From positions 2,240,001 through 2,304,000 of the forward strand of contig CAWAIF010000003.1 of the NCBI GenBank assembly GCA_963782055.1: a stretch of 64,000 nt of DNA. Direction: 5' to 3'. Of this stretch, positions 1-64,000 are shown one piece after another. Under the pieces are notes generated by a model that made no database searches, was not told where the DNA came from, and worked only from the letters and a program-made list of their open reading frames with translations. Source of the DNA: an uncultured delta proteobacterium. GTDB taxonomy: Bacteria; Myxococcota_A; Polyangia; Polyangiales; Polyangiaceae. Every line of letters starts with the position of its first letter. The stretch's first letter is position 1. Position numbers and translations under genes: made by a program.

Positions 1-874
1 CGTGCCCGCGGATGATGGAGACGTGACTCTTAACCATGGTCGCAGTGACGGGACCTTGAATCTGGCTCACCGCGTCGAGCATGCCCTGCCCGATGTCGCT
101 CGGGACCGTGCCGCCGCCCGGGTAAGGAGTGACCCCGTTCAACCCGTTCGGCACCCCGCAGCCCTGCATGGGCGTGTTCACGGGGTGCCCGTCGACGCAG
201 GTATCGGTCGTGCAGGAGTTGCCGTCGTTTACCGGCACGTCCCCTCCGGTGATCTGCTGCCCGCTCTCGTCACAGTAGGTGACGACGTACGCGCTGCCGT
301 CGCATTGCGTCCCGACGACGGTACCTGCGGGGACCTTCTCCGTGTGGTCGGGCTGACCGTTGGTGCACTTGTCCACTGTGCAGGGGTCTCCGTCGTCCAT
401 GTCCGTAGAAACCGTCACGTGCGCCTGGAAGTTGCCCGACGACTCGACCCAGGACCAGAGGAACAGCTGGTCCACGGTCGTCCTGCTTCCCGCCGTGATG
501 CTGACCGCGCAGTTGGTGAGCGGCAGCGGCGCGCCAGCCTGTAACGTGTCCTGCGTTCGCGAATAGATGCAGTAGTTCAGCTGCCCGTTGTTCCAGAACT
601 GCAGCTCGGCGTAGAGCGTCTGCCCTACGGGCACGGTGTCCGAAGACACCTGCACGGCGGCCGGGACGATCACCTTGATGGCCGGGTTTGGGTAGGCCGC
701 GTCGTAGCCGTTCACCCAGGCCGAGAGCGTCGTCCCGCCGCACGCGCCGTCGAGCAGGCTCTGCGTGCTGGCTGTCTGCTCGTCGGGTGAACCGCCGCAC
801 GAGAGGCCGATCACCACTGCCAAGATCAGCATCGCCGCCGACCGCCCGGAGATGCGCAGCTTCGTCAGTCCCAT
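1..874 (-). CDS. N-terminal part of a large secreted Cys-rich protein, running off the left edge; possibly an RHS/YD (teneurin-like) protein
   Basis: Not in the ORF track because it has no stop in the window. ATG at 874 with a GGGAGGAGGGAG RBS; reads MGLTKLRISGRSAAMLILAVVIGLSCGG (signal/lipobox-like), with DDGDPCTVDKC and NDGNSCTTDTC repeats. Ends at the edge ...QIQGPVTATMVKSHVSIIRGH, reminiscent of the motif preceding the carboxypeptidase-like domain of bacterial teneurin-like proteins (inference). Confidence 0.7.
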   Translation of the reverse strand, partial: MGLTKLRISGRSAAMLILAVVIGLSCGGSPDEQTASTQSLLDGACGGTTLSAWVNGYDAAYPNPAIKVIVPAAVQVSSDTVPVGQTLYAELQFWNNGQLNYCIYSRTQDTLQAGAPLPLTNCAVSITAGSRTTVDQLFLWSWVESSGNFQAHVTVSTDMDDGDPCTVDKCTNGQPDHTEKVPAGTVVGTQCDGSAYVVTYCDESGQQITGGDVPVNDGNSCTTDTCVDGHPVNTPMQGCGVPNGLNGVTPYPGGGTVPSDIGQGMLDAVSQIQGPVTATMVKSHVSIIRGH

Positions 875-1158
875 GACTCCCTCCTCCCCAGCGACCATGC
901 GCGCGGGCGCGCGGGGGGGGGGGCGCGTCAACCCATTTAGTGCCGCGACACGACGGTGTTGCACGTGGACGCGTAGTCCGTGGGTCCAGCGTCCGGATGC
1001 TGAGATTCGTAGGCAATATCGGGAGCCAGAGACAAGCACTCGAGTGATCTGTGAGTGCCGTCTACTCCCTAGGGAGTAGACCCATGTGTTCAGGTGGACG
1101 CGATGCCCCGGGCACGTCTCCATGGATGGAGCGGCGCGACACGTGGTACCGTCGCATC

Positions 1159-3564
1159 ATGCGGTGGGAAGTCCGGAGACGAGGCCCCATCGTCGTCGTG
1201 GCGGCAGTGCTCTCCCTCTGCCACGCCTGCGGGGGCACGACGGCGACCGCACCCCCGCATGCCGTGCTAGGGGCGTCGGAGCTGGACTTCGGCCTCGTCG
1301 ATTGCGGCAGCACCGAGTCGACCGAGCTGCTGACGATCGGGAACAGCGGCGGCTCCCCGCTGACGTGGGAGGCGAGCCTGGGCAAGACGGACGCGTTCTC
1401 TCTGGATGGCGCCGCCACGGGCACGCTCGCCCCGGGAGAGACGGCGAGCCTCCCGGTGAAGGCGAAGGTCCCGGGCGGCGCGCCCGCGGCCGAGGCGCTC
1501 GACACCACGCTCTGGGTGACCACGAACAATCCGGCGAACGGGACAGTCAGCATCCCGCTCCACCTCACGTCCCGCGGCGCGATGCTCTCGCTGAAGCCCG
1601 CGAGCGCGGACTTCGGGCAGATCCCGCTCGGCTTGAAAGCGCCGGACATCCCGGCGACGGTCACCAACTCCGGCAACGCGGCGGTCACGCTGGCCTTCGG
1701 CGCGCCGCAGGACTCGCAGTTCAGCGCGACATGGGACGGCTTCCCCTCCGCAGCGACCCTGCCACCGGACGGCGAGCTCACCACCACCCTAGGCTTTGCG
1801 CCGACCATCGACAAGACGGTGGTGGATGCTTCTGCCCTGCTCGTCACTGGCGCGGTGTGCGCTGCCCCAAAGACGATTGTGATGAAGGGCGAGGGCACGA
1901 AGGGGATCGCGGGCGTGAGCCCCAGTCTGCTCGACTTCGGTGTGGTCGGCTGCGCGACGGCGGCGGCACCGCAGAAGGTCACGCTGCTCAACGCTGGCAA
2001 CCAGTCCTACGACTTCATCGCGACACTGGCGCTTGGCGGCAGCTCTCCATACGTGGTCACGCCGAGCAGCGGGACGGTGCCTCCCAAGTCGCAAGTGCAG
2101 CTCGCGGTGGCGCCGAAGGCCGTCCCGTCGCAGTCCGCGCTGACGCCGGACCTGTACGACGACACGCTGGCGATCACGACGACCGCGCTCGACGACGTGC
2201 CGCACGCCGTGGCGCTGCAGGAGTCGGCGGGCGGCGCCATCCTCTCCACCAGCGCGCCTTTGGTCTTTTCGCGGCTCGCCATCGGCGCCGCCCCCGCGAA
2301 GCAGCAGCTCGTGATCACCAACACGGGCAACCAGCCGGCGCAGGTGACCCTCGCTCCGCCCAAGCCCTTCTCGGCGGCGGGCCCGGTGCTCGTGCCCGCG
2401 GGCGGCACGACGACGACCACCATCTCCTTCACACCCGACCCCGGAAGCCTGGGCCCGGTCACCCAGGACCTCGGGATCACGACCGCCGACCCCGTCTGCG
2501 CGCCGATCAGCGCCGCGAGCGCGAGCGCCACCACGTACGACCGCGCGAAGATCATCGCGGCGGGGGACAGGCACGCCTGCGCGACGGCGGTCAGCGGGGT
2601 GACGTATTGCTGGGGCGCAAACTTCTACGGCCAGCTCGGCGATGGCACCACCGTCACGAGGAAGAAGCCGGTGCCCGTGACCGGCCTGACGGACGTCATC
2701 GGGCTCGGGCTGGGCCAGTACCACTCGTGCGCCGTGCTTCAGGGCGGCACCGTCGAGTGCTGGGGCGCAGACTTCTACGGCCAGCTCGGCGACGGGAGCA
2801 CCGGTGGATACTCGACCAAGCCCGTCGTGGTGTCGAACCTCACCGATGCCATCCAGGTCACTGGTGGCAGCAACTCGTCCTATGCGCTGACGTCGACGGG
2901 AAGCGTCGTGGCGTGGGGCTTCAACGGCGACGGCCAGCTCGGCGACGGGACGACGCTCGACTCCAACGTCCCTGTGGAGGTTTCGGGCCTCACCGACGCG
3001 GTGCAGGTCGCCGGACGATGGTCGACAGCCTGCGCGCTGCGTGGCGGTAGCGGCGTCTGGTGTTGGGGCGGCCCGTCCCTGGGCGACGGGACGACTGGGT
3101 CGTCCGCCGTGCCCGTGGACACGGGGCTGACGGACATCGTGCAAGTGGGCGGCGGGCCCGGTGCGCAGGGGAATGGGTGCGCGGTCGAGAAGACGGGCGG
3201 CGTGGAGTGCTGGGGCTACAACCCGTACTCGATGACGCCGAGTTCGTTCGGGGGGCTCACCGACGCGGTGCAGGTCGAGGTCGGCGCGGAGTTCGCGTGT
3301 GCGCGGCGCGCGGGCGGAGGCGTCAGGTGCTGGGGCGACAACTCCTGGGGACAGCTCGGGTACGGCGCGGTCAACTTCACGTGGGTGCCGGTCGCGGTGT
3401 CGGGGGTGACGAGCGCCGCGAGCATCGCCGTCGGCCCAGACTTCGCCTGCGTGATGAATGGCGACGGCACGTTGCTCTGCTGGGGGCGAGGCGGCGCCTA
3501 TCAACTCGGCAACGGCGTCCAGGGCGATAGCCTCACGCCGGTGTCGGTGGTCGGGTTCGACTGA
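1159..3564 (+). CDS. Secreted/lipoprotein with Ig-like (ASH/choice-of-anchor D) domains and C-terminal RCC1/BLIP-II repeats
   Basis: Repeated LDFGxV...NxG Ig-like units; CWGxNxYGQLGDG repeats. Start uncertain (1051-1159). Confidence 0.85.
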   Translation: MRWEVRRRGPIVVVAAVLSLCHACGGTTATAPPHAVLGASELDFGLVDCGSTESTELLTIGNSGGSPLTWEASLGKTDAFSLDGAATGTLAPGETASLPVKAKVPGGAPAAEALDTTLWVTTNNPANGTVSIPLHLTSRGAMLSLKPASADFGQIPLGLKAPDIPATVTNSGNAAVTLAFGAPQDSQFSATWDGFPSAATLPPDGELTTTLGFAPTIDKTVVDASALLVTGAVCAAPKTIVMKGEGTKGIAGVSPSLLDFGVVGCATAAAPQKVTLLNAGNQSYDFIATLALGGSSPYVVTPSSGTVPPKSQVQLAVAPKAVPSQSALTPDLYDDTLAITTTALDDVPHAVALQESAGGAILSTSAPLVFSRLAIGAAPAKQQLVITNTGNQPAQVTLAPPKPFSAAGPVLVPAGGTTTTTISFTPDPGSLGPVTQDLGITTADPVCAPISAASASATTYDRAKIIAAGDRHACATAVSGVTYCWGANFYGQLGDGTTVTRKKPVPVTGLTDVIGLGLGQYHSCAVLQGGTVECWGADFYGQLGDGSTGGYSTKPVVVSNLTDAIQVTGGSNSSYALTSTGSVVAWGFNGDGQLGDGTTLDSNVPVEVSGLTDAVQVAGRWSTACALRGGSGVWCWGGPSLGDGTTGSSAVPVDTGLTDIVQVGGGPGAQGNGCAVEKTGGVECWGYNPYSMTPSSFGGLTDAVQVEVGAEFACARRAGGGVRCWGDNSWGQLGYGAVNFTWVPVAVSGVTSAASIAVGPDFACVMNGDGTLLCWGRGGAYQLGNGVQGDSLTPVSVVGFD

Positions 3565-3703
3565 CCGCCCGCACGGGGAGCGCGCCGCCCTCATTGACGC
3601 TGGGCGGGGCCGGTTCCGAGGTGGCCAGCAGCGCCACCTCAGCCAGTGAAGGGCGGCTCGCCGACGCGCTCCGTGCTCAATCGCTCGGCGGGCGCTTCAT
3701 TGG

Positions 3704-3826
3704 CACACTTGCGCCATCGTGACCGACGGCACCGTCGCTTGCTGGGGCCAAGGCTCGAAGGGCCAGCTCGGCGACAAGAGCAGCGCAAACGAGACCAAGC
3801 CCGTCGCCGTCTGGGGCTTCGACTAG
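3704..3826 (+). pseudogene. Orphan C-terminal RCC1 repeat fragment
   Basis: Translates HTCAIVTDGTVACWGQGSKGQLGDKSSANETKPVAVWGFD*, paralleling the last repeat of the upstream gene (...VVGFD*). No start codon. Confidence 0.75.
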
Positions 3827-3847
3827 CTCGGACGGCACGCCAGAGCG

Positions 3848-5242
3848 TCACCCGCCGGACGGGACCTTCGAGGATCGCTTCGCGCGACGTGAACGGCGCG
3901 CTCGGGCAGGCAAGCGCCGTCCGCGTCGCGCCGTACCGCCGTCGGCGAGCAACTTGCCCGTTGGCGTTGGGCCGTGCAGAGGTTCACCCGCCTCCAAAGC
4001 GAGCAGCTTCACAGGCTGGACCTTCCTCCCACCGAGCCCTTGCACGTCGCCAACCAGGGCCGTCATGTTGGCCCTCCCGCGCTCGAGGATCTGCTCCCGC
4101 CGCTTCCACCGCGTCATCATCGCGCGCCTCTCGCTGTCCAGGTCCTCCTGGAGGTCGACGAGCGCGTCGACGATGCCCTCCACGCGACTCCGGAATCCAG
4201 TCCCCGTGATGTACGCGTGCACGGCCGCCATCATCTCGCTCTGGTTCTCACCGGCGCGCCGGGCCAGCGCCACTTCGAGGATCCCCACGCGCAGCGCCGT
4301 GGCGAGCGCCACGGCGAAGGGCCACGCGCACACCCAGACGCCGCGCTCCATGGTGACGTGCTGGACGCCGGCCGGCAGCGCCTGCGTCACGATGATGGCG
4401 GCGACGGCGCCGGCGGCGCGCTGGTCTTGCCGCACCTTGGTCAACCAGCCGGGAGACCAGCTCTGCGTGCGCTTCGACTCCCAGAGGACCAGTCCAGCCA
4501 CGTCACCGCTGGGACCGCGGGCGCCCTGGATCACGTCGGCGCCACGGACGCCCTTTGGCACGTCGCGCAGCTCGTCGCGCGGGAAGGACCGGGCGAGCAG
4601 CTCGCGGAGGACCACCTCCTGCGCTTCGCCCTGAGCCTGCGTGGGTCCGTTCCGGAGGCGGCGCTGCAGCTCGTCGATGGTCTTCTGCAGGCCGGCCTCG
4701 TGCTGGCGGTGCTCCTCGTCACGGAGCGCTTGCTGACTCAACGCAAGGTCCAGCCGCTGCTGCACCACCTTGTCCTGCGCGGCGCGCACGCGACCAATCT
4801 CCTCCGCCACGCGCTGCTCCACGTCGAGCGATTGCCGCTGCGCGCGCTCCGCAAGGAGACGCTCGCGCTTCATCAGGTCGGCCTCCTTGGAGGTGGCGGC
4901 GCGGAGACCGGCGCGCGCCTCCGTCAGCTCGCGCTCCTTGTCGCGGACGCGCGCGTCGGCCTCGCGCTCTGCGCGCTCGCGCGCCGTCTTGGCCTCGCGC
5001 TCCCGGATGGTCTCGGCCTGCGCCGCGACGAGCCGCTCGACGTCGAGGTCGAGGCGCTGCTCTCGCTCCTCGATCTCCCGCGCCAGGCGGCGGAGCTCGG
5101 TCTCCTGCGCGTCGGCGCTCCGGCGTCGATCGGCCAGGGCGGTGTCTGCGGCCGCTCTCGCCTCGGAAGCAACCTGGTCGCGGATCAAATCGGAGAGCTC
5201 GAACTCGGCCGCGCACTTGGGACAACGGATGGGGGTGGACAT
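3848..5242 (-). CDS. DUF2130 family protein (Zn-ribbon, coiled coil, PD-(D/E)XK-like C-terminus)
   Basis: IRCPKC N-terminus, long coiled coil, QGEAQE, VPKGVRGAD and WESKRT..W motifs. Confidence 0.85.
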   Translation of the reverse strand: MSTPIRCPKCAAEFELSDLIRDQVASEARAAADTALADRRRSADAQETELRRLAREIEEREQRLDLDVERLVAAQAETIREREAKTARERAEREADARVRDKERELTEARAGLRAATSKEADLMKRERLLAERAQRQSLDVEQRVAEEIGRVRAAQDKVVQQRLDLALSQQALRDEEHRQHEAGLQKTIDELQRRLRNGPTQAQGEAQEVVLRELLARSFPRDELRDVPKGVRGADVIQGARGPSGDVAGLVLWESKRTQSWSPGWLTKVRQDQRAAGAVAAIIVTQALPAGVQHVTMERGVWVCAWPFAVALATALRVGILEVALARRAGENQSEMMAAVHAYITGTGFRSRVEGIVDALVDLQEDLDSERRAMMTRWKRREQILERGRANMTALVGDVQGLGGRKVQPVKLLALEAGEPLHGPTPTGKLLADGGTARRGRRLPARARRSRRAKRSSKVPSGG

Positions 5243-5307
5243 GGTCCTATCTTTCCGCCGCGTTCCGGCTGCCACGGGCCGGTTGCGGCGTGCTAGCGTG
5301 TGTTTCC

Positions 5308-5338
5308 AATGTGGCAACACCAGTAACGTTGCCACATT
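5308..5338. promoter_or_regulatory. Perfect 11-bp inverted repeat (candidate operator) between divergent DUF2130 and RHH genes
   Basis: AATGTGGCAAC-N9-GTTGCCACATT in a relatively AT-rich intergenic region. Confidence 0.6.
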
Positions 5339-5382
5339 AGTTACACGCGTCAAGTGTGCCTGATGTTGCTACGCGGAGGACC

Positions 5383-5604
5383 ATGAAACCACCGAGGAAA
5401 GTGGCGCGACCAGCCCGCAAGGAGCCCGATGCCAAGGTGCGCCGCAAGCCGGACGTCTCGCGCAAGGAGTCGAGCATCCGCCTCCGATGCACCGACGAGC
5501 AGAAGCGGATTCTCACGGCGGCGGCGGACCGGGAGGGGCTGGACGTCAGCTCGTGGCTGCGGACGCTGGGAATGGCGCGTGCGCGGGAGCTCGGCGTCGC
5601 GTGA
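5383..5604 (+). CDS. Small ribbon-helix-helix (DUF1778/MobC-like) DNA-binding protein
   Basis: GGAGGA RBS; SIRLRCTDEQKRILTAAADREGLDVSSWLR fits the RHH pattern. Confidence 0.75.
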   Translation: MKPPRKVARPARKEPDAKVRRKPDVSRKESSIRLRCTDEQKRILTAAADREGLDVSSWLRTLGMARARELGVA

Positions 5605-5779
5605 CGCTGCGGATCACCGCGGGTCCCGCGGGTCCCCGGCGTACAGGTGTGGAGCGCGCGGGCGGAGACACGCCCATGCTTGACCAGTAGCTGGATGGGG
5701 TCATCGTCCATCCGGACCGGCCGCACCTACGCCCGCCCCACGCCGGGGCAACGCCGAACCAGTCGCCGGTTGGAGTCCT

Positions 5780-7300
5780 ATGTCCTCTCGTCCTCGAGCG
5801 CACGTCACCGGCGATGTCGGTGAACGCCTTTTCCCCACGCTCGTCCCGGAAGAGTTCGTTGTCGAGCGGCAGAACGCCGACTACGGCCTCGACTATGTGG
5901 TGCAGGTCGCGGAGGCCTTCCGCGTGACCAGCACGCGCTTCGGATGCCAGATCAAGACCAGCGCACGCCGCCACGCTCGAAGCCGCGGCGCGCTGCGCGT
6001 GACGATCGAGACGCGGCACCTTGTGGACTGGCTGGACACCGAGACGATGCCCGTGTTCCTCGTGGCTATCGACGCTGCAGACGCGAGGGGCTACTTCGTC
6101 GACGTGGACCACGTTCCGTCCACGCTGCCGGAGGGCTGGCGTGAGCAGCGGACGGTGACGGTTCGCGTGCCGGAGGCGAACGGGGTCAACGGTGGGCCTG
6201 GATTCCGCTCCGCAATTCAAGCAGCGTGGCGTCGCCGCACCAGCCCCGCCGCCGCGGCAGCACGGCGCCAGCGTGAGATCGAGCGGCTCGATCCCCGATT
6301 TTGTGCTGCAGTCAATATCATCGATGGACGCGAGCACGTCGAGCTTCGTGCGAAGGAAGATGTCGAGTGCAGATTCTCCTTCCGTTCACCCGCGGGCGCG
6401 CGAATCTTTCACGGGGACCTCGTGACATTCGCGCCCGGCGAAGCGGCCTTCGCGGGCACTCCGTTGCTGGAGAAGGTCGGACAACTCGGGGCAACGATTC
6501 GGATCGCCGCAGAACAAGCGGCCACCATGTCGCTCGTCGCCACGCGCCCGCTGGGGAATAGCCCTGCGGTGAGCGTCCCGAACCTGCCGGCAACGATCAT
6601 CGCGGCTCCGCTCGCTGTCCAATTCAAGGCGGCGCTCATGGGGAGACTGCTCACGTGGTCGATGGAGCTCCAGCGCAACCCGCCCAGCGTCGAGGCGCGG
6701 ATCGGTCTCGACGTTGGCGCGTGGGGTGGGATGCGCGTTGACGCGCTGCCGTTCCTCGACGAGCTCCTAGCCTTCACTGCCGCGTGCGTAGCCGGCTCGC
6801 CCATCCGCAATGTTCTCCACCTACCGGGCCGGGACGAAGTGCTCACCGAGGCGTTGCCGCCCCGGGACACCATCGAGCGCTTCGCTGAGATCCTCATGCT
6901 CGTGTCGCAGGCCCGCGAGGTGTGCCGTGCGCTTCGGGTGTCAGCCGCGTTGCCGGACGAGCTCACCGAGCTGCACGAGCACCAAATCCGCCGTGCCCAC
7001 GCCTTGCTCACCACCGGCGAGTACCGCGCGCCGGGCAGCGCGTACGACTTCACTGTGACGGCGACACCCATTTGTGCGCGCGACCTTCCGAAGCGCGGGC
7101 CGGTTCGCATGGTGATGGGTGGAGCTAGGAAGCCAATTTCGTTCCTGGATACTGAGATCATGGTGGCGGTTGAGAGCGTCGGCATGACCGACGCCGTGAT
7201 CGTGCCGGGCAGGCGCACTGGTGACGGCCATCGCCGTTTTCGGTTTTCGACGGAGAAGGGCGAGTTCATTCAGCGAGGCACGCCGCTGCCGACGGCATGA
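5780..7300 (+). CDS. DUF4365 (PD-(D/E)XK-like nuclease) domain protein
   Basis: N-terminal GDVGE...DYGLD...FGCQIKT...WL...PVFLV pattern. Confidence 0.75.
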   Translation: MSSRPRAHVTGDVGERLFPTLVPEEFVVERQNADYGLDYVVQVAEAFRVTSTRFGCQIKTSARRHARSRGALRVTIETRHLVDWLDTETMPVFLVAIDAADARGYFVDVDHVPSTLPEGWREQRTVTVRVPEANGVNGGPGFRSAIQAAWRRRTSPAAAAARRQREIERLDPRFCAAVNIIDGREHVELRAKEDVECRFSFRSPAGARIFHGDLVTFAPGEAAFAGTPLLEKVGQLGATIRIAAEQAATMSLVATRPLGNSPAVSVPNLPATIIAAPLAVQFKAALMGRLLTWSMELQRNPPSVEARIGLDVGAWGGMRVDALPFLDELLAFTAACVAGSPIRNVLHLPGRDEVLTEALPPRDTIERFAEILMLVSQAREVCRALRVSAALPDELTELHEHQIRRAHALLTTGEYRAPGSAYDFTVTATPICARDLPKRGPVRMVMGGARKPISFLDTEIMVAVESVGMTDAVIVPGRRTGDGHRRFRFSTEKGEFIQRGTPLPTA

Positions 7301-7389
7301 TGCGCGTGCCGCTGCTTGTGGCGCAGCGCGCCACAGACGCCGGCATCACCGCCTATGCGTCTGCCCAATCCTTTGGTATTACAGCCGTC

Positions 7390-7839
7390 ATGTCCAACCT
7401 GGAGACGCAGCTACAGCAGCTCGCAGCGAACTTCGCCCACAACGTGCTCGCGGCGTTGCGTGGCGCATCCCTCGGCGACATCGCCGGTGAGGCTAGCGGT
7501 CATGCAAGGACGTCGACCGCGGTGACGAGCACGCCCCGCCGGGCGCGCGCTGGCCGACCTGCGAAGGGCACACGCGCTGCGCCACAAGGCGCGGCCACGT
7601 CGCGCAAGACCGGGAAGGGCGGCCGCCTGATGCGCCGCTCGCCGGAGGCGATCACCAAGGAGGTCGACCGCATCGTCGCGCTTCTCAGGGGGAAGAAGGA
7701 CGGCCTGCGGGCCGAGCAGATCCAGGCCGCGCTCAAGCTACGGCGGAAGGAGCTGCCGAAGCCGCTCGCCGAGGGGCTCGCCAAGAAGCGCCTGAAGCGG
7801 AAGGGCGAGAAACGCGCGACCGTGTACTTCGCGACCTGA
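7390..7839 (+). CDS. Basic histone-like/DNA-binding protein
   Basis: Lys/Arg-rich; GGRLMRRSPE..., GLRAEQI..., KGEKRATVYF C-terminus. Confidence 0.7.
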   Translation: MSNLETQLQQLAANFAHNVLAALRGASLGDIAGEASGHARTSTAVTSTPRRARAGRPAKGTRAAPQGAATSRKTGKGGRLMRRSPEAITKEVDRIVALLRGKKDGLRAEQIQAALKLRRKELPKPLAEGLAKKRLKRKGEKRATVYFAT

Positions 7840-8451
7840 GGCGCGGTTCTCCACCCCCCGGCGGCGCGCGCCTCACGGCCCGCACGCGTTCGGTCCCCCG
7901 CAGCTCGACGACGCGAAGCTGTACGGATCGCAGTGCGCCGCGCCGCAGTTGGAGTCGTTGACGCACTGGAGCGCGCAGAACTTGTTGGCCTTGGAGTCGG
8001 TCACGCAGCAGTACTGGCCGGCGCAGGACGTCAGGCCGTTGCATCCGTCGTAGGCCGCGCCGTCGTTCGCCTTGCACACGAACGGCCCGACCGGGTTGCC
8101 CGAGTTGTCGACGTGCGGCGCGCACGCGCCCGACTTGCACTCGGCGCCGGCGGTGCAGCGGCACTCTTGCGTGAACTGGCTCGCGAGCGCACCGTTCGGC
8201 AGGCACGCGCCCTTCCCGCTGCTGAACAGCGTGCAGCATGGCGATCCGGTCGGGCACGCGCTGGAGGTGGTGCAGACCTGCGCGCACTCCTTCTGGATGC
8301 CCGTGTCGACGCAGATGGAGCCCTGGTGATGAGCGACAATTATTCCTGCAGGTCGACGACAACTATTCCTGCAGGTCGGTCGCCGTCCTGACGGCACGTG
8401 CGAGGCTGCGGTCCGGTGCTGCGGGCCGGCCCCGGGGCTCCAGGAGCTCCG

Positions 8452-9939
8452 ATGGTCACGGACGAGCAGGTCAGGCTGTTGAGGAAGAAGATGTCCGAAG
8501 GAAAGACGATCGCGTTTGCCGCGGCGGCAGCGGGGCTCTGCGAGCGCAGCGCCTACACCTGGAAGCAGGGGGCGCTGCCGAGCGAGAGCAAGGAGCCACG
8601 GGCTTGGCGCACGCGCACCGACCCGTTCGCGGGGGTCTGGGACTCCGAGATCACCCCGCTGCTCGCATCCGACGAGCACGGTGTGCTGGAGGGGACGACG
8701 GTGCTGGCGGAGCTGCGCCGACGCCACGGTGAGCAGTACGGCCCCTCGCTCCTGCGCACGTTGCAGCGGCGCATGCACGAGTGGCGTGCCCTGCACGGCC
8801 CGGGCAAGGAGGTGATGTTCGAGCAGCGGCACGAGGCCGGACGCGAGGGCTCGTTCGACTTCACCGACGCCTCCGCGCTCGGCGTCACCATCGCCGGCGA
8901 GGCGTTCCCGCACCTGTTCTTCCAGCTCGTGCTGAGCTTCAGCAAGTGGCGCTGGGTCGGGCTCGCGTTCTCCGAGACCTTCGAAGCGCTCGTGCGCGGG
9001 CTCCAGGGCGCGCTCTGGGAGCTCGGCGGCGTCCCGCGCGTCTGGCGCAGCGACAACCTCTCGGCCGCGACGCACCAGATCCCCGGCGGGGGACGTGAGC
9101 TCAATCGCCGCTTCGCCGACGTCCTCGACCACTACGGCGCGAAGTCGACGCGGATCGAGCCCGGGGAGTCTCACCAAAACGGCGTCGCCGAGAAGGCCCA
9201 CGACGTGCTGAAGTCGGCGCTGCGCCAGGAGCTGGTTGTGCGCGGGAGCCGCGACTTCCCCTCGGTCGCGGCGTACATGGAGCTCGTCGAGAAGGTCCGC
9301 GGCGGGATCAACGACGGCAAGTCCGCGGCGCTGCTGGCCGAGGAGCGAGAGCGCCTTCTCCCGCTCCCGCGCACGCGGCTGCCCGAGTACACGAAGTACA
9401 CCGCGACGGTGCGGCAGTGGAGCACGATCCACTTCGCTCACCGTGTCTACTCGGTGCCCTCGCGGCTCATCGGCTGCGAGGTCGAGGTCCGGCAGTATCC
9501 CGACCTCGTCGAGGTCTACTACCGCGACCGCACCAAGCCGACCGCCACGATGCCGCGCATCCGCGGAGACCGCTACCACCAGGTCGACTACCGGCACGTC
9601 ATCTGGTCGCTGGTGCGCAAGCCGGGCGCGTTCGCGCGCTACCGTTTCCGCGAGGAGCTGTTCCCCTCGCTCGTCTTCCGTCGCGCTTACGACGCGCTCG
9701 TCGAGGCGCATGGCGACCGCGCCGACGTCGAGTACGTGCGCATCCTTCACCTCGCGGCGAGCACGATGCAGGCCGACGTCGAGAAGGTCCTGCAGGCCCT
9801 GCTCGCGCGCGGCGAGAGGCCGGACTTCATCACGGTCAAGGCGCTCGCCGCGCCCGAAAGCCCCACGATCCCCGTCGTGCACATCCCGCCGCCAGACCTC
9901 TCCGTCTACGACCGTCTGATCGGGGGCGAAGCATCATGA
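8452..9939 (+). CDS. istA: IS21 transposase
   Basis: FDFT, SDNLSAA and NGVAE DDE motifs; YSVPSRLIG. Confidence 0.93.
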   Translation: MVTDEQVRLLRKKMSEGKTIAFAAAAAGLCERSAYTWKQGALPSESKEPRAWRTRTDPFAGVWDSEITPLLASDEHGVLEGTTVLAELRRRHGEQYGPSLLRTLQRRMHEWRALHGPGKEVMFEQRHEAGREGSFDFTDASALGVTIAGEAFPHLFFQLVLSFSKWRWVGLAFSETFEALVRGLQGALWELGGVPRVWRSDNLSAATHQIPGGGRELNRRFADVLDHYGAKSTRIEPGESHQNGVAEKAHDVLKSALRQELVVRGSRDFPSVAAYMELVEKVRGGINDGKSAALLAEERERLLPLPRTRLPEYTKYTATVRQWSTIHFAHRVYSVPSRLIGCEVEVRQYPDLVEVYYRDRTKPTATMPRIRGDRYHQVDYRHVIWSLVRKPGAFARYRFREELFPSLVFRRAYDALVEAHGDRADVEYVRILHLAASTMQADVEKVLQALLARGERPDFITVKALAAPESPTIPVVHIPPPDLSVYDRLIGGEAS

Positions 9940-10715
9940 CCGCCTTCACGCTGGACATGGGCACCCGCCTGCGCGAGCTGTGCGCGGGCTTCAGGCTTCC
10001 GACCTTCGCGACCGAGGTGGTCCGTCGCCTCACCGACGCGGGTCACGAGGCCGCACTGCCGACCCTGCTCGAGGTCCTCGAGGCCGAGGCCGACGAGCGC
10101 GGACAGCGTCGTACCGGGCGGCTCCTCAAGGCCTCGCGCTTGCCCCCCGGCAAGACGCTCGACACACTCGACCGCGCCCGGCTCCCGCGCGCCGTCCTCG
10201 CGAAACTCGACGAGCTCGCCACCGGCGCCTTCCTCGACCGCGCGCACAACGTCCTCTGCTTCGGCCTGCCCGGACGCGGCAAGACTCACGCCGCAGCCGC
10301 GCTCGGCCACGCGCTCGCGGGGCGAGGCCACTCCGTCCTCTTCGCGCCCACCTTCCGCCTCGTGCAGGAGCTGCTCGCAGCCAAGCGCGACCTCGACCTG
10401 CCGCGTGCCCTGCGCCGCCTCGATGCCTTCGAGCTCTTGATCCTCGACGACATCGGCTACGTCCAGCAGAGCGCCGACGAGGTCGAGGTTCTCTTCACCT
10501 TGATGGCCGAGCGCTACGAGCGTCGCTCCATCCTCATCACGAGCAACCTCGTCTTCGGCGAGTGGGATCGGATCTTCAAGAATCCCATGACCACCGCCGC
10601 CGCCATCGATCGCCTCGTGCACCACTCGGCGATCCTGGAATTCTCAGGACGCAGCAAGCGTGCCGACGACGCCGAGTCCCGCTCGAAGAAGGGACCCTCC
10701 GAGGCGACCACGTGA
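9936..10715 (+). CDS. istB: IS21 helper ATPase
   Basis: Walker A GLPGRGKT, LLILDDIGY, AAIDRLVHH; ATGA overlap with istA. Confidence 0.95.
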   Translation: MTAFTLDMGTRLRELCAGFRLPTFATEVVRRLTDAGHEAALPTLLEVLEAEADERGQRRTGRLLKASRLPPGKTLDTLDRARLPRAVLAKLDELATGAFLDRAHNVLCFGLPGRGKTHAAAALGHALAGRGHSVLFAPTFRLVQELLAAKRDLDLPRALRRLDAFELLILDDIGYVQQSADEVEVLFTLMAERYERRSILITSNLVFGEWDRIFKNPMTTAAAIDRLVHHSAILEFSGRSKRADDAESRSKKGPSEATT

Positions 10716-11142
10716 CGGCAACTACCGAGGGCCAGCGACAACTACGCGACGACGACAACTACACGAGGCACGAACCATGAACCTGGCGACCACCTGCAAG
10801 AATAGTTGTCGCCACCATGCAGGGATAGTTGACGTCCATCACCCTGGTCGCAGCACTGGCTCGGGCACTGCCGGTCCGCCGGGCAGGTGGACCCGTCCGC
10901 CGAGGCGTCGGAGGCGTCCGCGGCGTCGTCCTGACCCGCGTCATCGACCGCGCCGTCCGGCCCGCCGCCGTCGGTCTGGGCGAGCGGCGCCGACGAGCAC
11001 GCGACGCCGACTCCCGTGACCACGATGAGAAACCCGAAGCGTGTGCGCATGCCATCCTCCTCCGCTGCGATCCCATGCCGCGGCGGTAACACGACATATC
11101 GCACCGTGTTTCACGAGGGTCAAGAGACCCGACTCTCACCGG

Positions 11143-11409
11143 GTGAGAGACACCAAGCGCGTCATGGCCGACATCGGCCGGCGGATCTGCGAGGAGCGGC
11201 ACGCGGCGGACTGCACGCAGGAGCAGCTGGCGGAGAAGCTGCGCGTCGATGCGCGCACGGTCCAGCGGCTTGAGCGCGGGGTGAACCTGACCCTGCCCCG
11301 GCTGATCCAGATCGCATCGGTGCTCCGCGTACCGATCGAGGCGTTCTTCCGACGGCCGGAGAGCAGGCGTGCTCCGGCACCGGGGCGGCCGCGGCGCACC
11401 GCCCGGTGA
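11143..11409 (+). CDS. XRE-family helix-turn-helix regulator
   Basis: TQEQLAEKLRVDARTVQRLERG-NLTL. The palindrome CTCTCACC-G-GGTGAGAG (11133-11149) overlaps the probable GTG start; alternative ATG at 11164. Confidence 0.85.
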   Translation: MRDTKRVMADIGRRICEERHAADCTQEQLAEKLRVDARTVQRLERGVNLTLPRLIQIASVLRVPIEAFFRRPESRRAPAPGRPRRTAR

Positions 11410-11485
11410 CTTGGCGGGCAAGGACCGCGATTGTCGTCGTCGTCAGGATTGCAGTCGGGGTCCGCATCGGCGATCATGCCGCCAC

Positions 11486-13033
11486 GTGACCACCGCATTG
11501 GCGCTGCTAAGGAGAGGTTACTTCCCGCGGGAGCTTCCTCCGCCCTTCACCACCGAGGGGTTCGCGGTGTTTGCGACCAACCCTGCCAATCGCGGGGCCC
11601 TGCCGGCACCCGGCAGGTGGAGTAGGTGTGTTCAACACAACCTCGCTCGGCCGGGCGGTCTCCGGCGTCCGCTCAAGATTCCAAATCCGAGGCATCACCT
11701 ACTTCTCGCAGAAGAGATCGAGGGTCAGTGGCCCGCCCTGCGCACGCACTTTCAACAGGCACGGCTGTCTGCCAGTAAGCCCATGGTCAGGCGAACGGTT
11801 GTGGATCGCGCGTTGGTTCCGCGTCTTTCGCTGCGCGCACTTACCCGACTCAGGGCGCGTCGTTTCGTCGGAGCCCGGTACTTTCTCCGGACGGACATCA
11901 ACCAGTTTTATCCATCGCTGTATACCCACAGCATTCCGTGGGCTCTGCATGGCAAGGCCTATGCGAAGGCACACATCAACCAGACACCTGGTGACGCCAT
12001 CGATCGTGCACTTCGTAACCAGCAGGACGGTCAGACGGTCGGGATTCCCATCGGCCCCGACTGCTCCCTGGTGGTTGCGGAAGTGGTGCTGACGGCGGTC
12101 GATGCGGCCCTTGCGCCGCGAGGACTTCGAGGCTTTCGGCATGTCGACAACTATGAGTTCGGCTTTCCAACGCTCGCGGACGCCGAGGCGGCCCTGACCG
12201 ACCTTCAGGGCCTTCTGGCGCAGTACGAGCTGAGTCTCAACCCGCGAAAGACGAGGATCGTCGAAGGTCCTATTCCCTTCGATGAGCAGTGGGCAATCGA
12301 GCTCGGCCACTTTCCGGTTCGCCGTGGGACGCCAACGCAGGAGCTCAACGACGCTGCGGCGTTCTTCAGTCGCGCGTTCCAGCTGGCGAAGGAGCATCCG
12401 CAGCAGGCTGTCTTGCGATTTGCGCTAATTGCGGCACAGCGCTGGATGTTCTTACATGACGGATGGTGGACATTCCAGGGGCTGTTGTTCAATGCGATGA
12501 CCGCGGATCCCGCGACGATCCCCGTTGCGGTCGTGCTATTGGAGCGCCACGTGGTGGCAGGACGCGTCGTGAACAGGACGCCCGCTCGTACGACCATCGA
12601 GTCCACAATCGCGCGACACGCGCCGCTCGGACACGGGAGCGAGGTCGCGTGGGCCCTTTGGATGGCGATACAGTTCGACATTGACCTATCGGCAGACACG
12701 GCGACGGTCGTCTCACAAATGGAGGACGACATCGTGGCGCTTCTCGCGCTGGACGCCAGTGTGCGCGGCAGATTTTCGCCCGGCGCGCTTGACACTGCGG
12801 CATGGGCTGCGCTCGCAGCGCTACCGAACGCGCTCGAAGACGAACACTGGCTGCTGGCATACGAGGCGAATCGCAAGGGGTGGTTGCAATGCGCTGCGGT
12901 AGCCACAGACGGGTTCTTCAGCCAGCTGGAGCAGCACCGCATCAGCTTCTACGACCCCGCCCGCCGTCTCACGAGCTTCACGGGGCCCGCAGCGGCGGTC
13001 CCAGGTGGCGGCTTGGGGCCGGGTTACGCGTGA
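11486..13033 (+). CDS. UG/Abi (DRT-like) reverse transcriptase with helical C-terminal region; motif C reads HVDN
   Basis: GYFPRELPPPF, IPNP, TDINQFYPSLYTHSIPWA, QTVGIPIGP and FRHVDNY motifs; visibly less GC3-biased than neighbours. Start uncertain (GTG 11486). Confidence 0.88.
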   Translation: MTTALALLRRGYFPRELPPPFTTEGFAVFATNPANRGALPAPGRWSRCVQHNLARPGGLRRPLKIPNPRHHLLLAEEIEGQWPALRTHFQQARLSASKPMVRRTVVDRALVPRLSLRALTRLRARRFVGARYFLRTDINQFYPSLYTHSIPWALHGKAYAKAHINQTPGDAIDRALRNQQDGQTVGIPIGPDCSLVVAEVVLTAVDAALAPRGLRGFRHVDNYEFGFPTLADAEAALTDLQGLLAQYELSLNPRKTRIVEGPIPFDEQWAIELGHFPVRRGTPTQELNDAAAFFSRAFQLAKEHPQQAVLRFALIAAQRWMFLHDGWWTFQGLLFNAMTADPATIPVAVVLLERHVVAGRVVNRTPARTTIESTIARHAPLGHGSEVAWALWMAIQFDIDLSADTATVVSQMEDDIVALLALDASVRGRFSPGALDTAAWAALAALPNALEDEHWLLAYEANRKGWLQCAAVATDGFFSQLEQHRISFYDPARRLTSFTGPAAAVPGGGLGPGYA

Positions 13034-13079
13034 TCGGGCTCATGCATGCTCGGCACCGGAGGGCTGGGTTGTCGTCGCG

Positions 13080-16000
13080 ATGACCCCCTCCACCCGCTCC
13101 GTGCTCGGCACGCTCAGCAAGCTCCGGCTCGCCGAGCTCGCCCGCGCGCTCTCCGTGCCGCTCGGGCCGTCCGATACGCGCGATCGCCAGCTGGAGGCGC
13201 TCCTCCGTCACGGGATCCACCTGACCGACGTGCTCCCCCGCCTCGGGCGCGACGAGCTTCGCGAGGCGTGCGCCGCGCACGACCTGCCCACCGACGTGCG
13301 CGCCCGCGCCGAGCTCGCCCGCCGGCTGCTCGAGGCGTACGCGCCCGGCCAGAGCTCTCCGCCGCTCCCCGGAGAAGGCCCCGCGGAGCCGGCGCGCCTC
13401 GCGCGCGGCGCCGTCGTGCTCGCCCGGCATCGCCGCTGGCTCGTCACCGACGTCGAGCCGGGCGCCGACCATGACGACATGACCCGCGTGTCCCTGGTGT
13501 GCCTGGACGACGACGCGCAGGGCCGCACCGCGGAGGTGCTCTGGGAGCTGGAGCTCGGCGCGCGCGTCCTCGCCCCGGAGGCGTCAGGCCTGGGCGCGCC
13601 CTCCCGACTCGACGATCCGGAGGCGCTCGCCGCGTACCTGCACGCGCTCGCCTGGAACACCGTGACCGCGACGGACGGCCGCCTCTTCCAGTCACCCTTC
13701 CGCGCGGGGATCCACCTGAAGGACTACCAGCTCGCGCCGCTCATGAAGGCGCTGGAGTTGCCGCGCGCCAACCTCTTCATCGCCGACGACGTCGGCCTGG
13801 GCAAGACCATCGAGGCGGGGCTGATCATCCAGGAGCTGCTGCTCCGCCAGCGCATCGACTTCGTGCTGGTCGTGTGTCCCGCCGCGGTGACCACGCAGTG
13901 GAAGGCGGAGATGGAAGCGCGCTTTGGCCTCCGCTTCGAGATCTACGATCGCGGCTTCGTCGCGCGCCGGCGGCAGGAGCGCGGCTTCGGCGTCAACCCG
14001 TGGGCCACGCACTCGCGCTTCATCGTCTCCTACCAGACCTTCCGGCGGCCGGAGCATCGCGAGGCGCTCCGCGCGCTCTTCCCCGGGGACGGGCGGCGCC
14101 TGCGCTCCATGCTGCTGCTCGACGAGGCGCACACCGTCGCGCCCGCCTCCGGCTCCCGCTGGCCCGCCGACTCCGAGATCACCCGCGCTGTGCGCGATCT
14201 GGCGCCGCGCTTCGAGCACCGCCTCTTCCTCTCCGCCACCCCGCACAACGGCCACTCCAACAGCTTCGCCGCGCTCCTCGAGCTGCTCGATCCGCAGCGG
14301 TTCCTGCGCGGAGAGCGGGTGACCGATCCGGCGCGCCTCGTGCCCGTGATGGTGCGGCGGCTCAAGACCGATCTGCCCAAGGGCGACTTCCCCACGCGCA
14401 CCGTGCAGCCCATCGGCGTGGCGGGGACGTTCGAGGAGCAGCTCGCCATGCTCCTCGCCGAGTACACCGCGCTCGCCGCGCCGTCGAAGGCCAGGGGCCG
14501 CCTCGCCTTCGTCACCCTGCAAAAGCGACTGCTCTCCAGCGTCTACGCGTTTGCCAGGACGCTGGAGAAGCACGCCGAGCACCGGGCCGCCGGCGCGGGC
14601 GGCGTCGCGCCGGCAGGCGCCTCGACAGAAGACGACGAGGACGCGCCGGCGGAGGCAGCGGACGCCCGCGAAGAAGCCGACGTCGCGCACGAATCGGCGA
14701 GCCTGGCCGCGCCCACCGGCCACGTCGCCGAGCTGCTCGCGCGCATGCTCGATCTCGCGAGCGCCCACCGCCTGGATCCCGACGCGAAGGTACGCGCGCT
14801 GGTCGCCTGGATGCAGAGGAACCAGTGCCCTGGCGTCGCGCTCGGCGGCGGCTCGCGCGCGAGGTGGACCGACGAGCGGCTCCTCATCTTCACCGAGTAC
14901 GGCCACACCAAGGACTACCTCCTCAAGCTGCTGCGCACCGCCGTGGCCGGCACCGACCGCGACGACGAGCGCATCGGCGTCTTCGACGGCGGCATGAGCG
15001 ACGACGACCGCCGCGCGGTGAGCGCCGCCTTCACCGGCAATCCCGCCGCGTACCCGCTGCGCGTGCTCGTGGCGACCGACGCCGCGCGCGAGGGCGTCAA
15101 CCTGCAGGGCAAGTGCCGGATGCTGGTGCACTTCGACGTGCCCTGGAACCCCGCGCGCATGGAGCAGCGCAACGGCCGCATCGACCGCATGAAGGGCGCG
15201 AAGGAGGTGACGTGCGCCTACTTCGTCTACGCCAACCGCCGCGAGGACAAGGTCCTTCACACCCTGGTGGAGAAGACGGAGCGCATCCGCACCGAGCTCG
15301 GCTCCCTCGGCGCCGTGGTCGCGACGCGCATGGCGGAGCGCCTCCAGAAGGAAGGCATCACCGACAAGACGGGCGCCGCGCTGGAGGAGGACGAGGCGCA
15401 GGAGCAGCTCTTCGCCGCGCCCGTCGCCAACGAGCTCGAGCGCGTGCGCAAGGGACGCGACGTGCAGCTGGAGATCGCCGAGGCGCGCAAGCGGCTGGAC
15501 GAGTCGCGACGTCGCCTGCTGGTGCGCCCGGAGCTGCTGCGCGAGGTCGTCGACGTGGGCCTGCGCCTCGCGGGCGCGGAGCCCCTCGCGCGCGCGCCGT
15601 CGCCCAAGGAGGAGCCGGAGCTCGCGTGCTTCACCGTCCCGCCCATGCCGCCGGCGTGGGAGGCGACGCTCGACACGCTCCGTCCGCCGCGGGAGAAGGA
15701 CGAGGCGCCGTGGGAGTGGCGCAAGCGCCCGCTGCTGCGCGTGACCTTCACCCCGCCGGAGGAGCTGGCCACCCCCGTCGTGCACCTGCACCTCTCCCAT
15801 CCCTTCGTGGAGCGCCTCCTCGGTCGCTTCCGCGCGCAGGGCTTCTCCGCGCACGATCTCTCCCGCGTCACCGTGCTCCGCGATCCGTACGCCAGCCGCG
15901 TGCGCGTGGTGGGCATCGGGCGCCTCTCCCTGTTCGGCGCGTCGGCGGCGCGCCTGCACGAGGAGCTGGTGCGCGTCGCCGGCGTGTGGAACGAGGCGAC

Positions 16001-16502
16001 CGACGCGGTGGAGGTCTTCGCCCCCGACTCGCGCGACGAGCAGGAGGCGCTCGCCGATCTGGACAAGATCCTCGCCGAGCCCCGCGCGCCGCGGCACGTG
16101 GAGGCCTCGCGCGTGCTGCGCGCCGCGCCCGCGCTCTTCGGCAGCCTGTGGCGGGAGATCGCCAAGGACGCCGACGCCCAGGGCCAGCGCGCGCGGGAGC
16201 TCCTCCGCCGGCGCGGCGAGGACGAGGCGGCGGCGCTGCGGGCGATCCTCGCGCGGCAGCTCGATCACGCGACCGAGCTGCTCGAGGGGCAGCAGCTCAC
16301 CCTCGGCTTCGACGAGAAGGCGCTCAGCCCGTACGAGAAGGCGCAGCTCGATCGCGACCGGGAGTGGCTCCGGAGGAGGCGGGAGGCGATCCGGGCGGAG
16401 CGGGAGACGGAGCCCGCGGCGATCGAGGGGAGCTACCGGGTGGAGCTGGAGAGGAGCGAGCCGGTGGCCCTGGTGGTGATGTGGCCGGAGACGGCGGGGT
16501 AG
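13080..16502 (+). CDS. drmD: DISARM DrmD-like SNF2 helicase
   Basis: FQSPFRAGI...YQL, IADDVGLGKTIEAG, LDEAH, LSATPHNG, ATDAAREGVNLQ and QRNGRIDR motifs. Confidence 0.85.
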   Translation: MTPSTRSVLGTLSKLRLAELARALSVPLGPSDTRDRQLEALLRHGIHLTDVLPRLGRDELREACAAHDLPTDVRARAELARRLLEAYAPGQSSPPLPGEGPAEPARLARGAVVLARHRRWLVTDVEPGADHDDMTRVSLVCLDDDAQGRTAEVLWELELGARVLAPEASGLGAPSRLDDPEALAAYLHALAWNTVTATDGRLFQSPFRAGIHLKDYQLAPLMKALELPRANLFIADDVGLGKTIEAGLIIQELLLRQRIDFVLVVCPAAVTTQWKAEMEARFGLRFEIYDRGFVARRRQERGFGVNPWATHSRFIVSYQTFRRPEHREALRALFPGDGRRLRSMLLLDEAHTVAPASGSRWPADSEITRAVRDLAPRFEHRLFLSATPHNGHSNSFAALLELLDPQRFLRGERVTDPARLVPVMVRRLKTDLPKGDFPTRTVQPIGVAGTFEEQLAMLLAEYTALAAPSKARGRLAFVTLQKRLLSSVYAFARTLEKHAEHRAAGAGGVAPAGASTEDDEDAPAEAADAREEADVAHESASLAAPTGHVAELLARMLDLASAHRLDPDAKVRALVAWMQRNQCPGVALGGGSRARWTDERLLIFTEYGHTKDYLLKLLRTAVAGTDRDDERIGVFDGGMSDDDRRAVSAAFTGNPAAYPLRVLVATDAAREGVNLQGKCRMLVHFDVPWNPARMEQRNGRIDRMKGAKEVTCAYFVYANRREDKVLHTLVEKTERIRTELGSLGAVVATRMAERLQKEGITDKTGAALEEDEAQEQLFAAPVANELERVRKGRDVQLEIAEARKRLDESRRRLLVRPELLREVVDVGLRLAGAEPLARAPSPKEEPELACFTVPPMPPAWEATLDTLRPPREKDEAPWEWRKRPLLRVTFTPPEELATPVVHLHLSHPFVERLLGRFRAQGFSAHDLSRVTVLRDPYASRVRVVGIGRLSLFGASAARLHEELVRVAGVWNEATDAVEVFAPDSRDEQEALADLDKILAEPRAPRHVEASRVLRAAPALFGSLWREIAKDADAQGQRARELLRRRGEDEAAALRAILARQLDHATELLEGQQLTLGFDEKALSPYEKAQLDRDREWLRRRREAIRAERETEPAAIEGSYRVELERSEPVALVVMWPETAG

Positions 16503-16964
16503 CTAGAGCCCCCTCGACTCTGCGGCGCGCAGCGCCGCGGCCGTCAGTCACAAAACGCACAGCCCCGACACCGCGTCCGGCGCCGGGGCCCATGCCCATT
16601 AAAATTTGCTCGCCGTGGTACTTGCCGTTTTGCGTTTCGTTGCTTTGGCTTGATAAATGGCGTTGCGGATGTGTTCGGGTGTGCGTCCTGAGGGTTGGAG
16701 TGCAGCGGGCCCCCCGCTGCCTAACAACGCAGTCAAGGCCTCAAGCATGGCAGCATCCGCCGCGCCGCGCAAGGGGAGATTCTGCCCGAAAAGCGGGGCC
16801 CTCTCCCGCCGGGCTGTTCGGTACGACGAAACGCTTCGGGGCACCACTGACGACGCGGCACTGATCAGCACCCAGGGCGGCAAATTGTGCCCTCGACCTT
16901 CAACCCACGGCTCGCAAGGGCGGCCAACCAACCGGTCGTCCTTCTGCCACGTCCCGCAGCGCAC

Positions 16965-19243
16965 CAGAGTTCGGCATGGCCTCTCACCCGATCTGGGCTC
17001 GAAGCCTGAGCCGGCGGCGTCTTGAATCGCCGGGCAGGGTGAGCTTCTGGCGGTTGATGGCGGCGAGCAGCTCGCCAAAGGCGGCGTGCTCCAGCGCAGT
17101 GCCGGCGGGCGCCAGGTCGACGGCGATGGTGCGTAGTCCGACGCGTACTCGGCCAGGCGCGGCAAGCAGGTTGGCCAGCGTCTTCTTCGCCTCCGTCGGG
17201 CGGGGCAGGCGCGAGCCCAGCAACGCAGCGAGGTCAGCCTCGGCGTTCGCGCACGCGATTCTCAGCGTGTCGAGCACGGTCTTGCTCCCGCTCTCGTGAC
17301 GTCGGAGCTTTCCGGCGAGCTCGGTGTCGCACAGCGGCGCGTGCTTGGGCGTCGTCGGCCGCTGCTCTTCGAGCTGGCGCTGCAACGCGATGGCATCCTC
17401 GAGGTCGCGCTCGATTCGCGCCCGTCGCCGGTCCTCGTCGGGGAGCTGCGCGAGCAACCGCCGCGCGTCGCCCTCGCGGATGCATGCGACGCGCATCGCG
17501 CGATCGAGTCGGCGCCGCGCCGGGTTGGGCACGATCGTGTCAGGGAGGTACGCGATGGTCTCGCGCCGGTCGAGCTGGTTGATGCCCCAGCGCTCCACCC
17601 CGTGCTTGAAGCCGTTCTCCTGCCGCCAGCGACCACGCATGATCTCGATGAGGCGCGTGGCGTCGCAGGTGGAGACGGCGAGCAGATTGACCTGGCGGCC
17701 GTCGGCCTCCCGCACCGCGATGCGACGCACACGGCCACGTCCGGCGCCCAGGTTGATCTGCGACTCGACGTAGCGCACGTCGTCGTCCTCGCCGACGTGT
17801 GCGCTCTCGGTGAAGGCGGACTCGGCCAGCTTGGGGAAGGGACGTCGCTCGTAGGTCACCAGCTCGAAGCCCGCGTCGCGCAGCCGCGCCATCGACTCCG
17901 CGAAGGAGCCCGCGCGATCGAACGCGAGCAGCACGCGCTCGCCGTCGCCCACCACACGACGAAGTACTCGTGCGATCGGCGCGAGCCACTGCGTGAGCGA
18001 GTCGTGGGATGCGACGTCGACGCGGAAGAGCGGCCGGCCGTCCTCATCGTGCACGTAGTAGTCCGTGATTCCGGGGCAGACACGCTTGTCCTGCATGCGC
18101 CAGCCTCGCCGGATGACCTGCTTGCCCGTGTACGGCCGGAGGTGGTTGTCGACGTAGTAGACGCCGCGCTCTGCGGCGCGCGGCGCGCGCAGGTACCGAC
18201 CGAGCATGGCGACGTGAAACCGCACGGCGCCGAGCTGCTCGGCGAATCTCGCCATCGTCCGGCGCACGCTCCGCGGCGACGGGCACGCGGTGGCCCGCAG
18301 CAACACGGCCGACGTCGGCGTCGCAATCCGTCGTACGCCTTCGACGCAGCGCTGCCCGAGCGTGAGTGAGATGGCCGCCGCATCGAGCGCGACGCGCGTC
18401 GTGTGACCTTCCATTCGCCCCGCAGTTGCGCGCGCCGCCGCGTCGTAGAGCCCGAGCTTCGCCAGCGTCGCGAGCATCAGCCACGTGCCCGCGTGCTGCA
18501 CGTACGCGCTGCTCCGCACGACCTCGTCTGCGACCGGCTCCGGCGGCGGCGGCTTGGGTCGCACGGCCATGCGCTTGATGCCCGGCAGCGGCAGCGTCTG
18601 CTCCCGCTCCGCCGCCGCCTCGTCAGCCGCACGCTTCGCACGCTCCGCTTCGCGCTTCTTGCTCCACGCCGTGTGCACGTGCCCGACGGTGCTGTAGCCG
18701 AGACCGCGGACCTTCTTGTGCGCCGCCTCGATCGTCAGCCCGGCGTCGAAGAGCGCCTCGAGCGCCGCGCGCTTCTTGGGCGTCACCTTCGGCGGCCGAC
18801 CGTTGCGCGCCGGCGTCACGAGCGCCGCCATCCCCTCCCGCTCGTACTTGCGCCGAAGCTCCCGCATCCGCTCGCTCGAGATGCCGAACGCCTTCGCCAT
18901 CCTCCCGAGATGCGTCCTCGGCTCTGCCGCGAGCGTCACAATCAGCACGTTGCGGCTCGTCACGTCATCGCTCGTGAACATCCCGACGAGCACCCCGCCC
19001 ACGAACACCTCACGACGGTCGCCGTGGTCCACCACGCACGCCCTGTCGGAGAACCACCGGATGTGGCCCTGCTGGCCATCGTCGGGTAGTGTCTTCTGCC
19101 CCATCGCCTCCGTCTTCATCGCCTCTGTCAGACGGCGAAGCCAGACGAAAATTCACCGCCCCTTCACAGAGAAGCCGGAACCCTCCAAGTCGCGGAAATC
19201 AGCCGCCACGGGCGATCATGCAGTCAGGTCGTGCCGAACTCTG
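16965..19243 (-). mobile_element. Insertion sequence of uncertain family
   Basis: Terminal IRs CAGAGTTCGGCATGGCCT and AGGTCGTGCCGAACTCTG, each flanked by GCAC (16961-16964 and 19244-19247). Confidence 0.85.
16984..19119 (-). CDS. Putative DDE transposase with N-terminal HTH
   Basis: YYVDNH.RPYTG, AFDRAG and RWRQENGFK motifs; fills the space between the IRs. Confidence 0.85.
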   Translation of the reverse strand: MKTEAMGQKTLPDDGQQGHIRWFSDRACVVDHGDRREVFVGGVLVGMFTSDDVTSRNVLIVTLAAEPRTHLGRMAKAFGISSERMRELRRKYEREGMAALVTPARNGRPPKVTPKKRAALEALFDAGLTIEAAHKKVRGLGYSTVGHVHTAWSKKREAERAKRAADEAAAEREQTLPLPGIKRMAVRPKPPPPEPVADEVVRSSAYVQHAGTWLMLATLAKLGLYDAAARATAGRMEGHTTRVALDAAAISLTLGQRCVEGVRRIATPTSAVLLRATACPSPRSVRRTMARFAEQLGAVRFHVAMLGRYLRAPRAAERGVYYVDNHLRPYTGKQVIRRGWRMQDKRVCPGITDYYVHDEDGRPLFRVDVASHDSLTQWLAPIARVLRRVVGDGERVLLAFDRAGSFAESMARLRDAGFELVTYERRPFPKLAESAFTESAHVGEDDDVRYVESQINLGAGRGRVRRIAVREADGRQVNLLAVSTCDATRLIEIMRGRWRQENGFKHGVERWGINQLDRRETIAYLPDTIVPNPARRRLDRAMRVACIREGDARRLLAQLPDEDRRRARIERDLEDAIALQRQLEEQRPTTPKHAPLCDTELAGKLRRHESGSKTVLDTLRIACANAEADLAALLGSRLPRPTEAKKTLANLLAAPGRVRVGLRTIAVDLAPAGTALEHAAFGELLAAINRQKLTLPGDSRRRRLRLRAQIG

Positions 19244-19612
19244 GCACTCCGGGCACACCGGCACCGCCTCCCGCGCGAAGAGCGCGGCGAGGTACGGCTC
19301 GAGGTCGGCCATGGTGGCGAGGGTGGAGCGGCTGGACTTGATGGGCGCGCGGCGGTCCACCGCGACCGTGGCGGCGACCGGCTCGAGCGAGTCGATGGGC
19401 GGTCGCTCCAGGCGCTCCAGGAACTGCCGCGCGTACGGGGAGAAGCTCTCGACGAAGCGCCGCTGCCCCTCGGCGTAGAGCGTGTCCATCGCGAGCGACG
19501 ACTTGCCCGCGCCGCTCGGCCCGGTGACGGCGACGAGCTCGCCGGCCCGGAGGTCCAGGTCGACGGAGCGGAGGTTGTGCGTGCGGGCGCCGCGGAGGCG
19601 GATGGGGTGCAT
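19244..19612 (-). pseudogene. uvrA: uvrA 5' fragment (copy 1, about 123 codons)
   Basis: [14 protein letters not shown]...[36 protein letters not shown]...CPEC, cut off at the IS end. Confidence 0.9.
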
Positions 19613-20029
19613 CGGGGGAGGGGGGCAGGCAGTATGCGCATCCGGGGGGCGGATGGCGAGGGGGGGGGTGGCCCCTCCGGGCGCCATGCTCGGGCTCGTG
19701 CTCGCCCGCGCGCAGGCCCACGGTGAGGAGCGGGGGCAGCGCGGTGGGCCTGCACGCGGGCTTGCGCGCGAGCCCTGCGCGTGGCGCCCCTCCCCTCGAT
19801 GTCGCGCTCGCGCGCGCCATCGGGGAGGCTGATCGGCTGGACGCGGCGGACCTCGGCGCGGGAACTGAGTGGGCGGGGCCCTCCTCCGATTTCGTCGAAC
19901 GCGTGTGGGCGTCGCGAGGGGGCTTCGTGCGGTGCCACGCCGGGCGGGCGGAAGGATCGCGCCAGCCTTCCTGGTGCGCGTGCGGGATGCGTCACTGCGG
20001 CTGTCACGCTCCTTCCGCCATGGGAGGGC

Positions 20030-20398
20030 ATGGCACCGCACGAAGCCCCCTCGCTCTTTCTCCTTCACACGTACGCGCGTTCGATGCGCACGGGACCCAC
20101 GCGGTCGGAGGCGATCATGTGGCGGGCGCTGCGGGGGCGGCGGGTTTGTGGGGTGAAGTTCCGGCGGCAGCACGTGCTCGCGGGGAACTACATCGTGGAC
20201 TTCGTGGCGCTGAGCGAGCGGCTGATCGTGGAGGTGGACGGCGGGGTGCACCGGGAGCCGGAGCGGGCGGCGGCGGATGCGGCGCGGCAGCGGGTGCTGG
20301 AGGGGCTCGGGTACCGGGTGATGCGGGTGGCGGCGGAGCTGGTGGAGCGAGACGTGGGCGCCGCGCTCGCCCGGGTGCGCGCGGCGCTGGGGCGGTGA
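20030..20398 (+). CDS. DUF559 (Vsr-like) endonuclease domain protein, copy 1
   Basis: ARSMR..PTRSE..W, KFRRQH..GNYIVDF...[10 protein letters not shown]...D..R...L...GYRV; GGAGG RBS. Confidence 0.9.
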
Positions 20399-20496
20399 CG
20401 CCGGCGGTGGATCTCGTGGACAGGCCCGCCGATATTGGCGGCGTGAGCCGCCGATATTGGCGAGGGGAGGTGGCGGGGGACCGCTGCCGCGGGCCT

Positions 20497-20706
20497 CGCA
20501 CTTTCGCGGTGGACGTGCAGAGGTGCCCGGAGTGCGAGGGCCGCATGAAGCTCGTGGCGATGGTGCAGGAGCCGCGGGGGATCCGGAGGTTCCTCGAGGG
20601 GCTCGGCGCGCCGCACGAGGTCCCGCCGCGCGCGCCGGCTCGCGCTCCTCCTTACTACCGCAGCGCCGTCATCCGCCGCATCGCCGGCGCCCTCGTCGCC
20701 GCCTGA
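20497..20706 (+). pseudogene. IS91/ISCR-family transposase C-terminal fragment
   Basis: [30 protein letters not shown]...PP..PARAPP tail. Confidence 0.8.
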
Positions 20707-21059
20707 CGCTCGCACGGGGCAGGGTCCGGTGCGCGCGCGGGGCGAAAATCGCTCCGTGAGCGTCCCCATCGAGACCGCAAGGGCCACGATGGGGGACGTT
20801 CGCGCCCACCCCCGAGCCGCCGCGAGCCGGCTCCAGACGTGTGGGCCCCATGGAAAACCGCGCTTGAATCGCCTGCTCCTGGTGGCGGCGAGGGTCGCGA
20901 CGACGACGAGGTCGGCGGTCCGGACGTCCCCGGCGCGGTGCGCGTAGAACTCGTAGACCGCCGTCTTGTGGTTGGCGGAGGTGGTGTTGTCGTCGGCGAG
21001 CGCCGCGTTGGCGCCTCCTCCCGCTCCCACTCTCGGTCCCGGTCGGCAGGGCTGTCCCG

Positions 21060-21482
21060 TCAGTCGCCGTCGGCGTCGGTGGTGGCATCGGAGCCGGCGT
21101 CGGCGGCGGCATCCGGTCCCGCGTCCGCGCCCGCGTCGACGCCGGAGCACAGGTCGTTCGTCACCTGGACGGACGAGAACCCCATGCTCGGGCACTGCAC
21201 CGTGACGGGCGCGCCGCCGTCGCACGCGCAGAAGGCGACCTCGCTGAAGCAAGCGTTCTCCGGGTCGTTCTGGCAGGTGGCCTGCGCGTTCGGGGCGCAG
21301 TCTCCGATCTGGAACTCGCAGGTCTGGCCGGGCGCGCAGTCGGTGATGGACGAGCACGGCGTGCCGACGGCCGGCGCCGCCTCGACCGCGGCGTCGTGGT
21401 TGTCGAACTGGCTGCCCGGGTCGTCACAGGCCGTGACGGCGACGCCGAGGACCGCAAGAAGCTGGAGGGAGCGGATGATCAT
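21060..21482 (-). CDS. Small Cys-rich lipoprotein
   Basis: MIIRSLQLLAVLGVAVTAC lipobox; ATGA overlap with the upstream gene. Confidence 0.8.
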   Translation of the reverse strand: MIIRSLQLLAVLGVAVTACDDPGSQFDNHDAAVEAAPAVGTPCSSITDCAPGQTCEFQIGDCAPNAQATCQNDPENACFSEVAFCACDGGAPVTVQCPSMGFSSVQVTNDLCSGVDAGADAGPDAAADAGSDATTDADGD

Positions 21483-21856
21483 CTCTGGATCGCCGCACAT
21501 CCTGAGTACCTAGGGTCCCCGTATTCGCAGACCCCGTCGCGATGACAGCAGCCCCAAGCGTGAATACCCTCGTTGTAGTGATCATAGAGACATTGAGACG
21601 GCTCAGGACAATAGATGGCACTCAAGCGCGGCGTACTCCCAGTCACCGTTCCAGCGTCGTCGCACCCGTCGACCAGGCCACGAGTCACGTCACACCAGTC
21701 CAGCACGCGCCCCGCGTCCCCTGCAGCCTCGGCGTCGGCCGGGCCGCCGTCAGGCCCGATCCCGGCAGCGGCGTCGGCGCTCCCCACGTCGATCCGGCCC
21801 CCGCAGCCGATCGCGCAGACCGTCACCGCGACCGCCACTGCTCTTCTCAGGGGCAT
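21479..21856 (-). CDS. Small Cys-rich lipoprotein, paralog 2
   Basis: MPLRRAVAVAVTVCAIGCGG; WCDVTRGLVDGCDDAG shared with 22045-22413. Confidence 0.8.
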   Translation of the reverse strand: MPLRRAVAVAVTVCAIGCGGRIDVGSADAAAGIGPDGGPADAEAAGDAGRVLDWCDVTRGLVDGCDDAGTVTGSTPRLSAIYCPEPSQCLYDHYNEGIHAWGCCHRDGVCEYGDPRYSGCAAIQR

Positions 21857-22044
21857 CCGTCGCCTCGCTGCGACGAGATCACCTCGTTGCTGGCGTTGAG
21901 CACGCGCGCGGCGGTCGAGCGGTACAGGCAGGTGTCGTCGCCTCCGTCTGCGGAGCGACGTCCGACGGTTGCTGTCGAACTGGCTGCCCGGGTCGTCACA
22001 CGCCGTGACGGCGAGGAGGAGAGCGAGGCAAGCGAGGAAGCGGC

Positions 22045-22413
22045 TCACTTCTGGATGGCCGTGCATCCTGGATATCTCACGTCGCCGTACGCGCAAACCT
22101 CGGTACTACAGCAACCCCAGGCGTGGACCCCAAATTGGCCGTAAAGACACTGATACGGCGACGGACAGTAGATGGTGCTCTTGAGTGGAGTGGCGCCAGT
22201 CACTTCTCCAGCGTCGTCGCACCCGTCGACCAGGCCACGAGTCACGTCACACCAGTCCAGGACCGGATCCGCATCCGCCCCGGCGCCGGCGTCGGCCGGA
22301 CCGCCGTCGGGGAGCGTCCCACCGGCGGCGTCCGCGTCGCCCACGTCGGTCCGCCCGCCGCAGCCGGATACCCAGACCGCGAGCACGACGGACAATGCAC
22401 GCGTCAGGGACAC
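22045..22413 (-). CDS. Small Cys-rich lipoprotein, paralog 1
   Basis: MSLTRALSVVLAVWVSGCGG; start overlaps the S53 protease stop. Confidence 0.8.
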   Translation of the reverse strand: MSLTRALSVVLAVWVSGCGGRTDVGDADAAGGTLPDGGPADAGAGADADPVLDWCDVTRGLVDGCDDAGEVTGATPLKSTIYCPSPYQCLYGQFGVHAWGCCSTEVCAYGDVRYPGCTAIQK

Positions 22414-25400
22414 CCATCACCTCGTTGCAGCGAGACGACCTCATTGCTGGCGTTGAGCACGCGCGCCGTGGCGGAGCGGAATAGGCACGTGTCATCCCCT
22501 CCGTCCGCAGCACGGCGCCCGAAGATCTCGATGCCGCTGATGTGCCACTCGTCGTTGCCTTCGTTGGACAGCTTCAGGTCGAAGTGGTCGATGTTCGCCG
22601 CGACGGGCTGCGTCTTCGTCAGAGAAATCGCTTTGCCGTGTTCGGTGTTGTTGTCGAACTTCGGGTTGCCCCCGTTGTGAATCGTAAGCGTATCGAGTGG
22701 ATTGGGGTTCCCGGGTGTCAGCACGTCCATCACGACTGAATCCCCGGCCCTCAGATCGTCATCCGACGTGTCGATCACCGCCTCGACCGTGTCGAACGGC
22801 TGCGCCGGCACACCCGGCGTGAAGGCCGGGCACCCACTGTCAGTGGGGTCGTTGTTGAAGACCGCCGTCGGTCCCTGGCCTGCCCCGCACGTGCAGCCGA
22901 TGTTGCATGAGGAGCAACCGTCGTTCTCGCTCAGACGCGCCACGCCGGTGTCGGCGGTGTTGCCTAGCTTGCCGCCTGGGTCGCAGCTCGGCTGGGTGGA
23001 CGTGCAGCCGTCGTTGCCGCTCCAGTCGGTGAGGCAGCCCCAGGGCACCTGGGCGCTGGAGGTCCCGAGCCGGACCTGGATCCCGCCGATGTCCCAGTTG
23101 TCGGCGGAGACCCCGCCCTGCCCGTTCTCCAGCAGGTCCACCTCCACCGATGCGACGTCCTGCGGGCGCAGCGGCGGCGAGAGCGTGAACGGCGGCAGAT
23201 CGTGAGTAGTCCCGTCGCCCCACCCCTTCTCGCCCCCCGCCTTGAGCGTGAAGGTCTGCGTCGTGCTGTCGGTCACGTGCAGCTTCAGCACGACGCCGCT
23301 CGCGTCGTTGAGTCCGTCCATCCCCGACTCGACGTGGACGAAGAGCTGGGGGTACGGCGTCCCGAAGCGCGGGATGATGTTGACCATGGAGCACCGCGGC
23401 GTGCCCAGGCCGGTGACGAGATCGTAGCCGGAGACCGCGTTGTAGCCATCGCCGCAGGTGTTGGTGTTGGCGCCGGAGACGATGTCGTTGAACACCGGCA
23501 GCGGCGCGATCCGGTAGAGGAGGGGACTGGCGAAGCCCACCGGCCCCACCCCGAACGCCGCGTTGGCCTGGTTGACGACGGCCATGAAGCCCGCCCAGAG
23601 GGGCGACGAGACGCTGGTCCCGTTGACCGTTCCCGAGGTGTTGCCGAACGGCTTCGAGAACACGGCGAACACGTTGTCTCCCACCATCGCCACGTCGGGG
23701 TTGTTGCGGTTCGTCGCCGAGGCGCCGTTCAGGGCGCTGGCGAGGCCGATCTGGTACGGAGGTATGGGCTGGGAGGTGATGATGCCGCCCCCGCTGCCCG
23801 CGTTTCCGGACTCACTCTGGTACGCGACACCGTTTCCGAACATGCTCAGGGTCGTCCACCCCACGGTCGTCAGCGGGCCGGGGGCGCCGCGGATGTCGGT
23901 CGGGGGCGCTTCCGCCGTGGGCTTGCTTGCGGAGTTCAGCGGACACTGCGTCTGCACGTTCTTCGTCAGCTCGTACTTGCCCTTGTCACCTGACGCCTGG
24001 AAGAACGACTGCCCCTGGACGGCGAACTCCGCCCAGAGATTGAGCGTCCCAGTACCCGTCCGCACCCCCCAGGAGGAGCTGATCTGCCCCGGCAGCCCGA
24101 AACGCGAGGGTCCCTGACCACACGACGATGCACCAGGCTGCGCCATCGCGGCGAAGGCGGAGTCCACCGTGGGCCCGCGGTAGATGACCACCTGCGCCCC
24201 CGGTGCCATGGCCAGGGCGACCTCCGGGTCCAGCGACTGCTCTACGGTCGAGCAGTTCTTCAGGCCCGAGCACGTGGCCCCGCTCGCGCCGCAGAGCACG
24301 ACGCGCTGAACGGGAGGGGAGCTGGTCAACCCCGTGAGGTTCTGGTAGCTGGCGACATCGCCGAGGTTGACGCTGAAGCCACCGGCCTCGAAGATCCCGA
24401 TGGTCTGGCCCTCGCCCCGGAGGGTCGGGCTGCACGACAGGTACGCGTTGCGGACGTCGAAGGAGGCGTACGAGCCGCCGGGCACCGAGCCTCCGGCGGG
24501 CTCGCTGACGAAGAAGTCGTCGATGCCCTGGATGCTCAGGATCGAGACGCTGCTGTCGATCGACGGCTGGCGGTCCGGCTCGTAGAACTGCGTCCCGTCC
24601 GACCGCACACCCATGATGAGGTTGACGTAGAACGCCTGCTCAATCTCTGCCGCCGTGCCCACGACGAGCAGCACGATGCGGTCGGTGAACGTCTGCGTCG
24701 TCAGACCGCGCGTGGTCCCCCAGCCGTCGAGCGCCTGGTAGTCCGCCGGCGAGGCGCCGAACAGGGCGGCGAACTGGGACGTGGTGAGGTACTTGCGGTA
24801 GTCCGCGCTCGACGGATCGGAGACGTTCTTCTGGAGCGCGGCGAGATCGCGCGCGTTACGGATGGGCAGGTCCAGCGAGACGGCGACCTGGGCGCTCGGA
24901 TCGACGGGCGCGGCGACCGGGAGGGCGATGCCGTCGTTGGTGTACGGGAGAGCCTGCAGGCCTGGAGCCGAAGGCGCGAGCCCATCCTGGAACTCGAACG
25001 TCGAGCGCGCCCCGACCTGGATGGCGAAGGCGGCGAAGGCGCCGGTCGCCTGGACATGATCGGCGAAGGACAGCGTGCCGTGGGGCGCGTCCACGAGCGC
25101 CCTGATGGTGTCGCGTGAGCCGAAGGACATGACGGGGGTCGAGCCGAGGTCGTTGCCGAACGCGGTGATGCGCACGGCGCTCGCCTGTCCGCTGGCTGGC
25201 GGACCGATAATCGTGCTGGGCCCGGCGGAGGTGGCCCCGGCGATCCGGATCGTCACGCCCGCCACCGCGGCCTGGACGACGACATGATCGGCGAGCGTCA
25301 CGCTCGTGAACGAGTAGGTACCGCTCTGCAGATCGAGGTGTGCGTGGCTGCCGGCGGTGAGCGTACTGTAACTGCCTGGAGCGAGAACGAGGCTCGTCTT

Positions 25401-25860
25401 CGCCGGCACGTTCACCGCGACGCCGACCGCCCCCGTCCCCGCCAGCGCCAGGGGCGGCGTCGCCGACGGGTACGGCGACTGCGCGCCGAGGCTCTTCGCG
25501 CCGAGGTCGGTGAGCTGGTTCGTCTCGACGTCTCCGACCGAGGAGCCCTTCCCGAGGGAGATGGACGGCGCGACGAGAAGGTGCGCCGCGTCCATCGAGA
25601 CCTGCTTGTCGAGGGTGAGCTGAGTGCCGGAGCCTGCGGGAGCCACCGACGCAACGCCGACGTCTCCGCCCAGGATGGTCGTCTTCTTCGCGATGGCGAC
25701 GCTCTGCTGGCCGTACAGGACGAAGTCACCGAGCTGCGGCAGCACGTTGAGCTTCTGCGAAGACGTCCCGGTGCCGACGTCCGTCGCGCAGGCTCCGAGC
25801 AGCGCGAAGACTACCAGCGCGAGGCGAGGCGAGGCGAGGCGAGGCGAGGCGAGGCGACAT
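22404..25860 (-). CDS. S53 (sedolisin/kumamolisin) peptidase with pro-domain; ATG at 25860 is out of frame across a (GCCTC)7 repeat
   Basis: EQSLD (E-x3-D), ASGDKG, PDVA, GTSVSSP and GYDLVTGLGTP motifs. The signal peptide ALVVFALLGAC lies in the protease frame with no in-frame ATG. Confidence 0.88.
25821..25855. repeat. Pentanucleotide microsatellite (GAGGC)7
   Basis: Seven perfect units directly after the ATG of the S53 gene. Confidence 0.95.
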
Positions 25861-26369
25861 CACGATCCCCCCTTCTGATCGCGGGGACCGATTTCCGCCG
25901 CTGATTGCCAAGCTACCAGCTGCGATCTGCAGGACAAGTGACAAGTTCGTCGCAGCCCGAGATCGGTGGGATACCCGCTCACCCAAGTTCCTCTCGCGCA
26001 CGGGCCCGCGCCTCTCGCCTCCGCGCCCCCCCGCCCCTCTCGCCGCGCTCGCGCTCTCGCTCGCGGCCGACGACGCCCGGCGGCGGCGGCACCGATTGCT
26101 GCGAAGCGCCGCCCCCTTCTCCTTCCCCCTCACCGGGGTGAGAGCAAGCGCGGGCGCGGGCGCGAGCGCGAGTGGGGGCGCGGGGCGGGACGTCGCTGAC
26201 AGGTGTGGGGAAGGGCATCGCTCGGGGTGGGTCATCGTCCCGCCGTGCTCGGAGTCCGCAAGGCCGGGGCCGTCCTCGCTTCGCTCGCAGCCTTGTCGAC
26301 TCCTGCGCGCGGCGGGCTTGGACATGCGCCCCCGCGCAGGGTGCGCGGGCGCATGCAAGGAGTCGGACG

Positions 26370-26693
26370 ATGTTGCGAATCTATCCTGTGCTGCTGGAGC
26401 TCGTGCGGGCGCTGGCACCTCTGGTGCGAGAGCTGGAGCGGCATGATCCGGATCTCGCGCGGCAGTGCCGGCGCGCGCTGGCCAGCGCGCCGCTCAACGT
26501 GGCCGAGGGGATGTACTCGCAGGGGCGAAACCGGAGGGCGCGCTACCACGACGCCCTCGGCTCGCTCCGCGAGGTGCTGGCTTGCTTCGAGGTGGCCACC
26601 GCGCTCGGCTACTTGCCGGAGCTCGAGGACGGACTGCGCGATCGCGTGGATCACGTGCTCGGCACGCTGGTGCGCCTCGTCGGGGCGCGCTGA
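26370..26693 (+). CDS. Four-helix-bundle protein (23S rRNA IVP-like)
   Basis: [17 protein letters not shown]...A.GS.RE motif; AGGAG RBS. Confidence 0.88.
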
Positions 26694-26754
26694 GGCGCAC
26701 CATCGGCAACGTTGCTGACGAATGGAACCACCGTAGTTGGCAGCTCTCTACCGC

Positions 26755-27019
26755 CGCGGCGGTCCACCGCGACCGTGGCGGCGACCGGCTCGAGCGAGTC
26801 GATGGGCGGTCGCTCCAGGCGCTCCAGGAACTGCCGCGCGTACGGGGAGAAGCTCTCGACGAAGCGCCGCTGCCCCTCGGCGTAGAGCGTGTCCATCGCG
26901 AGCGAGGACTTGCCCGCGCCGCTCGGCCCGGTGACGGCCACGAGCACGCCGGCCCGGAGGTCCAGGTCGACGGAGCGGAGGTTGTGGGTGCGGGCGCCGC
27001 GCAGGCGGATGGGGTGCAT
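26755..27019 (-). pseudogene. uvrA: uvrA 5' fragment (copy 2, about 88 codons)
   Basis: Same UvrA N-terminus, breaking off after VAVDRR. Confidence 0.9.
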
Positions 27020-27434
27020 CGGGGAGGGGGGCAGGCAGTATGCGCATCCGGGGGGCGGATGGCGAGGGGGGGGTGGCCCCTCCGGGCGCCATGCTCGGGC
27101 TCGTGCTCGCCCGCGCGCGTGCCGACGCGGGGGGCGATGTGCACGGGCGTCGGCACGCACGCGGGCTTGCGCGCGAGCCCTGCGCGTGGCGCCCCTCCCC
27201 TCGATGTCGCGCTTCCGCGTGCCATCGGGGAGGCTGATCGGCTGCACGGGGCGGACCTCGGCGCGGGAACTGAGTGGGCGGGGCCCTCCTCCGATTTCGT
27301 CGAGCGCGTGTGGGCGTCGCGAGGGGGCTTCGTGCGGTGCCACGCCGGGCGGGCGGAAGGATCGCGCCAGCCTTCCTGGTGCGCGTGCGGGATGCGTCAC
27401 TGCGGCTGTCACGCTCCTTCCGCCATGGGAGGGC

Positions 27435-27803
27435 ATGGCACCGCACGAAGCCCCCTCGCTCTTTCTCCTTCACACGTACGCGCGTTCGATGCGCACGGGA
27501 CCCACGCGGTCGGAGGCGATCATGTGGCGGGCGCTGCGGGGGCGGCGGGTTTGTGGGGTGAAGTTCCGGCGGCAGCACCTGCTCGCGGGGAACTACATCG
27601 TGGACTTCGTGGCGCTGAGCGAGCGGCTGATCGTGGAGGTGGACGGCGGGGTGCACCGGGAGCCGGAGCGGGCGGCGGCGGATGCGGCGCGGCAGCGGGT
27701 GCTGGAGCGGCTCGGGTACCGGGTGCTGCGGGTGGCGGCGGAGCTCGTCGAGCGGGATGTGGGCGCCGCGCTCGCCCGGGTGCGCGCGGCGCTGGGGCGG
27801 TGA
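27435..27803 (+). CDS. DUF559 endonuclease domain protein, copy 2
   Basis: Near-identical to 20030-20398. Confidence 0.9.
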
Positions 27804-27901
27804 GCCGGGCGGCGGACCTCGTGGACAGGCCCGCCGATATTGGCGGCGTGAGCCGCCGATATTGGCGAGGGGAGGTGACGGGGGACCGCTGCCGCGGGCC
27901 T

Positions 27902-28111
27902 CGCACTTTCGCGGTGGACGTGCAGAGGTGCCCGGAGTGCGAGGGCCGCATGAAGCTCGTCGCCCTGGTGCAGGAGCCGCGGGGGATCCGGAGGTTCCTC
28001 GAGGGGCTCGGCGCGCCGCACGAGGTCCCGCCGCGCGCGCCCGCCCGCGCTCCTCCCTGCTACCGCAGCGCCGTCATCCGCCGCATCGCCGGCGCCCTCG
28101 TCGCCGCCTGA
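27902..28111 (+). pseudogene. IS91/ISCR-family transposase C-terminal fragment, copy 2
   Basis: [19 protein letters not shown]...PARAPP. Confidence 0.8.
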
Positions 28112-28588
28112 CGCTCGCACCTCGCACCGGGCACGGAGCGGTGCGCGCGCGAGGCGAAGATCAGCCGGCGAGTGGCGCCATCGAGGCCGCGAGGGCCACG
28201 ACGGGGACGTCCGGGCGCAGCACCATCACGCCGCCTGGGGCGCGCGCGAAGCGGCGCGGTCGTGGGAAACCGCGCTCGAATCCCGTACGCTCCACCCCCG
28301 TGCAGACGCGATGATGTCCCATCGCGCCCGTGCAGCCGGGAGACTGAGCGCCGGGAGTTTCCGTCGGTGTAGAGCACTTGCCGGTAGAGCGACTCCACGC
28401 GGCATACATCCGCGCCTCACATGCGACCGAACTGGTGGTCTGCAGGCGATCAGGCGCCCGGCGGGCGGACTCGCGTCGTACTCTTGATGGAGGTCGGCTC
28501 GGGTGCAGGGAGGGTGGCATGAAGATCGTGCAGGCAGGCAGGCAGGCAGAGCCATGATGTTCCGAGCCCGCTCGCGTACGTCGCGGTA

Positions 28589-31063
28589 GTGCTGCTGGCG
28601 ATCATGGCGACCCTGGCGTACGGTGGATGCACCGACCCGCCCGGCGCCGGGCAGCTCGTGCTCGACATCGACCGGCTGGCGCTTCGCCCGGGCGTGACGC
28701 AGATCTCCTTCACGGCGAGCAAGCTGCTCCTCCTTTACGGGCAGCCTCCGGCTCCCCCGGCGCACAAGGACGTCGACTGCGCCTCCGGCCAGTCCGTCAC
28801 CTTCGATCCCGCCGCCGTCACGGTGGACCTGACGCGGACCGGGCGGAGCTACGTCGCCACCGTCAACGCGCCGCAGGGAAACCTGCGCGAGGTCTGGCTC
28901 GTCGTCTCCGATGGCACCGTCACCGAGAATGGCCTCGTGAGGCCGCTCCACACCAGCCTCAACTGCGCGTCGGGCGAGAGCGGGGTCATCCGGCTCACCT
29001 CCGTGGACCCGAACGGTGTCCAGATCCACGGCGGCGACGCCACCGAGATCGCCGCGCAGCTCGACCCGAACACCGACATCGACCACAAGGATCCCGACAA
29101 CGGGGGCGGCAACGGAAACGGCAAGGGCGGCAATCCGGACGCCAACGGCGATCTGCACGGCGGGAAGTGGTCGATCGCCGCGTCGCTGCCCTTCGTGCTG
29201 GTGACGATGCCGGAAGGCATCGTCGACGGGCAGATCATCGTTCGCTTCAAGGACGGTACGAGCGCGGGCGACATCCAGACCGCCATCGCGGCGCAGTCCA
29301 TGACGGTGCTGCGGGCGTGGGCGCCCACGAACTACTACGTGCTTCAGGCGCCGAACGGCGCGGACGAGCGGCCGATCCTGCAGTACTACGCCGGCCTGGG
29401 GAGCGTGCAGTACACCTCGCCCAACACGTACGTGGGCACCGCGGGGAACGGGGACTTCGACCCGGCGTTCTCCGGTCAGTCGCAGTGGCCGCAGGTCGGC
29501 TTGAACGAGCTCTGCGTCAACGGCACCAGCCCGAACTGCAAGGGCGTCGTCGATCCGGCTTCCGGCTGGGCTGTCACCACCGGCTCCGACAGGAGCGTCG
29601 TCGCCGTCGTCGACGATGGCTTCGATCTCACCAACCCCGACGTCTACCCCAACCTCTTCATCAATACCGACGAGGTGCCGCAGGAGATCGTCGACCGGGT
29701 CGGCGACGTGAACCACGACAACGTCGTCGACTGGCACGACCTGGACGCCGACGCCGACGGCGTTCTGACGTTCGCCGACCTGGATGCCACGAACGAGTTC
29801 TGCGCAGGCACGCACGTCGTCAACGGCAAGTTCGTCGCGAACTGCAACGTGCTGGGCCCCAACCTGGTGTGCTCGACGACGCCGTGCACCCCTCTCGCGC
29901 TGGTGACCGGCGCGGGAAGACCCGACCCGAACCGCAACACCTGCGGCGGCTCCCCGCAGAAGCTCAACGGCAGCTGGGAGGACGGCGTCGACGGGCACGG
30001 AGGCGCGACGTGCAACGGCTTCGTCAACGACGTGGTCGGGTGGAATTTCAACTGCAGCGAGAACGGAAACCATATCGTTGTCGACGGAGTGTCAGGTTGC
30101 AATCTCGCCGCTCCCAGCTTCGTGTGCCTGGCGTCCCCGTGTCCCTCCCAGAACATCACGCACGGTACCACCGTGGCGTCCATCATTGGGGCCGCGGGCG
30201 CCAACGGCGTTGGGGGCGCGGGAGTCGACTGGACGGTGAGGCTACTGCCCGTGCAGCTCCTTCGGCCCGCTGCGAACGTGGGGCCTCAGGGAGCGGCGCG
30301 GGGCCTACGTGATTCCGTCTACGCAGCCGCGCTCTACGCCGGGGACGTCATGGGCGCGGATGTCGTCAACCTCAGTCTCCAGAGCTACGGTGCTCTGGAG
30401 GGAGGGTTCGGCGTCGGTTCGCTCCTCGGCCCCGCCGGATGCCCTGGCGCGCCTCCCCCGGTCATATTCCCGAAGGCCAAGCAGCAACTCTTTCAGGACT
30501 TTGCCGAGGAGATCGAGGGGGAGCTCTCGGACCTGCAGACGCTCTTGCAGGCCCGCGGCACGCTCGCGGTCGTGGCCGCAGGCAACTGCCAGGCCGACCT
30601 CGACGCCGGCTCCGTGGTGGTCGACTACCCGGGGTCGATGGTCGGTGACAACGTCCTCACCGTGGCGTCGGTCAATCCCTCCGACCATCTCTCCTCGTTC
30701 TCCAACTACGGAACGAGCACGATCGACCTCGCGGCGCCGGGCGAGTCGTTCGAGGTCTCCACCGTCGACGAGGCAGGGCAATACGCAGGGGTGACCTCGG
30801 ACGTCTCGGTCTGTGGCACGGGAGGCCAGGCGTGCCGCGGGACGTCCTTCTCGGCGCCGATGGTCGCGGGCGCCGCGGCGCTCGTGCTGACCGCAGCCAA
30901 CGGGTCGCTCGACGGCGAGGCCTGTCGGATCGCGGACCGGATCCTGCGAAACGCGGACACGCCGGCCACCGGTCTCGCGAGCGGCGTGCATGGCGGTCGA
31001 CGCCTGAATGTGAAGAATGCGCTCCTCGACAGCGTGGCGGATCCCGTCCGGTCGTGTCCATGA
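28589..31063 (+). CDS. Secreted S8 subtilisin-like serine protease
   Basis: VAVVDDG, HGTTVAS, AAGN and GTSFSAP catalytic motifs. Start ambiguous (see findings). Confidence 0.9.
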   Translation: MLLAIMATLAYGGCTDPPGAGQLVLDIDRLALRPGVTQISFTASKLLLLYGQPPAPPAHKDVDCASGQSVTFDPAAVTVDLTRTGRSYVATVNAPQGNLREVWLVVSDGTVTENGLVRPLHTSLNCASGESGVIRLTSVDPNGVQIHGGDATEIAAQLDPNTDIDHKDPDNGGGNGNGKGGNPDANGDLHGGKWSIAASLPFVLVTMPEGIVDGQIIVRFKDGTSAGDIQTAIAAQSMTVLRAWAPTNYYVLQAPNGADERPILQYYAGLGSVQYTSPNTYVGTAGNGDFDPAFSGQSQWPQVGLNELCVNGTSPNCKGVVDPASGWAVTTGSDRSVVAVVDDGFDLTNPDVYPNLFINTDEVPQEIVDRVGDVNHDNVVDWHDLDADADGVLTFADLDATNEFCAGTHVVNGKFVANCNVLGPNLVCSTTPCTPLALVTGAGRPDPNRNTCGGSPQKLNGSWEDGVDGHGGATCNGFVNDVVGWNFNCSENGNHIVVDGVSGCNLAAPSFVCLASPCPSQNITHGTTVASIIGAAGANGVGGAGVDWTVRLLPVQLLRPAANVGPQGAARGLRDSVYAAALYAGDVMGADVVNLSLQSYGALEGGFGVGSLLGPAGCPGAPPPVIFPKAKQQLFQDFAEEIEGELSDLQTLLQARGTLAVVAAGNCQADLDAGSVVVDYPGSMVGDNVLTVASVNPSDHLSSFSNYGTSTIDLAAPGESFEVSTVDEAGQYAGVTSDVSVCGTGGQACRGTSFSAPMVAGAAALVLTAANGSLDGEACRIADRILRNADTPATGLASGVHGGRRLNVKNALLDSVADPVRSCP

Positions 31064-31683
31064 AGCGCGCTCGTCTGGTCGCAGCGCTCGCCGGTTCGTG
31101 TCTCACATTGCTGCTCGCGTGCGAAGCCGGACCCCATCTCACCTTCGATCTGGCGCTGGTCAACTGCTACGACCCGGCGTGGAGGTCTGCGGCCAACACG
31201 CCACAGAAGATCGACGCGGCCCTGACGATCGGGAATCTCGGGACGTCTTCCGTCGACTATCAGCTCCCCTACTACACTACCTTCGGGTTCGAGGTGACCA
31301 ACGAGGCGGGAGAGGTCGTGAACGAGCAGTCCGCATCCGACGCCGCCCCGGGGCTCGCGTGCATGGGGCCACCGTGCACAGCGCAGAACCTCACGATACC
31401 CGGCGAGTCGTCCGCGGGCGTCGAGATCCTGGATCTGCCATGGTACTTCAATGCCCCCGTCGACCCGAAGGACCTCGGGAACGCGGACGCGCCGACCCAG
31501 TTCGTGCCGCCCGGCGTGTACCACGTCTCCGTGCTGCTCCTGAACGGCGACCGGACGAACGCCGCGACGGTCACCGTGTGCCCGTTCAGCGACGGGAAGG
31601 AGGGCCGCTACGGCGTGTGCAACGCGCCGTGCGCCTCCTACGCGAAGGTCTGCGGGGCCTCGCTCACCTGCGGGGCGTACTGA
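31060..31683 (+). CDS. Lipoprotein coupled to the S8 protease
   Basis: ATGA overlap; MKRARLVAALAGSCLTLLLAC. Confidence 0.8.
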   Translation: MKRARLVAALAGSCLTLLLACEAGPHLTFDLALVNCYDPAWRSAANTPQKIDAALTIGNLGTSSVDYQLPYYTTFGFEVTNEAGEVVNEQSASDAAPGLACMGPPCTAQNLTIPGESSAGVEILDLPWYFNAPVDPKDLGNADAPTQFVPPGVYHVSVLLLNGDRTNAATVTVCPFSDGKEGRYGVCNAPCASYAKVCGASLTCGAY

Positions 31684-32325
31684 GAAGCCGCCGAGGAGCG
31701 GCCCGACGACGAGGACGTGCAGCCGATGCTCGCCAGCGTGCGCGGCCACCCGCCCGCCGGCCCCGCGCTCCGCCGCGGCGCGACCTTCGGCGCGGGCTCC
31801 GGCCGCACCGACCTCTGCGCCCAGGACGAGGGCTTCAACCTGCACGCCGCCACCCGCGCCGGCGCCCTCGACGCCGCCGGGCGCGAGGCGCTCCTGCGCT
31901 ACATCCTGCGCCCGCCCGTCGCCCAGGAGCGCATCGCCCGAGGACCGGACAACCTGGTGCGCATCGCGCTCAAGAAGCCTTTCTCCGACGGCAGCCCCGT
32001 CGCAGCTGTCCGCCTTCGGCGGCCAGGCGACAGGGGACCCGTCGCTGTCGACATGGACCCGCTCTCGCACCTCTTGCGCCTCTGCGCCGCCGTCCCCGCG
32101 CCGCGCTTCCATACCGTCCGCTACGCCGACGTGCTCGCCTCCGCCAGCAAGCTCCGTCCCAAGATCGTCCGCCGTCCACCCGACCCGGCGACGGCCACGG
32201 AGCAGGACGACGACAAGCCGAAGCGCTCGCGCTACTGGCCGTGGGCGGAGCTCATGGCACGCACCTTCGCGCTGGACGTCACCGCGCACACGCTCGCGAG
32301 GCTCCCGGCTCGCGAGCGAGCTTGA
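31684..32325 (+). pseudogene. IS91-family (Y2, rolling-circle) transposase internal fragment
   Basis: GFNLHA, E.LLRYILRPP.AQER, K.FSDG, P.PRFH.VRY.. and W..LM.RTFALDV motifs; no N-terminus. Confidence 0.88.
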
Positions 32326-32360
32326 TGCGGAGCCACGCTGCCGCGCAGCGGCTTCGTCCA

Positions 32361-34252
32361 GTGCGCCCAGCATGGGCATCAACCCGGAGGTGAAAGTCCT
32401 TCCTGAAATTGGTCACAATGACAGAAGCGAACCACAAGGGCGGAACCGTGAGGGACCGTCTGGAGGAAGTGGGGAGCGAAGCCGCGGGCCGACGTACAGA
32501 AATCGGATCGGAGGCGTGGCCGAGCAGGGCGAGCGGACTGGAACCCGCGAAGCTCTCGTGACCGAAGCTCGGCGGCGTATATCCGGCGGTCGTGCGGTGA
32601 AGGTTGATGCTCTTACCTGGGGAGATCTCGCCTCGCGCCTGAAAGGGCGACGGCCGGCGACAACGTCGGACGGAGCGAGAAGTCAGCAGAGGCCGTAGTA
32701 GCGGCGAAGGAGCCGGGCAGGGATCCCCCCGAACCCCGGAAGTCTCTATCGCTGCGAAGGGCCAAACGGAGAGGAGGGCGAAACGCCCATGGATCTCGAG
32801 AACGCGCAGCCACAGAAGTCCAAGAGCGAGACGCCGACCGCCGCGGATGGTGAAGCCCCGAGCGACGACCGACGCGTGGAAGCGGATTCGGCGACCCATG
32901 GAACCGAGCGCTCAGGAACGAGCGGGCTGATGGAGGCGGCGCTCACGCGCAAGAACCTTCAGGCCGCGCTGAAGCGAGTGAAGCGGAACAAGGGCAGTCC
33001 CGGCATCGACGGGATGACGGTGGAGGAGCTACCGGACCACCTTCGCGTGCACTGGCCGTCCCTCCGCGAGCAGCTGCTCGCGGGGACGTACCAGCCGCAG
33101 CCGGTGCGACGGCACGTGATTCCGAAGAGCGGCGGCGGCGAGCGACAGCTCGGCATCCCGACGGTGCTCGACCGACTCATCCAGCAGGCCCTCTTGCAGG
33201 TCCTGCAGCCTCGATTCGATCCGACCTTCTCGGAGCACAGCCACGGCTTCCGGCCGCGGCGCAGCGCGCACGACGCCGTGCGCGAGGCGAAGCGGTATGT
33301 GCAGCAAGGAAGACGATGGGTGGTCGACGTGGATCTCGAAGCTTTCTTCGACCGCGTCAACCACGACGTGCTCATGGGGAGACTGGCCAAACGAATCGAG
33401 GATCGGCGCGTGCTGGGACTCATCCGTCGCTACCTGAACGCCGGCATCATGGCGAACGGCGTCGTGATGGATCGCGACGAGGGAACGCCCCAGGGCGGTC
33501 CTCTCTCTCGCCAATGCTTGCGAACGTGCTCCTCGACGAAGTCGACAAGGAGCTGGAGAAGCGCGGACACGCCTTCGTGCGCTACGCCGATGACAGCAAC
33601 GTTTACGTGCGGTCACGGCGAGCGGGCGAGCGGGTCATGCAGGCGCTGCGGCGTCTCTACGCGAAGCTCCATCTCCAGATCAACGAGTCGAAGAGCGCGG
33701 TGGCACCCGTGCAAGACCGGAAGTTCCTCGGCTACACCTTTTGGTTGTCGTCGAAGAACGAGGTCCGCTGCACGATCGCGCGCAAGGCCCTCGACACGAT
33801 GAAGGACCGCGTGCGGCACATGACGAGCCGCATGCGCGGTCGGAGCCTGGCCCAGGTCTGCCGAGATCTGCGAGGGTACTTGCCAGGCTGGAAGAACTAC
33901 TTCCAGCTTGTCGAGCTCCGCACGCTCTTTCGCGAGCTGGACTCTTGGATCCGGCACCGACTCCGCGCACTGCAGTTGAAGCAGTGGGTGCGAGGAGTCA
34001 CCGTCTTCCGAGAACTGCGCCGACGGGGGATCCCTCCCGTCGACGCTCGCCGCGCGGCAGCAAATACGACGCGCTGGTGGCGAACCTCGGGAATGCGCGT
34101 CCTCAGCGTGGCTCTGCCGAACAAGCTCTTCGACGAGCTGGGGCTTCCCCGGCTCGACACGTGACCTCAACTCTCCGAACCGCCGGATGCGGACCCGCCT
34201 GTCCGGTGGTGTGGCAGGGGTCCCCGGGGAAACCCGGGGCCCCTATGCCGAT
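32361..34252 (+). mobile_element. Group II intron, class C (IIC)
   Basis: 5' GTGCGCCCAGCATGGGC; D5 GAACCGCCGGATGCGGACCCGCCTGTCCGGTGGTGT; D6 ending CCCTATGCCGAT; inserted just after stem-loops at 32291-32355. Confidence 0.93.
32789..34164 (+). pseudogene. ltrA: Group II intron RT/maturase, frameshifted near 33505
   Basis: NKGSPGIDG, LGIPTVLDR and GTPQGGPLS in one frame; PMLAN...RYADD and the maturase X domain in another; one extra CT in CCTCTCTCTCG. No endonuclease domain. Confidence 0.92.
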
Positions 34253-34377
34253 ACCGTCGATTTCGCGACCGCGCACCCGCGCCACGCGACCGCCGCCGCG
34301 ACCCGGCGCGCTCACGCAATCGACTCTTACTTTATGCGAAGTGGGGCCGTCCGGTGTCACTGGAAGGACGGACCAGG

Positions 34378-35187
34378 GTGGTGATCCTGCCGGTCGACCA
34401 GGGCTTCGAGCACGGGCCCGCGCGCTCCTTCCAGCCCAACCCGGACGGCTACGATCCGGACTACCACCCGCAGCTCGCCGTCGACGCGGGCTGCAACGCG
34501 TACGCTGCGCCCCTCGGCTTCCTCGAGGCGGTGGCCGACCGGTACGCCGGCCAGCTCCCCCTCATCCTGAAGCTCAACAACTCCGACACCCTCGCCAAGG
34601 TCCCGCAGCCGTGCAGCGCGGTGACCGGCTCGGTGGAGGACGCCCTGCGCCTCGGCTGCGCGGCCATCGGCTACACGATCTATCCCGGCTCGGGCGATCG
34701 CAACATCATGTACGAGCACCTGCGCGAGCTCATCCTGGAGGCGAAGGCCCACGGCCTGCCGACCATCGTGTGGGCGTACCCGCGCGGCGCCGGCCTCTCC
34801 AAGGAGGGCGAGACCGCGGTGGACGTGTGCGGCTACGCCGCGCAGATCTCCGCGCAGCTCGGCGCCCACGTCATCAAGATCAAGCAGCCGAAGGATCACA
34901 TCGAGCAACCGGAGGCGAAGAAGGTCTTCGAGAAGTACTCCATCCCGACCAAGACCCTGTCCGACCGCGTGCGCCACTGCGTGCAGAGCGCATTCAACGG
35001 CAAGCGCATCCTCATCTTCTCCGGCGGCGAGTCGCGCGGCACCGACGAGCTGCTCGCCGACATCAAGGAGATCGCCAAGGGCGGCGCCTTCGGCTCCATC
35101 ATGGGCCGCAACGCCTTCCAGCGGCCGCGGAAGGAGGCCTTGAAGCTCCTCGCCGACGTGATCGCGATCTACAAGGCCGCTTCCTGA
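34378..35187 (+). pseudogene. fbaB: Class I fructose-bisphosphate aldolase (DhnA/FbaB type), apparently 5'-truncated
   Basis: ILPVDQGFEHGPARSF, WAYPRG, AHVIKIK (Schiff-base Lys), FSGG and GRNAFQR; homology begins abruptly at VVILPVD. Confidence 0.8.
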
Positions 35188-35337
35188 CGGACGCCGCGCC
35201 GCCACAGGCGCCCACAACGTGGGCGTTCACCCCCTACTCCCCAGGGAGTATCGACAAGCTCGCTGCATGGAGATGCACTGGACCGATGCGGGGCCATGCG
35301 CAGCGAACGCTGGCGCGGTGCCCCGGGGAGGACCATC

Positions 35338-37167
35338 ATGAAGCGAACGAGGGCTCTGGCGGTGTACGCGTTGACGTTGACCGGCGTCGTGGGGGGGGGG
35401 GTAGCCTGTAATGTTCAGGCTGTGGGCAATCCCGCCGTGCGCGTCGGTTTCGATGACCTGATCTTCGGCACCAACGATGTCGTCGGCGGACCTGGCGGCC
35501 CCGTCACCACGCAGACCGACAGGCTCGACCGGGCGATGACGACCCCGTTCTTCCACTGGGACTTCCGGAGCTGGCAGCTCGTCGGCAACCGGCTGAGTGG
35601 GGACCTTTCAGACTTCGGCCTCCCCACCTACTCGCTCTCGCTCGAGCCCTACGTCCGGTACGGATTGACCACAGCCTTCTGGCGGACCCTCTCGGCCGCC
35701 ACGATCGTGCCCGGCCAGACCGGCACCACGGATCTGTGGAACCAGCACGAGGTCCTTCTGTTCGCCCGCGATCCGGTCGAGATGAGCACCTACTTCCGGA
35801 ACTTCATGGCCGATCTCCTGAGGGCCCACAATCCGCAGAACGACGACCAGACCCAGCAGGATCTCGACACCTACTTCAACTCCGCGTGGCGCGATCTCTA
35901 TGCCGGGGCGCAGGTCCCGGCCGCTGCGACCCTCTGGTATCCTCCGCAGAAGGGGACGACCCCCGGGGCCCTGATCACCGCCAACATCACGAGCTCCAGC
36001 TTCTGGGGCGCGGACACGCCGGCGGGGCCGGGCGCCGACCCCAATCCCGATCTCTCCGGCTCGGTCAAGGCAGCGAAGGTCATCAACCACGGCATCTGTA
36101 GCCTGCTCGTGCCCTACGTGTCCGCGGCCCAGGACGGCTCCGGGCTGATGGAAAAGCTCGCGACCGACGGGCCGCTCGCGGTGGCGAAGCTGGTCTTCAG
36201 TCGCTACGGCGACTCCGCCGACGTGGAGAAGCGGTGGCTCAACGCCGCCCCCTTCCTCGACTTCACGGAAGAACAGGAGGACGCGCAGCTCGGCGGATTC
36301 TTCCTGAACTTCAACGTCCAGTTGAACGTGCCGGTCCTGGGTATCACCGTGGGTGGACCGAACCTCTACTACCACAACGCGCTGCGGTGGCGCCTGTACG
36401 ACGGTCGCCTCGCGGCGGACGGCGAGGTGCTGGACAAGTTCGGACGGGGGAGCGGCGCGTCCGACGCGATGGTGACGTTCGACGACGTCCTCACGCGCCA
36501 GCTCGACCACACGCCGCGCACCGGGGACGACCCAGCCTCGCTCGCCGAGGCGATCTTCCAGGAGGCGAACGCCCAGCAGGTCTACGAGGGAGACACTGGT
36601 ACGGTAACCTGCACGCAGATCGTGCCCGGCCAGGATTCGCTCGGCTACGATCCGGCCGAACCTTGTTACGACTTCATCAAGCAGATGAAGAGCGACGTGC
36701 ACGAGGCGCTGACCTACCTGTCGGCCCCGCTCGGCCTCACGCCGGAGCAGCAGCAGCAGGTCGAAGACTCGCTCGTGGCGACGGACTTCCCCGGTGGTTC
36801 ATTGAAGAACTTCCGCTGCGCGAAGTTCCCCGAGGACGCCGAAGGTCGTTGTCAGTTCGTCACCCGCGCGAAGCGCATCAACGTCCTTCCTGACGGGGTC
36901 GAGGCGGTCTTCGTCGACGACCTTCACGAGCTGTCCAATCCGGTCTACCCGCTCTGGCTTCATCTGCTGTTCGACGCCATCAAGGGCACGCCGCGCGCAT
37001 ACCAGAAGCTCTGCGGGGCTCCGGTCGCCCAGGTGCCCGGTTCCCTCGCCAATCGGACATTTCGAAGCGTCGGCACGGACTATGTGCACTACCGCTGCGA
37101 TTCGCCGACCAAGCAGCCCGACGGTCATTATACCTGCGGCAGCATCACGCAGGAGACGACGCCATGA
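35338..37167 (+). CDS. Hypothetical secreted/lipoprotein with a G11 tract in the signal peptide
   Basis: GGGGAGG RBS; MKRTRALAVYALTLTGVVGGGVAC; long ORF with typical GC3 bias. Confidence 0.8.
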   Translation: MKRTRALAVYALTLTGVVGGGVACNVQAVGNPAVRVGFDDLIFGTNDVVGGPGGPVTTQTDRLDRAMTTPFFHWDFRSWQLVGNRLSGDLSDFGLPTYSLSLEPYVRYGLTTAFWRTLSAATIVPGQTGTTDLWNQHEVLLFARDPVEMSTYFRNFMADLLRAHNPQNDDQTQQDLDTYFNSAWRDLYAGAQVPAAATLWYPPQKGTTPGALITANITSSSFWGADTPAGPGADPNPDLSGSVKAAKVINHGICSLLVPYVSAAQDGSGLMEKLATDGPLAVAKLVFSRYGDSADVEKRWLNAAPFLDFTEEQEDAQLGGFFLNFNVQLNVPVLGITVGGPNLYYHNALRWRLYDGRLAADGEVLDKFGRGSGASDAMVTFDDVLTRQLDHTPRTGDDPASLAEAIFQEANAQQVYEGDTGTVTCTQIVPGQDSLGYDPAEPCYDFIKQMKSDVHEALTYLSAPLGLTPEQQQQVEDSLVATDFPGGSLKNFRCAKFPEDAEGRCQFVTRAKRINVLPDGVEAVFVDDLHELSNPVYPLWLHLLFDAIKGTPRAYQKLCGAPVAQVPGSLANRTFRSVGTDYVHYRCDSPTKQPDGHYTCGSITQETTP

Positions 37168-37985
37168 CGAGGCGACGAGCCATTCTCGGTCCGCTCCTCC
37201 TGCTGCTCGCGCTGGCCTCCGCGTGCGGCGGCATCGTGGAGGGCGGCGCGCAGGACGGCAGCGCAGAGGCCGGGGCGGGCTCCGATGCGGGCGACGAGCT
37301 CACTTCGGCCTGCCAGGCGCAGGGCGGGCTGATGCTCTGCGGCGGGCAGTGCGGGGCCACGTGTCCGGTCCAGCCCGACGGCAAGGGCTGCGCCAGCGAC
37401 CTCCAGAACCCGCAGCCCAGCAACCAGCTCGGGATCTGCGCAACCAAATCCAGTGAGCTCACGCTCGACTGCCAGGAGTGCAGCGACGGTCACGTGTGCG
37501 CGCTGGACTCCGAGCGCTGGCTCCAATCGACGCCGGAGGTGACATTCGGCTTCATGGGGTGTGGCCCCATCGGGTATGCGCAAATGTACGCGGCGAACGG
37601 CCGGTCCGACCTGGCTCGCTACGCCGATCGAAGCGCTTTCACCAGCGCGCCGCTGCCCGCACCCAGCACATGCCCGTCCGTGCCGGGTCTCACTCTGTGC
37701 GGTGGGGCGTGCGGCAGTTGCCCGACAGGTTACGTGTGCACGGGCCGGTCGCCGCTCCACCCCTACAGCCTCTGCGTGAACGAGTGGTCCATCGGCAACG
37801 GCGTGTGTCAACGCGCCAAGCCGGGCTGCATGGACGGCACGACAAAGTACCGCTGTCTCACCTTCAAGGTGGACGACCCGTCGCAGTCCGTCGCAGACCA
37901 GTACAGCATCTGCGTCGACCGCTCGATCTGCGAGGCTGCAGCGCAATCGTATCCCGGTGGCGCCTACTGCTCCGGTGGAGCCTGA
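37164..37985 (+). CDS. Cys-rich lipoprotein
   Basis: ATGA overlap; LALASAC lipobox; LCGGxCG repeats. Confidence 0.8.
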   Translation: MTRRRAILGPLLLLLALASACGGIVEGGAQDGSAEAGAGSDAGDELTSACQAQGGLMLCGGQCGATCPVQPDGKGCASDLQNPQPSNQLGICATKSSELTLDCQECSDGHVCALDSERWLQSTPEVTFGFMGCGPIGYAQMYAANGRSDLARYADRSAFTSAPLPAPSTCPSVPGLTLCGGACGSCPTGYVCTGRSPLHPYSLCVNEWSIGNGVCQRAKPGCMDGTTKYRCLTFKVDDPSQSVADQYSICVDRSICEAAAQSYPGGAYCSGGA

Positions 37986-38305
37986 CCCAGCCTGACCCTC
38001 ATCGTCTGTCCTCACCGGAATACCGCCACGTACCGCCACGAAGTCGTCGTCCTGTACGCTGACGAGCAGCTTCGCGTCCGAGCGAGGCGCGGCCGAGGAA
38101 CATCCAGTCCTTGGCCGTCCTTGGTGTTGTCTCCCACGCTCTTCCACCGCCAGCGCCCCACGCTCCGTCGTGACGCCACCGGGCTGCGCTCTCGGTCTGC
38201 GTGATCGCTTCCCGCGGTGGGAGCCGTGGGACAAGAGCGAGACGCCGGGGCACCGCGGTACGAGCGCGAGCCCCCCGACGTCGTCGGTGACCGGTGCGGG
38301 TGGCT

Positions 38306-39103
38306 CTACGCGACCTCCTGCATCGCCGCCTGGACATGCTCGGTGGTGACGGACTTCGCCTTGGCGATGGCGGCGGCGAAGAGTGCGTGATGGGCGAGGC
38401 CGTTGGCCTTGCGCGGCAAGCCGCTCGACGCCTGGTAGATCGCCTCGACGGTCGGCGGCTCGAAGAGCGGGACGTCGGTGCCGGCGAGATGGAGGCGATG
38501 GGCGAGGTAGGGGCCCATCTCCTCGCGCGTGAGGCCGCGGACGTGGGCGCGCACGACGACGCGCTGCGCGAGGGCGTCGAGGGCTGCCATGCTCATGCGG
38601 CGGCGCAGCTCGGGATGGCCGACGAGCACGACGGTGAGGCGGTTCTCGGAGTCCATGGCGTAGTTGGTGAGCAGGCGCAGGTCCTCGAGCAGCTCGGTGC
38701 GCAGGTGGTGGGCCTCGTCGACGATGAGCACGGGGCGCAGGCGGTTTTCGGCGCAGAGGCGCGAGACCTCGCCGCGTATCTGCCGGAAGAGCGCAGCGCG
38801 ATTGCGCTCGGTCGGCAGGCCGAGCTCCCAGGCGATGGACTTGTAGAGGTCCATGACGTTGCCCGTGGTCATCGAGACGTAGAGCACGCGGTAGAGGCCG
38901 GTGTGCAGGCCGGCGACCAGGTGGCGGCACGTCGTCGTCTTGCCGGAGCCGCTGTCGCCGGTGACGAGGCCGATGCCGCGCATGTCGACGAGATGGCGCA
39001 GACGCGCGCCGAGCTCGGCGAGCGAGGCGGACTCGAAGAGGTCGTCGGCCGCGAGGTCTTTGTCGAAGGGGTGGCGCGTGAGCGCGAAGTGCTTGCGGTA
39101 CAT
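38306..39103 (-). CDS. ExeA-like AAA+ ATPase (transposition helper)
   Basis: MY..HF.L..HPF, GDSGSGKT, IVDEAHHL, LVGHPEL and SGLPR motifs. Confidence 0.9.
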   Translation of the reverse strand: MYRKHFALTRHPFDKDLAADDLFESASLAELGARLRHLVDMRGIGLVTGDSGSGKTTTCRHLVAGLHTGLYRVLYVSMTTGNVMDLYKSIAWELGLPTERNRAALFRQIRGEVSRLCAENRLRPVLIVDEAHHLRTELLEDLRLLTNYAMDSENRLTVVLVGHPELRRRMSMAALDALAQRVVVRAHVRGLTREEMGPYLAHRLHLAGTDVPLFEPPTVEAIYQASSGLPRKANGLAHHALFAAAIAKAKSVTTEHVQAAMQEVA

Positions 39104-40482
39104 CAGAACAGCTCCTTGTCGGCGTCGTCGTCGACGAGCTCGCGCATGGCCAGGCCCTCGTGGAGCTCGACGCCAGCTCCGGTGGGGATCTCCAGGCTTC
39201 TGGTGGCGGAGTTGCGCTTGACGAAGCAGTTGGCGAGGACATCGACGCGGCGAGCGATCTCGATGCGGCGGCCCTCATGCCAGACCTCGACGTTGCGCTT
39301 GTCGGGCTTGCGCGCCGGGTCGAAGCGGAGCGTGACGCGCTCGCCGACGAGCGCGGCGTCGACCTCGAAGGCAACGCCGTCGAGGGTGACGGTGCGGTCC
39401 TTCTGCACCCTCCTCTTCTGCTCGGCGAGGAAGTGGTCGCCGAGGTCGGCGGCGGGCATTCGGACGCCGTCGCTGGTGCGGGCCCACTTGTCGGCGGGGG
39501 TCTCGTCGCCGAGGCCGCGGTGCGGCGCGTGGTGGTACTCGCCCTCGACCCACGCGGCGAGCGCGCGATTCATCGCGTCGAGGGAGACGAGCTGCGCGGA
39601 GTGGAGCAGCGGCAAGAGCTGCATGCGCGTGGTACGGAACCATCGCTCCATCTTCCCCTTGCCCTGGGGCTTGTACGGCTTGGCGTGGATGAGCGCGATG
39701 CCGAGCTTCGCGCACACGATCGCGAGCTGCTTGGAGCGGAACGCCGAGCCGTTGTCGACGTAGAGTCGCTTGGGGATGCCGCGGCGACGCACGGCCTGCT
39801 CGAGCACCGAGAGGTAGCTGATCGTCCCCTCGGAGAACGTGAAGGCCGCGTGAGGTACGATCCGTGTGGCGTCGTCGATGAACGCGATGAGGTAGGTCTG
39901 TCGCTGGCGGCCCGCATCGCGGATCTTCGGGCCGTACATCACGTCGCTCATCCAGAGGTCGCCGGCGCTCTCGTGCTCGAAGCGACGCCGGTCTTTGCTC
40001 GTCGGCTCCTCGGGCTGCTTCTTCATGAGCCCGCGGCGCGCGAGCACGCGGTGCACCGTCGACTCGGGGAGCGCGACCTCGTCGGTGACGACGTGGGCGT
40101 GGTCGGCGCGTGCGACCTTGATCAGCGCGGGGATCGAGAGCTCGGGCGAGTCCTCCTTCATCTGGCAGAGCAGGTCGACGACGTGCATCGGGATCGACCG
40201 CGTGCTGCCCTGGTCGGCTCGCACGCGCGGCGCCAGCGCATCGAAGCCACCTTGGCGGTAGGCACGGAGCCAGCCGCGCATCGTCTCCGGCGCGACGTGC
40301 CGGCGCAGCGAGCCGGGGATCGTGTAGTCGAGCTCGGCCTTCTTTGCGAGCAGCGCATAGAGGCCGCGGTGGTGCGGCTCGAGGTGCACGAGGTCGGCGA
40401 TGACGCCGTAGCGGAAGAGCGCGATCTCGCGCCGGCGCTCGTCGATCTCGGGTGTCGGTGTGTCGTGGGAATCGGTGTGCAT
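39103..40482 (-). CDS. DDE integrase/transposase with Mu-like C-terminal domain
   Basis: IALFRYGVI, WMSDVMYG, IDDATR, YVDNGSAF and GKGKMERWF motifs. Confidence 0.9.
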   Translation of the reverse strand: MHTDSHDTPTPEIDERRREIALFRYGVIADLVHLEPHHRGLYALLAKKAELDYTIPGSLRRHVAPETMRGWLRAYRQGGFDALAPRVRADQGSTRSIPMHVVDLLCQMKEDSPELSIPALIKVARADHAHVVTDEVALPESTVHRVLARRGLMKKQPEEPTSKDRRRFEHESAGDLWMSDVMYGPKIRDAGRQRQTYLIAFIDDATRIVPHAAFTFSEGTISYLSVLEQAVRRRGIPKRLYVDNGSAFRSKQLAIVCAKLGIALIHAKPYKPQGKGKMERWFRTTRMQLLPLLHSAQLVSLDAMNRALAAWVEGEYHHAPHRGLGDETPADKWARTSDGVRMPAADLGDHFLAEQKRRVQKDRTVTLDGVAFEVDAALVGERVTLRFDPARKPDKRNVEVWHEGRRIEIARRVDVLANCFVKRNSATRSLEIPTGAGVELHEGLAMRELVDDDADKELF

Positions 40483-40600
40483 GGCGGATGCCTTCGGTGC
40501 GCTCGCCCGGACCCTTTCCGAGCGGCGTGCCGGCAAGCTCGGCGAGATCGCCGCCGGCAGCCGGCACCCTTTCGTGTGGGCCGGCCGCGGCGACCCCCGG

Positions 40601-41173
40601 TCACCCGGTCGCCCGCGTGCGCAATCCGAGAGGGACGGGCAACGCACCGAGGTGCCGCTCGCCGAGCTCGCGCAGCACGACGAGCACGCGATGGCACCCG
40701 AGCGCCTCGCGGAAGGCGGCGAGCGTCGGCCTGACGCCTGCGAACCGCTCGGGCATCAGCGTCGCGATCGCGAGCAGCGCGGCGCGCACCGCCGATGCCC
40801 GCCGACGGATCGACCTCAGCGCGCACACGAGCCCGACGGCGTCGTCGGCGTCCGGCGGGTGCACCGCGTCCACCGCCGCCGCGACACCGCCGGCGGCCTC
40901 CACCGCGGTGACGACGTCTTCGACCGCGGCGAGCGTGCCGGAGAGCCGCGCCGCGAGGAACGACGGCAAGAGGCTGATCGACGCCCGCTGCTTGGGGCAC
41001 CACCAGCGCGCGACGCGCACGCCTGCGGGCTCGACGCGGGGGTAGCTCCCGAGCTTCTCGAGGCCGCAACCGCCCTCCGGGTGGAACGGGCAGCTGTCGA
41101 GAATTGCGCTTTCCCACGCACGTTGAGTAACGTAGCCCTCGTCGGAGAGCGGGCATTTCCACGGAACTTGCAC
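40601..41173 (-). CDS. Accessory protein of the Mu-like element (Zn-finger-like)
   Basis: CPFHP.GGC...WWCP...SLLPSFLA; directly upstream of the transposase. Confidence 0.7.
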   Translation of the reverse strand: MQVPWKCPLSDEGYVTQRAWESAILDSCPFHPEGGCGLEKLGSYPRVEPAGVRVARWWCPKQRASISLLPSFLAARLSGTLAAVEDVVTAVEAAGGVAAAVDAVHPPDADDAVGLVCALRSIRRRASAVRAALLAIATLMPERFAGVRPTLAAFREALGCHRVLVVLRELGERHLGALPVPLGLRTRATG

Positions 41174-41419
41174 GGCGCTGACACGAGCCCGCACGTGGTC
41201 CAGACGTGCGGGCTCACTCCTTTTGTCCGACGCATGCTCGCGCGCCGGCACGTCTCACCACGAATTCCTGGTGATCGCCGCCGGCCTGCGCCGCGTCTCA
41301 GGTGCCGGACTGCGCCAACGTCTCAGGAGATTGAACGGGCGCAGAGACCGGGAGAGACCAAGCGGGGGATCACGAGGGAAGGCGAGGCCCAACAACCCCT
41401 CGCACTTCAGGTGCGCGAA

Positions 41420-41650
41420 GCCCCGGCAGAGAAGGCGCAGCCAGACGTTCTGCCCAGCCACGCGGCGCACCTACGCTCGCCCGGGAGCGAACGTCGTCTC
41501 GATGTCGGCAGGACCTGGGAGCACGCCTTCGCGTGACAGGTGCCTCACCGCCACGAACACGGCGCGGAAGGCGGGCGATCCCGCAACGATGCCCAGCCGG
41601 TCGAGGCTTCGCCGGAACGTCGCGCTCAGCCGCGTGAAGCGTGCGGCCAC
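41420..41650 (-). pseudogene. RelE/ParE-like toxin remnant with internal stop
   Basis: MAARFTRLSATFRRSL...LPGPADIETTFAPGRA*VRRVAGQNVWL; TAG at 41471-41473; overlaps a small acidic upstream ORF. Confidence 0.5.
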
Positions 41651-41811
41651 GGTGACGCTCCCGTCCGGATGCAGCGCTCCAGCTCCTCGGCCGTGAGCTC
41701 GATGAAGTCGCCGTTCGCGAGGTCCTCGAGGGCGCTGCGGAGCTCGGTCTCCAGGTCGGGTGAGCCATCGGTCATCGCGGTTGCTGCGGAGGGGTTGCTC
41801 GGGATGGCCAT
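41626..41811 (-). CDS. Small acidic protein, possible antitoxin
   Basis: ELRSALEDLANGDFIELTAEEL; overlaps the toxin-like ORF. Confidence 0.5.
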   Translation of the reverse strand: MAIPSNPSAATAMTDGSPDLETELRSALEDLANGDFIELTAEELERCIRTGASPWPHASRG

Positions 41812-41853
41812 GGGGTGAGATTCGCAGAGGCGCCTCGGGTTGTCACAAACGCG

Positions 41854-43014
41854 TCAGTCGCCGCTCGCGTCGCCTGCGCCCGCGTCCAGCGCCGGGAGAG
41901 TGCGAACAAGCCGGAAACCCATCAGCGGCGCCCGATAGCCGAAGTTGAAGTATGCCGATCGTGCGGCGGAGCGACAGGTGTTGGTGCGAAAATTGGCGAC
42001 TCCGCCACGTACGACGAGCCCGTAGCTGCCTAGGCTCCCCATGGGGTCTATCAACGGCCCGGGACCATAACCGGAACCCGAGTATTGCGTGGAGGTCCAC
42101 TCGAGAGCGTTGCCGCTGGTATCGTAGAGACCCCAGCCATTCGCCAGTTTCTGTTCGACCGGGTGCGTGAACCCATTCGAATTGAAGCAGTACCAGCCGA
42201 TCTCATCCATGTCGACGTCGTCCACGCAGGCCAACGAGTGCACGACGTCGCCGTTGTATAGCGGTGTCGTCGTCCCTGCACGAGCCGCGTATTCCCACTC
42301 CGCTTCGGTCGGAAGTCGGTAGCCCGTGCACTCATACGTCGTTGCGGTCGTGATGGAGCGCGCAGAGCACTTCATGCCCTGCCCCGGTGAGCCTGTGCAG
42401 CCCGAGAGAGTGTAGCACGGAGGCAAGGGCGGCTGGTGTTCCGTGGAGAGCTGGTTCGCGGCCGCCATCACGTCCTCGAGCGTCACATTCCCAACCGGAC
42501 ACTGCGGCCCCAGGCAGTCGCCGTAGACGGAGCCGCCATCTCCGGCGTCGAGGTGCTGCGTGCTTGGGTTCGGATTGCCGAGCGACGTCCATTCGGCCTG
42601 TGTCATCTCCGTCTGTTGGATCTCGAAGTCATGGGTGAGCGTGACCTGCACCTGATCCTCGTCATACAGGCCGCGACCATACTCGCACGGTGGAGAGCCC
42701 ATGACGAAACAGCCGCGCGAAACGCGGCACCATCCGCCGTCGCATGCCGGTACCACGGGGGGCAGCTTGCAGTCAGGCGAGGGGATTGCGGTCGGAGCGC
42801 AGGCGTCATTCTCGGCGCGAGCGTCGACAGTAGAGCTTTCGACTGGGGCCCCGGCGTCCCATGCGCCGTCGGGAGCCAGCGCGTCGCCGCCGGCGTCGCC
42901 GCCCTCACCAGGTTCACTGCACGCGGAGCACGCGGCGGCAGCGCCAAGCAGCGGCGTCCCGGCCGCGAGAGCGAAGGCGAGCAAGCGTGGGCATACCCTA
43001 TCGCGTGACGCCAT
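41854..43014 (-). CDS. Formylglycine-generating-enzyme (FGE-sulfatase/SUMF1) domain lipoprotein
   Basis: FVMGSP, RLPTEAEWEYAARAG, NGWGLYDTSGNALEW and RGG...GFRLVR motifs. Confidence 0.92.
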   Translation of the reverse strand: MASRDRVCPRLLAFALAAGTPLLGAAAACSACSEPGEGGDAGGDALAPDGAWDAGAPVESSTVDARAENDACAPTAIPSPDCKLPPVVPACDGGWCRVSRGCFVMGSPPCEYGRGLYDEDQVQVTLTHDFEIQQTEMTQAEWTSLGNPNPSTQHLDAGDGGSVYGDCLGPQCPVGNVTLEDVMAAANQLSTEHQPPLPPCYTLSGCTGSPGQGMKCSARSITTATTYECTGYRLPTEAEWEYAARAGTTTPLYNGDVVHSLACVDDVDMDEIGWYCFNSNGFTHPVEQKLANGWGLYDTSGNALEWTSTQYSGSGYGPGPLIDPMGSLGSYGLVVRGGVANFRTNTCRSAARSAYFNFGYRAPLMGFRLVRTLPALDAGAGDASGD

Positions 43015-43124
43015 ACACGGATCCGTCGTTGATGAAGGTCTGGATGCGTTGATCGCCAGGTGGGAAGACCTCTGTTACCGCGTTCGGGAGGTTCGAGCCA
43101 CCATGGTCGCTCCAGTAGACGGCC

Positions 43125-44569
43125 CATGGCCAGATCCTTTGGACATAACGTGGCGGAATGATGGAAATAAATCGGGCGCCTTTCTCGTTGTTCGGTTGCG
43201 ACACCAACAAGGAGAGGACGCCCGATGACGACGAGAGCTACCCGAGCCACGAGCAGCCGTCCAGACCCGAGCGAAGAGGCGAGCGCGGTGGAGGAGCAGC
43301 TGCAGCGGACCTTCACGCCGGCGGTCATCGACGAGCTTCGGGGCCGCACCGGCTACAACCCGCGGCAGCGGCGCGCCACCGCGTTCCGCCTGGTGCTCAC
43401 GGTCGTCGAGGGGTTCCTCGCGGGCCAGACGCTGTCGTTCGAGTCGCTGCGGGCGATCTTCGTGAGGCGCTTCGGCTTCATGCGCCCGTGCCCGTTCCAG
43501 AAGCGGTTCAAGCAGGAGTCGGCGGCGGCGTTCTTCCGCGCGGCGCTCGAGCACCTCGTGGCGTCGGTGACGAAGGCGGCGGGCCTGGAGCTGAGCGGGC
43601 CGCTCGCCCGCTTCGAGGACGTGCGGGTCTACGACGGTACGGGGCAGCGCGTGCCACCGCGCGGGCGCGAGCTGCTGCCGGGATGCACCAAGGGCAAGGC
43701 CGGCACCAAGTGGGTGATGGGCTACAGCATCAAGACCGGCCTGCTCGAGCACGGCGTCTCCGACGCGGAGACCGCGTCGGAGACGCCGCTGTGGCGGAAG
43801 CTGGTCCCGAGCTTCACGCGCGGGGTGCTCTACCTCTTCGACCTCGGCTTTTTCGAGCGCGCTCTGTTCACGCAGGCGAAGGCTGCCGGCGCGCACGTGC
43901 TGATGCGCCTCAAGACCACGGCGAAGGTACGCGTGACCGCGCACATCTCGGAGAACGGCCACACCCCGCTCCACAACTGGTCGCTTGGCTACTACCTGCA
44001 GAGCGTGTCGCGCAAGCGCGGGACGATCTTCGACCTCGACGTGACGTGGGGCAAGGGCAAGGACACCGTCGCATTGCGGCTCGTGGGACTCGCGCACAAG
44101 TCGACCGTCATCCGCTGGTACCTGACCACCGTGCCGCGCAGCGTGCTCTCGCCACGGCAGATCATCCAGACCTACCGACTCCGCTGGCTGATCGAGCTGC
44201 TCTTTCGCGAGCTGAAGCAGACCGCCGACCTCGGCCGCTCCTTCACCGCCGATCCCCACGCGATCAAGGCGCTCACCTACGGCGCGATGCTCGCCCACGC
44301 GCTCGTGCGCTCGGTCAGGATCCAGGCTGCACTCGCGCGCGACGTCCCTCTCGAGCAACTGCGCCCCCTGGCGACGTTGCACGTCGTGCGCGCCTACGCG
44401 CGGGACCTGGTCGACGCCCTCGTCTCCCTGAGCACCGCCGCGTGGACTGCCGTCGTGACCACCGTGGGCGCGGCACTCGTCGCTCTGGCACGCGAACGAC
44501 AACCTTCACGCTCCAGGAAACGAATCGCCCTCAAACTTGGGGCGATCGGTGCTTAAGAGATCGGGCATG
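43125..44569 (+). mobile_element. IS4-family insertion sequence
   Basis: 10-bp TSD GTAGACGGCC (43115-43124 and 44570-44579); imperfect IRs CATGGCCAGATC and GATCGGGCATG. Confidence 0.92.
43225..44556 (+). CDS. IS4-family transposase
   Basis: YDGT, FDLGF and the Y-R-x-R-W-x-I-E-x-x-F-R-E-L-K (YREK) signature. Confidence 0.92.
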   Translation: MTTRATRATSSRPDPSEEASAVEEQLQRTFTPAVIDELRGRTGYNPRQRRATAFRLVLTVVEGFLAGQTLSFESLRAIFVRRFGFMRPCPFQKRFKQESAAAFFRAALEHLVASVTKAAGLELSGPLARFEDVRVYDGTGQRVPPRGRELLPGCTKGKAGTKWVMGYSIKTGLLEHGVSDAETASETPLWRKLVPSFTRGVLYLFDLGFFERALFTQAKAAGAHVLMRLKTTAKVRVTAHISENGHTPLHNWSLGYYLQSVSRKRGTIFDLDVTWGKGKDTVALRLVGLAHKSTVIRWYLTTVPRSVLSPRQIIQTYRLRWLIELLFRELKQTADLGRSFTADPHAIKALTYGAMLAHALVRSVRIQAALARDVPLEQLRPLATLHVVRAYARDLVDALVSLSTAAWTAVVTTVGAALVALARERQPSRSRKRIALKLGAIGA

Positions 44570-45035
44570 GTAGACGGCCTGCCCTGCGCAGCCCGAAGCA
44601 GATCCTTCGTCTTCGCATTGGCGCCTGTAGATATTCGCAAGGTCGGGTTGAAGCACCGGCGCGGTAGGGTCGCGCGAGATGCCCATGTAGAAGTCCATCC
44701 CGTCGTACTCCGAGGCGTGATCTGTCAGGACGCAGTGGCTCTCGGTCCACCGCACGGGATTGATGCACGAGACGGCATAACGGCATAAGGTGGTTTGTGC
44801 ACCTGGAGCTGGTCGTCCCGGAAGTACTTGTAGTACGCGAACGTGCACGTGCTGGCGCCGCTGTTCCAGAGGTTGCCGGCGGAGAACTGCGCGAACCCCT
44901 CGATCTGCGCCCCGCCCTGGTCCTCGGTCGACTGCAGGCAGTGGATGGTGTTCCCGGTCGGGTTCAAGAAGTGGAAGGAGAACAGGCGTCGGACGCCGTC
45001 AAGCATCGGCCGCCTTCCCGCCGTAGACTCGCCGC

Positions 45036-45359
45036 ATGAACGTCGCTCCTGCTGCGGAGAGCTTCCTCCGGCTCGTGTTGCCGGTTCCGGGATTCTTCCT
45101 CGCCGATACGCGGCTGCTCGTCTGGGTGGACGGCCGGTACGTCGTCGATGCCAGCTTCCTGCGCGGGTTCGACTGGTGGACGCCCGTCGCGCCGGGCGTC
45201 CACGTCGTCGCGACGCGACTTCAGGGGGTGGTGACTCGCGACCGGTCGTACCCGATCGAGGTGCGGGCGGGTCTCGTCACCGTCGCCGTGCTCGACTACA
45301 GCCGCATGTGGGGCAACCTCACCGCCAAGCCGAAGAGCGTGACCTTCGTCCCGCGCTGA
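45036..45359 (+). CDS. Hypothetical protein
   Basis: 107-aa ORF with coding-like composition; ends LDYSRMWGNL. Confidence 0.6.
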   Translation: MNVAPAAESFLRLVLPVPGFFLADTRLLVWVDGRYVVDASFLRGFDWWTPVAPGVHVVATRLQGVVTRDRSYPIEVRAGLVTVAVLDYSRMWGNLTAKPKSVTFVPR

Positions 45360-45496
45360 ACCGCGCTCGCTCCGATCCCGGTTCGGGGATCCCGTCGAGG
45401 TGGCGTCCGGCCTCGTAGATGTGGCGCAAGGTGGTCGAGGCGTCGCCGGCGCCGCCGCTGGATGCGATGCGCTCACCTCGCCCGCGAGCGGCGGCG

Positions 45497-45642
45497 CGCT
45501 CGTGCAGGAGCCGCGCGGGATCAGGAGGCCCCTCGAGGGGCCCGGCGAGCCGCACGAGGTCCCGCGGCGCGCGCCGGCTCGCGCTCCTCCCTACCGCAGC
45601 GCCGTCATCCGCCGCATCGCCGGCGCCATCGTCGCCGCCTGA
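45497..45642 (+). pseudogene. Third, degenerate copy of the IS91-like transposase tail
   Basis: [47 protein letters not shown]; close DNA match to about 20560-20706. Confidence 0.85.
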
Positions 45643-45744
45643 CCTCTGCCCGGGAGGGGAGCGGTCCGATCTACTTCGCACAGCCGATCGCCGCCCACCA
45701 CTTCTCGGAGCGCGCGCGTCTCGGGTACGCGCTAGGCTCTGGGC

Positions 45745-47010
45745 GTGTCCTCGACGCCCGACGCGCTGATTTCATTCGCCGCACGCCTCGCGCCCGGCAC
45801 GCAGCTCGACTGGGACGCGCTCCGGGCGAGCGTCGCCGACCCGGCGATGTACGCGCGCGCGAACGCCGAAGCCCTCGCCGGGCGCGGCATCCGCGACCGA
45901 TTGCCGGCGAACCTCCCGTGGCTGGCGCTCGTCGACGCGCTCATCGACGTGGGCCGGGCGTGGGAGATCGACTGGAAGGAGGACCCGAGCGAGGTGCGCG
46001 CCGCGATCGAGTCCATCGCGGCCCCGCCGCTCGAGGACGGCGCGTTCGATGCGCTCGATGACATCGACGAGGTCGATACCGAAGCGTTCCTGAAGAAATG
46101 CGACCGCGCGCTCCGTGGCGTCGGGCGTGCGCTCGTCCAGCTCGACATCGGCTCCGACTCGTATCCTCTGGTAGTCGTACAACGTGTTGCGCTCACCAAT
46201 CTCGTCCGCGACTCGACTGCGCTCGGTCTCGGTCGGCTTCGCCCGTTCTTGCCCGTTACGGCGAAGGTTGCGGCGCGCACGAAGGAGGCCCCGCGCCCGC
46301 TCAAGCCGAAGGTCGCTTCGCGATCCGCGGTGAAAGAGGCGTTCGAGGACATCCGTTACCGCCTCGCCTTGGCCGAGGACAAAGGCGGGTTGGCGCTGCT
46401 CACCGCGCCGTCCGCGCCGTCCCTGGCCCTCGCACTGGCGAGGGCGTACCTCACGCTGGACGACGATGCGCGGGCGCGCGACACGTTGAAGCGCGCCGCG
46501 GTCCTGCGCCTGCGCGCCATCGAGGAGCGCCAGCGCATGTACGGGCATCGCCCCGAGCACTCGCGCCTCCGCTACGACTACGGCACCCTCGAGGAGGACG
46601 CCGCCGCCTGCCTCACGGGCGCGTTCGAGCCGATCGGGGCGGAGTACGACCGCTGGGGCATCGAGGAGGCGAGAGCGCCCTACTCGCACCTCGGAGCGAT
46701 TGGGGCGCGTACCTCCGCGCTGTTCCGCGGGCAGCCCTTCCCACCGCCGTCCGAGCGCAACGTCAAGGACGCCAAGCGCTGGAAGTACAATCACGTGTTC
46801 GAAGCGCTCGCCGCGGCGTCTGCGCGCGACGCGGAGCGGCTCGCGAGCCCGCTCACACTCCACCTCCGGCGGTTCTTACGCGACTACGACGGCAAGCAAA
46901 CGGGGTGGACCTGCTTCTTCGCGACGGCGCTACTGCGCGTCGCCGGCGCCCATGGGGAGCTTCCTGAGGATGTTCGGCCGATGGTCCCGCCGTCGCTGCT
47001 CGCTGGATGA
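45745..47010 (+). CDS. Hypothetical protein (DUF6630-like N-terminus, helical immunity-like C-terminus)
   Basis: EIDWKED and LDIGSDSYPL motifs. Confidence 0.6.
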   Translation: MSSTPDALISFAARLAPGTQLDWDALRASVADPAMYARANAEALAGRGIRDRLPANLPWLALVDALIDVGRAWEIDWKEDPSEVRAAIESIAAPPLEDGAFDALDDIDEVDTEAFLKKCDRALRGVGRALVQLDIGSDSYPLVVVQRVALTNLVRDSTALGLGRLRPFLPVTAKVAARTKEAPRPLKPKVASRSAVKEAFEDIRYRLALAEDKGGLALLTAPSAPSLALALARAYLTLDDDARARDTLKRAAVLRLRAIEERQRMYGHRPEHSRLRYDYGTLEEDAAACLTGAFEPIGAEYDRWGIEEARAPYSHLGAIGARTSALFRGQPFPPPSERNVKDAKRWKYNHVFEALAAASARDAERLASPLTLHLRRFLRDYDGKQTGWTCFFATALLRVAGAHGELPEDVRPMVPPSLLAG

Positions 47011-47099
47011 GCATCGCGCACGCCACGCTCGCGAGCCCTGCGCGGCCCGCCTTCTCGCGCGGACCCGCGCGCGGCTCCGCTGGCGAAGACGGAGAGGAG

Positions 47100-47429
47100 A
47101 GCGCGGTGATGGTGCGTATTCCGGGCTGACCCGGGCACCGGTCGACCAGGGCCAGCGGACCGAGCAGGTTTGGCGTCGCGGTCTCGACGGCTGCGCGGCC
47201 GGGGGCTCCCGCGCTCGGGCGAAGTGGGTTGTCGAAGTTCACGATCTGGAGCGGACCGAAGTCGTCGCCCGTCACGTTCAGGCATCCGCCGAGGGGGGCC
47301 TCGGTGTCGACCGCCGAGCTCGAGCGCGCGCAGAGCCCGCTGCATGGGCGTCATCGCCGCGATGCGCTCGCGCTCACGACGCGTCGTCGCATCGGCGCTC
47401 TTGCTCGGGCGTCCGTGCAGGCTCTCCAT
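47100..47429 (-). pseudogene. Deleted remnant of a small-protein plus nucleotidyltransferase-like pair
   Basis: RERIAAMTPMQRALRALELG followed by the fragment TGDDFGPLQIVNFDNP; family assignment tentative. Confidence 0.35.
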
Positions 47430-47584
47430 GCGCGTGGGGCCGTCCGGTCTCACTGCAAGGACGGATCAGGGTGAGCACGCGCGAGGCAGACTTGCGCCAG
47501 GAGCTGGAGGGCTACCTGGACTGCGGCAAAGAAAACGGCGCGCCGGGGAGAGGCCGGGCGCGCCGTCTTCTCAGCCGCGAACTT

Positions 47585-48799
47585 CTAGTTCCAGCAGTAG
47601 TTGACCCCGGTGCAGCCGCTGTGGTCGTGCACGTACGCCGAGTACGAGCAGCCGATGCTGCCGCAGTCGTAGTTCACGCTCTTGCTGTACGACTCCGACA
47701 CCGGGCTGGCAGTGCAGTGGCTGCTCTCGCCCCAGCCGTCCTCGTAGGCGAGGTGGTCCACCTTGTTGTTGGCCGTGGAGCAGGCGTACTGGCTCGCCGT
47801 GCCGCCGAAGAGCAAGGCGCACGCCTCCTGGCACGTGTAGGTCGGCGGATTGTTGCTCCACACCGGACCGTCGTGGACGGCGAAGCTCCCGGCGAGCGTG
47901 AAGCTCGCTTTGCAGACGCCGGCCACGCACGCCTCCTTCGGGCCGCACGCGTTGCCGCACGAGCCACAGTTGGCGCTGTCGGTCTGCGTGCTGGCGCAGT
48001 ACGGCGCGCCGCCGTCCGGCGAGCAGAGGGTCTGATTGCCGAGGCAGGTGCACTGACCGGCCGTGCATGTCTGGCCCGCGCTGCACACAATCCCGCAGCC
48101 GCCGCAGTTGGCGTTGTCGGTCTCGAGGTTCGCGCAGTACGGAGAGCCGAGGCTGCTGCCCGCGTCTCCCGCGTCTCCTGCGTCTCCTGCGTCGCCCGCG
48201 TCGGTCGCAGCATCGTTCGACGCGTCAACCGACGCGTCGCTCACGCCGCCGTCGTTCTGCGGGGCGCTGCACATCGTCAGCCCCTGCTGGCAAGACAGAG
48301 CGCACTGGCCGGCGCTGCAGATCTCGCCATCCTTGCACATGGTCCCACAGCCGCCGCAGTTGGTGCGATCCGTCTGGGTGTCGACGCACGACTGGCCGCA
48401 CTGCGTCTCGCTCGACGCGCACGTCGTGTTGCACTTGCCCTGCGAGCACACCTCGCCGCCGTTGCACTTGGTGCCGCACGCGCCGCAGTTCGCCGGATCG
48501 CTGTTGGTATCGGCGCAGCTGTTGCCGCAGTTCGTGGTGCCGCCGCCACAGGCGAGCGCGCAGGTGCCCTGCGAGCAGACCTCCCCCGTATTGCACTTGT
48601 TGCCGCAGGCGCCGCAGTTCTCGGGGTCGCGAGCGACCACCGTGCAACTCCCGCCGCACGTCTCGCTGCCGTCGCCGCAACCCGCGCCGGCGGGCGGAGT
48701 GCTGTCACCGCAAGCGCCAAGCATCGCGGCGAGGCAGAGTGCCGCGCCCAAGGCGGCAAGAGCGCCAGACCATGTGCGTCCGAGTCGCTTTCCGTTCAT
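47585..48799 (-). CDS. Cys-rich repeat lipoprotein (Stig1-like DxxNCGxCG repeats)
   Basis: MLGAC lipobox; five D(P)xNCGxCG repeats. Confidence 0.88.
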   Translation of the reverse strand: MNGKRLGRTWSGALAALGAALCLAAMLGACGDSTPPAGAGCGDGSETCGGSCTVVARDPENCGACGNKCNTGEVCSQGTCALACGGGTTNCGNSCADTNSDPANCGACGTKCNGGEVCSQGKCNTTCASSETQCGQSCVDTQTDRTNCGGCGTMCKDGEICSAGQCALSCQQGLTMCSAPQNDGGVSDASVDASNDAATDAGDAGDAGDAGDAGSSLGSPYCANLETDNANCGGCGIVCSAGQTCTAGQCTCLGNQTLCSPDGGAPYCASTQTDSANCGSCGNACGPKEACVAGVCKASFTLAGSFAVHDGPVWSNNPPTYTCQEACALLFGGTASQYACSTANNKVDHLAYEDGWGESSHCTASPVSESYSKSVNYDCGSIGCSYSAYVHDHSGCTGVNYCWN

Positions 48800-48922
48800 C
48801 AGAAGTTGCAAGAGGTCCGACGCTGGGCGAAGGACGACAGGCTGCACTATCGGCCGCCTGGGCTCGCGACGTCAACCCGGAATCGCCTTCGCCGCCCTCG
48901 CGGCGGAGCACGCCCCGGGCGC

Positions 48923-49099
48923 GAGGCCTCCGACTTCTTCCCGGCGTTCTACAACGCCGGCAAGGCGATGTTCGCCGCCGAGTACACGAACGACGCCAAC
49001 TCGGCGACGTCCTTCTGTCCGGCGGCGATCGCCCACCGCACCAACGCCGCGCTCTTCGACGTGGCGCTGGACGGAGAGACGCGCACGCCCTGCGAGTGA
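48923..49099 (+). pseudogene. C-terminal fragment of a GH114-like (endo-alpha-1,4-polygalactosaminidase) gene
   Basis: F.NAGKAMFAAEY...FCP.A......LDG..R.PC*; no 5' part. Confidence 0.6.
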
Positions 49100-49809
49100 G
49101 CGCGAGCTCACGCCGGAACGACGCAACGACACTCAACGCGCGCAGGCTCGCGCTGCAGGCCCATCCGGACCCAGGGAACCCCTAGGGTTCTGCCGGCAGC
49201 ACTTTGTGCGTCAGAGCGACTCCACTGCACTGTATCGCATCTCGCGCATGTGCAATGAACAGCTCCGCCTCTGGTGACAGACGGTACTTCGCGAGAATGC
49301 TAATCTTGATCGGTGTCCCGTTGTTCAGGGATGACGCGCGCCTGGTACCGGGGACGTAGGCGCGACGGCAGGCGCGTCAAGTCATTCGCTTGCGAAGTGG
49401 CCAGAGGCTGACCAGCGCGTAGACCGCCGGCGCGGTCCCGATGCACGTCGGCAGCGAGCATACGGCCTAGATCAGCGTGGAGGTGACGGCCCACTTGCGC
49501 CTGCGGAACAGGCCGTAGGCGTTGATCGGCGTCCAGATCACCCCGAGCGGCGCCCACCCGAGGAGGAAGAGGGCGGTGAGCCACACGGCCAGGACCATCG
49601 AGACGCCGTGCACCCCGGCGTCCGTCTTCGGCTGCGCGGGCGGCGAGCTGCTCACCGCGATCGCCCACGTGAAGAGCGTGGAGACCACGCCCGCGAAGTC
49701 CGAAGGCCGCGCCTCCGTCAGTGCGAGAGGGTGGAGTCGACCGCGAGCATCTGGGTGCCGCCGTTGATGGTCCCCGTCAGCTTGCAGATCGGCTTGCCGG
49801 GCTTGCCCG

Positions 49810-50157
49810 TCAGTGTCGGTAGCTCTCGACGACGTTCTTCGGCGGTCGCTCGATGGCGCTGAGCGGCGACGTGATGATGGTGCGCTCTCGGTCGGCGTCG
49901 GCCGCGAAGAAGACCTGCTCGCCCGGCTTCGGGTCGCCGCTGGTGGCGGACGCGATGCTGCCCTGTTCGTCGAAGCGCAGGCCGCCGCTGAGGTGCTTGC
50001 CGAGCGCGGGATGCTCGGGGACGAAGCGACCCGTGCGCAGGTCGCGAACCGCGACGCATACGCGGTCTCGGCAGTGGTACTCGCTGTTGAGGGTCACGAG
50101 AACGCGATGATGGCGCCGTTCGGGCCCGCGATAGGTGGTGTGCTCGGCCGTGTCCAT
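49810..50157 (-). CDS. Hypothetical protein
   Basis: GPERR.HRV.VT.NSEYH...CVAVRD; coding-like composition. Confidence 0.7.
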   Translation of the reverse strand: MDTAEHTTYRGPERRHHRVLVTLNSEYHCRDRVCVAVRDLRTGRFVPEHPALGKHLSGGLRFDEQGSIASATSGDPKPGEQVFFAADADRERTIITSPLSAIERPPKNVVESYRH

Positions 50158-50433
50158 GATGTGCCTCTAATTCAGGGCAGGTGATGCATGTGTCGGGCCA
50201 CGACAGCTCAGCGGTGATGGGAGACGCGGGGGCGGGCATCGCTTCACGCCTCGGCATTACGAGGAGTGGCCGAGCGACGGTGGCGCCAGCTCGGTCCGTC
50301 CTTGCTTGGAGGACTACCGCCGCGCGCGGCGAGCGCGTCTCGCGAGACTCGCTTGCGAGCTCGTGTTCGCGCGGATGCCGAGCGTGAGAAACCGCACCCC
50401 CCTGCTCGGCCAGGTGTGCTAGCGAACGTCACC

Positions 50434-52662
50434 ATGTCGAAAGCTTGCATCCTCTTGCTCGTGGCGGCCGTCGCGTGCGGAGGTGCCGAGGCCCCCGAGG
50501 GGACGGGACCCGCGGTGGCGCCCACCGTGACGGCGACGGCCCGCGCCTCGACGTCCGCCTCCGCCGCGTCGTCGAGCGCGGCCGCTCCGCAGGTTGCCGG
50601 GACCGCTCCGTTCGCTCTCGCCGCGGACCATCCGCTCCCGTCGAACGCGCCGAAGCCCGACAGCCCCGCGGTCCTCGCGAAGAAGTACGGCGGCGCCACC
50701 GTCCCCCTCGCGTCACGCCTGCGCGCCCTCGGGGACTTCGCCGCCAAGTGGAAGACCCTCGCGTCGATGCCGCGCGCCGCGAAGGAGCGCGCCGCGGTGG
50801 CGTGGCTCAGCGCCCGCCCGGAGATCGAGGCCGCGGGCGTCGGGCATAGCAGCGTCTGGGCGCGCTTCAAGGACGGCAAGATGATCATCGTGCCGACCTA
50901 CGAGTGGAGCGCTCCCGCGCCGGCGCACGCGGCGGCCTGGCGCGAGCCTTCGTCGCGGAACGCGAAGACCGAGATCCCGGAGAGCAAGGCGCGCGTAACG
51001 CCCGCCGCGTTTGCGTACGCCACCAACGGCATCATCCGGGGCTGGCTCGGCGCACACGGCTACGAGGACACGAACGCGACGCCCTCGATCCCTTCGCTGC
51101 GCACGAAGGTGAAGAACGCCGGTCTCTTCTACATCAACACACACGGTGGCGACGGCCTCGAGCGCGACGTGAAGGTCGTCCGGGAGTTCTCGGACGATCA
51201 CCTGTACGCCCTCTGGACCTCGACGCCGGTCCTGGACGCGGACGGCAAACCGTTCACCGGCAAGGGCGTCGTGGCCCACGATCTGACGAACCTGCGCGCA
51301 AAGGCGGGTCACAATTCGCAGATCGACGACGAGCTCGCGCACGGCGAGCTCGTCTACATGTACGCGAAGATCGCGACCGGGTGGGTCTGGCACTACGCAT
51401 TCACGCACCGCTTCGTGAAGAAGTTCTTCACGTTCTCGAGCCACTCGCTCGTGTACCTCAACGCGTGCGAGAGCCAGGGCGAGTCGTCGTGGGCGATGAC
51501 CGTCGCCTTCTTGAACGCGGGAGCGGACCTCGTCGTCGGCTGGACGAAGGAGGTCAAGGACGAGTCGGCGATGCGCGCCGCCGAGTTCGTATTCGATCGC
51601 ATGCTCGGCGCGAACCAGATGAACGAGTACAAGCTCCACCCCGACAAGCCGTTCCAGCGCCCGTGGAACTTCGCCAACACCTACGGTGACCTCGTCCACA
51701 ATCACTACGACTGGGGAACCAACAGGAAGGGCGAGCCCACGGAGCTCGTCTACACCGGCAACACCGAGGTCGCGCTCATCCCGATCATCGACAAGATGGA
51801 GTCGGACGACGTCCAGCACGTGCTCACGCTTCACGGGACGTTCGGCGACGATCCGGGCGCCGCCAACCGGAAGGTGACGATCGCCGGCGCCGTGTGCCCG
51901 GTGAAGAACTGGTCCCCAACCCAGATCACCTGCGCGCTCGGAAACGACTTCAAACACGGCGACGTCATCGTCGAGAAGCTCGGGCGGACGAGCAACCCGT
52001 CGCCGCTCACCGGGTGGGTCGTCCCCGAATCGTTCGAGATCAGCGCAATCGGGGCAGGCCACTTCGGCTGGGGCCTCGGCTTCGAGGCGCACGTGCGCGG
52101 CGACGTGCACGCGGTGCGAGCGACGCCCGAGTCCACGCCGACGCCCCGCGATCCGGTGTCGTTCTACGCGGCGCCCGACTCGAAGTGCGGAGCCTCGGGC
52201 GACAAGGGTCTCTACGTGGGTCCGCACGGCGGCAAGGGGTGGATGACCGCTGCCTACGGCAGCCTCCACCTGCTCGAGGGGCCGCCGATGGGCACCGACT
52301 GGTGCGTGCTCTACGGGAAGATCAATCCGCAGAATCACAAGCTCAAGCTGGTGATTTTCGGGGTCACCGCGAAGAACGCGGGGTCGTTCCACGCCCAGGG
52401 GGGAGGCCGCACCTACACCACCGGGTTCGGCGCGGGCGTCATCCCCGTCCCGGGGCTCTTCGACGGCAGCGTCGCCGCCCCGCCGGGGATGCGGGGTCCC
52501 GCGATGCCGACGGCGATGTTCCTGCCTATGGACGACGAGGGCCAGATCACCGCCAACCACAAGGGCCCGGTCAGCTTCCCGGGAACGAACCGAGCGAACG
52601 TGACGGTGCGCTGGGGCGAGGCGAAGCCGGACGACTACCCGACGGACCAGACGCCCCAGTAG
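50434..52662 (+). CDS. Large lipoprotein with possible caspase/gingipain-like His-Cys motifs and an IPT/TIG-like domain
   Basis: AVAC lipobox; YINTHGG...YLNACES; LHGTFG...WSPTQITC. Confidence 0.75.
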   Translation: MSKACILLLVAAVACGGAEAPEGTGPAVAPTVTATARASTSASAASSSAAAPQVAGTAPFALAADHPLPSNAPKPDSPAVLAKKYGGATVPLASRLRALGDFAAKWKTLASMPRAAKERAAVAWLSARPEIEAAGVGHSSVWARFKDGKMIIVPTYEWSAPAPAHAAAWREPSSRNAKTEIPESKARVTPAAFAYATNGIIRGWLGAHGYEDTNATPSIPSLRTKVKNAGLFYINTHGGDGLERDVKVVREFSDDHLYALWTSTPVLDADGKPFTGKGVVAHDLTNLRAKAGHNSQIDDELAHGELVYMYAKIATGWVWHYAFTHRFVKKFFTFSSHSLVYLNACESQGESSWAMTVAFLNAGADLVVGWTKEVKDESAMRAAEFVFDRMLGANQMNEYKLHPDKPFQRPWNFANTYGDLVHNHYDWGTNRKGEPTELVYTGNTEVALIPIIDKMESDDVQHVLTLHGTFGDDPGAANRKVTIAGAVCPVKNWSPTQITCALGNDFKHGDVIVEKLGRTSNPSPLTGWVVPESFEISAIGAGHFGWGLGFEAHVRGDVHAVRATPESTPTPRDPVSFYAAPDSKCGASGDKGLYVGPHGGKGWMTAAYGSLHLLEGPPMGTDWCVLYGKINPQNHKLKLVIFGVTAKNAGSFHAQGGGRTYTTGFGAGVIPVPGLFDGSVAAPPGMRGPAMPTAMFLPMDDEGQITANHKGPVSFPGTNRANVTVRWGEAKPDDYPTDQTPQ

Positions 52663-52941
52663 CATGATGGCGTCCTGACGCCGTTCGAGATCGCGGCGAC
52701 GGTGACCACGTTGCGGCTCGCGCGCACCGAGCGTGCGCGGCATGCCGAGGCTGCTGGTCTTCAAGGGCGGTGAGCCAACGGCGGTCGCACCTGGGCGTCG
52801 CCACGCGCGAGAGGCTCCTCCAGGAGCAAGACGCGTCGAGCCGGGCGAGCGCAATCGCCTGAGTCGTTGCTGTCCCAACCATCTGGACGGGGCATGCCAT
52901 ATAGCAGGTCCGCGGCCCGCGAATCGCGGTAGTGTGCGTCG

Positions 52942-55440
52942 ATGGGCTCTGTGCAGTTCAAGCGCTCCCCCGCGCACGTTTCACGCGCCGTCGTGGTGCT
53001 TCTTTCGTTCGTCGCCGCGCTGTGCGGTGCGCTCGTCCTCGGGGCGTGCAGCGGCGGCACCGGAAGCGTCCCCGGCCACGACGCCGGCGCCGGCCCGGCT
53101 CCGGGTGTGCTGCGCGTGCTGATCACCGGCCTGCCGGAGCGACAGAGCGCGTTCGTCGTGATCTCGGCGCCGGGCGTGGAGAGAAAGCTGACGACGAGCG
53201 CCGACGTGCCGCTCGCGCCCGGCGACTACACCGTCTTCGCCGCCGCGGTGACCGACGCGGACAAGACCGACGGCACGGGCTTCGCCCCGGACGAGGAGAG
53301 CCAGCCGGTCACGGTCACCGCCGACGCGGGCGCGACGGTCGACATCCCGTACGCGCTGGTGACCCCGCAGATCGCCCCGGAGACGCACGTCGCCGGGCCG
53401 GAGACCGCCGCCTCACTGGCGAGCTTGACGCGCGACGCCGAGGACGGCGCGACGCTGGTCTTCGCTCACCCGACCGCCGAGACCACCGGGTGGAAGGTGG
53501 GCGACCTCGTCGTCTTCGGCGACACGCCGACCACTCCGGACGGGTTCTTCGGTCGCGTCGCCACCACCGACGGGACCACCGTCACGACCACCGCCGCCTC
53601 GCTCCAGGAGATGATCCAGCAAGGCGTCATCGACTACACGAAGAGCTTCTCGCCCTCCGACATCGTCAAGGTCACCGCGCTCGACTCCGGGCTGGCCGGC
53701 GACGTGCGCATCTGCAACTCGCTCACCGCGTCGCTGCCCGCGAAGAAGGGCGCCACCAGCGTGGCGCTGACCGTCGGCGGCGACATCTGCTTCACGCCGA
53801 CGATCAAACTGAAGGCGCACTTCTCCCTCACCCACCTGCCCGACATCTACTTCGACGTGGGCGCGGGCATGACCGGCTCGCTCGACGTGACCGGCGCCGC
53901 CACCATCGCCATCGACGACGCGGTGCCCATCCTGGATGTCTCCCTCGCCACCTTCGACATCCAGCTGGGCCCCATCCCCCTCGTCATCAAGCCGGAGATC
54001 TCCATCAGCGTCGGCGCGAGCGGCGAGGTGACCGCGAGCGTCACCGCCGGCATCACCAGCGCCGTCGACGCCTACGGAGGTTTCTCCTTCAACGGCAAGC
54101 ACAAGCGCTTCGACGCCTTCAGCGGGCACAGTGAGTCGTTCGGCTTCCAGCAGCCCACGCCGCAGGCCACCGCCACGCTCCGAGGCTACGGCGGCCCGCA
54201 GCTCACCCTGCTCATCTACGGTCTCGCCGGTCCCTTCATCAACCTGGAGGGCTACACCCAGCTCGACGTGGACCTCCTGAACAGCCCGCTCCACGGCGGC
54301 TTCGACCTGAACGCGGGCATCAGCTCGACCAAGCTTCTGAAGCTGGAGTACTCGGTGCAGCTCTTCGAGTACGACAAGGTCCTCGCAACGGCACCGGACC
54401 CGCCGCCATTCGGATCGCGCGTCGCGCTGGTCACCTCTTCGCCCTCCGCCACCAACCTCGCCGTCGACCCGAGCGATACCCTCTACGTCGCCACCGGCGA
54501 TGACGTTCGCGCGCTCACGCCCGAGGGCGCCACCGCCTGGACGTACACCGGCACGGGCGTGATGGAGCACGTCGCCCGCGCCGCCGACGGCACGCTGTTC
54601 GCGGCCGACTTCAACGGCGGCGTCTACGCGCTCACCTCCGCGGGCACGGAGAAGTGGACCACCACGCTGACACCGCAGGTGCGCGGCATCGCGACGCCTG
54701 CGGCGAACCTGCTCTACGTGTCGACCGGCAACGCGGTGGCCTCGATGAACACCGCCAACGGTAACGTCGTGTGGAGCACCGACCTCGGCGACGCGCCGCT
54801 CTCCATCTCGGTGGGCAAGGACGGCACCATCTACGCGCCCACCGGGTCCGGCCTGGTGGCGCTCGCGCCGAGCGGGAGCGTGAAGTGGACCGCTGCGTCT
54901 GCCCAGGCGGAGGAAGGCGGCGCGGCCATCGCCGACGACGGCACCATCTACACCCAGGTCAACGACGGCGCGCTCGCCGCGGTGCGCCCGGATGGCTCGC
55001 TGAAGTGGAAGCGGACGGTGCTCACCAGCGATCAGCCATCCGGGCCGGTCGTGGGAGCCGACGGGAGCATCTACCTCTGCGGCACCGACCCGGGCGCAGC
55101 CCTCGTCGCGCTCGAGCCGACGAGCGGCGACACGAAGTGGCGGTATGCCCTGAGCGATTCGTGCAAGGGGCCGCCGGCAATGGGCGCCGACGGAAACCTC
55201 TACCTCGCGACAGCCGACAACCTGCGGGTCCTCCGAGCGTCGGACGGAAAGCTGCTCTGGCACGCCTCCATTCCGGGCGGCGTCGGCGCGCCGACTGGAT
55301 CGCCGCTCTTTCTGTCGAGCAAGAACGTGGTCGCGGTCAACACCGGCGGCCTGGGGATCTATTACGCCGGGACCACGCTGGCGACCAACGGCTGGCCGCG
55401 TGACGGTTACGACGGCGCGGCGGCGGGAGCGAAGAAGTGA
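52942..55440 (+). CDS. Lipoprotein with C-terminal PQQ-like beta-propeller repeats
   Basis: LGAC lipobox; repeated DGTIY...LxAxxPxGxxKW. Confidence 0.88.
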   Translation: MGSVQFKRSPAHVSRAVVVLLSFVAALCGALVLGACSGGTGSVPGHDAGAGPAPGVLRVLITGLPERQSAFVVISAPGVERKLTTSADVPLAPGDYTVFAAAVTDADKTDGTGFAPDEESQPVTVTADAGATVDIPYALVTPQIAPETHVAGPETAASLASLTRDAEDGATLVFAHPTAETTGWKVGDLVVFGDTPTTPDGFFGRVATTDGTTVTTTAASLQEMIQQGVIDYTKSFSPSDIVKVTALDSGLAGDVRICNSLTASLPAKKGATSVALTVGGDICFTPTIKLKAHFSLTHLPDIYFDVGAGMTGSLDVTGAATIAIDDAVPILDVSLATFDIQLGPIPLVIKPEISISVGASGEVTASVTAGITSAVDAYGGFSFNGKHKRFDAFSGHSESFGFQQPTPQATATLRGYGGPQLTLLIYGLAGPFINLEGYTQLDVDLLNSPLHGGFDLNAGISSTKLLKLEYSVQLFEYDKVLATAPDPPPFGSRVALVTSSPSATNLAVDPSDTLYVATGDDVRALTPEGATAWTYTGTGVMEHVARAADGTLFAADFNGGVYALTSAGTEKWTTTLTPQVRGIATPAANLLYVSTGNAVASMNTANGNVVWSTDLGDAPLSISVGKDGTIYAPTGSGLVALAPSGSVKWTAASAQAEEGGAAIADDGTIYTQVNDGALAAVRPDGSLKWKRTVLTSDQPSGPVVGADGSIYLCGTDPGAALVALEPTSGDTKWRYALSDSCKGPPAMGADGNLYLATADNLRVLRASDGKLLWHASIPGGVGAPTGSPLFLSSKNVVAVNTGGLGIYYAGTTLATNGWPRDGYDGAAAGAKK

Positions 55441-56009
55441 AGCTGGCGCACGCCCTCCGCCCGGTCGCGATCGCCGCCGCCGCGCTCGCCCTCGCGATGG
55501 CGGCGTGCGAGGAGACCACGCCGGACACCTTCGACGCCGGCGGTCCTATCCCCGTGTTCGATTCAGGGGTCGAGGCGGGCCCGGTCACCTGCGACACACC
55601 GGATTGCCAGCCGGCGGATTTTCGGGCCGTCGCCACCCTGCCTGCCTGCTGCACCGTGGACGGTGCTTGCGGCCTGCAGCTCGCGCCGGCGTCGCCCTAC
55701 CTCCCCACGCCGGCCGGCTGCACCGCGGTCTCCAACCCGGGCGTGTCCGACGACCAGTGTCCGAGCTACGCCGCGCCCAGCTCGCTGTACAAGGAGGATC
55801 TGCAGGGCTGCTGTCGCGGCGACCACACGTGCGGGATCTTCGTGGCGCTCGCTGACACGCTGGACCTCGGATGCGTGCCGGCGAGGGGGTTCCTCGACGA
55901 CGCGGGCGTCGGCGCGCCGTGCGGACTGGACGACGGAGGCGCGGGCGACGCGGCGTCGGATGATGGAGGTGACGCGCAGGACGCCGACCCCGACGTCACC
56001 GGAGACTGA
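55437..56009 (+). CDS. Cys-rich lipoprotein
   Basis: GTGA overlap with the upstream gene; AMAAC lipobox. Confidence 0.8.
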   Translation: MKLAHALRPVAIAAAALALAMAACEETTPDTFDAGGPIPVFDSGVEAGPVTCDTPDCQPADFRAVATLPACCTVDGACGLQLAPASPYLPTPAGCTAVSNPGVSDDQCPSYAAPSSLYKEDLQGCCRGDHTCGIFVALADTLDLGCVPARGFLDDAGVGAPCGLDDGGAGDAASDDGGDAQDADPDVTGD

Positions 56010-56300
56010 CCGACCCGATCCACGCAAGCTCGCCGGTTTCCTCGTGCGCGCGCGGTGACGCGGGATGGGCGACTCTCGCCCCTGGTTCGTCGTTCCAGTG
56101 GGACCGGTCGCCACCCTTTCGCACAAGAGGGATTGCCGGCATTCACGTGCTTCTGCGCCCCTGCGGTCGCCTAGAACAATGGTATGAACGGTCGTGGCGT
56201 CCTGGGGAGATGGAGTGAGCCATCCTGGTCCGTCACCCCAGCCGGACCGCACGCGGTCCGTCTGGATGCGGGCGACGGCTCGCCTCGGGGAGGCTTCATC

Positions 56301-56666
56301 ATGACCACCCACCCTCGCGTCAATCTCGCCTCCGGTTGGTGCCTCGTCGCCGCGTGCCTCGCAATCGGCGTCGTCGGCTGTCGGGGCCACGACCATCGCC
56401 CCCACGCCAATCTCGCTACCACCCGAGGGAGCGTCGCGACGACGGGCGGCGGCACCGGCACGCCTTGCCACCGCGATTCTGATTGCAGGCTCGTCGACTG
56501 CGCGGGCTGCACCTGCGGGGGCGTTCACGTGAAGGACCCCGACGGGTGCGAGCGGTCGCGCTGCGTGGCCTGGCCATGCGCCGGCTACGTCGCCGTGTGC
56601 GATGCGACGACCCACCGCTGTCGCTCCGAGAAGTCGAGCGGACCCGACGCGAGCCGCACGCCCTGA
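56301..56666 (+). CDS. Small Cys-rich lipoprotein
   Basis: GGGGAGG RBS; VVGC lipobox; CHRDSDC motif. Confidence 0.65.
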   Translation: MTTHPRVNLASGWCLVAACLAIGVVGCRGHDHRPHANLATTRGSVATTGGGTGTPCHRDSDCRLVDCAGCTCGGVHVKDPDGCERSRCVAWPCAGYVAVCDATTHRCRSEKSSGPDASRTP

Positions 56667-56693
56667 CCGGGCTCGACGAATCCTGGCGCGCCC

Positions 56694-57147
56694 TCAGCGG
56701 GCGGCGCCGCTCGTCGCGGGCGGCGGCCCCGGAGGACCGCAGGGGAAGCGTCGCGCGCACGTGTGCGGCGCGGTCAGCGTGCAGCGGGGCTTCTCAACGC
56801 CGCAGGTCGCGTCGTCGAGCGTCTCGCAGCGCGAGATGCACCCGACGGTGGGGCAGTTCGACGCAAAGCACCGGGCGTCCGTGACGCACGCGGCGACCGA
56901 CTCGCCGCGGTAGCCCATCCCTTCGCAGCGCGGATTCTGCCTCGCACGACCCGACGTCGTGGTGCGCCCCGCAGGGATCGCCCGCCGGCGCCGCGCACCA
57001 GTCGGTCGTGCGGAAACCGCAGTCCGGGCTCGCGCTCCGCGTCGGCGTCGCCGTCGGCGCGCTCCGGTGGGCCTTCTTCGGCGTCGTGCACGACACGAGC
57101 ACCAAGACCGAAGTCGCGAGCACGAGCGAAGAAGCGGCATGGAGCAT
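56694..57147 (-). pseudogene. Cys-rich lipoprotein with a +1 frameshift near 56937
   Basis: MLHAASSLVLATSVLVLVSC...GSCEA in one frame continues as NPRCEGMGYRGESVAAC in another. Confidence 0.65.
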
Positions 57148-57286
57148 CGCCGGCGATGATCGTCGAGCTCTCCCGCCCGGCGCAAGTCGCGTGGCCCTAT
57201 CAGCTCGTCGTCGTCTCGCTTCGTCGATGGTCATGCGGTCGAGTCCGGCGGCACGAACCGGCGGGGCGCAGGTGCTGCCCGCCGGG

Positions 57287-58141
57287 CTAGGCCAGCGCGG
57301 TGGGCTCCAGGTTCTCCGGCTTCTGCGCGAGCTCCCCGGCCGTCAGCCGCGCGTAGATCTCGACGAGGGTGCCGTCGGGGTCTTCGAGCCAGAGCTCGTG
57401 GAGCGGCGTGCCGCGCCAGGTGGTGCGCGGCGGCTTGGTGACGGTCCAACCGGCATCCCTCGCCAGCGCGTACGCGCGCACGACGGCCGCCTTGTCGCCG
57501 ACCGCGACGCCGAGGTGATAGAGCGTGTCGTGGTGCAGCTCCTTGCCGTCGGACACCACGACCACGAAGTTGGTGTGTAGCCGCGGGTGGACGAAGGTCG
57601 AGTAGCGGTGCGTCCACTCCTTCGGCTGCACGCCCAGCAACCAGGCATAGAAGCGGGTGCTCCTCGCGAGGTTGGTCACGCGAACGCTCGCGTGGAACTC
57701 GTCGGGCTCGGGGCCCGCGGGGACCTCGAGGAGCGCCTCGAGGACCTCGAGGCGTCCCTGGATCTGGTCGCGCGCCGCTCGAAACCGGGCGAGCGCCTCT
57801 TCGCGCGGGACCGACGCGTCCTTGGTGGCCGGATTGGAGATCGGCCAGTGGAGCCTGCGGGCCTCGCCGAGGAAGACCGGGCAGACCTCCTCTGCGCACA
57901 GCGTGATGACGGTCCCGACCGTGGCCGGATCGATCGTCTGGACCGACTTCGAATGGTGCGTCGTGAGGTCCACGCCGACCTCGCGCATGACCTCGATCGC
58001 GTAGGGGTTGACCTGCGAGGGCTCGCTTCCGGCGCTCTGGACCGCCACGCGCTCGCCGAAGAGCTTTCGCGCGAGGCCCTCGGCCATCTGGCTGCGCGCG
58101 GAGTTCGCGACGCAGAGAAAGAGGATGCTCAGGCTCGGCAT
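57287..58141 (-). CDS. arsC: LMW-PTP-type arsenate reductase fused to an ArsI/CadI-like VOC domain
   Basis: [18 protein letters not shown] and [10 protein letters not shown]-terminal FHASVRV...HLGV...W.EDPDG..VEIY. Confidence 0.85.
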
Positions 58142-58383
58142 GGGTGTCCGTTTCCTCCCGGCTCGCGCGGGCCGAGAACTCGTTCGCGGCGTCTGGCTCG
58201 CAGTCTACGTCCACCGTCCCGTTCGCGCTCGAAGTCAGCGTCCCCTCCGGCGCCCAGGGCCAGGTCGTGCGGAGGACCCCCCGGAGCGGCGCGCTCGTGT
58301 CGGCCTTTGCGGCCGGCCGCCCACCCAGCTTGGCGGAAGCGGGCCGCCGGTGATCTACAGTGGAGCCGGCGGGAAGGGGGCGA

Positions 58384-59052
58384 TCATTGCTCCGATCTTC
58401 GCCGAAGGGGAGGGTGCAGGGCAGTCTTTGCCGGGCGACGTCCGCGCGAGCGAACGAGTGTGCCTGCGCGCGCTCCGGCGACGACGGTGCGGACCGCGAT
58501 CTCGAGCAGCTCGTCCTTGAGCCGGCCTGACGCGCTCGCGTTCCATGCGTCGACGACGGCCGAAAGCATGTGCAGCAACAGCTGCGGATCGGTGCCGTCG
58601 GGGAGCTCGCCCCGCGCCATGGCTCGCGTGACCATCGCGCGCCATTCGGCGCTGCGCTCCTTCACGGGTTCGTCGATCACTGCGCTCACCTCGGGGTCGT
58701 GCTTCTCTGCGAGGAGCCGCGCCCATGCCCTTCCTTCCACGCGGTCCTTGAAGGTCACCCTGCGGCGGAAGGCCTTGGCGAGGTCCTGCTCGAGCGAGCC
58801 GGTGTCGGGCAGCGGCACGTCGTGCACGGACCGGCGCATCCACTGGACGGCGGCGGCGACGAGCAGCCGCTTGCTGGGCCAGCGCCGGTAGATGGTGGTC
58901 TTGTTCACCTTGGCGGTCGCGCTCACCGCGTCCATGCGGAACGCCCGGTAGCCGGACTCCGCCAGCTCGGCGACGGAGGCAGCGAGCACCTGCTGCACGA
59001 CGCGCGCACTGCGCCCGCCGAGCACTCCTCTCGTTCGACGCGTCTTCACCAC
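58384..59052 (-). CDS. TetR/AcrR-family transcriptional regulator
   Basis: GGRSARV, VNKTTIYRRWPSK and PDTGSL motifs. Confidence 0.9.
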   Translation of the reverse strand: MVKTRRTRGVLGGRSARVVQQVLAASVAELAESGYRAFRMDAVSATAKVNKTTIYRRWPSKRLLVAAAVQWMRRSVHDVPLPDTGSLEQDLAKAFRRRVTFKDRVEGRAWARLLAEKHDPEVSAVIDEPVKERSAEWRAMVTRAMARGELPDGTDPQLLLHMLSAVVDAWNASASGRLKDELLEIAVRTVVAGARAGTLVRSRGRRPAKTALHPPLRRRSEQ

Positions 59053-59162
59053 GCTCTCGACGATACAGCGGCGCTCGGCGACATGGCAAGCGCAAGTTGC
59101 CATCGTCCGGTCCGAGAGGTACGCTCCAAGTTGGCAAGACAGCGTTGCCTTGTGGAGGTTGC

Positions 59163-59480
59163 ATGCTCTGGTACCAGTTTCCCGCGTACTTCTTCGGGGG
59201 CGCCTTCTTCGCGAACTTCGTCCCCCACTTCGTCTCGGGGATCCTGGGGCGCACCTTCCCGACTCCGTTCGCCACACCCCCGTTTCGCGGACAGTCGTCG
59301 TCGCGCACGAACGTGCTCTACGGGGTGGGCAACCTCGCGGTCGCCTACGCGCTGCTCTCGCGCGGCGGGGACTTCGGACCGCGGAGCGCGCTGCACGCGG
59401 GTCTCTTCGGGCTCGGCCTCACGCTGTGGTCGCTGATGATCGTGCGCTCGCTGGCGCGCACTCAGCAAGGTGCCGGCTGA
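59163..59480 (+). CDS. Small membrane protein, divergent from TetR
   Basis: FANFVPHFVSG..GR.FPTPFA.PP; hydrophobic helices. Confidence 0.8.
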   Translation: MLWYQFPAYFFGGAFFANFVPHFVSGILGRTFPTPFATPPFRGQSSSRTNVLYGVGNLAVAYALLSRGGDFGPRSALHAGLFGLGLTLWSLMIVRSLARTQQGAG

Positions 59481-59578
59481 GCGCGTTCGCGCACGACAGC
59501 CGCGGGCTCGCCGAGACGTACGATCGGGTCAGCGAGGTGCCGTTCGAGGAAGGCAAGCGGCTCGTCGAGCGGCTCGGG
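59477..59578 (+). pseudogene. N-terminal stub of a SAM-dependent methyltransferase
   Basis: DSRGLAETYDRVSEVPFEEGKRLVERLG, after which similarity ends. Confidence 0.45.
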
Positions 59579-59595
59579 ACGAGTATGCTGCGCGC

Positions 59596-60654
59596 ATGCA
59601 GCCGTTCACCTCGCTCGCTCGGTTCGCCGGCCTCGCCGTCGTGTTCGCGTCGGTGCCGGCCGGCGCGACGCCTCCGCTCGCCGTCCGGGGCACGCCCCGC
59701 ACGAGCGCGGCCGCCGTCTCCGCCGCCTCCGCGCGGCTCGAGCGCATGCTCGCGACGGCGCCGCGCATCGCGGAGAACATGCGGGCCGATGGCGACGAGG
59801 TGCACGTCTTCGGCACGGATGAGGCCGTCACCGACCTCCCCGAGCTGCGGCATCGCCGCGGGCTGCGCGCGGGGACGCAGCGGTGGGAGCAGCGCTACCG
59901 AGGCGGCGAGGCGCTCGGTCGCTTCGCCGAATGCGGCGCGCACAACCTGCTCGCGCTCCCGCGCGATCCATACCCTGCAGGCTACGACGTCTGCTCGCAC
60001 GAGATCGCGCACGTCGTATTCGACGTGGGGCTCGACGCGCGTCTGCGCGCCAGAGTCGTCGCGCGATACCACGCGGCGCTGCGCGCCGGCCTCTGGCGCG
60101 GCATGTACGCGGCGAAGAGCGTCGACGAGTTCTTCGCCGAGACGTCGATGCGCTACTTCGACCTGTCACACGACACGCGCCCGCGCGCCCCGTCGCTTCA
60201 CCTCGGCGCGGCGGCGCTCCGCGCCTACGACCCCGAGACGTTCTCGTTGCTCGACGACATTTACCGCGGCCGGCTGGTGCCCGCGCGCACGAGTCGCCGC
60301 GTGCTCGCGCCGCTGGGACGTGTCGCCGCGCGAGCTGCGCGCTCCCACGCCGGCGTCGTGCCGAGCACGCTGTGGCTCGAGAACGCCTCGTCCGCCACGC
60401 TGCGATGGGCGCGCGTGGACGCGGGCGGCGGGATCCTGGTCGCGCCGCACGCGACGCCGGCCGGCACGATTGACACGCCTGGCGGTGCCATCGGTGACGT
60501 CATCACGGTGATCGACGAGGCCTCTCGCGCGCGCGTGGCGACGGTCGTCCTCGCCGACGTGCCGGGCTCGCTGCGCATCACCGACCGGATGGTGCGCGCC
60601 GCCGCAAAAGACACCGACGGCGTCCCGCGCGTGCACGTGCCCCTTCCGTTCTGA
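59596..60654 (+). CDS. Secreted zinc metallopeptidase (anthrax LF/MtfA-like HExxH)
   Basis: HEIAH...YAAKSVDEFFAE...L.AYDP. Confidence 0.8.
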   Translation: MQPFTSLARFAGLAVVFASVPAGATPPLAVRGTPRTSAAAVSAASARLERMLATAPRIAENMRADGDEVHVFGTDEAVTDLPELRHRRGLRAGTQRWEQRYRGGEALGRFAECGAHNLLALPRDPYPAGYDVCSHEIAHVVFDVGLDARLRARVVARYHAALRAGLWRGMYAAKSVDEFFAETSMRYFDLSHDTRPRAPSLHLGAAALRAYDPETFSLLDDIYRGRLVPARTSRRVLAPLGRVAARAARSHAGVVPSTLWLENASSATLRWARVDAGGGILVAPHATPAGTIDTPGGAIGDVITVIDEASRARVATVVLADVPGSLRITDRMVRAAAKDTDGVPRVHVPLPF

Positions 60655-60774
60655 CGGAAGTTGCGCGCGCCTCGGCTCGGGACACGTCGCGCGATCCAGG
60701 AACATCGCGCGCCCACCAGCAGCCACGCGCCCAGCGCCAACGACGTCGTGCTCCGCGGCGTCGCGGATCGTGCA

Positions 60775-61257
60775 TCACCCGCGGTGGGCCTCCTCCAGGG
60801 TCGCCAGGTCGATCTTGACCATCTTCATGAGGGCGTCGCTGACGCGCCGGGACCGCGTGCGATCGGGGTCGCTCATGAGCTCCCCCAGCTTCGCCGGGAT
60901 GATCTGCCAGCGCACGCCGAACCGGTCGATCAGCCAGCCGCACGCCTGCGCCTTGCCGCCGCCCTCGAGGAGGCCATCCCAGTAGCGGTCGAGCTCTGCC
61001 TGGTCCGCGCACGTGACGACGAGGGAGATGGCGTCGTTGAAGTCGTGGTGTGGCCCCGCGGACATCGCCTGGAAGCGCTGCCCGAAGAGGGTGAAGTCGA
61101 CGACCTTCACCGAGCCGCCGGGGCCGCTCGGCGAGTCGCTGAGCATGGCGCTCACGTGGTCGACGTGCGAGTCGGGGAAGAGCGACGCGTAGAGGCGCGC
61201 CGCCTCCTCTGCGTCCTTCGTGTACCAGAGAAACGGAAAAATCCTCGGCTTGCTCAT
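60775..61257 (-). CDS. VOC family (PhnB / 3-demethylubiquinone-9 3-methyltransferase-like) protein
   Basis: PFLWY, FNDAISL, CGWLIDRFGVRWQI and LMKMVKID motifs. Confidence 0.9.
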   Translation of the reverse strand: MSKPRIFPFLWYTKDAEEAARLYASLFPDSHVDHVSAMLSDSPSGPGGSVKVVDFTLFGQRFQAMSAGPHHDFNDAISLVVTCADQAELDRYWDGLLEGGGKAQACGWLIDRFGVRWQIIPAKLGELMSDPDRTRSRRVSDALMKMVKIDLATLEEAHRG

Positions 61258-61441
61258 GCTTGCCTCCACATCACTCATGGGGCATCGCCGGCTCCCCGGC
61301 GTTCATGGGGACGACGATCGCCCCGCACCAGGATCGACACCGGACGGGAAGTTTTGTGGCGGGACGGCCAGCGGACGTGATCGAGTGGCCGACACGCGCC
61401 TTTTGCCTGCTCGCCCGTGTAGTGACCATCTCGAACGGCGT

Positions 61442-62977
61442 CTACCCGTCGGCTTGACGGTGATGCGGGAACGCGAGCGCGGCGATCATCGACTCGACGA
61501 GCCGGCTCCGCGTCTCGCCGTGGGGTTCGCCGAGCTCCGAGGGGACCGGCCGCGCCGCGCGCACGTCGCGCAGGAGCGCGGCGACGGCCTCGGCGCGCGC
61601 GACGTCGATCGCGGCGTTCTCCTCGGCGTCGAGGCGCGCGCGGCACCACGCGTCCACGTCGCGCGCGAGCTCGGCGTGGCGCGTCTCGTCGATCGCGATG
61701 CCGTTCATCGTCCGGCGGAGTCGCGCGCTCGCCGCGTGAAGGGCCTGGTGGGTCGCGACGAGGGCGGCCCAGGTCTCGAGGAGGCAGCCTTCGACCGCGT
61801 TCTCCAAGGCCACGGCGAAGAGCGGGCGCACGGGCAGATCGCCGACCGTCGGCCCCACGAGCGCGGCGTCGTCGCTGCCCGCGCGGCGGGCGAGCGCCCG
61901 CATCGTCGCGGCGTGGCGCACCTCGTCGCGGCGCGCCCGCTCGGCCCGCGCGACGAGCGTGCGGTCCGCGCCATGGTGCAGAAGCTCGCGCGCGAGGCGA
62001 TCGAACGCCGGCACGGAGACCGCTTCGAGCTTGGCGGCGCGTGCGAAGTAAGCGGCCGGCGTGGACGCCTCGCCGGCGACCGTCACGCCTTCGGGGCGGC
62101 GGCCGAGCGGCATCATCCGCTCGCACTGCGTCGGCGTCGTGGTGACCACGGTCCGGCCGGTCTCGGCGAAGACGCCCTTGCGCGAGAGGTGGACGAGTCG
62201 GCGAACCGTCTGCGCCGTCCCGCTCCCGAACTGGCCGTGGCAGTCGTCGCCCGTGGTCGTGACGACGAAGGAGAACCCGTCGGCGTCGGTGTCGAACGTC
62301 GCCCCGGCGAGATCGTAGCCCGCGAGCCACAGCGCGATGGCGGCGAGCTGCCCGGTCGTGATGTTGCCACCGACGGCGTCGGCGAAGTCCTTCGACCACG
62401 GCTGATCGGTGGTGTACTGCGGCGGCGAGTCGACGACCTTGCCTGCGCGCACCTGGATGAAGCGCCGCCCGTTCGCGAAGCGCGTGAGGGCGGTGTGGAG
62501 CTCGGCGCTCGCGTCGCGCCGGCCGACCGACGCGAGCACGAGACCGTCGACGCGCGGTCCCCTGGCGCCGCCGAACGACGCTTCCCTGTCGCCGGCGGCG
62601 CGCAGCGCGGCGAACGTCGCGCCCGGCGGAAGACGCGTGAGGACCGGTGTGCCGTTTGCCTGGAGCGCCACCCGATGGCGGAGCGCGAGCGGCGCCTGGG
62701 GGAGGGTGACCGGAGCGGGCGTCGCGCCGGCGTCCACGACGCGCACGGTTGCGGTCGCGCTTGCGGTCGCGCTCGCGCTCGCGGTCGCGGTCGGGGCGGG
62801 GGCGGCCGAGGCCTCGCCCGGAGCTCCCGCGTCGACGGAGGGCGCCGCGGAGACTTCCGGCGGTGGCGCGACCGCGCCGCCTGGAGGCGTGCGGACCTCG
62901 GCCTCGTTCTGTCCGGCGCCGCACGCCGCGTCGACGACCAAGAGGACAAAGAGCGCTCGAAGCCGTGCGGATCGCAT
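61442..62977 (-). CDS. Secreted/lipoprotein with C-terminal ferritin-like domain
   Basis: GRRP, LEAVSVPAF..L..EL, DEVRH, ENAVEGC..ET and DETRH motifs. Confidence 0.85.
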   Translation of the reverse strand: MRSARLRALFVLLVVDAACGAGQNEAEVRTPPGGAVAPPPEVSAAPSVDAGAPGEASAAPAPTATASASATASATATVRVVDAGATPAPVTLPQAPLALRHRVALQANGTPVLTRLPPGATFAALRAAGDREASFGGARGPRVDGLVLASVGRRDASAELHTALTRFANGRRFIQVRAGKVVDSPPQYTTDQPWSKDFADAVGGNITTGQLAAIALWLAGYDLAGATFDTDADGFSFVVTTTGDDCHGQFGSGTAQTVRRLVHLSRKGVFAETGRTVVTTTPTQCERMMPLGRRPEGVTVAGEASTPAAYFARAAKLEAVSVPAFDRLARELLHHGADRTLVARAERARRDEVRHAATMRALARRAGSDDAALVGPTVGDLPVRPLFAVALENAVEGCLLETWAALVATHQALHAASARLRRTMNGIAIDETRHAELARDVDAWCRARLDAEENAAIDVARAEAVAALLRDVRAARPVPSELGEPHGETRSRLVESMIAALAFPHHRQADG

Positions 62978-63217
62978 GCGCGTTCGACGAGTGAGGGCAC
63001 CACCCATTCACGGGACTCTACGCGCGAAAGGCTCGTCCCGCGGCTGAAACGGCGGCGAGCTACGCGTCGGACGCGTGGGCTCTCGGGTGCGTGAAGCGCC
63101 CGGCTCCAATCCCGTCTCCGTGATCAGACTATCGTCGATGCCTCGCAGTCCGATCGATCGAATGAGATTCGGTGAACCTGCCCCGGCGATCGCGATATGG
63201 TTTCCCCAACTCCCCAC

Positions 63218-63994
63218 ATGGACCGCTCCGAAAGATCTCGCCTTCCGCTCGTACGGACCGGCGCCGGGCGCCTCGGCGTGTTCCGGGTGGTCGCGGTCGT
63301 CGCGCTGTGCGGCGCGTGTGACAAGAAGCTCCCGCCACCGCCGGAGCTGAGTCACCCGGACGCGTCGTCGGCGTCCGCCGTCTCCGAGACGACGCCGAAG
63401 TTCGCGCTCTACGGGGAGTTCGCCGCCACCGCACGCGCGACGGATCCCGAGGCGCTCCCGGCCGGCGACGTCGCCCGCGCGAAGGGCCGGCGCGTGGCGC
63501 CCATCGAGCGGCGCGTCCAGCAGACGTGGTCGGCCGCGGACCAGGCGCGCATCGACAACGGATCGCCGCAGGTCCGCGCGCTCGTGGGCGCGCTCACGAA
63601 GCCTCGGGCGCCGTTCTGCGCGACGGGCGGGTGGAGCGCGTGCGTCGGGAAGCCGTGGTACGCGGACAACCCGAGCGACGCGGGCATCGTGCTCTACGTC
63701 GACCGCAAGAGCGCCCCCGCGGGGACGTACCACTTCGCCGGATCGAGCGCGCGTCTGGCGACCGGATACGAGACCGTCCTCCAGTTCACCGCGGTCCTCG
63801 TCCCCGAGAACGTGCGCGTCGCGCGCTGGGCGCGCTACTGCCCGCCGCCGTTGGAGACCTCCGCGATCGGCGGCAGAGCGCTCATGCAGGTCGGCGCGCT
63901 CACCCAGTCGGCGTCGGACGCGGACATGGCCGCGCTCACGTCGGGCGAGGCGCCGAAGGGCGACTTCCCGCTGAGCGCACCAGATGCGGGGTGA
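63218..63994 (+). CDS. Hypothetical lipoprotein
   Basis: VVAVVALCGAC lipobox; ends PDAG. Confidence 0.65.
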   Translation: MDRSERSRLPLVRTGAGRLGVFRVVAVVALCGACDKKLPPPPELSHPDASSASAVSETTPKFALYGEFAATARATDPEALPAGDVARAKGRRVAPIERRVQQTWSAADQARIDNGSPQVRALVGALTKPRAPFCATGGWSACVGKPWYADNPSDAGIVLYVDRKSAPAGTYHFAGSSARLATGYETVLQFTAVLVPENVRVARWARYCPPPLETSAIGGRALMQVGALTQSASDADMAALTSGEAPKGDFPLSAPDAG

Positions 63995-64000
63995 CGTGTC

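Follow-up and report, generated by a model that had tools for sequence, protein, structure and literature searches.

The stretch of DNA analyzed (the window, 64,000 nucleotides) carries on its forward strand, at 11486..13033, a gene for a class-1 UG/Abi defense reverse transcriptase (RT) of 515 amino acids, assigned to the DRT6 (UG12) family from profile matches and from sequence matches to solved structures. The reading frame extends from 11369 to its stop codon at 13033 (a 554-aa frame) and contains neither internal stops nor frameshifts. The start was placed at the homolog-supported GTG at 11486, since the profile matches begin five residues further on and the frame of the closest relative has the same N-terminus; relatives share the N-terminal sequence VTTA..LL.RGYFPRELPPPF. 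Motif C of this protein reads H219-V220-D221-N222 (CAT GTC GAC AAC, 12140..12151, forward strand; in-frame context GFRHVDNYEF), by direct reading and by alignment with YVDD of a solved DRT6 and YIDD of DRT4. The motif A catalytic residue D137 (TDINQFY, 11894..11896, forward strand) is intact; it is Asp in 451/451 homologs and aligns with the DRT4 metal ligand Asp149. Also intact are H148 (11927-11929) and D173 (12002-12004), which together span 11927..12004 of the forward strand and would be equivalent to H160/D192, the ‘HD’ residues of the DRT4 RNase site. The G.PIGPD.S motif and K255 are kept, at columns that are invariant or nearly so in the 451 homologs. The original prediction had placed HVDN at 12140-12151 in an otherwise intact 515-aa ORF with an intact motif A, and both the sequence and the frame agree with it.

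The RT gene lies between two insertion sequences. Upstream, an IS21-family element with istA/istB (8326..10841, forward strand; Pfam rve, Mu-transpos_C_2 and IstB_IS21) ends 645 bp before the RT start, and a second copy, 99.56% identical, is found at C3:6767339-6769854 of the same genome. Downstream, on the same strand as the RT, is a complete but orphan DISARM-type SNF2 helicase, DrmD (13080..16502; the frame extends back to 13005, with its first ATG at 13080), which scored 1000.8 bits with NCBIfam NF038317 DISARM_DrmD (cut-off 610; positions 3-1020 of the 1021 in the profile) and 1.3e-292 with PADLOC. The second insertion sequence (16955..19244, reverse strand; transposase at 16984-19119, Pfam Transposase_29 and HTH) starts 453 bp downstream of DrmD and has a 99.65% copy at C3:2231168-2233457. 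No profile match to the DISARM partners DrmA, DrmB, DrmC or the methylase was obtained in the 14 flanking ORFs from 3848 to 22144, and the genome has DUF1998, the DrmB domain, at two places alone, C3:3339394 and C3:4309603, which lie about 1.1 and 2.1 Mb from the locus. A search of 40 related genomes, six of the same genus among them, found no copy of the RT. Near-identical DNA in plasmids was limited to a 325-nt, 76% match within DrmD.

For the RT protein, the best PADLOC family was Drt6 (E = 7.2e-156, 518 bits; residues 45-538 of the 554-aa frame against positions 6-487 of 511 in the profile), followed by the Drt4 profiles (1.5e-141) and then by RT_UG30 and AbiK. The NCBIfam Drt4 model (NF041749) gave 239.1 bits, under its cut-off of 450, which leaves the protein outside the DRT4 equivalog, and Pfam gave a weak RVT_1 match alone. 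The best match by sequence to a solved structure was the MBP-fused DRT6 chain 9wy8 (E = 2.8e-72; query 6-504, chain 404-905), aligned as one stretch that takes in the RT as well as the C-terminal alpha-repeat region, with gfrHVDNyef opposite gfrYVDDfyf; further PDB matches were to DRT4 chains (about 4e-27) and to AbiK and Abi-P2-type chains (about 1e-11). Judged on these alignments, the 515-aa ORF is a full-length DRT6 (UG12) class-1 UG/Abi reverse transcriptase. Its catalytic triad (the motif A Asp and both motif C Asp) is incomplete, with D137 and D221 kept and Asn at 222; an intact triad was treated as a functional trait of active DRT6 members and not as a criterion of descent. The single-gene feature of DRT6 was seen here, in that a DrmD homolog (tblastn, E 1e-5) was present at 0/23 loci around relatives of the RT (17 distinct genes, with at least 13 loci having at least 3 kb of downstream sequence), and no Rfam family lay near the gene. 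A tblastn search of phage records with the protein returned distant Abi-P2-like and Listeria phage RTs alone, at 24-31% identity, and no RNA datasets with this stretch were listed.

Residue equivalences were counted along the alignment to DRT4 chain 21ou_A, and the numbering was checked against DRT4 Asn124, Tyr125, Asp149 and Ile150. On this count, Asp149, Asp240, Asp241, Tyr238, H160 and D192 of DRT4 would correspond to D137, D221, N222, H219, H148 and D173 of the window's protein. According to the available text of PMC12783706, DRT4 holds two metals by Asp149, Asp240 and Asp241, Tyr238 stacks on the 3' base, and the D240A/D241A mutant loses both synthesis and defense; the RNase site of H160 and D192 is described in the accessible part of a 2026 preprint (10.64898/2026.10.21.760695). 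The same portion of PMC12783706 presents DRT6 as a single-gene, oligomeric abortive-infection system whose DNA product needs no template and is covalently linked to the protein. By the same account, ORF55, a DNA-binding protein of phage T5, activates DRT6, the D223A/D224A mutant no longer shows the ORF55-dependent toxicity, and DRT6 is toxic in cells with a knock-out of sbcB, whose product SbcB is a 3'-5' exonuclease of the host. For UG12, the excerpt available of PMC9226505 states that mutating the RT's catalytic domain abolishes immunity. For the Sphingopyxis DRT6, these two papers establish protein-primed ssDNA synthesis that is independent of a template, together with anti-phage activity by abortive infection. 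In HIV-1 RT, D186N is a mutant used to disrupt metal binding at the polymerase site (PMC1976467), and D186N and D185N jointly abolish polymerase activity (PMC5498913). The DRT4 and DRT6 mutants described in the available text of PMC12783706 are double D-to-A changes, and that text reports no class-1 UG/Abi RT in which the second Asp alone was changed to Asn. The view, put forward originally, that the second catalytic Asp is altered and that D-to-N should be crippling holds up well, given that DRT4 Asp241 is a metal ligand and HIV-1 D186N a metal-binding mutant. A host without ExoI was considered as a cause of toxicity, and the Exonuc_X-T_C domain was not found in the 97%-complete host genome, but this says little, as absence of the domain is the rule (a match in just 1/14 reference genomes used as a control).

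Motif C was compared across homologs in sets of increasing breadth. The closest set comprised 119 database proteins of 45-75% identity (own record excluded), and position 222 was Asp in all 118 that cover this column; the homolog alignment suggested as a check for recurrence of HVDN therefore gave none among them. When representatives of 50%-identity clusters were added (267 homologs), position 222 was D in 258, E in 4, N in 3, Y in 1 and G in 1 (non-Asp 9/267), and position 219 was Y in 177, H in 29, F in 26 and W in 7, among others, H being the second commonest residue. The set was then enlarged to 451 homologs by two extra searches seeded with Asn-bearing homologs, and is Asn-enriched by design (the unbiased figure is 3/267); in it, position 222 was D in 434, N in 9, E in 6, Y in 1 and G in 1. 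The other catalytic columns were D137 and H148 in 451/451 and D173 and D221 in 450/451. Of the catalytic positions in the family, 222 is the one under least constraint.

At position 219, H occurred in 42/451 homologs of the enlarged set. The nearest relatives read HVDD (P0012), YVDD (P0004) and HVDD (P0005) in motif C, and related genes read as DNA carried DD in 13/13 distinct genes. His219 is a normal family variant and was probably the ancestral state in the window's lineage. Because His is a common family state and the nearest relatives have HVDD, the two changes in one motif that had been counted originally reduce to a single derived change, D to N. Elsewhere, the window's protein deviates at 3/115 columns conserved at >=90%, a middle rank among 120 sequences, and at 1/65 family-conserved columns in the larger set, so that no further decay of the RT is apparent.

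The codon of residue 222 was compared with a public soil-metagenome run (X1), which was kept as contigs and contains 55% of the gene's sampled words. A 746-nt X1 contig covering 11536-12281 (word depth 2.9) differed from the window at one base of the forward strand, 12149, or C3:2252149 in the genome, which is A in the window (Asn) and G in X1 (codon GAC, Asp); two more X1 pieces of the RT gene (229 and 151 nt) were identical to the window. Among X1 pieces of >=99% identity over the 20 kb around the gene, the other listed differences fell at 9180, 9269 and 18940, where the X1 bases are those of this genome's own second IS copies. The seven X1 pieces of >=99% identity amount to 2,598 nt, and 12149 is their sole listed difference without a paralogue explanation. 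Since its other differences match the IS paralogues of this genome, the organism in X1 is, as far as these pieces show, essentially the same strain as the window's, and as X1 and the assembly possibly share a sample or population of origin, the comparison is no independent proof of two strains. The G allele in X1 is real, as a chance contig error that restores exactly the family-invariant codon is very unlikely. Two further runs of the same study, X2 and X3, had a depth of 0 at 12149 and gave mostly short partial matches over the 20 kb, with no differences listed.

These comparisons make HVDN either a very recent G>A allele confined to this assembly or a base error in it, and not a trait of the lineage. 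The proposal of a lineage with altered function is accordingly not upheld, with Asn private to the window's protein and the same strain reading GAC in X1. The original prediction had named GAC in reads, or an HVDN unique to this genome with signs of relaxed selection, as findings that would count against it; GAC was seen in X1 and HVDN was unique to this assembly, which largely counts against it, although no other signs of decay were present.

Among relatives, two of the RT genes read as DNA carry natural knock-outs. At L005 (= L029) a TAA stop occupies the motif-C Tyr codon in a frame that is otherwise open; L016 (= L017) is the closest DNA relative (about 75% amino-acid identity), and at L016 a 113-nt insertion changes the frame after residue 265. 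The matches at L025 and L031 are split between reading frames. Asn at position 222 is also found in seven proteins with the motif AIDN, which form a clade of five (P0372, P0374, P0376, P0380 and P0384; support 100, pairwise identity 75-85%) and a pair (P0128 and P0313; 89% identity). P0372 has a sister protein, P0386, with AIDD. Six of the seven show 1-3 deviations at 65 conserved columns (family median 2), and the AIDN proteins share rare residues that the window's protein lacks, e.g. W119, Y126 and F174 in query numbering. On a FastTree phylogeny of 440 full-length rows, the Asn state required five changes. An AU test against joining all seven AIDN proteins rejected a single origin (p = 0.004), but the grouping was chosen with the first tree already in view, and, given the rare residues that the seven have in common, one origin may still apply. 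Asn at 222 can, it appears from these alignments, be stably maintained in the family, though in lineages far from the window's (38-44% identity). Non-segmented negative-strand RNA virus polymerases naturally have Asp-Asn in motif C, and Asn is not always lethal to catalysis there.

The preferred reading, to which roughly an even chance is given, is that HVDN arose recently by a spontaneous G>A change in a DRT6 defense gene and that the resulting allele has lost its function or is strongly hypomorphic. The parent state would be HVDD, altered by one very recent G>A step at 12149; because this base, in the G form, is the G of a CpG, the step would be of the commonest kind of spontaneous change. 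Asn would remove one of the three carboxylate metal ligands and leave the polymerase dead or strongly hypomorphic, and protein-primed ssDNA synthesis, and thus abortive-infection defense, would be lost, while the fold and the His/Asp pair matching the DRT4 RNase site would stay. The allele may be neutral, the island around it being IS-flanked, in decay and gained by horizontal transfer; alternatively, it may have been favored through relief from the cost of constitutive ssDNA synthesis. Loss of function is supported by the natural knock-outs in relatives, by the occurrence of the RT in 0/40 related genomes, by the IS flanks and by a DrmD without partners; against it, position 222 is the least constrained of the catalytic positions (434/451 D), and Asn need not mean a dead protein, since two AIDN clades keep it with normal conservation elsewhere; nor does any result here point to selection for the allele. 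Of the targeted inactivation of a toxic enzyme that had been suggested, inactivation is thus retained, as spontaneous loss of function, and nothing shows targeting.

The discordant base could also be a consensus miscall at 12149 in an organism that truly has GAC (HVDD), which is possible but doubtful. X1 is the sole other sequence found for the strain and reads G, it agrees with the genome down to paralogue-specific IS variants and could share its population or sample, one substitution is all that changed in 2,598 nt, and Asp is universal among the 118 closest homologs, all of which would fit an error in the assembly. A systematic base-calling error at this context was rejected, as the assembly has many copies of the 9-mer in its G form (GTCGACGAC 891 times, GTCGACAAC 111 times), and a random miscall on exactly this base has a low prior; moreover, true loss-of-function alleles of such RT genes exist in relatives, and the X1 contig is itself of low depth (2.9). 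When repeat copies were compared within the assembly, seven further copies of an element of ~2.04 kb had 0-4 mismatches and 0-1 gaps relative to the reference copy, which may be real differences. If the A allele is real, the Asn may still be tolerated, so that HVDN continues to defend the cell and is perhaps less self-toxic, for instance through reduced or altered metal use that yields short protein-linked oligonucleotides only. The 9/267 homologs with non-Asp at 222, the conserved Asn of the five-member AIDN clade and of the AIDN pair with other columns normally kept, and the intact remainder of the window's protein, H148 and D173 included, are consistent with this. It was nevertheless judged unlikely, as the window's clade otherwise has Asp throughout and the window's Asn is one recent step, the AIDN proteins carry rare shared residues (W119, Y126, F174) that are absent here, Asp mutations cost DRT4, DRT6 and UG12 their function in the available parts of the sources, and HIV-1 RT D186N loses metal binding.

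In a broader form of the same idea, DRT6-like RTs would repeatedly take up Asn as the second motif-C catalytic residue, as a selectable state and no dead end, and the window's HVDN would be a fresh instance that forms a natural matched pair with its HVDD parent; this draws on the at least five origins of Asn in the 440 full-length tree sequences and on its conservation in two AIDN clades, and was considered quite improbable. It would imply a defense polymerase that is tuned down, to short primer-linked products or through altered metal use, with less self-toxicity and with its sensing and RNase-type effector functions kept. Finally, the RT could be non-catalytic and serve the adjacent SNF2 helicase as a sensor or scaffold, as the original prediction had also offered, the two genes being co-directional and 46 nt apart (RT stop 13033, first ATG of DrmD 13080). 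This has hardly any likelihood: the helicase, a full-length DrmD, belongs to another system, DISARM, DRT6 functions as a single gene in the text available for it, and the Asn is private and recent. A functional RT-DrmD pair was rejected on the 0/23 related RT loci with DrmD. By its gene content, the locus is a rearranged island in which the RT is an accessory stand-alone defense gene and the helicase an unrelated orphan, not a partner.

With loss of function as the preferred reading, what is known here is the DRT6 defense gene family, and what is new looks like a private point change, an ordinary knock-out or a base error, and not a new kind of enzyme. The practical value of such a change in a known DRT6 gene of a soil bacterium is modest as matters stand. 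If the A allele is real, HVDN and HVDD would constitute a natural isogenic pair for the dependence of DRT6 immunity and toxicity on the second motif-C Asp. The survey of AIDN proteins provides a lead beyond the window, in that the second Asp is the least constrained and Asn is kept under apparent constraint in two clades. More generally, an odd catalytic motif in one assembly needs comparison with near-identical sequences before it is given a biological reading.

Compared with known systems, the window's RT and HIV-1 RT D186N carry an identical substitution at one and the same site of motif C; HIV-1 RT is, however, distant and template-dependent, and its change was made in the laboratory. The AIDN subclades of DRT6-like RTs likewise have Asn at the second motif-C position in an otherwise conserved protein, but they are about 40-44% identical to the window's protein, begin the motif with Ala and not with an aromatic residue, and conserve their Asn across clades, while the window's is private. 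To the protein-primed, template-independent AbiK and Abi-P2 (PADLOC AbiK 1.4e-40, AbiP2 8.6e-27; PDB 7r06 and 7r08 over the RT core), the resemblance is confined to the RT core, and they are separate families. E. coli DRT4 (UG15; PDB 21ou, 9vdo and others) has the same fold class, motif A Asp, motif C and His/Asp pair; it differs in the more distant match of its solved chains (E about 4e-27) and the NCBIfam Drt4 score under cut-off, and its priming Tyr125 lies opposite Leu in the window's protein, as counted along the alignment. The DRT6 of Sphingopyxis sp. (PDB 9wy8; PMC12783706, PMC9226505) has YVDD where the window's motif C is HVDN, and the window's gene, known from its sequence alone, adjoins an orphan DrmD between two insertion sequences; the two proteins are nonetheless similar over their full length, with the C-terminal alpha-repeat, the same length class, near-equal motif C numbering (D223/D224 against 221/222) and an apparently stand-alone gene.

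Among the catalytic positions of the DRT6-like family, the second aspartate of motif C is the least constrained. In an alignment of 451 homologs, position 222 of the reverse transcriptase (RT; window 12149-12151) was D in 434 sequences, while the motif A aspartate D137, the first motif C aspartate D221, and H148 and D173, inferred counterparts of DRT4 RNase residues, were each kept in at least 450. The first position of motif C was far from invariant in the same alignment (Y in 247, F in 62, H in 42 and A in 37).

The motif AIDN was found outside the window in two clades of DRT6-like RTs, one comprising proteins P0372, P0374, P0376, P0380 and P0384 and the other P0128 and P0313. In these proteins the stacking Tyr is replaced by Ala and the second Asp of motif C by Asn, and conservation is normal apart from motif C. 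A single origin of the two clades was rejected by the AU test (p 0.004), despite rare residues common to both (W119, Y126 and F174, query numbering). The recurrence could reflect convergence, recombination or a tree artefact.

Natural lesions were present in two RT relatives. In a relative with 46% identity, recovered from one MAG contig and one metagenome contig, a TAA stop falls precisely at the motif C tyrosine codon (L005:8670-8672 and L029:6670-6672, two loci carrying the same gene), and the frame is open apart from this stop; it is a further natural lesion in the RT catalytic motif. In the nearest DNA relative of the RT (amino-acid identity about 75%), a 113-nt insertion (about 5219-5331 in L016 and L017, again one gene) breaks the gene after residue 265, shifting the frame and introducing a stop. 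For the window RT itself (11486-13033), the public protein record P0003 uses an internal start and is limited to 410 aa, 80% of the query; comparison with homologs supports the 515-aa form.

The RT-DrmD pair is bracketed by two insertion sequences: an IS21 istA/istB element (window 8326-10841; a copy 99.56% identical at C3:6767339 on the chromosome contig) and a Transposase_29-type element (16955-19244), whose 99.65% identical copy at C3:2231168 lies only about 9 kb ahead of the window start. Further repeated DNA follows at 19244-20870. The genes upstream of the RT (3848-7839) may be additional island content; they include genes for a DUF2130 protein, on the minus strand at 3848-5353, and for a DUF4365 protein (5780-7300), the latter weakly matching an Argonaute-associated REase profile in PADLOC (9.2e-5). 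Elsewhere in the window, group II intron RNA domains (32442-32762, Rfam RF02001, 114 bits; 33508-33720, RF01998, 43 bits) precede an RT-like ORF. In other parts of the chromosome, an element of roughly 2.04 kb that carries an RT-like ORF is present in eight near-identical copies.

At C3:4.31 Mb the genome has another DrmD-like match, weaker than that in the window, beside a DUF1998 ORF. With no DrmA, DrmB, DrmC or methylase near it, the window gene (13005-16502) encodes a complete DrmD, the DISARM SNF2 helicase, with about 105 additional N-terminal residues before the profile match begins.
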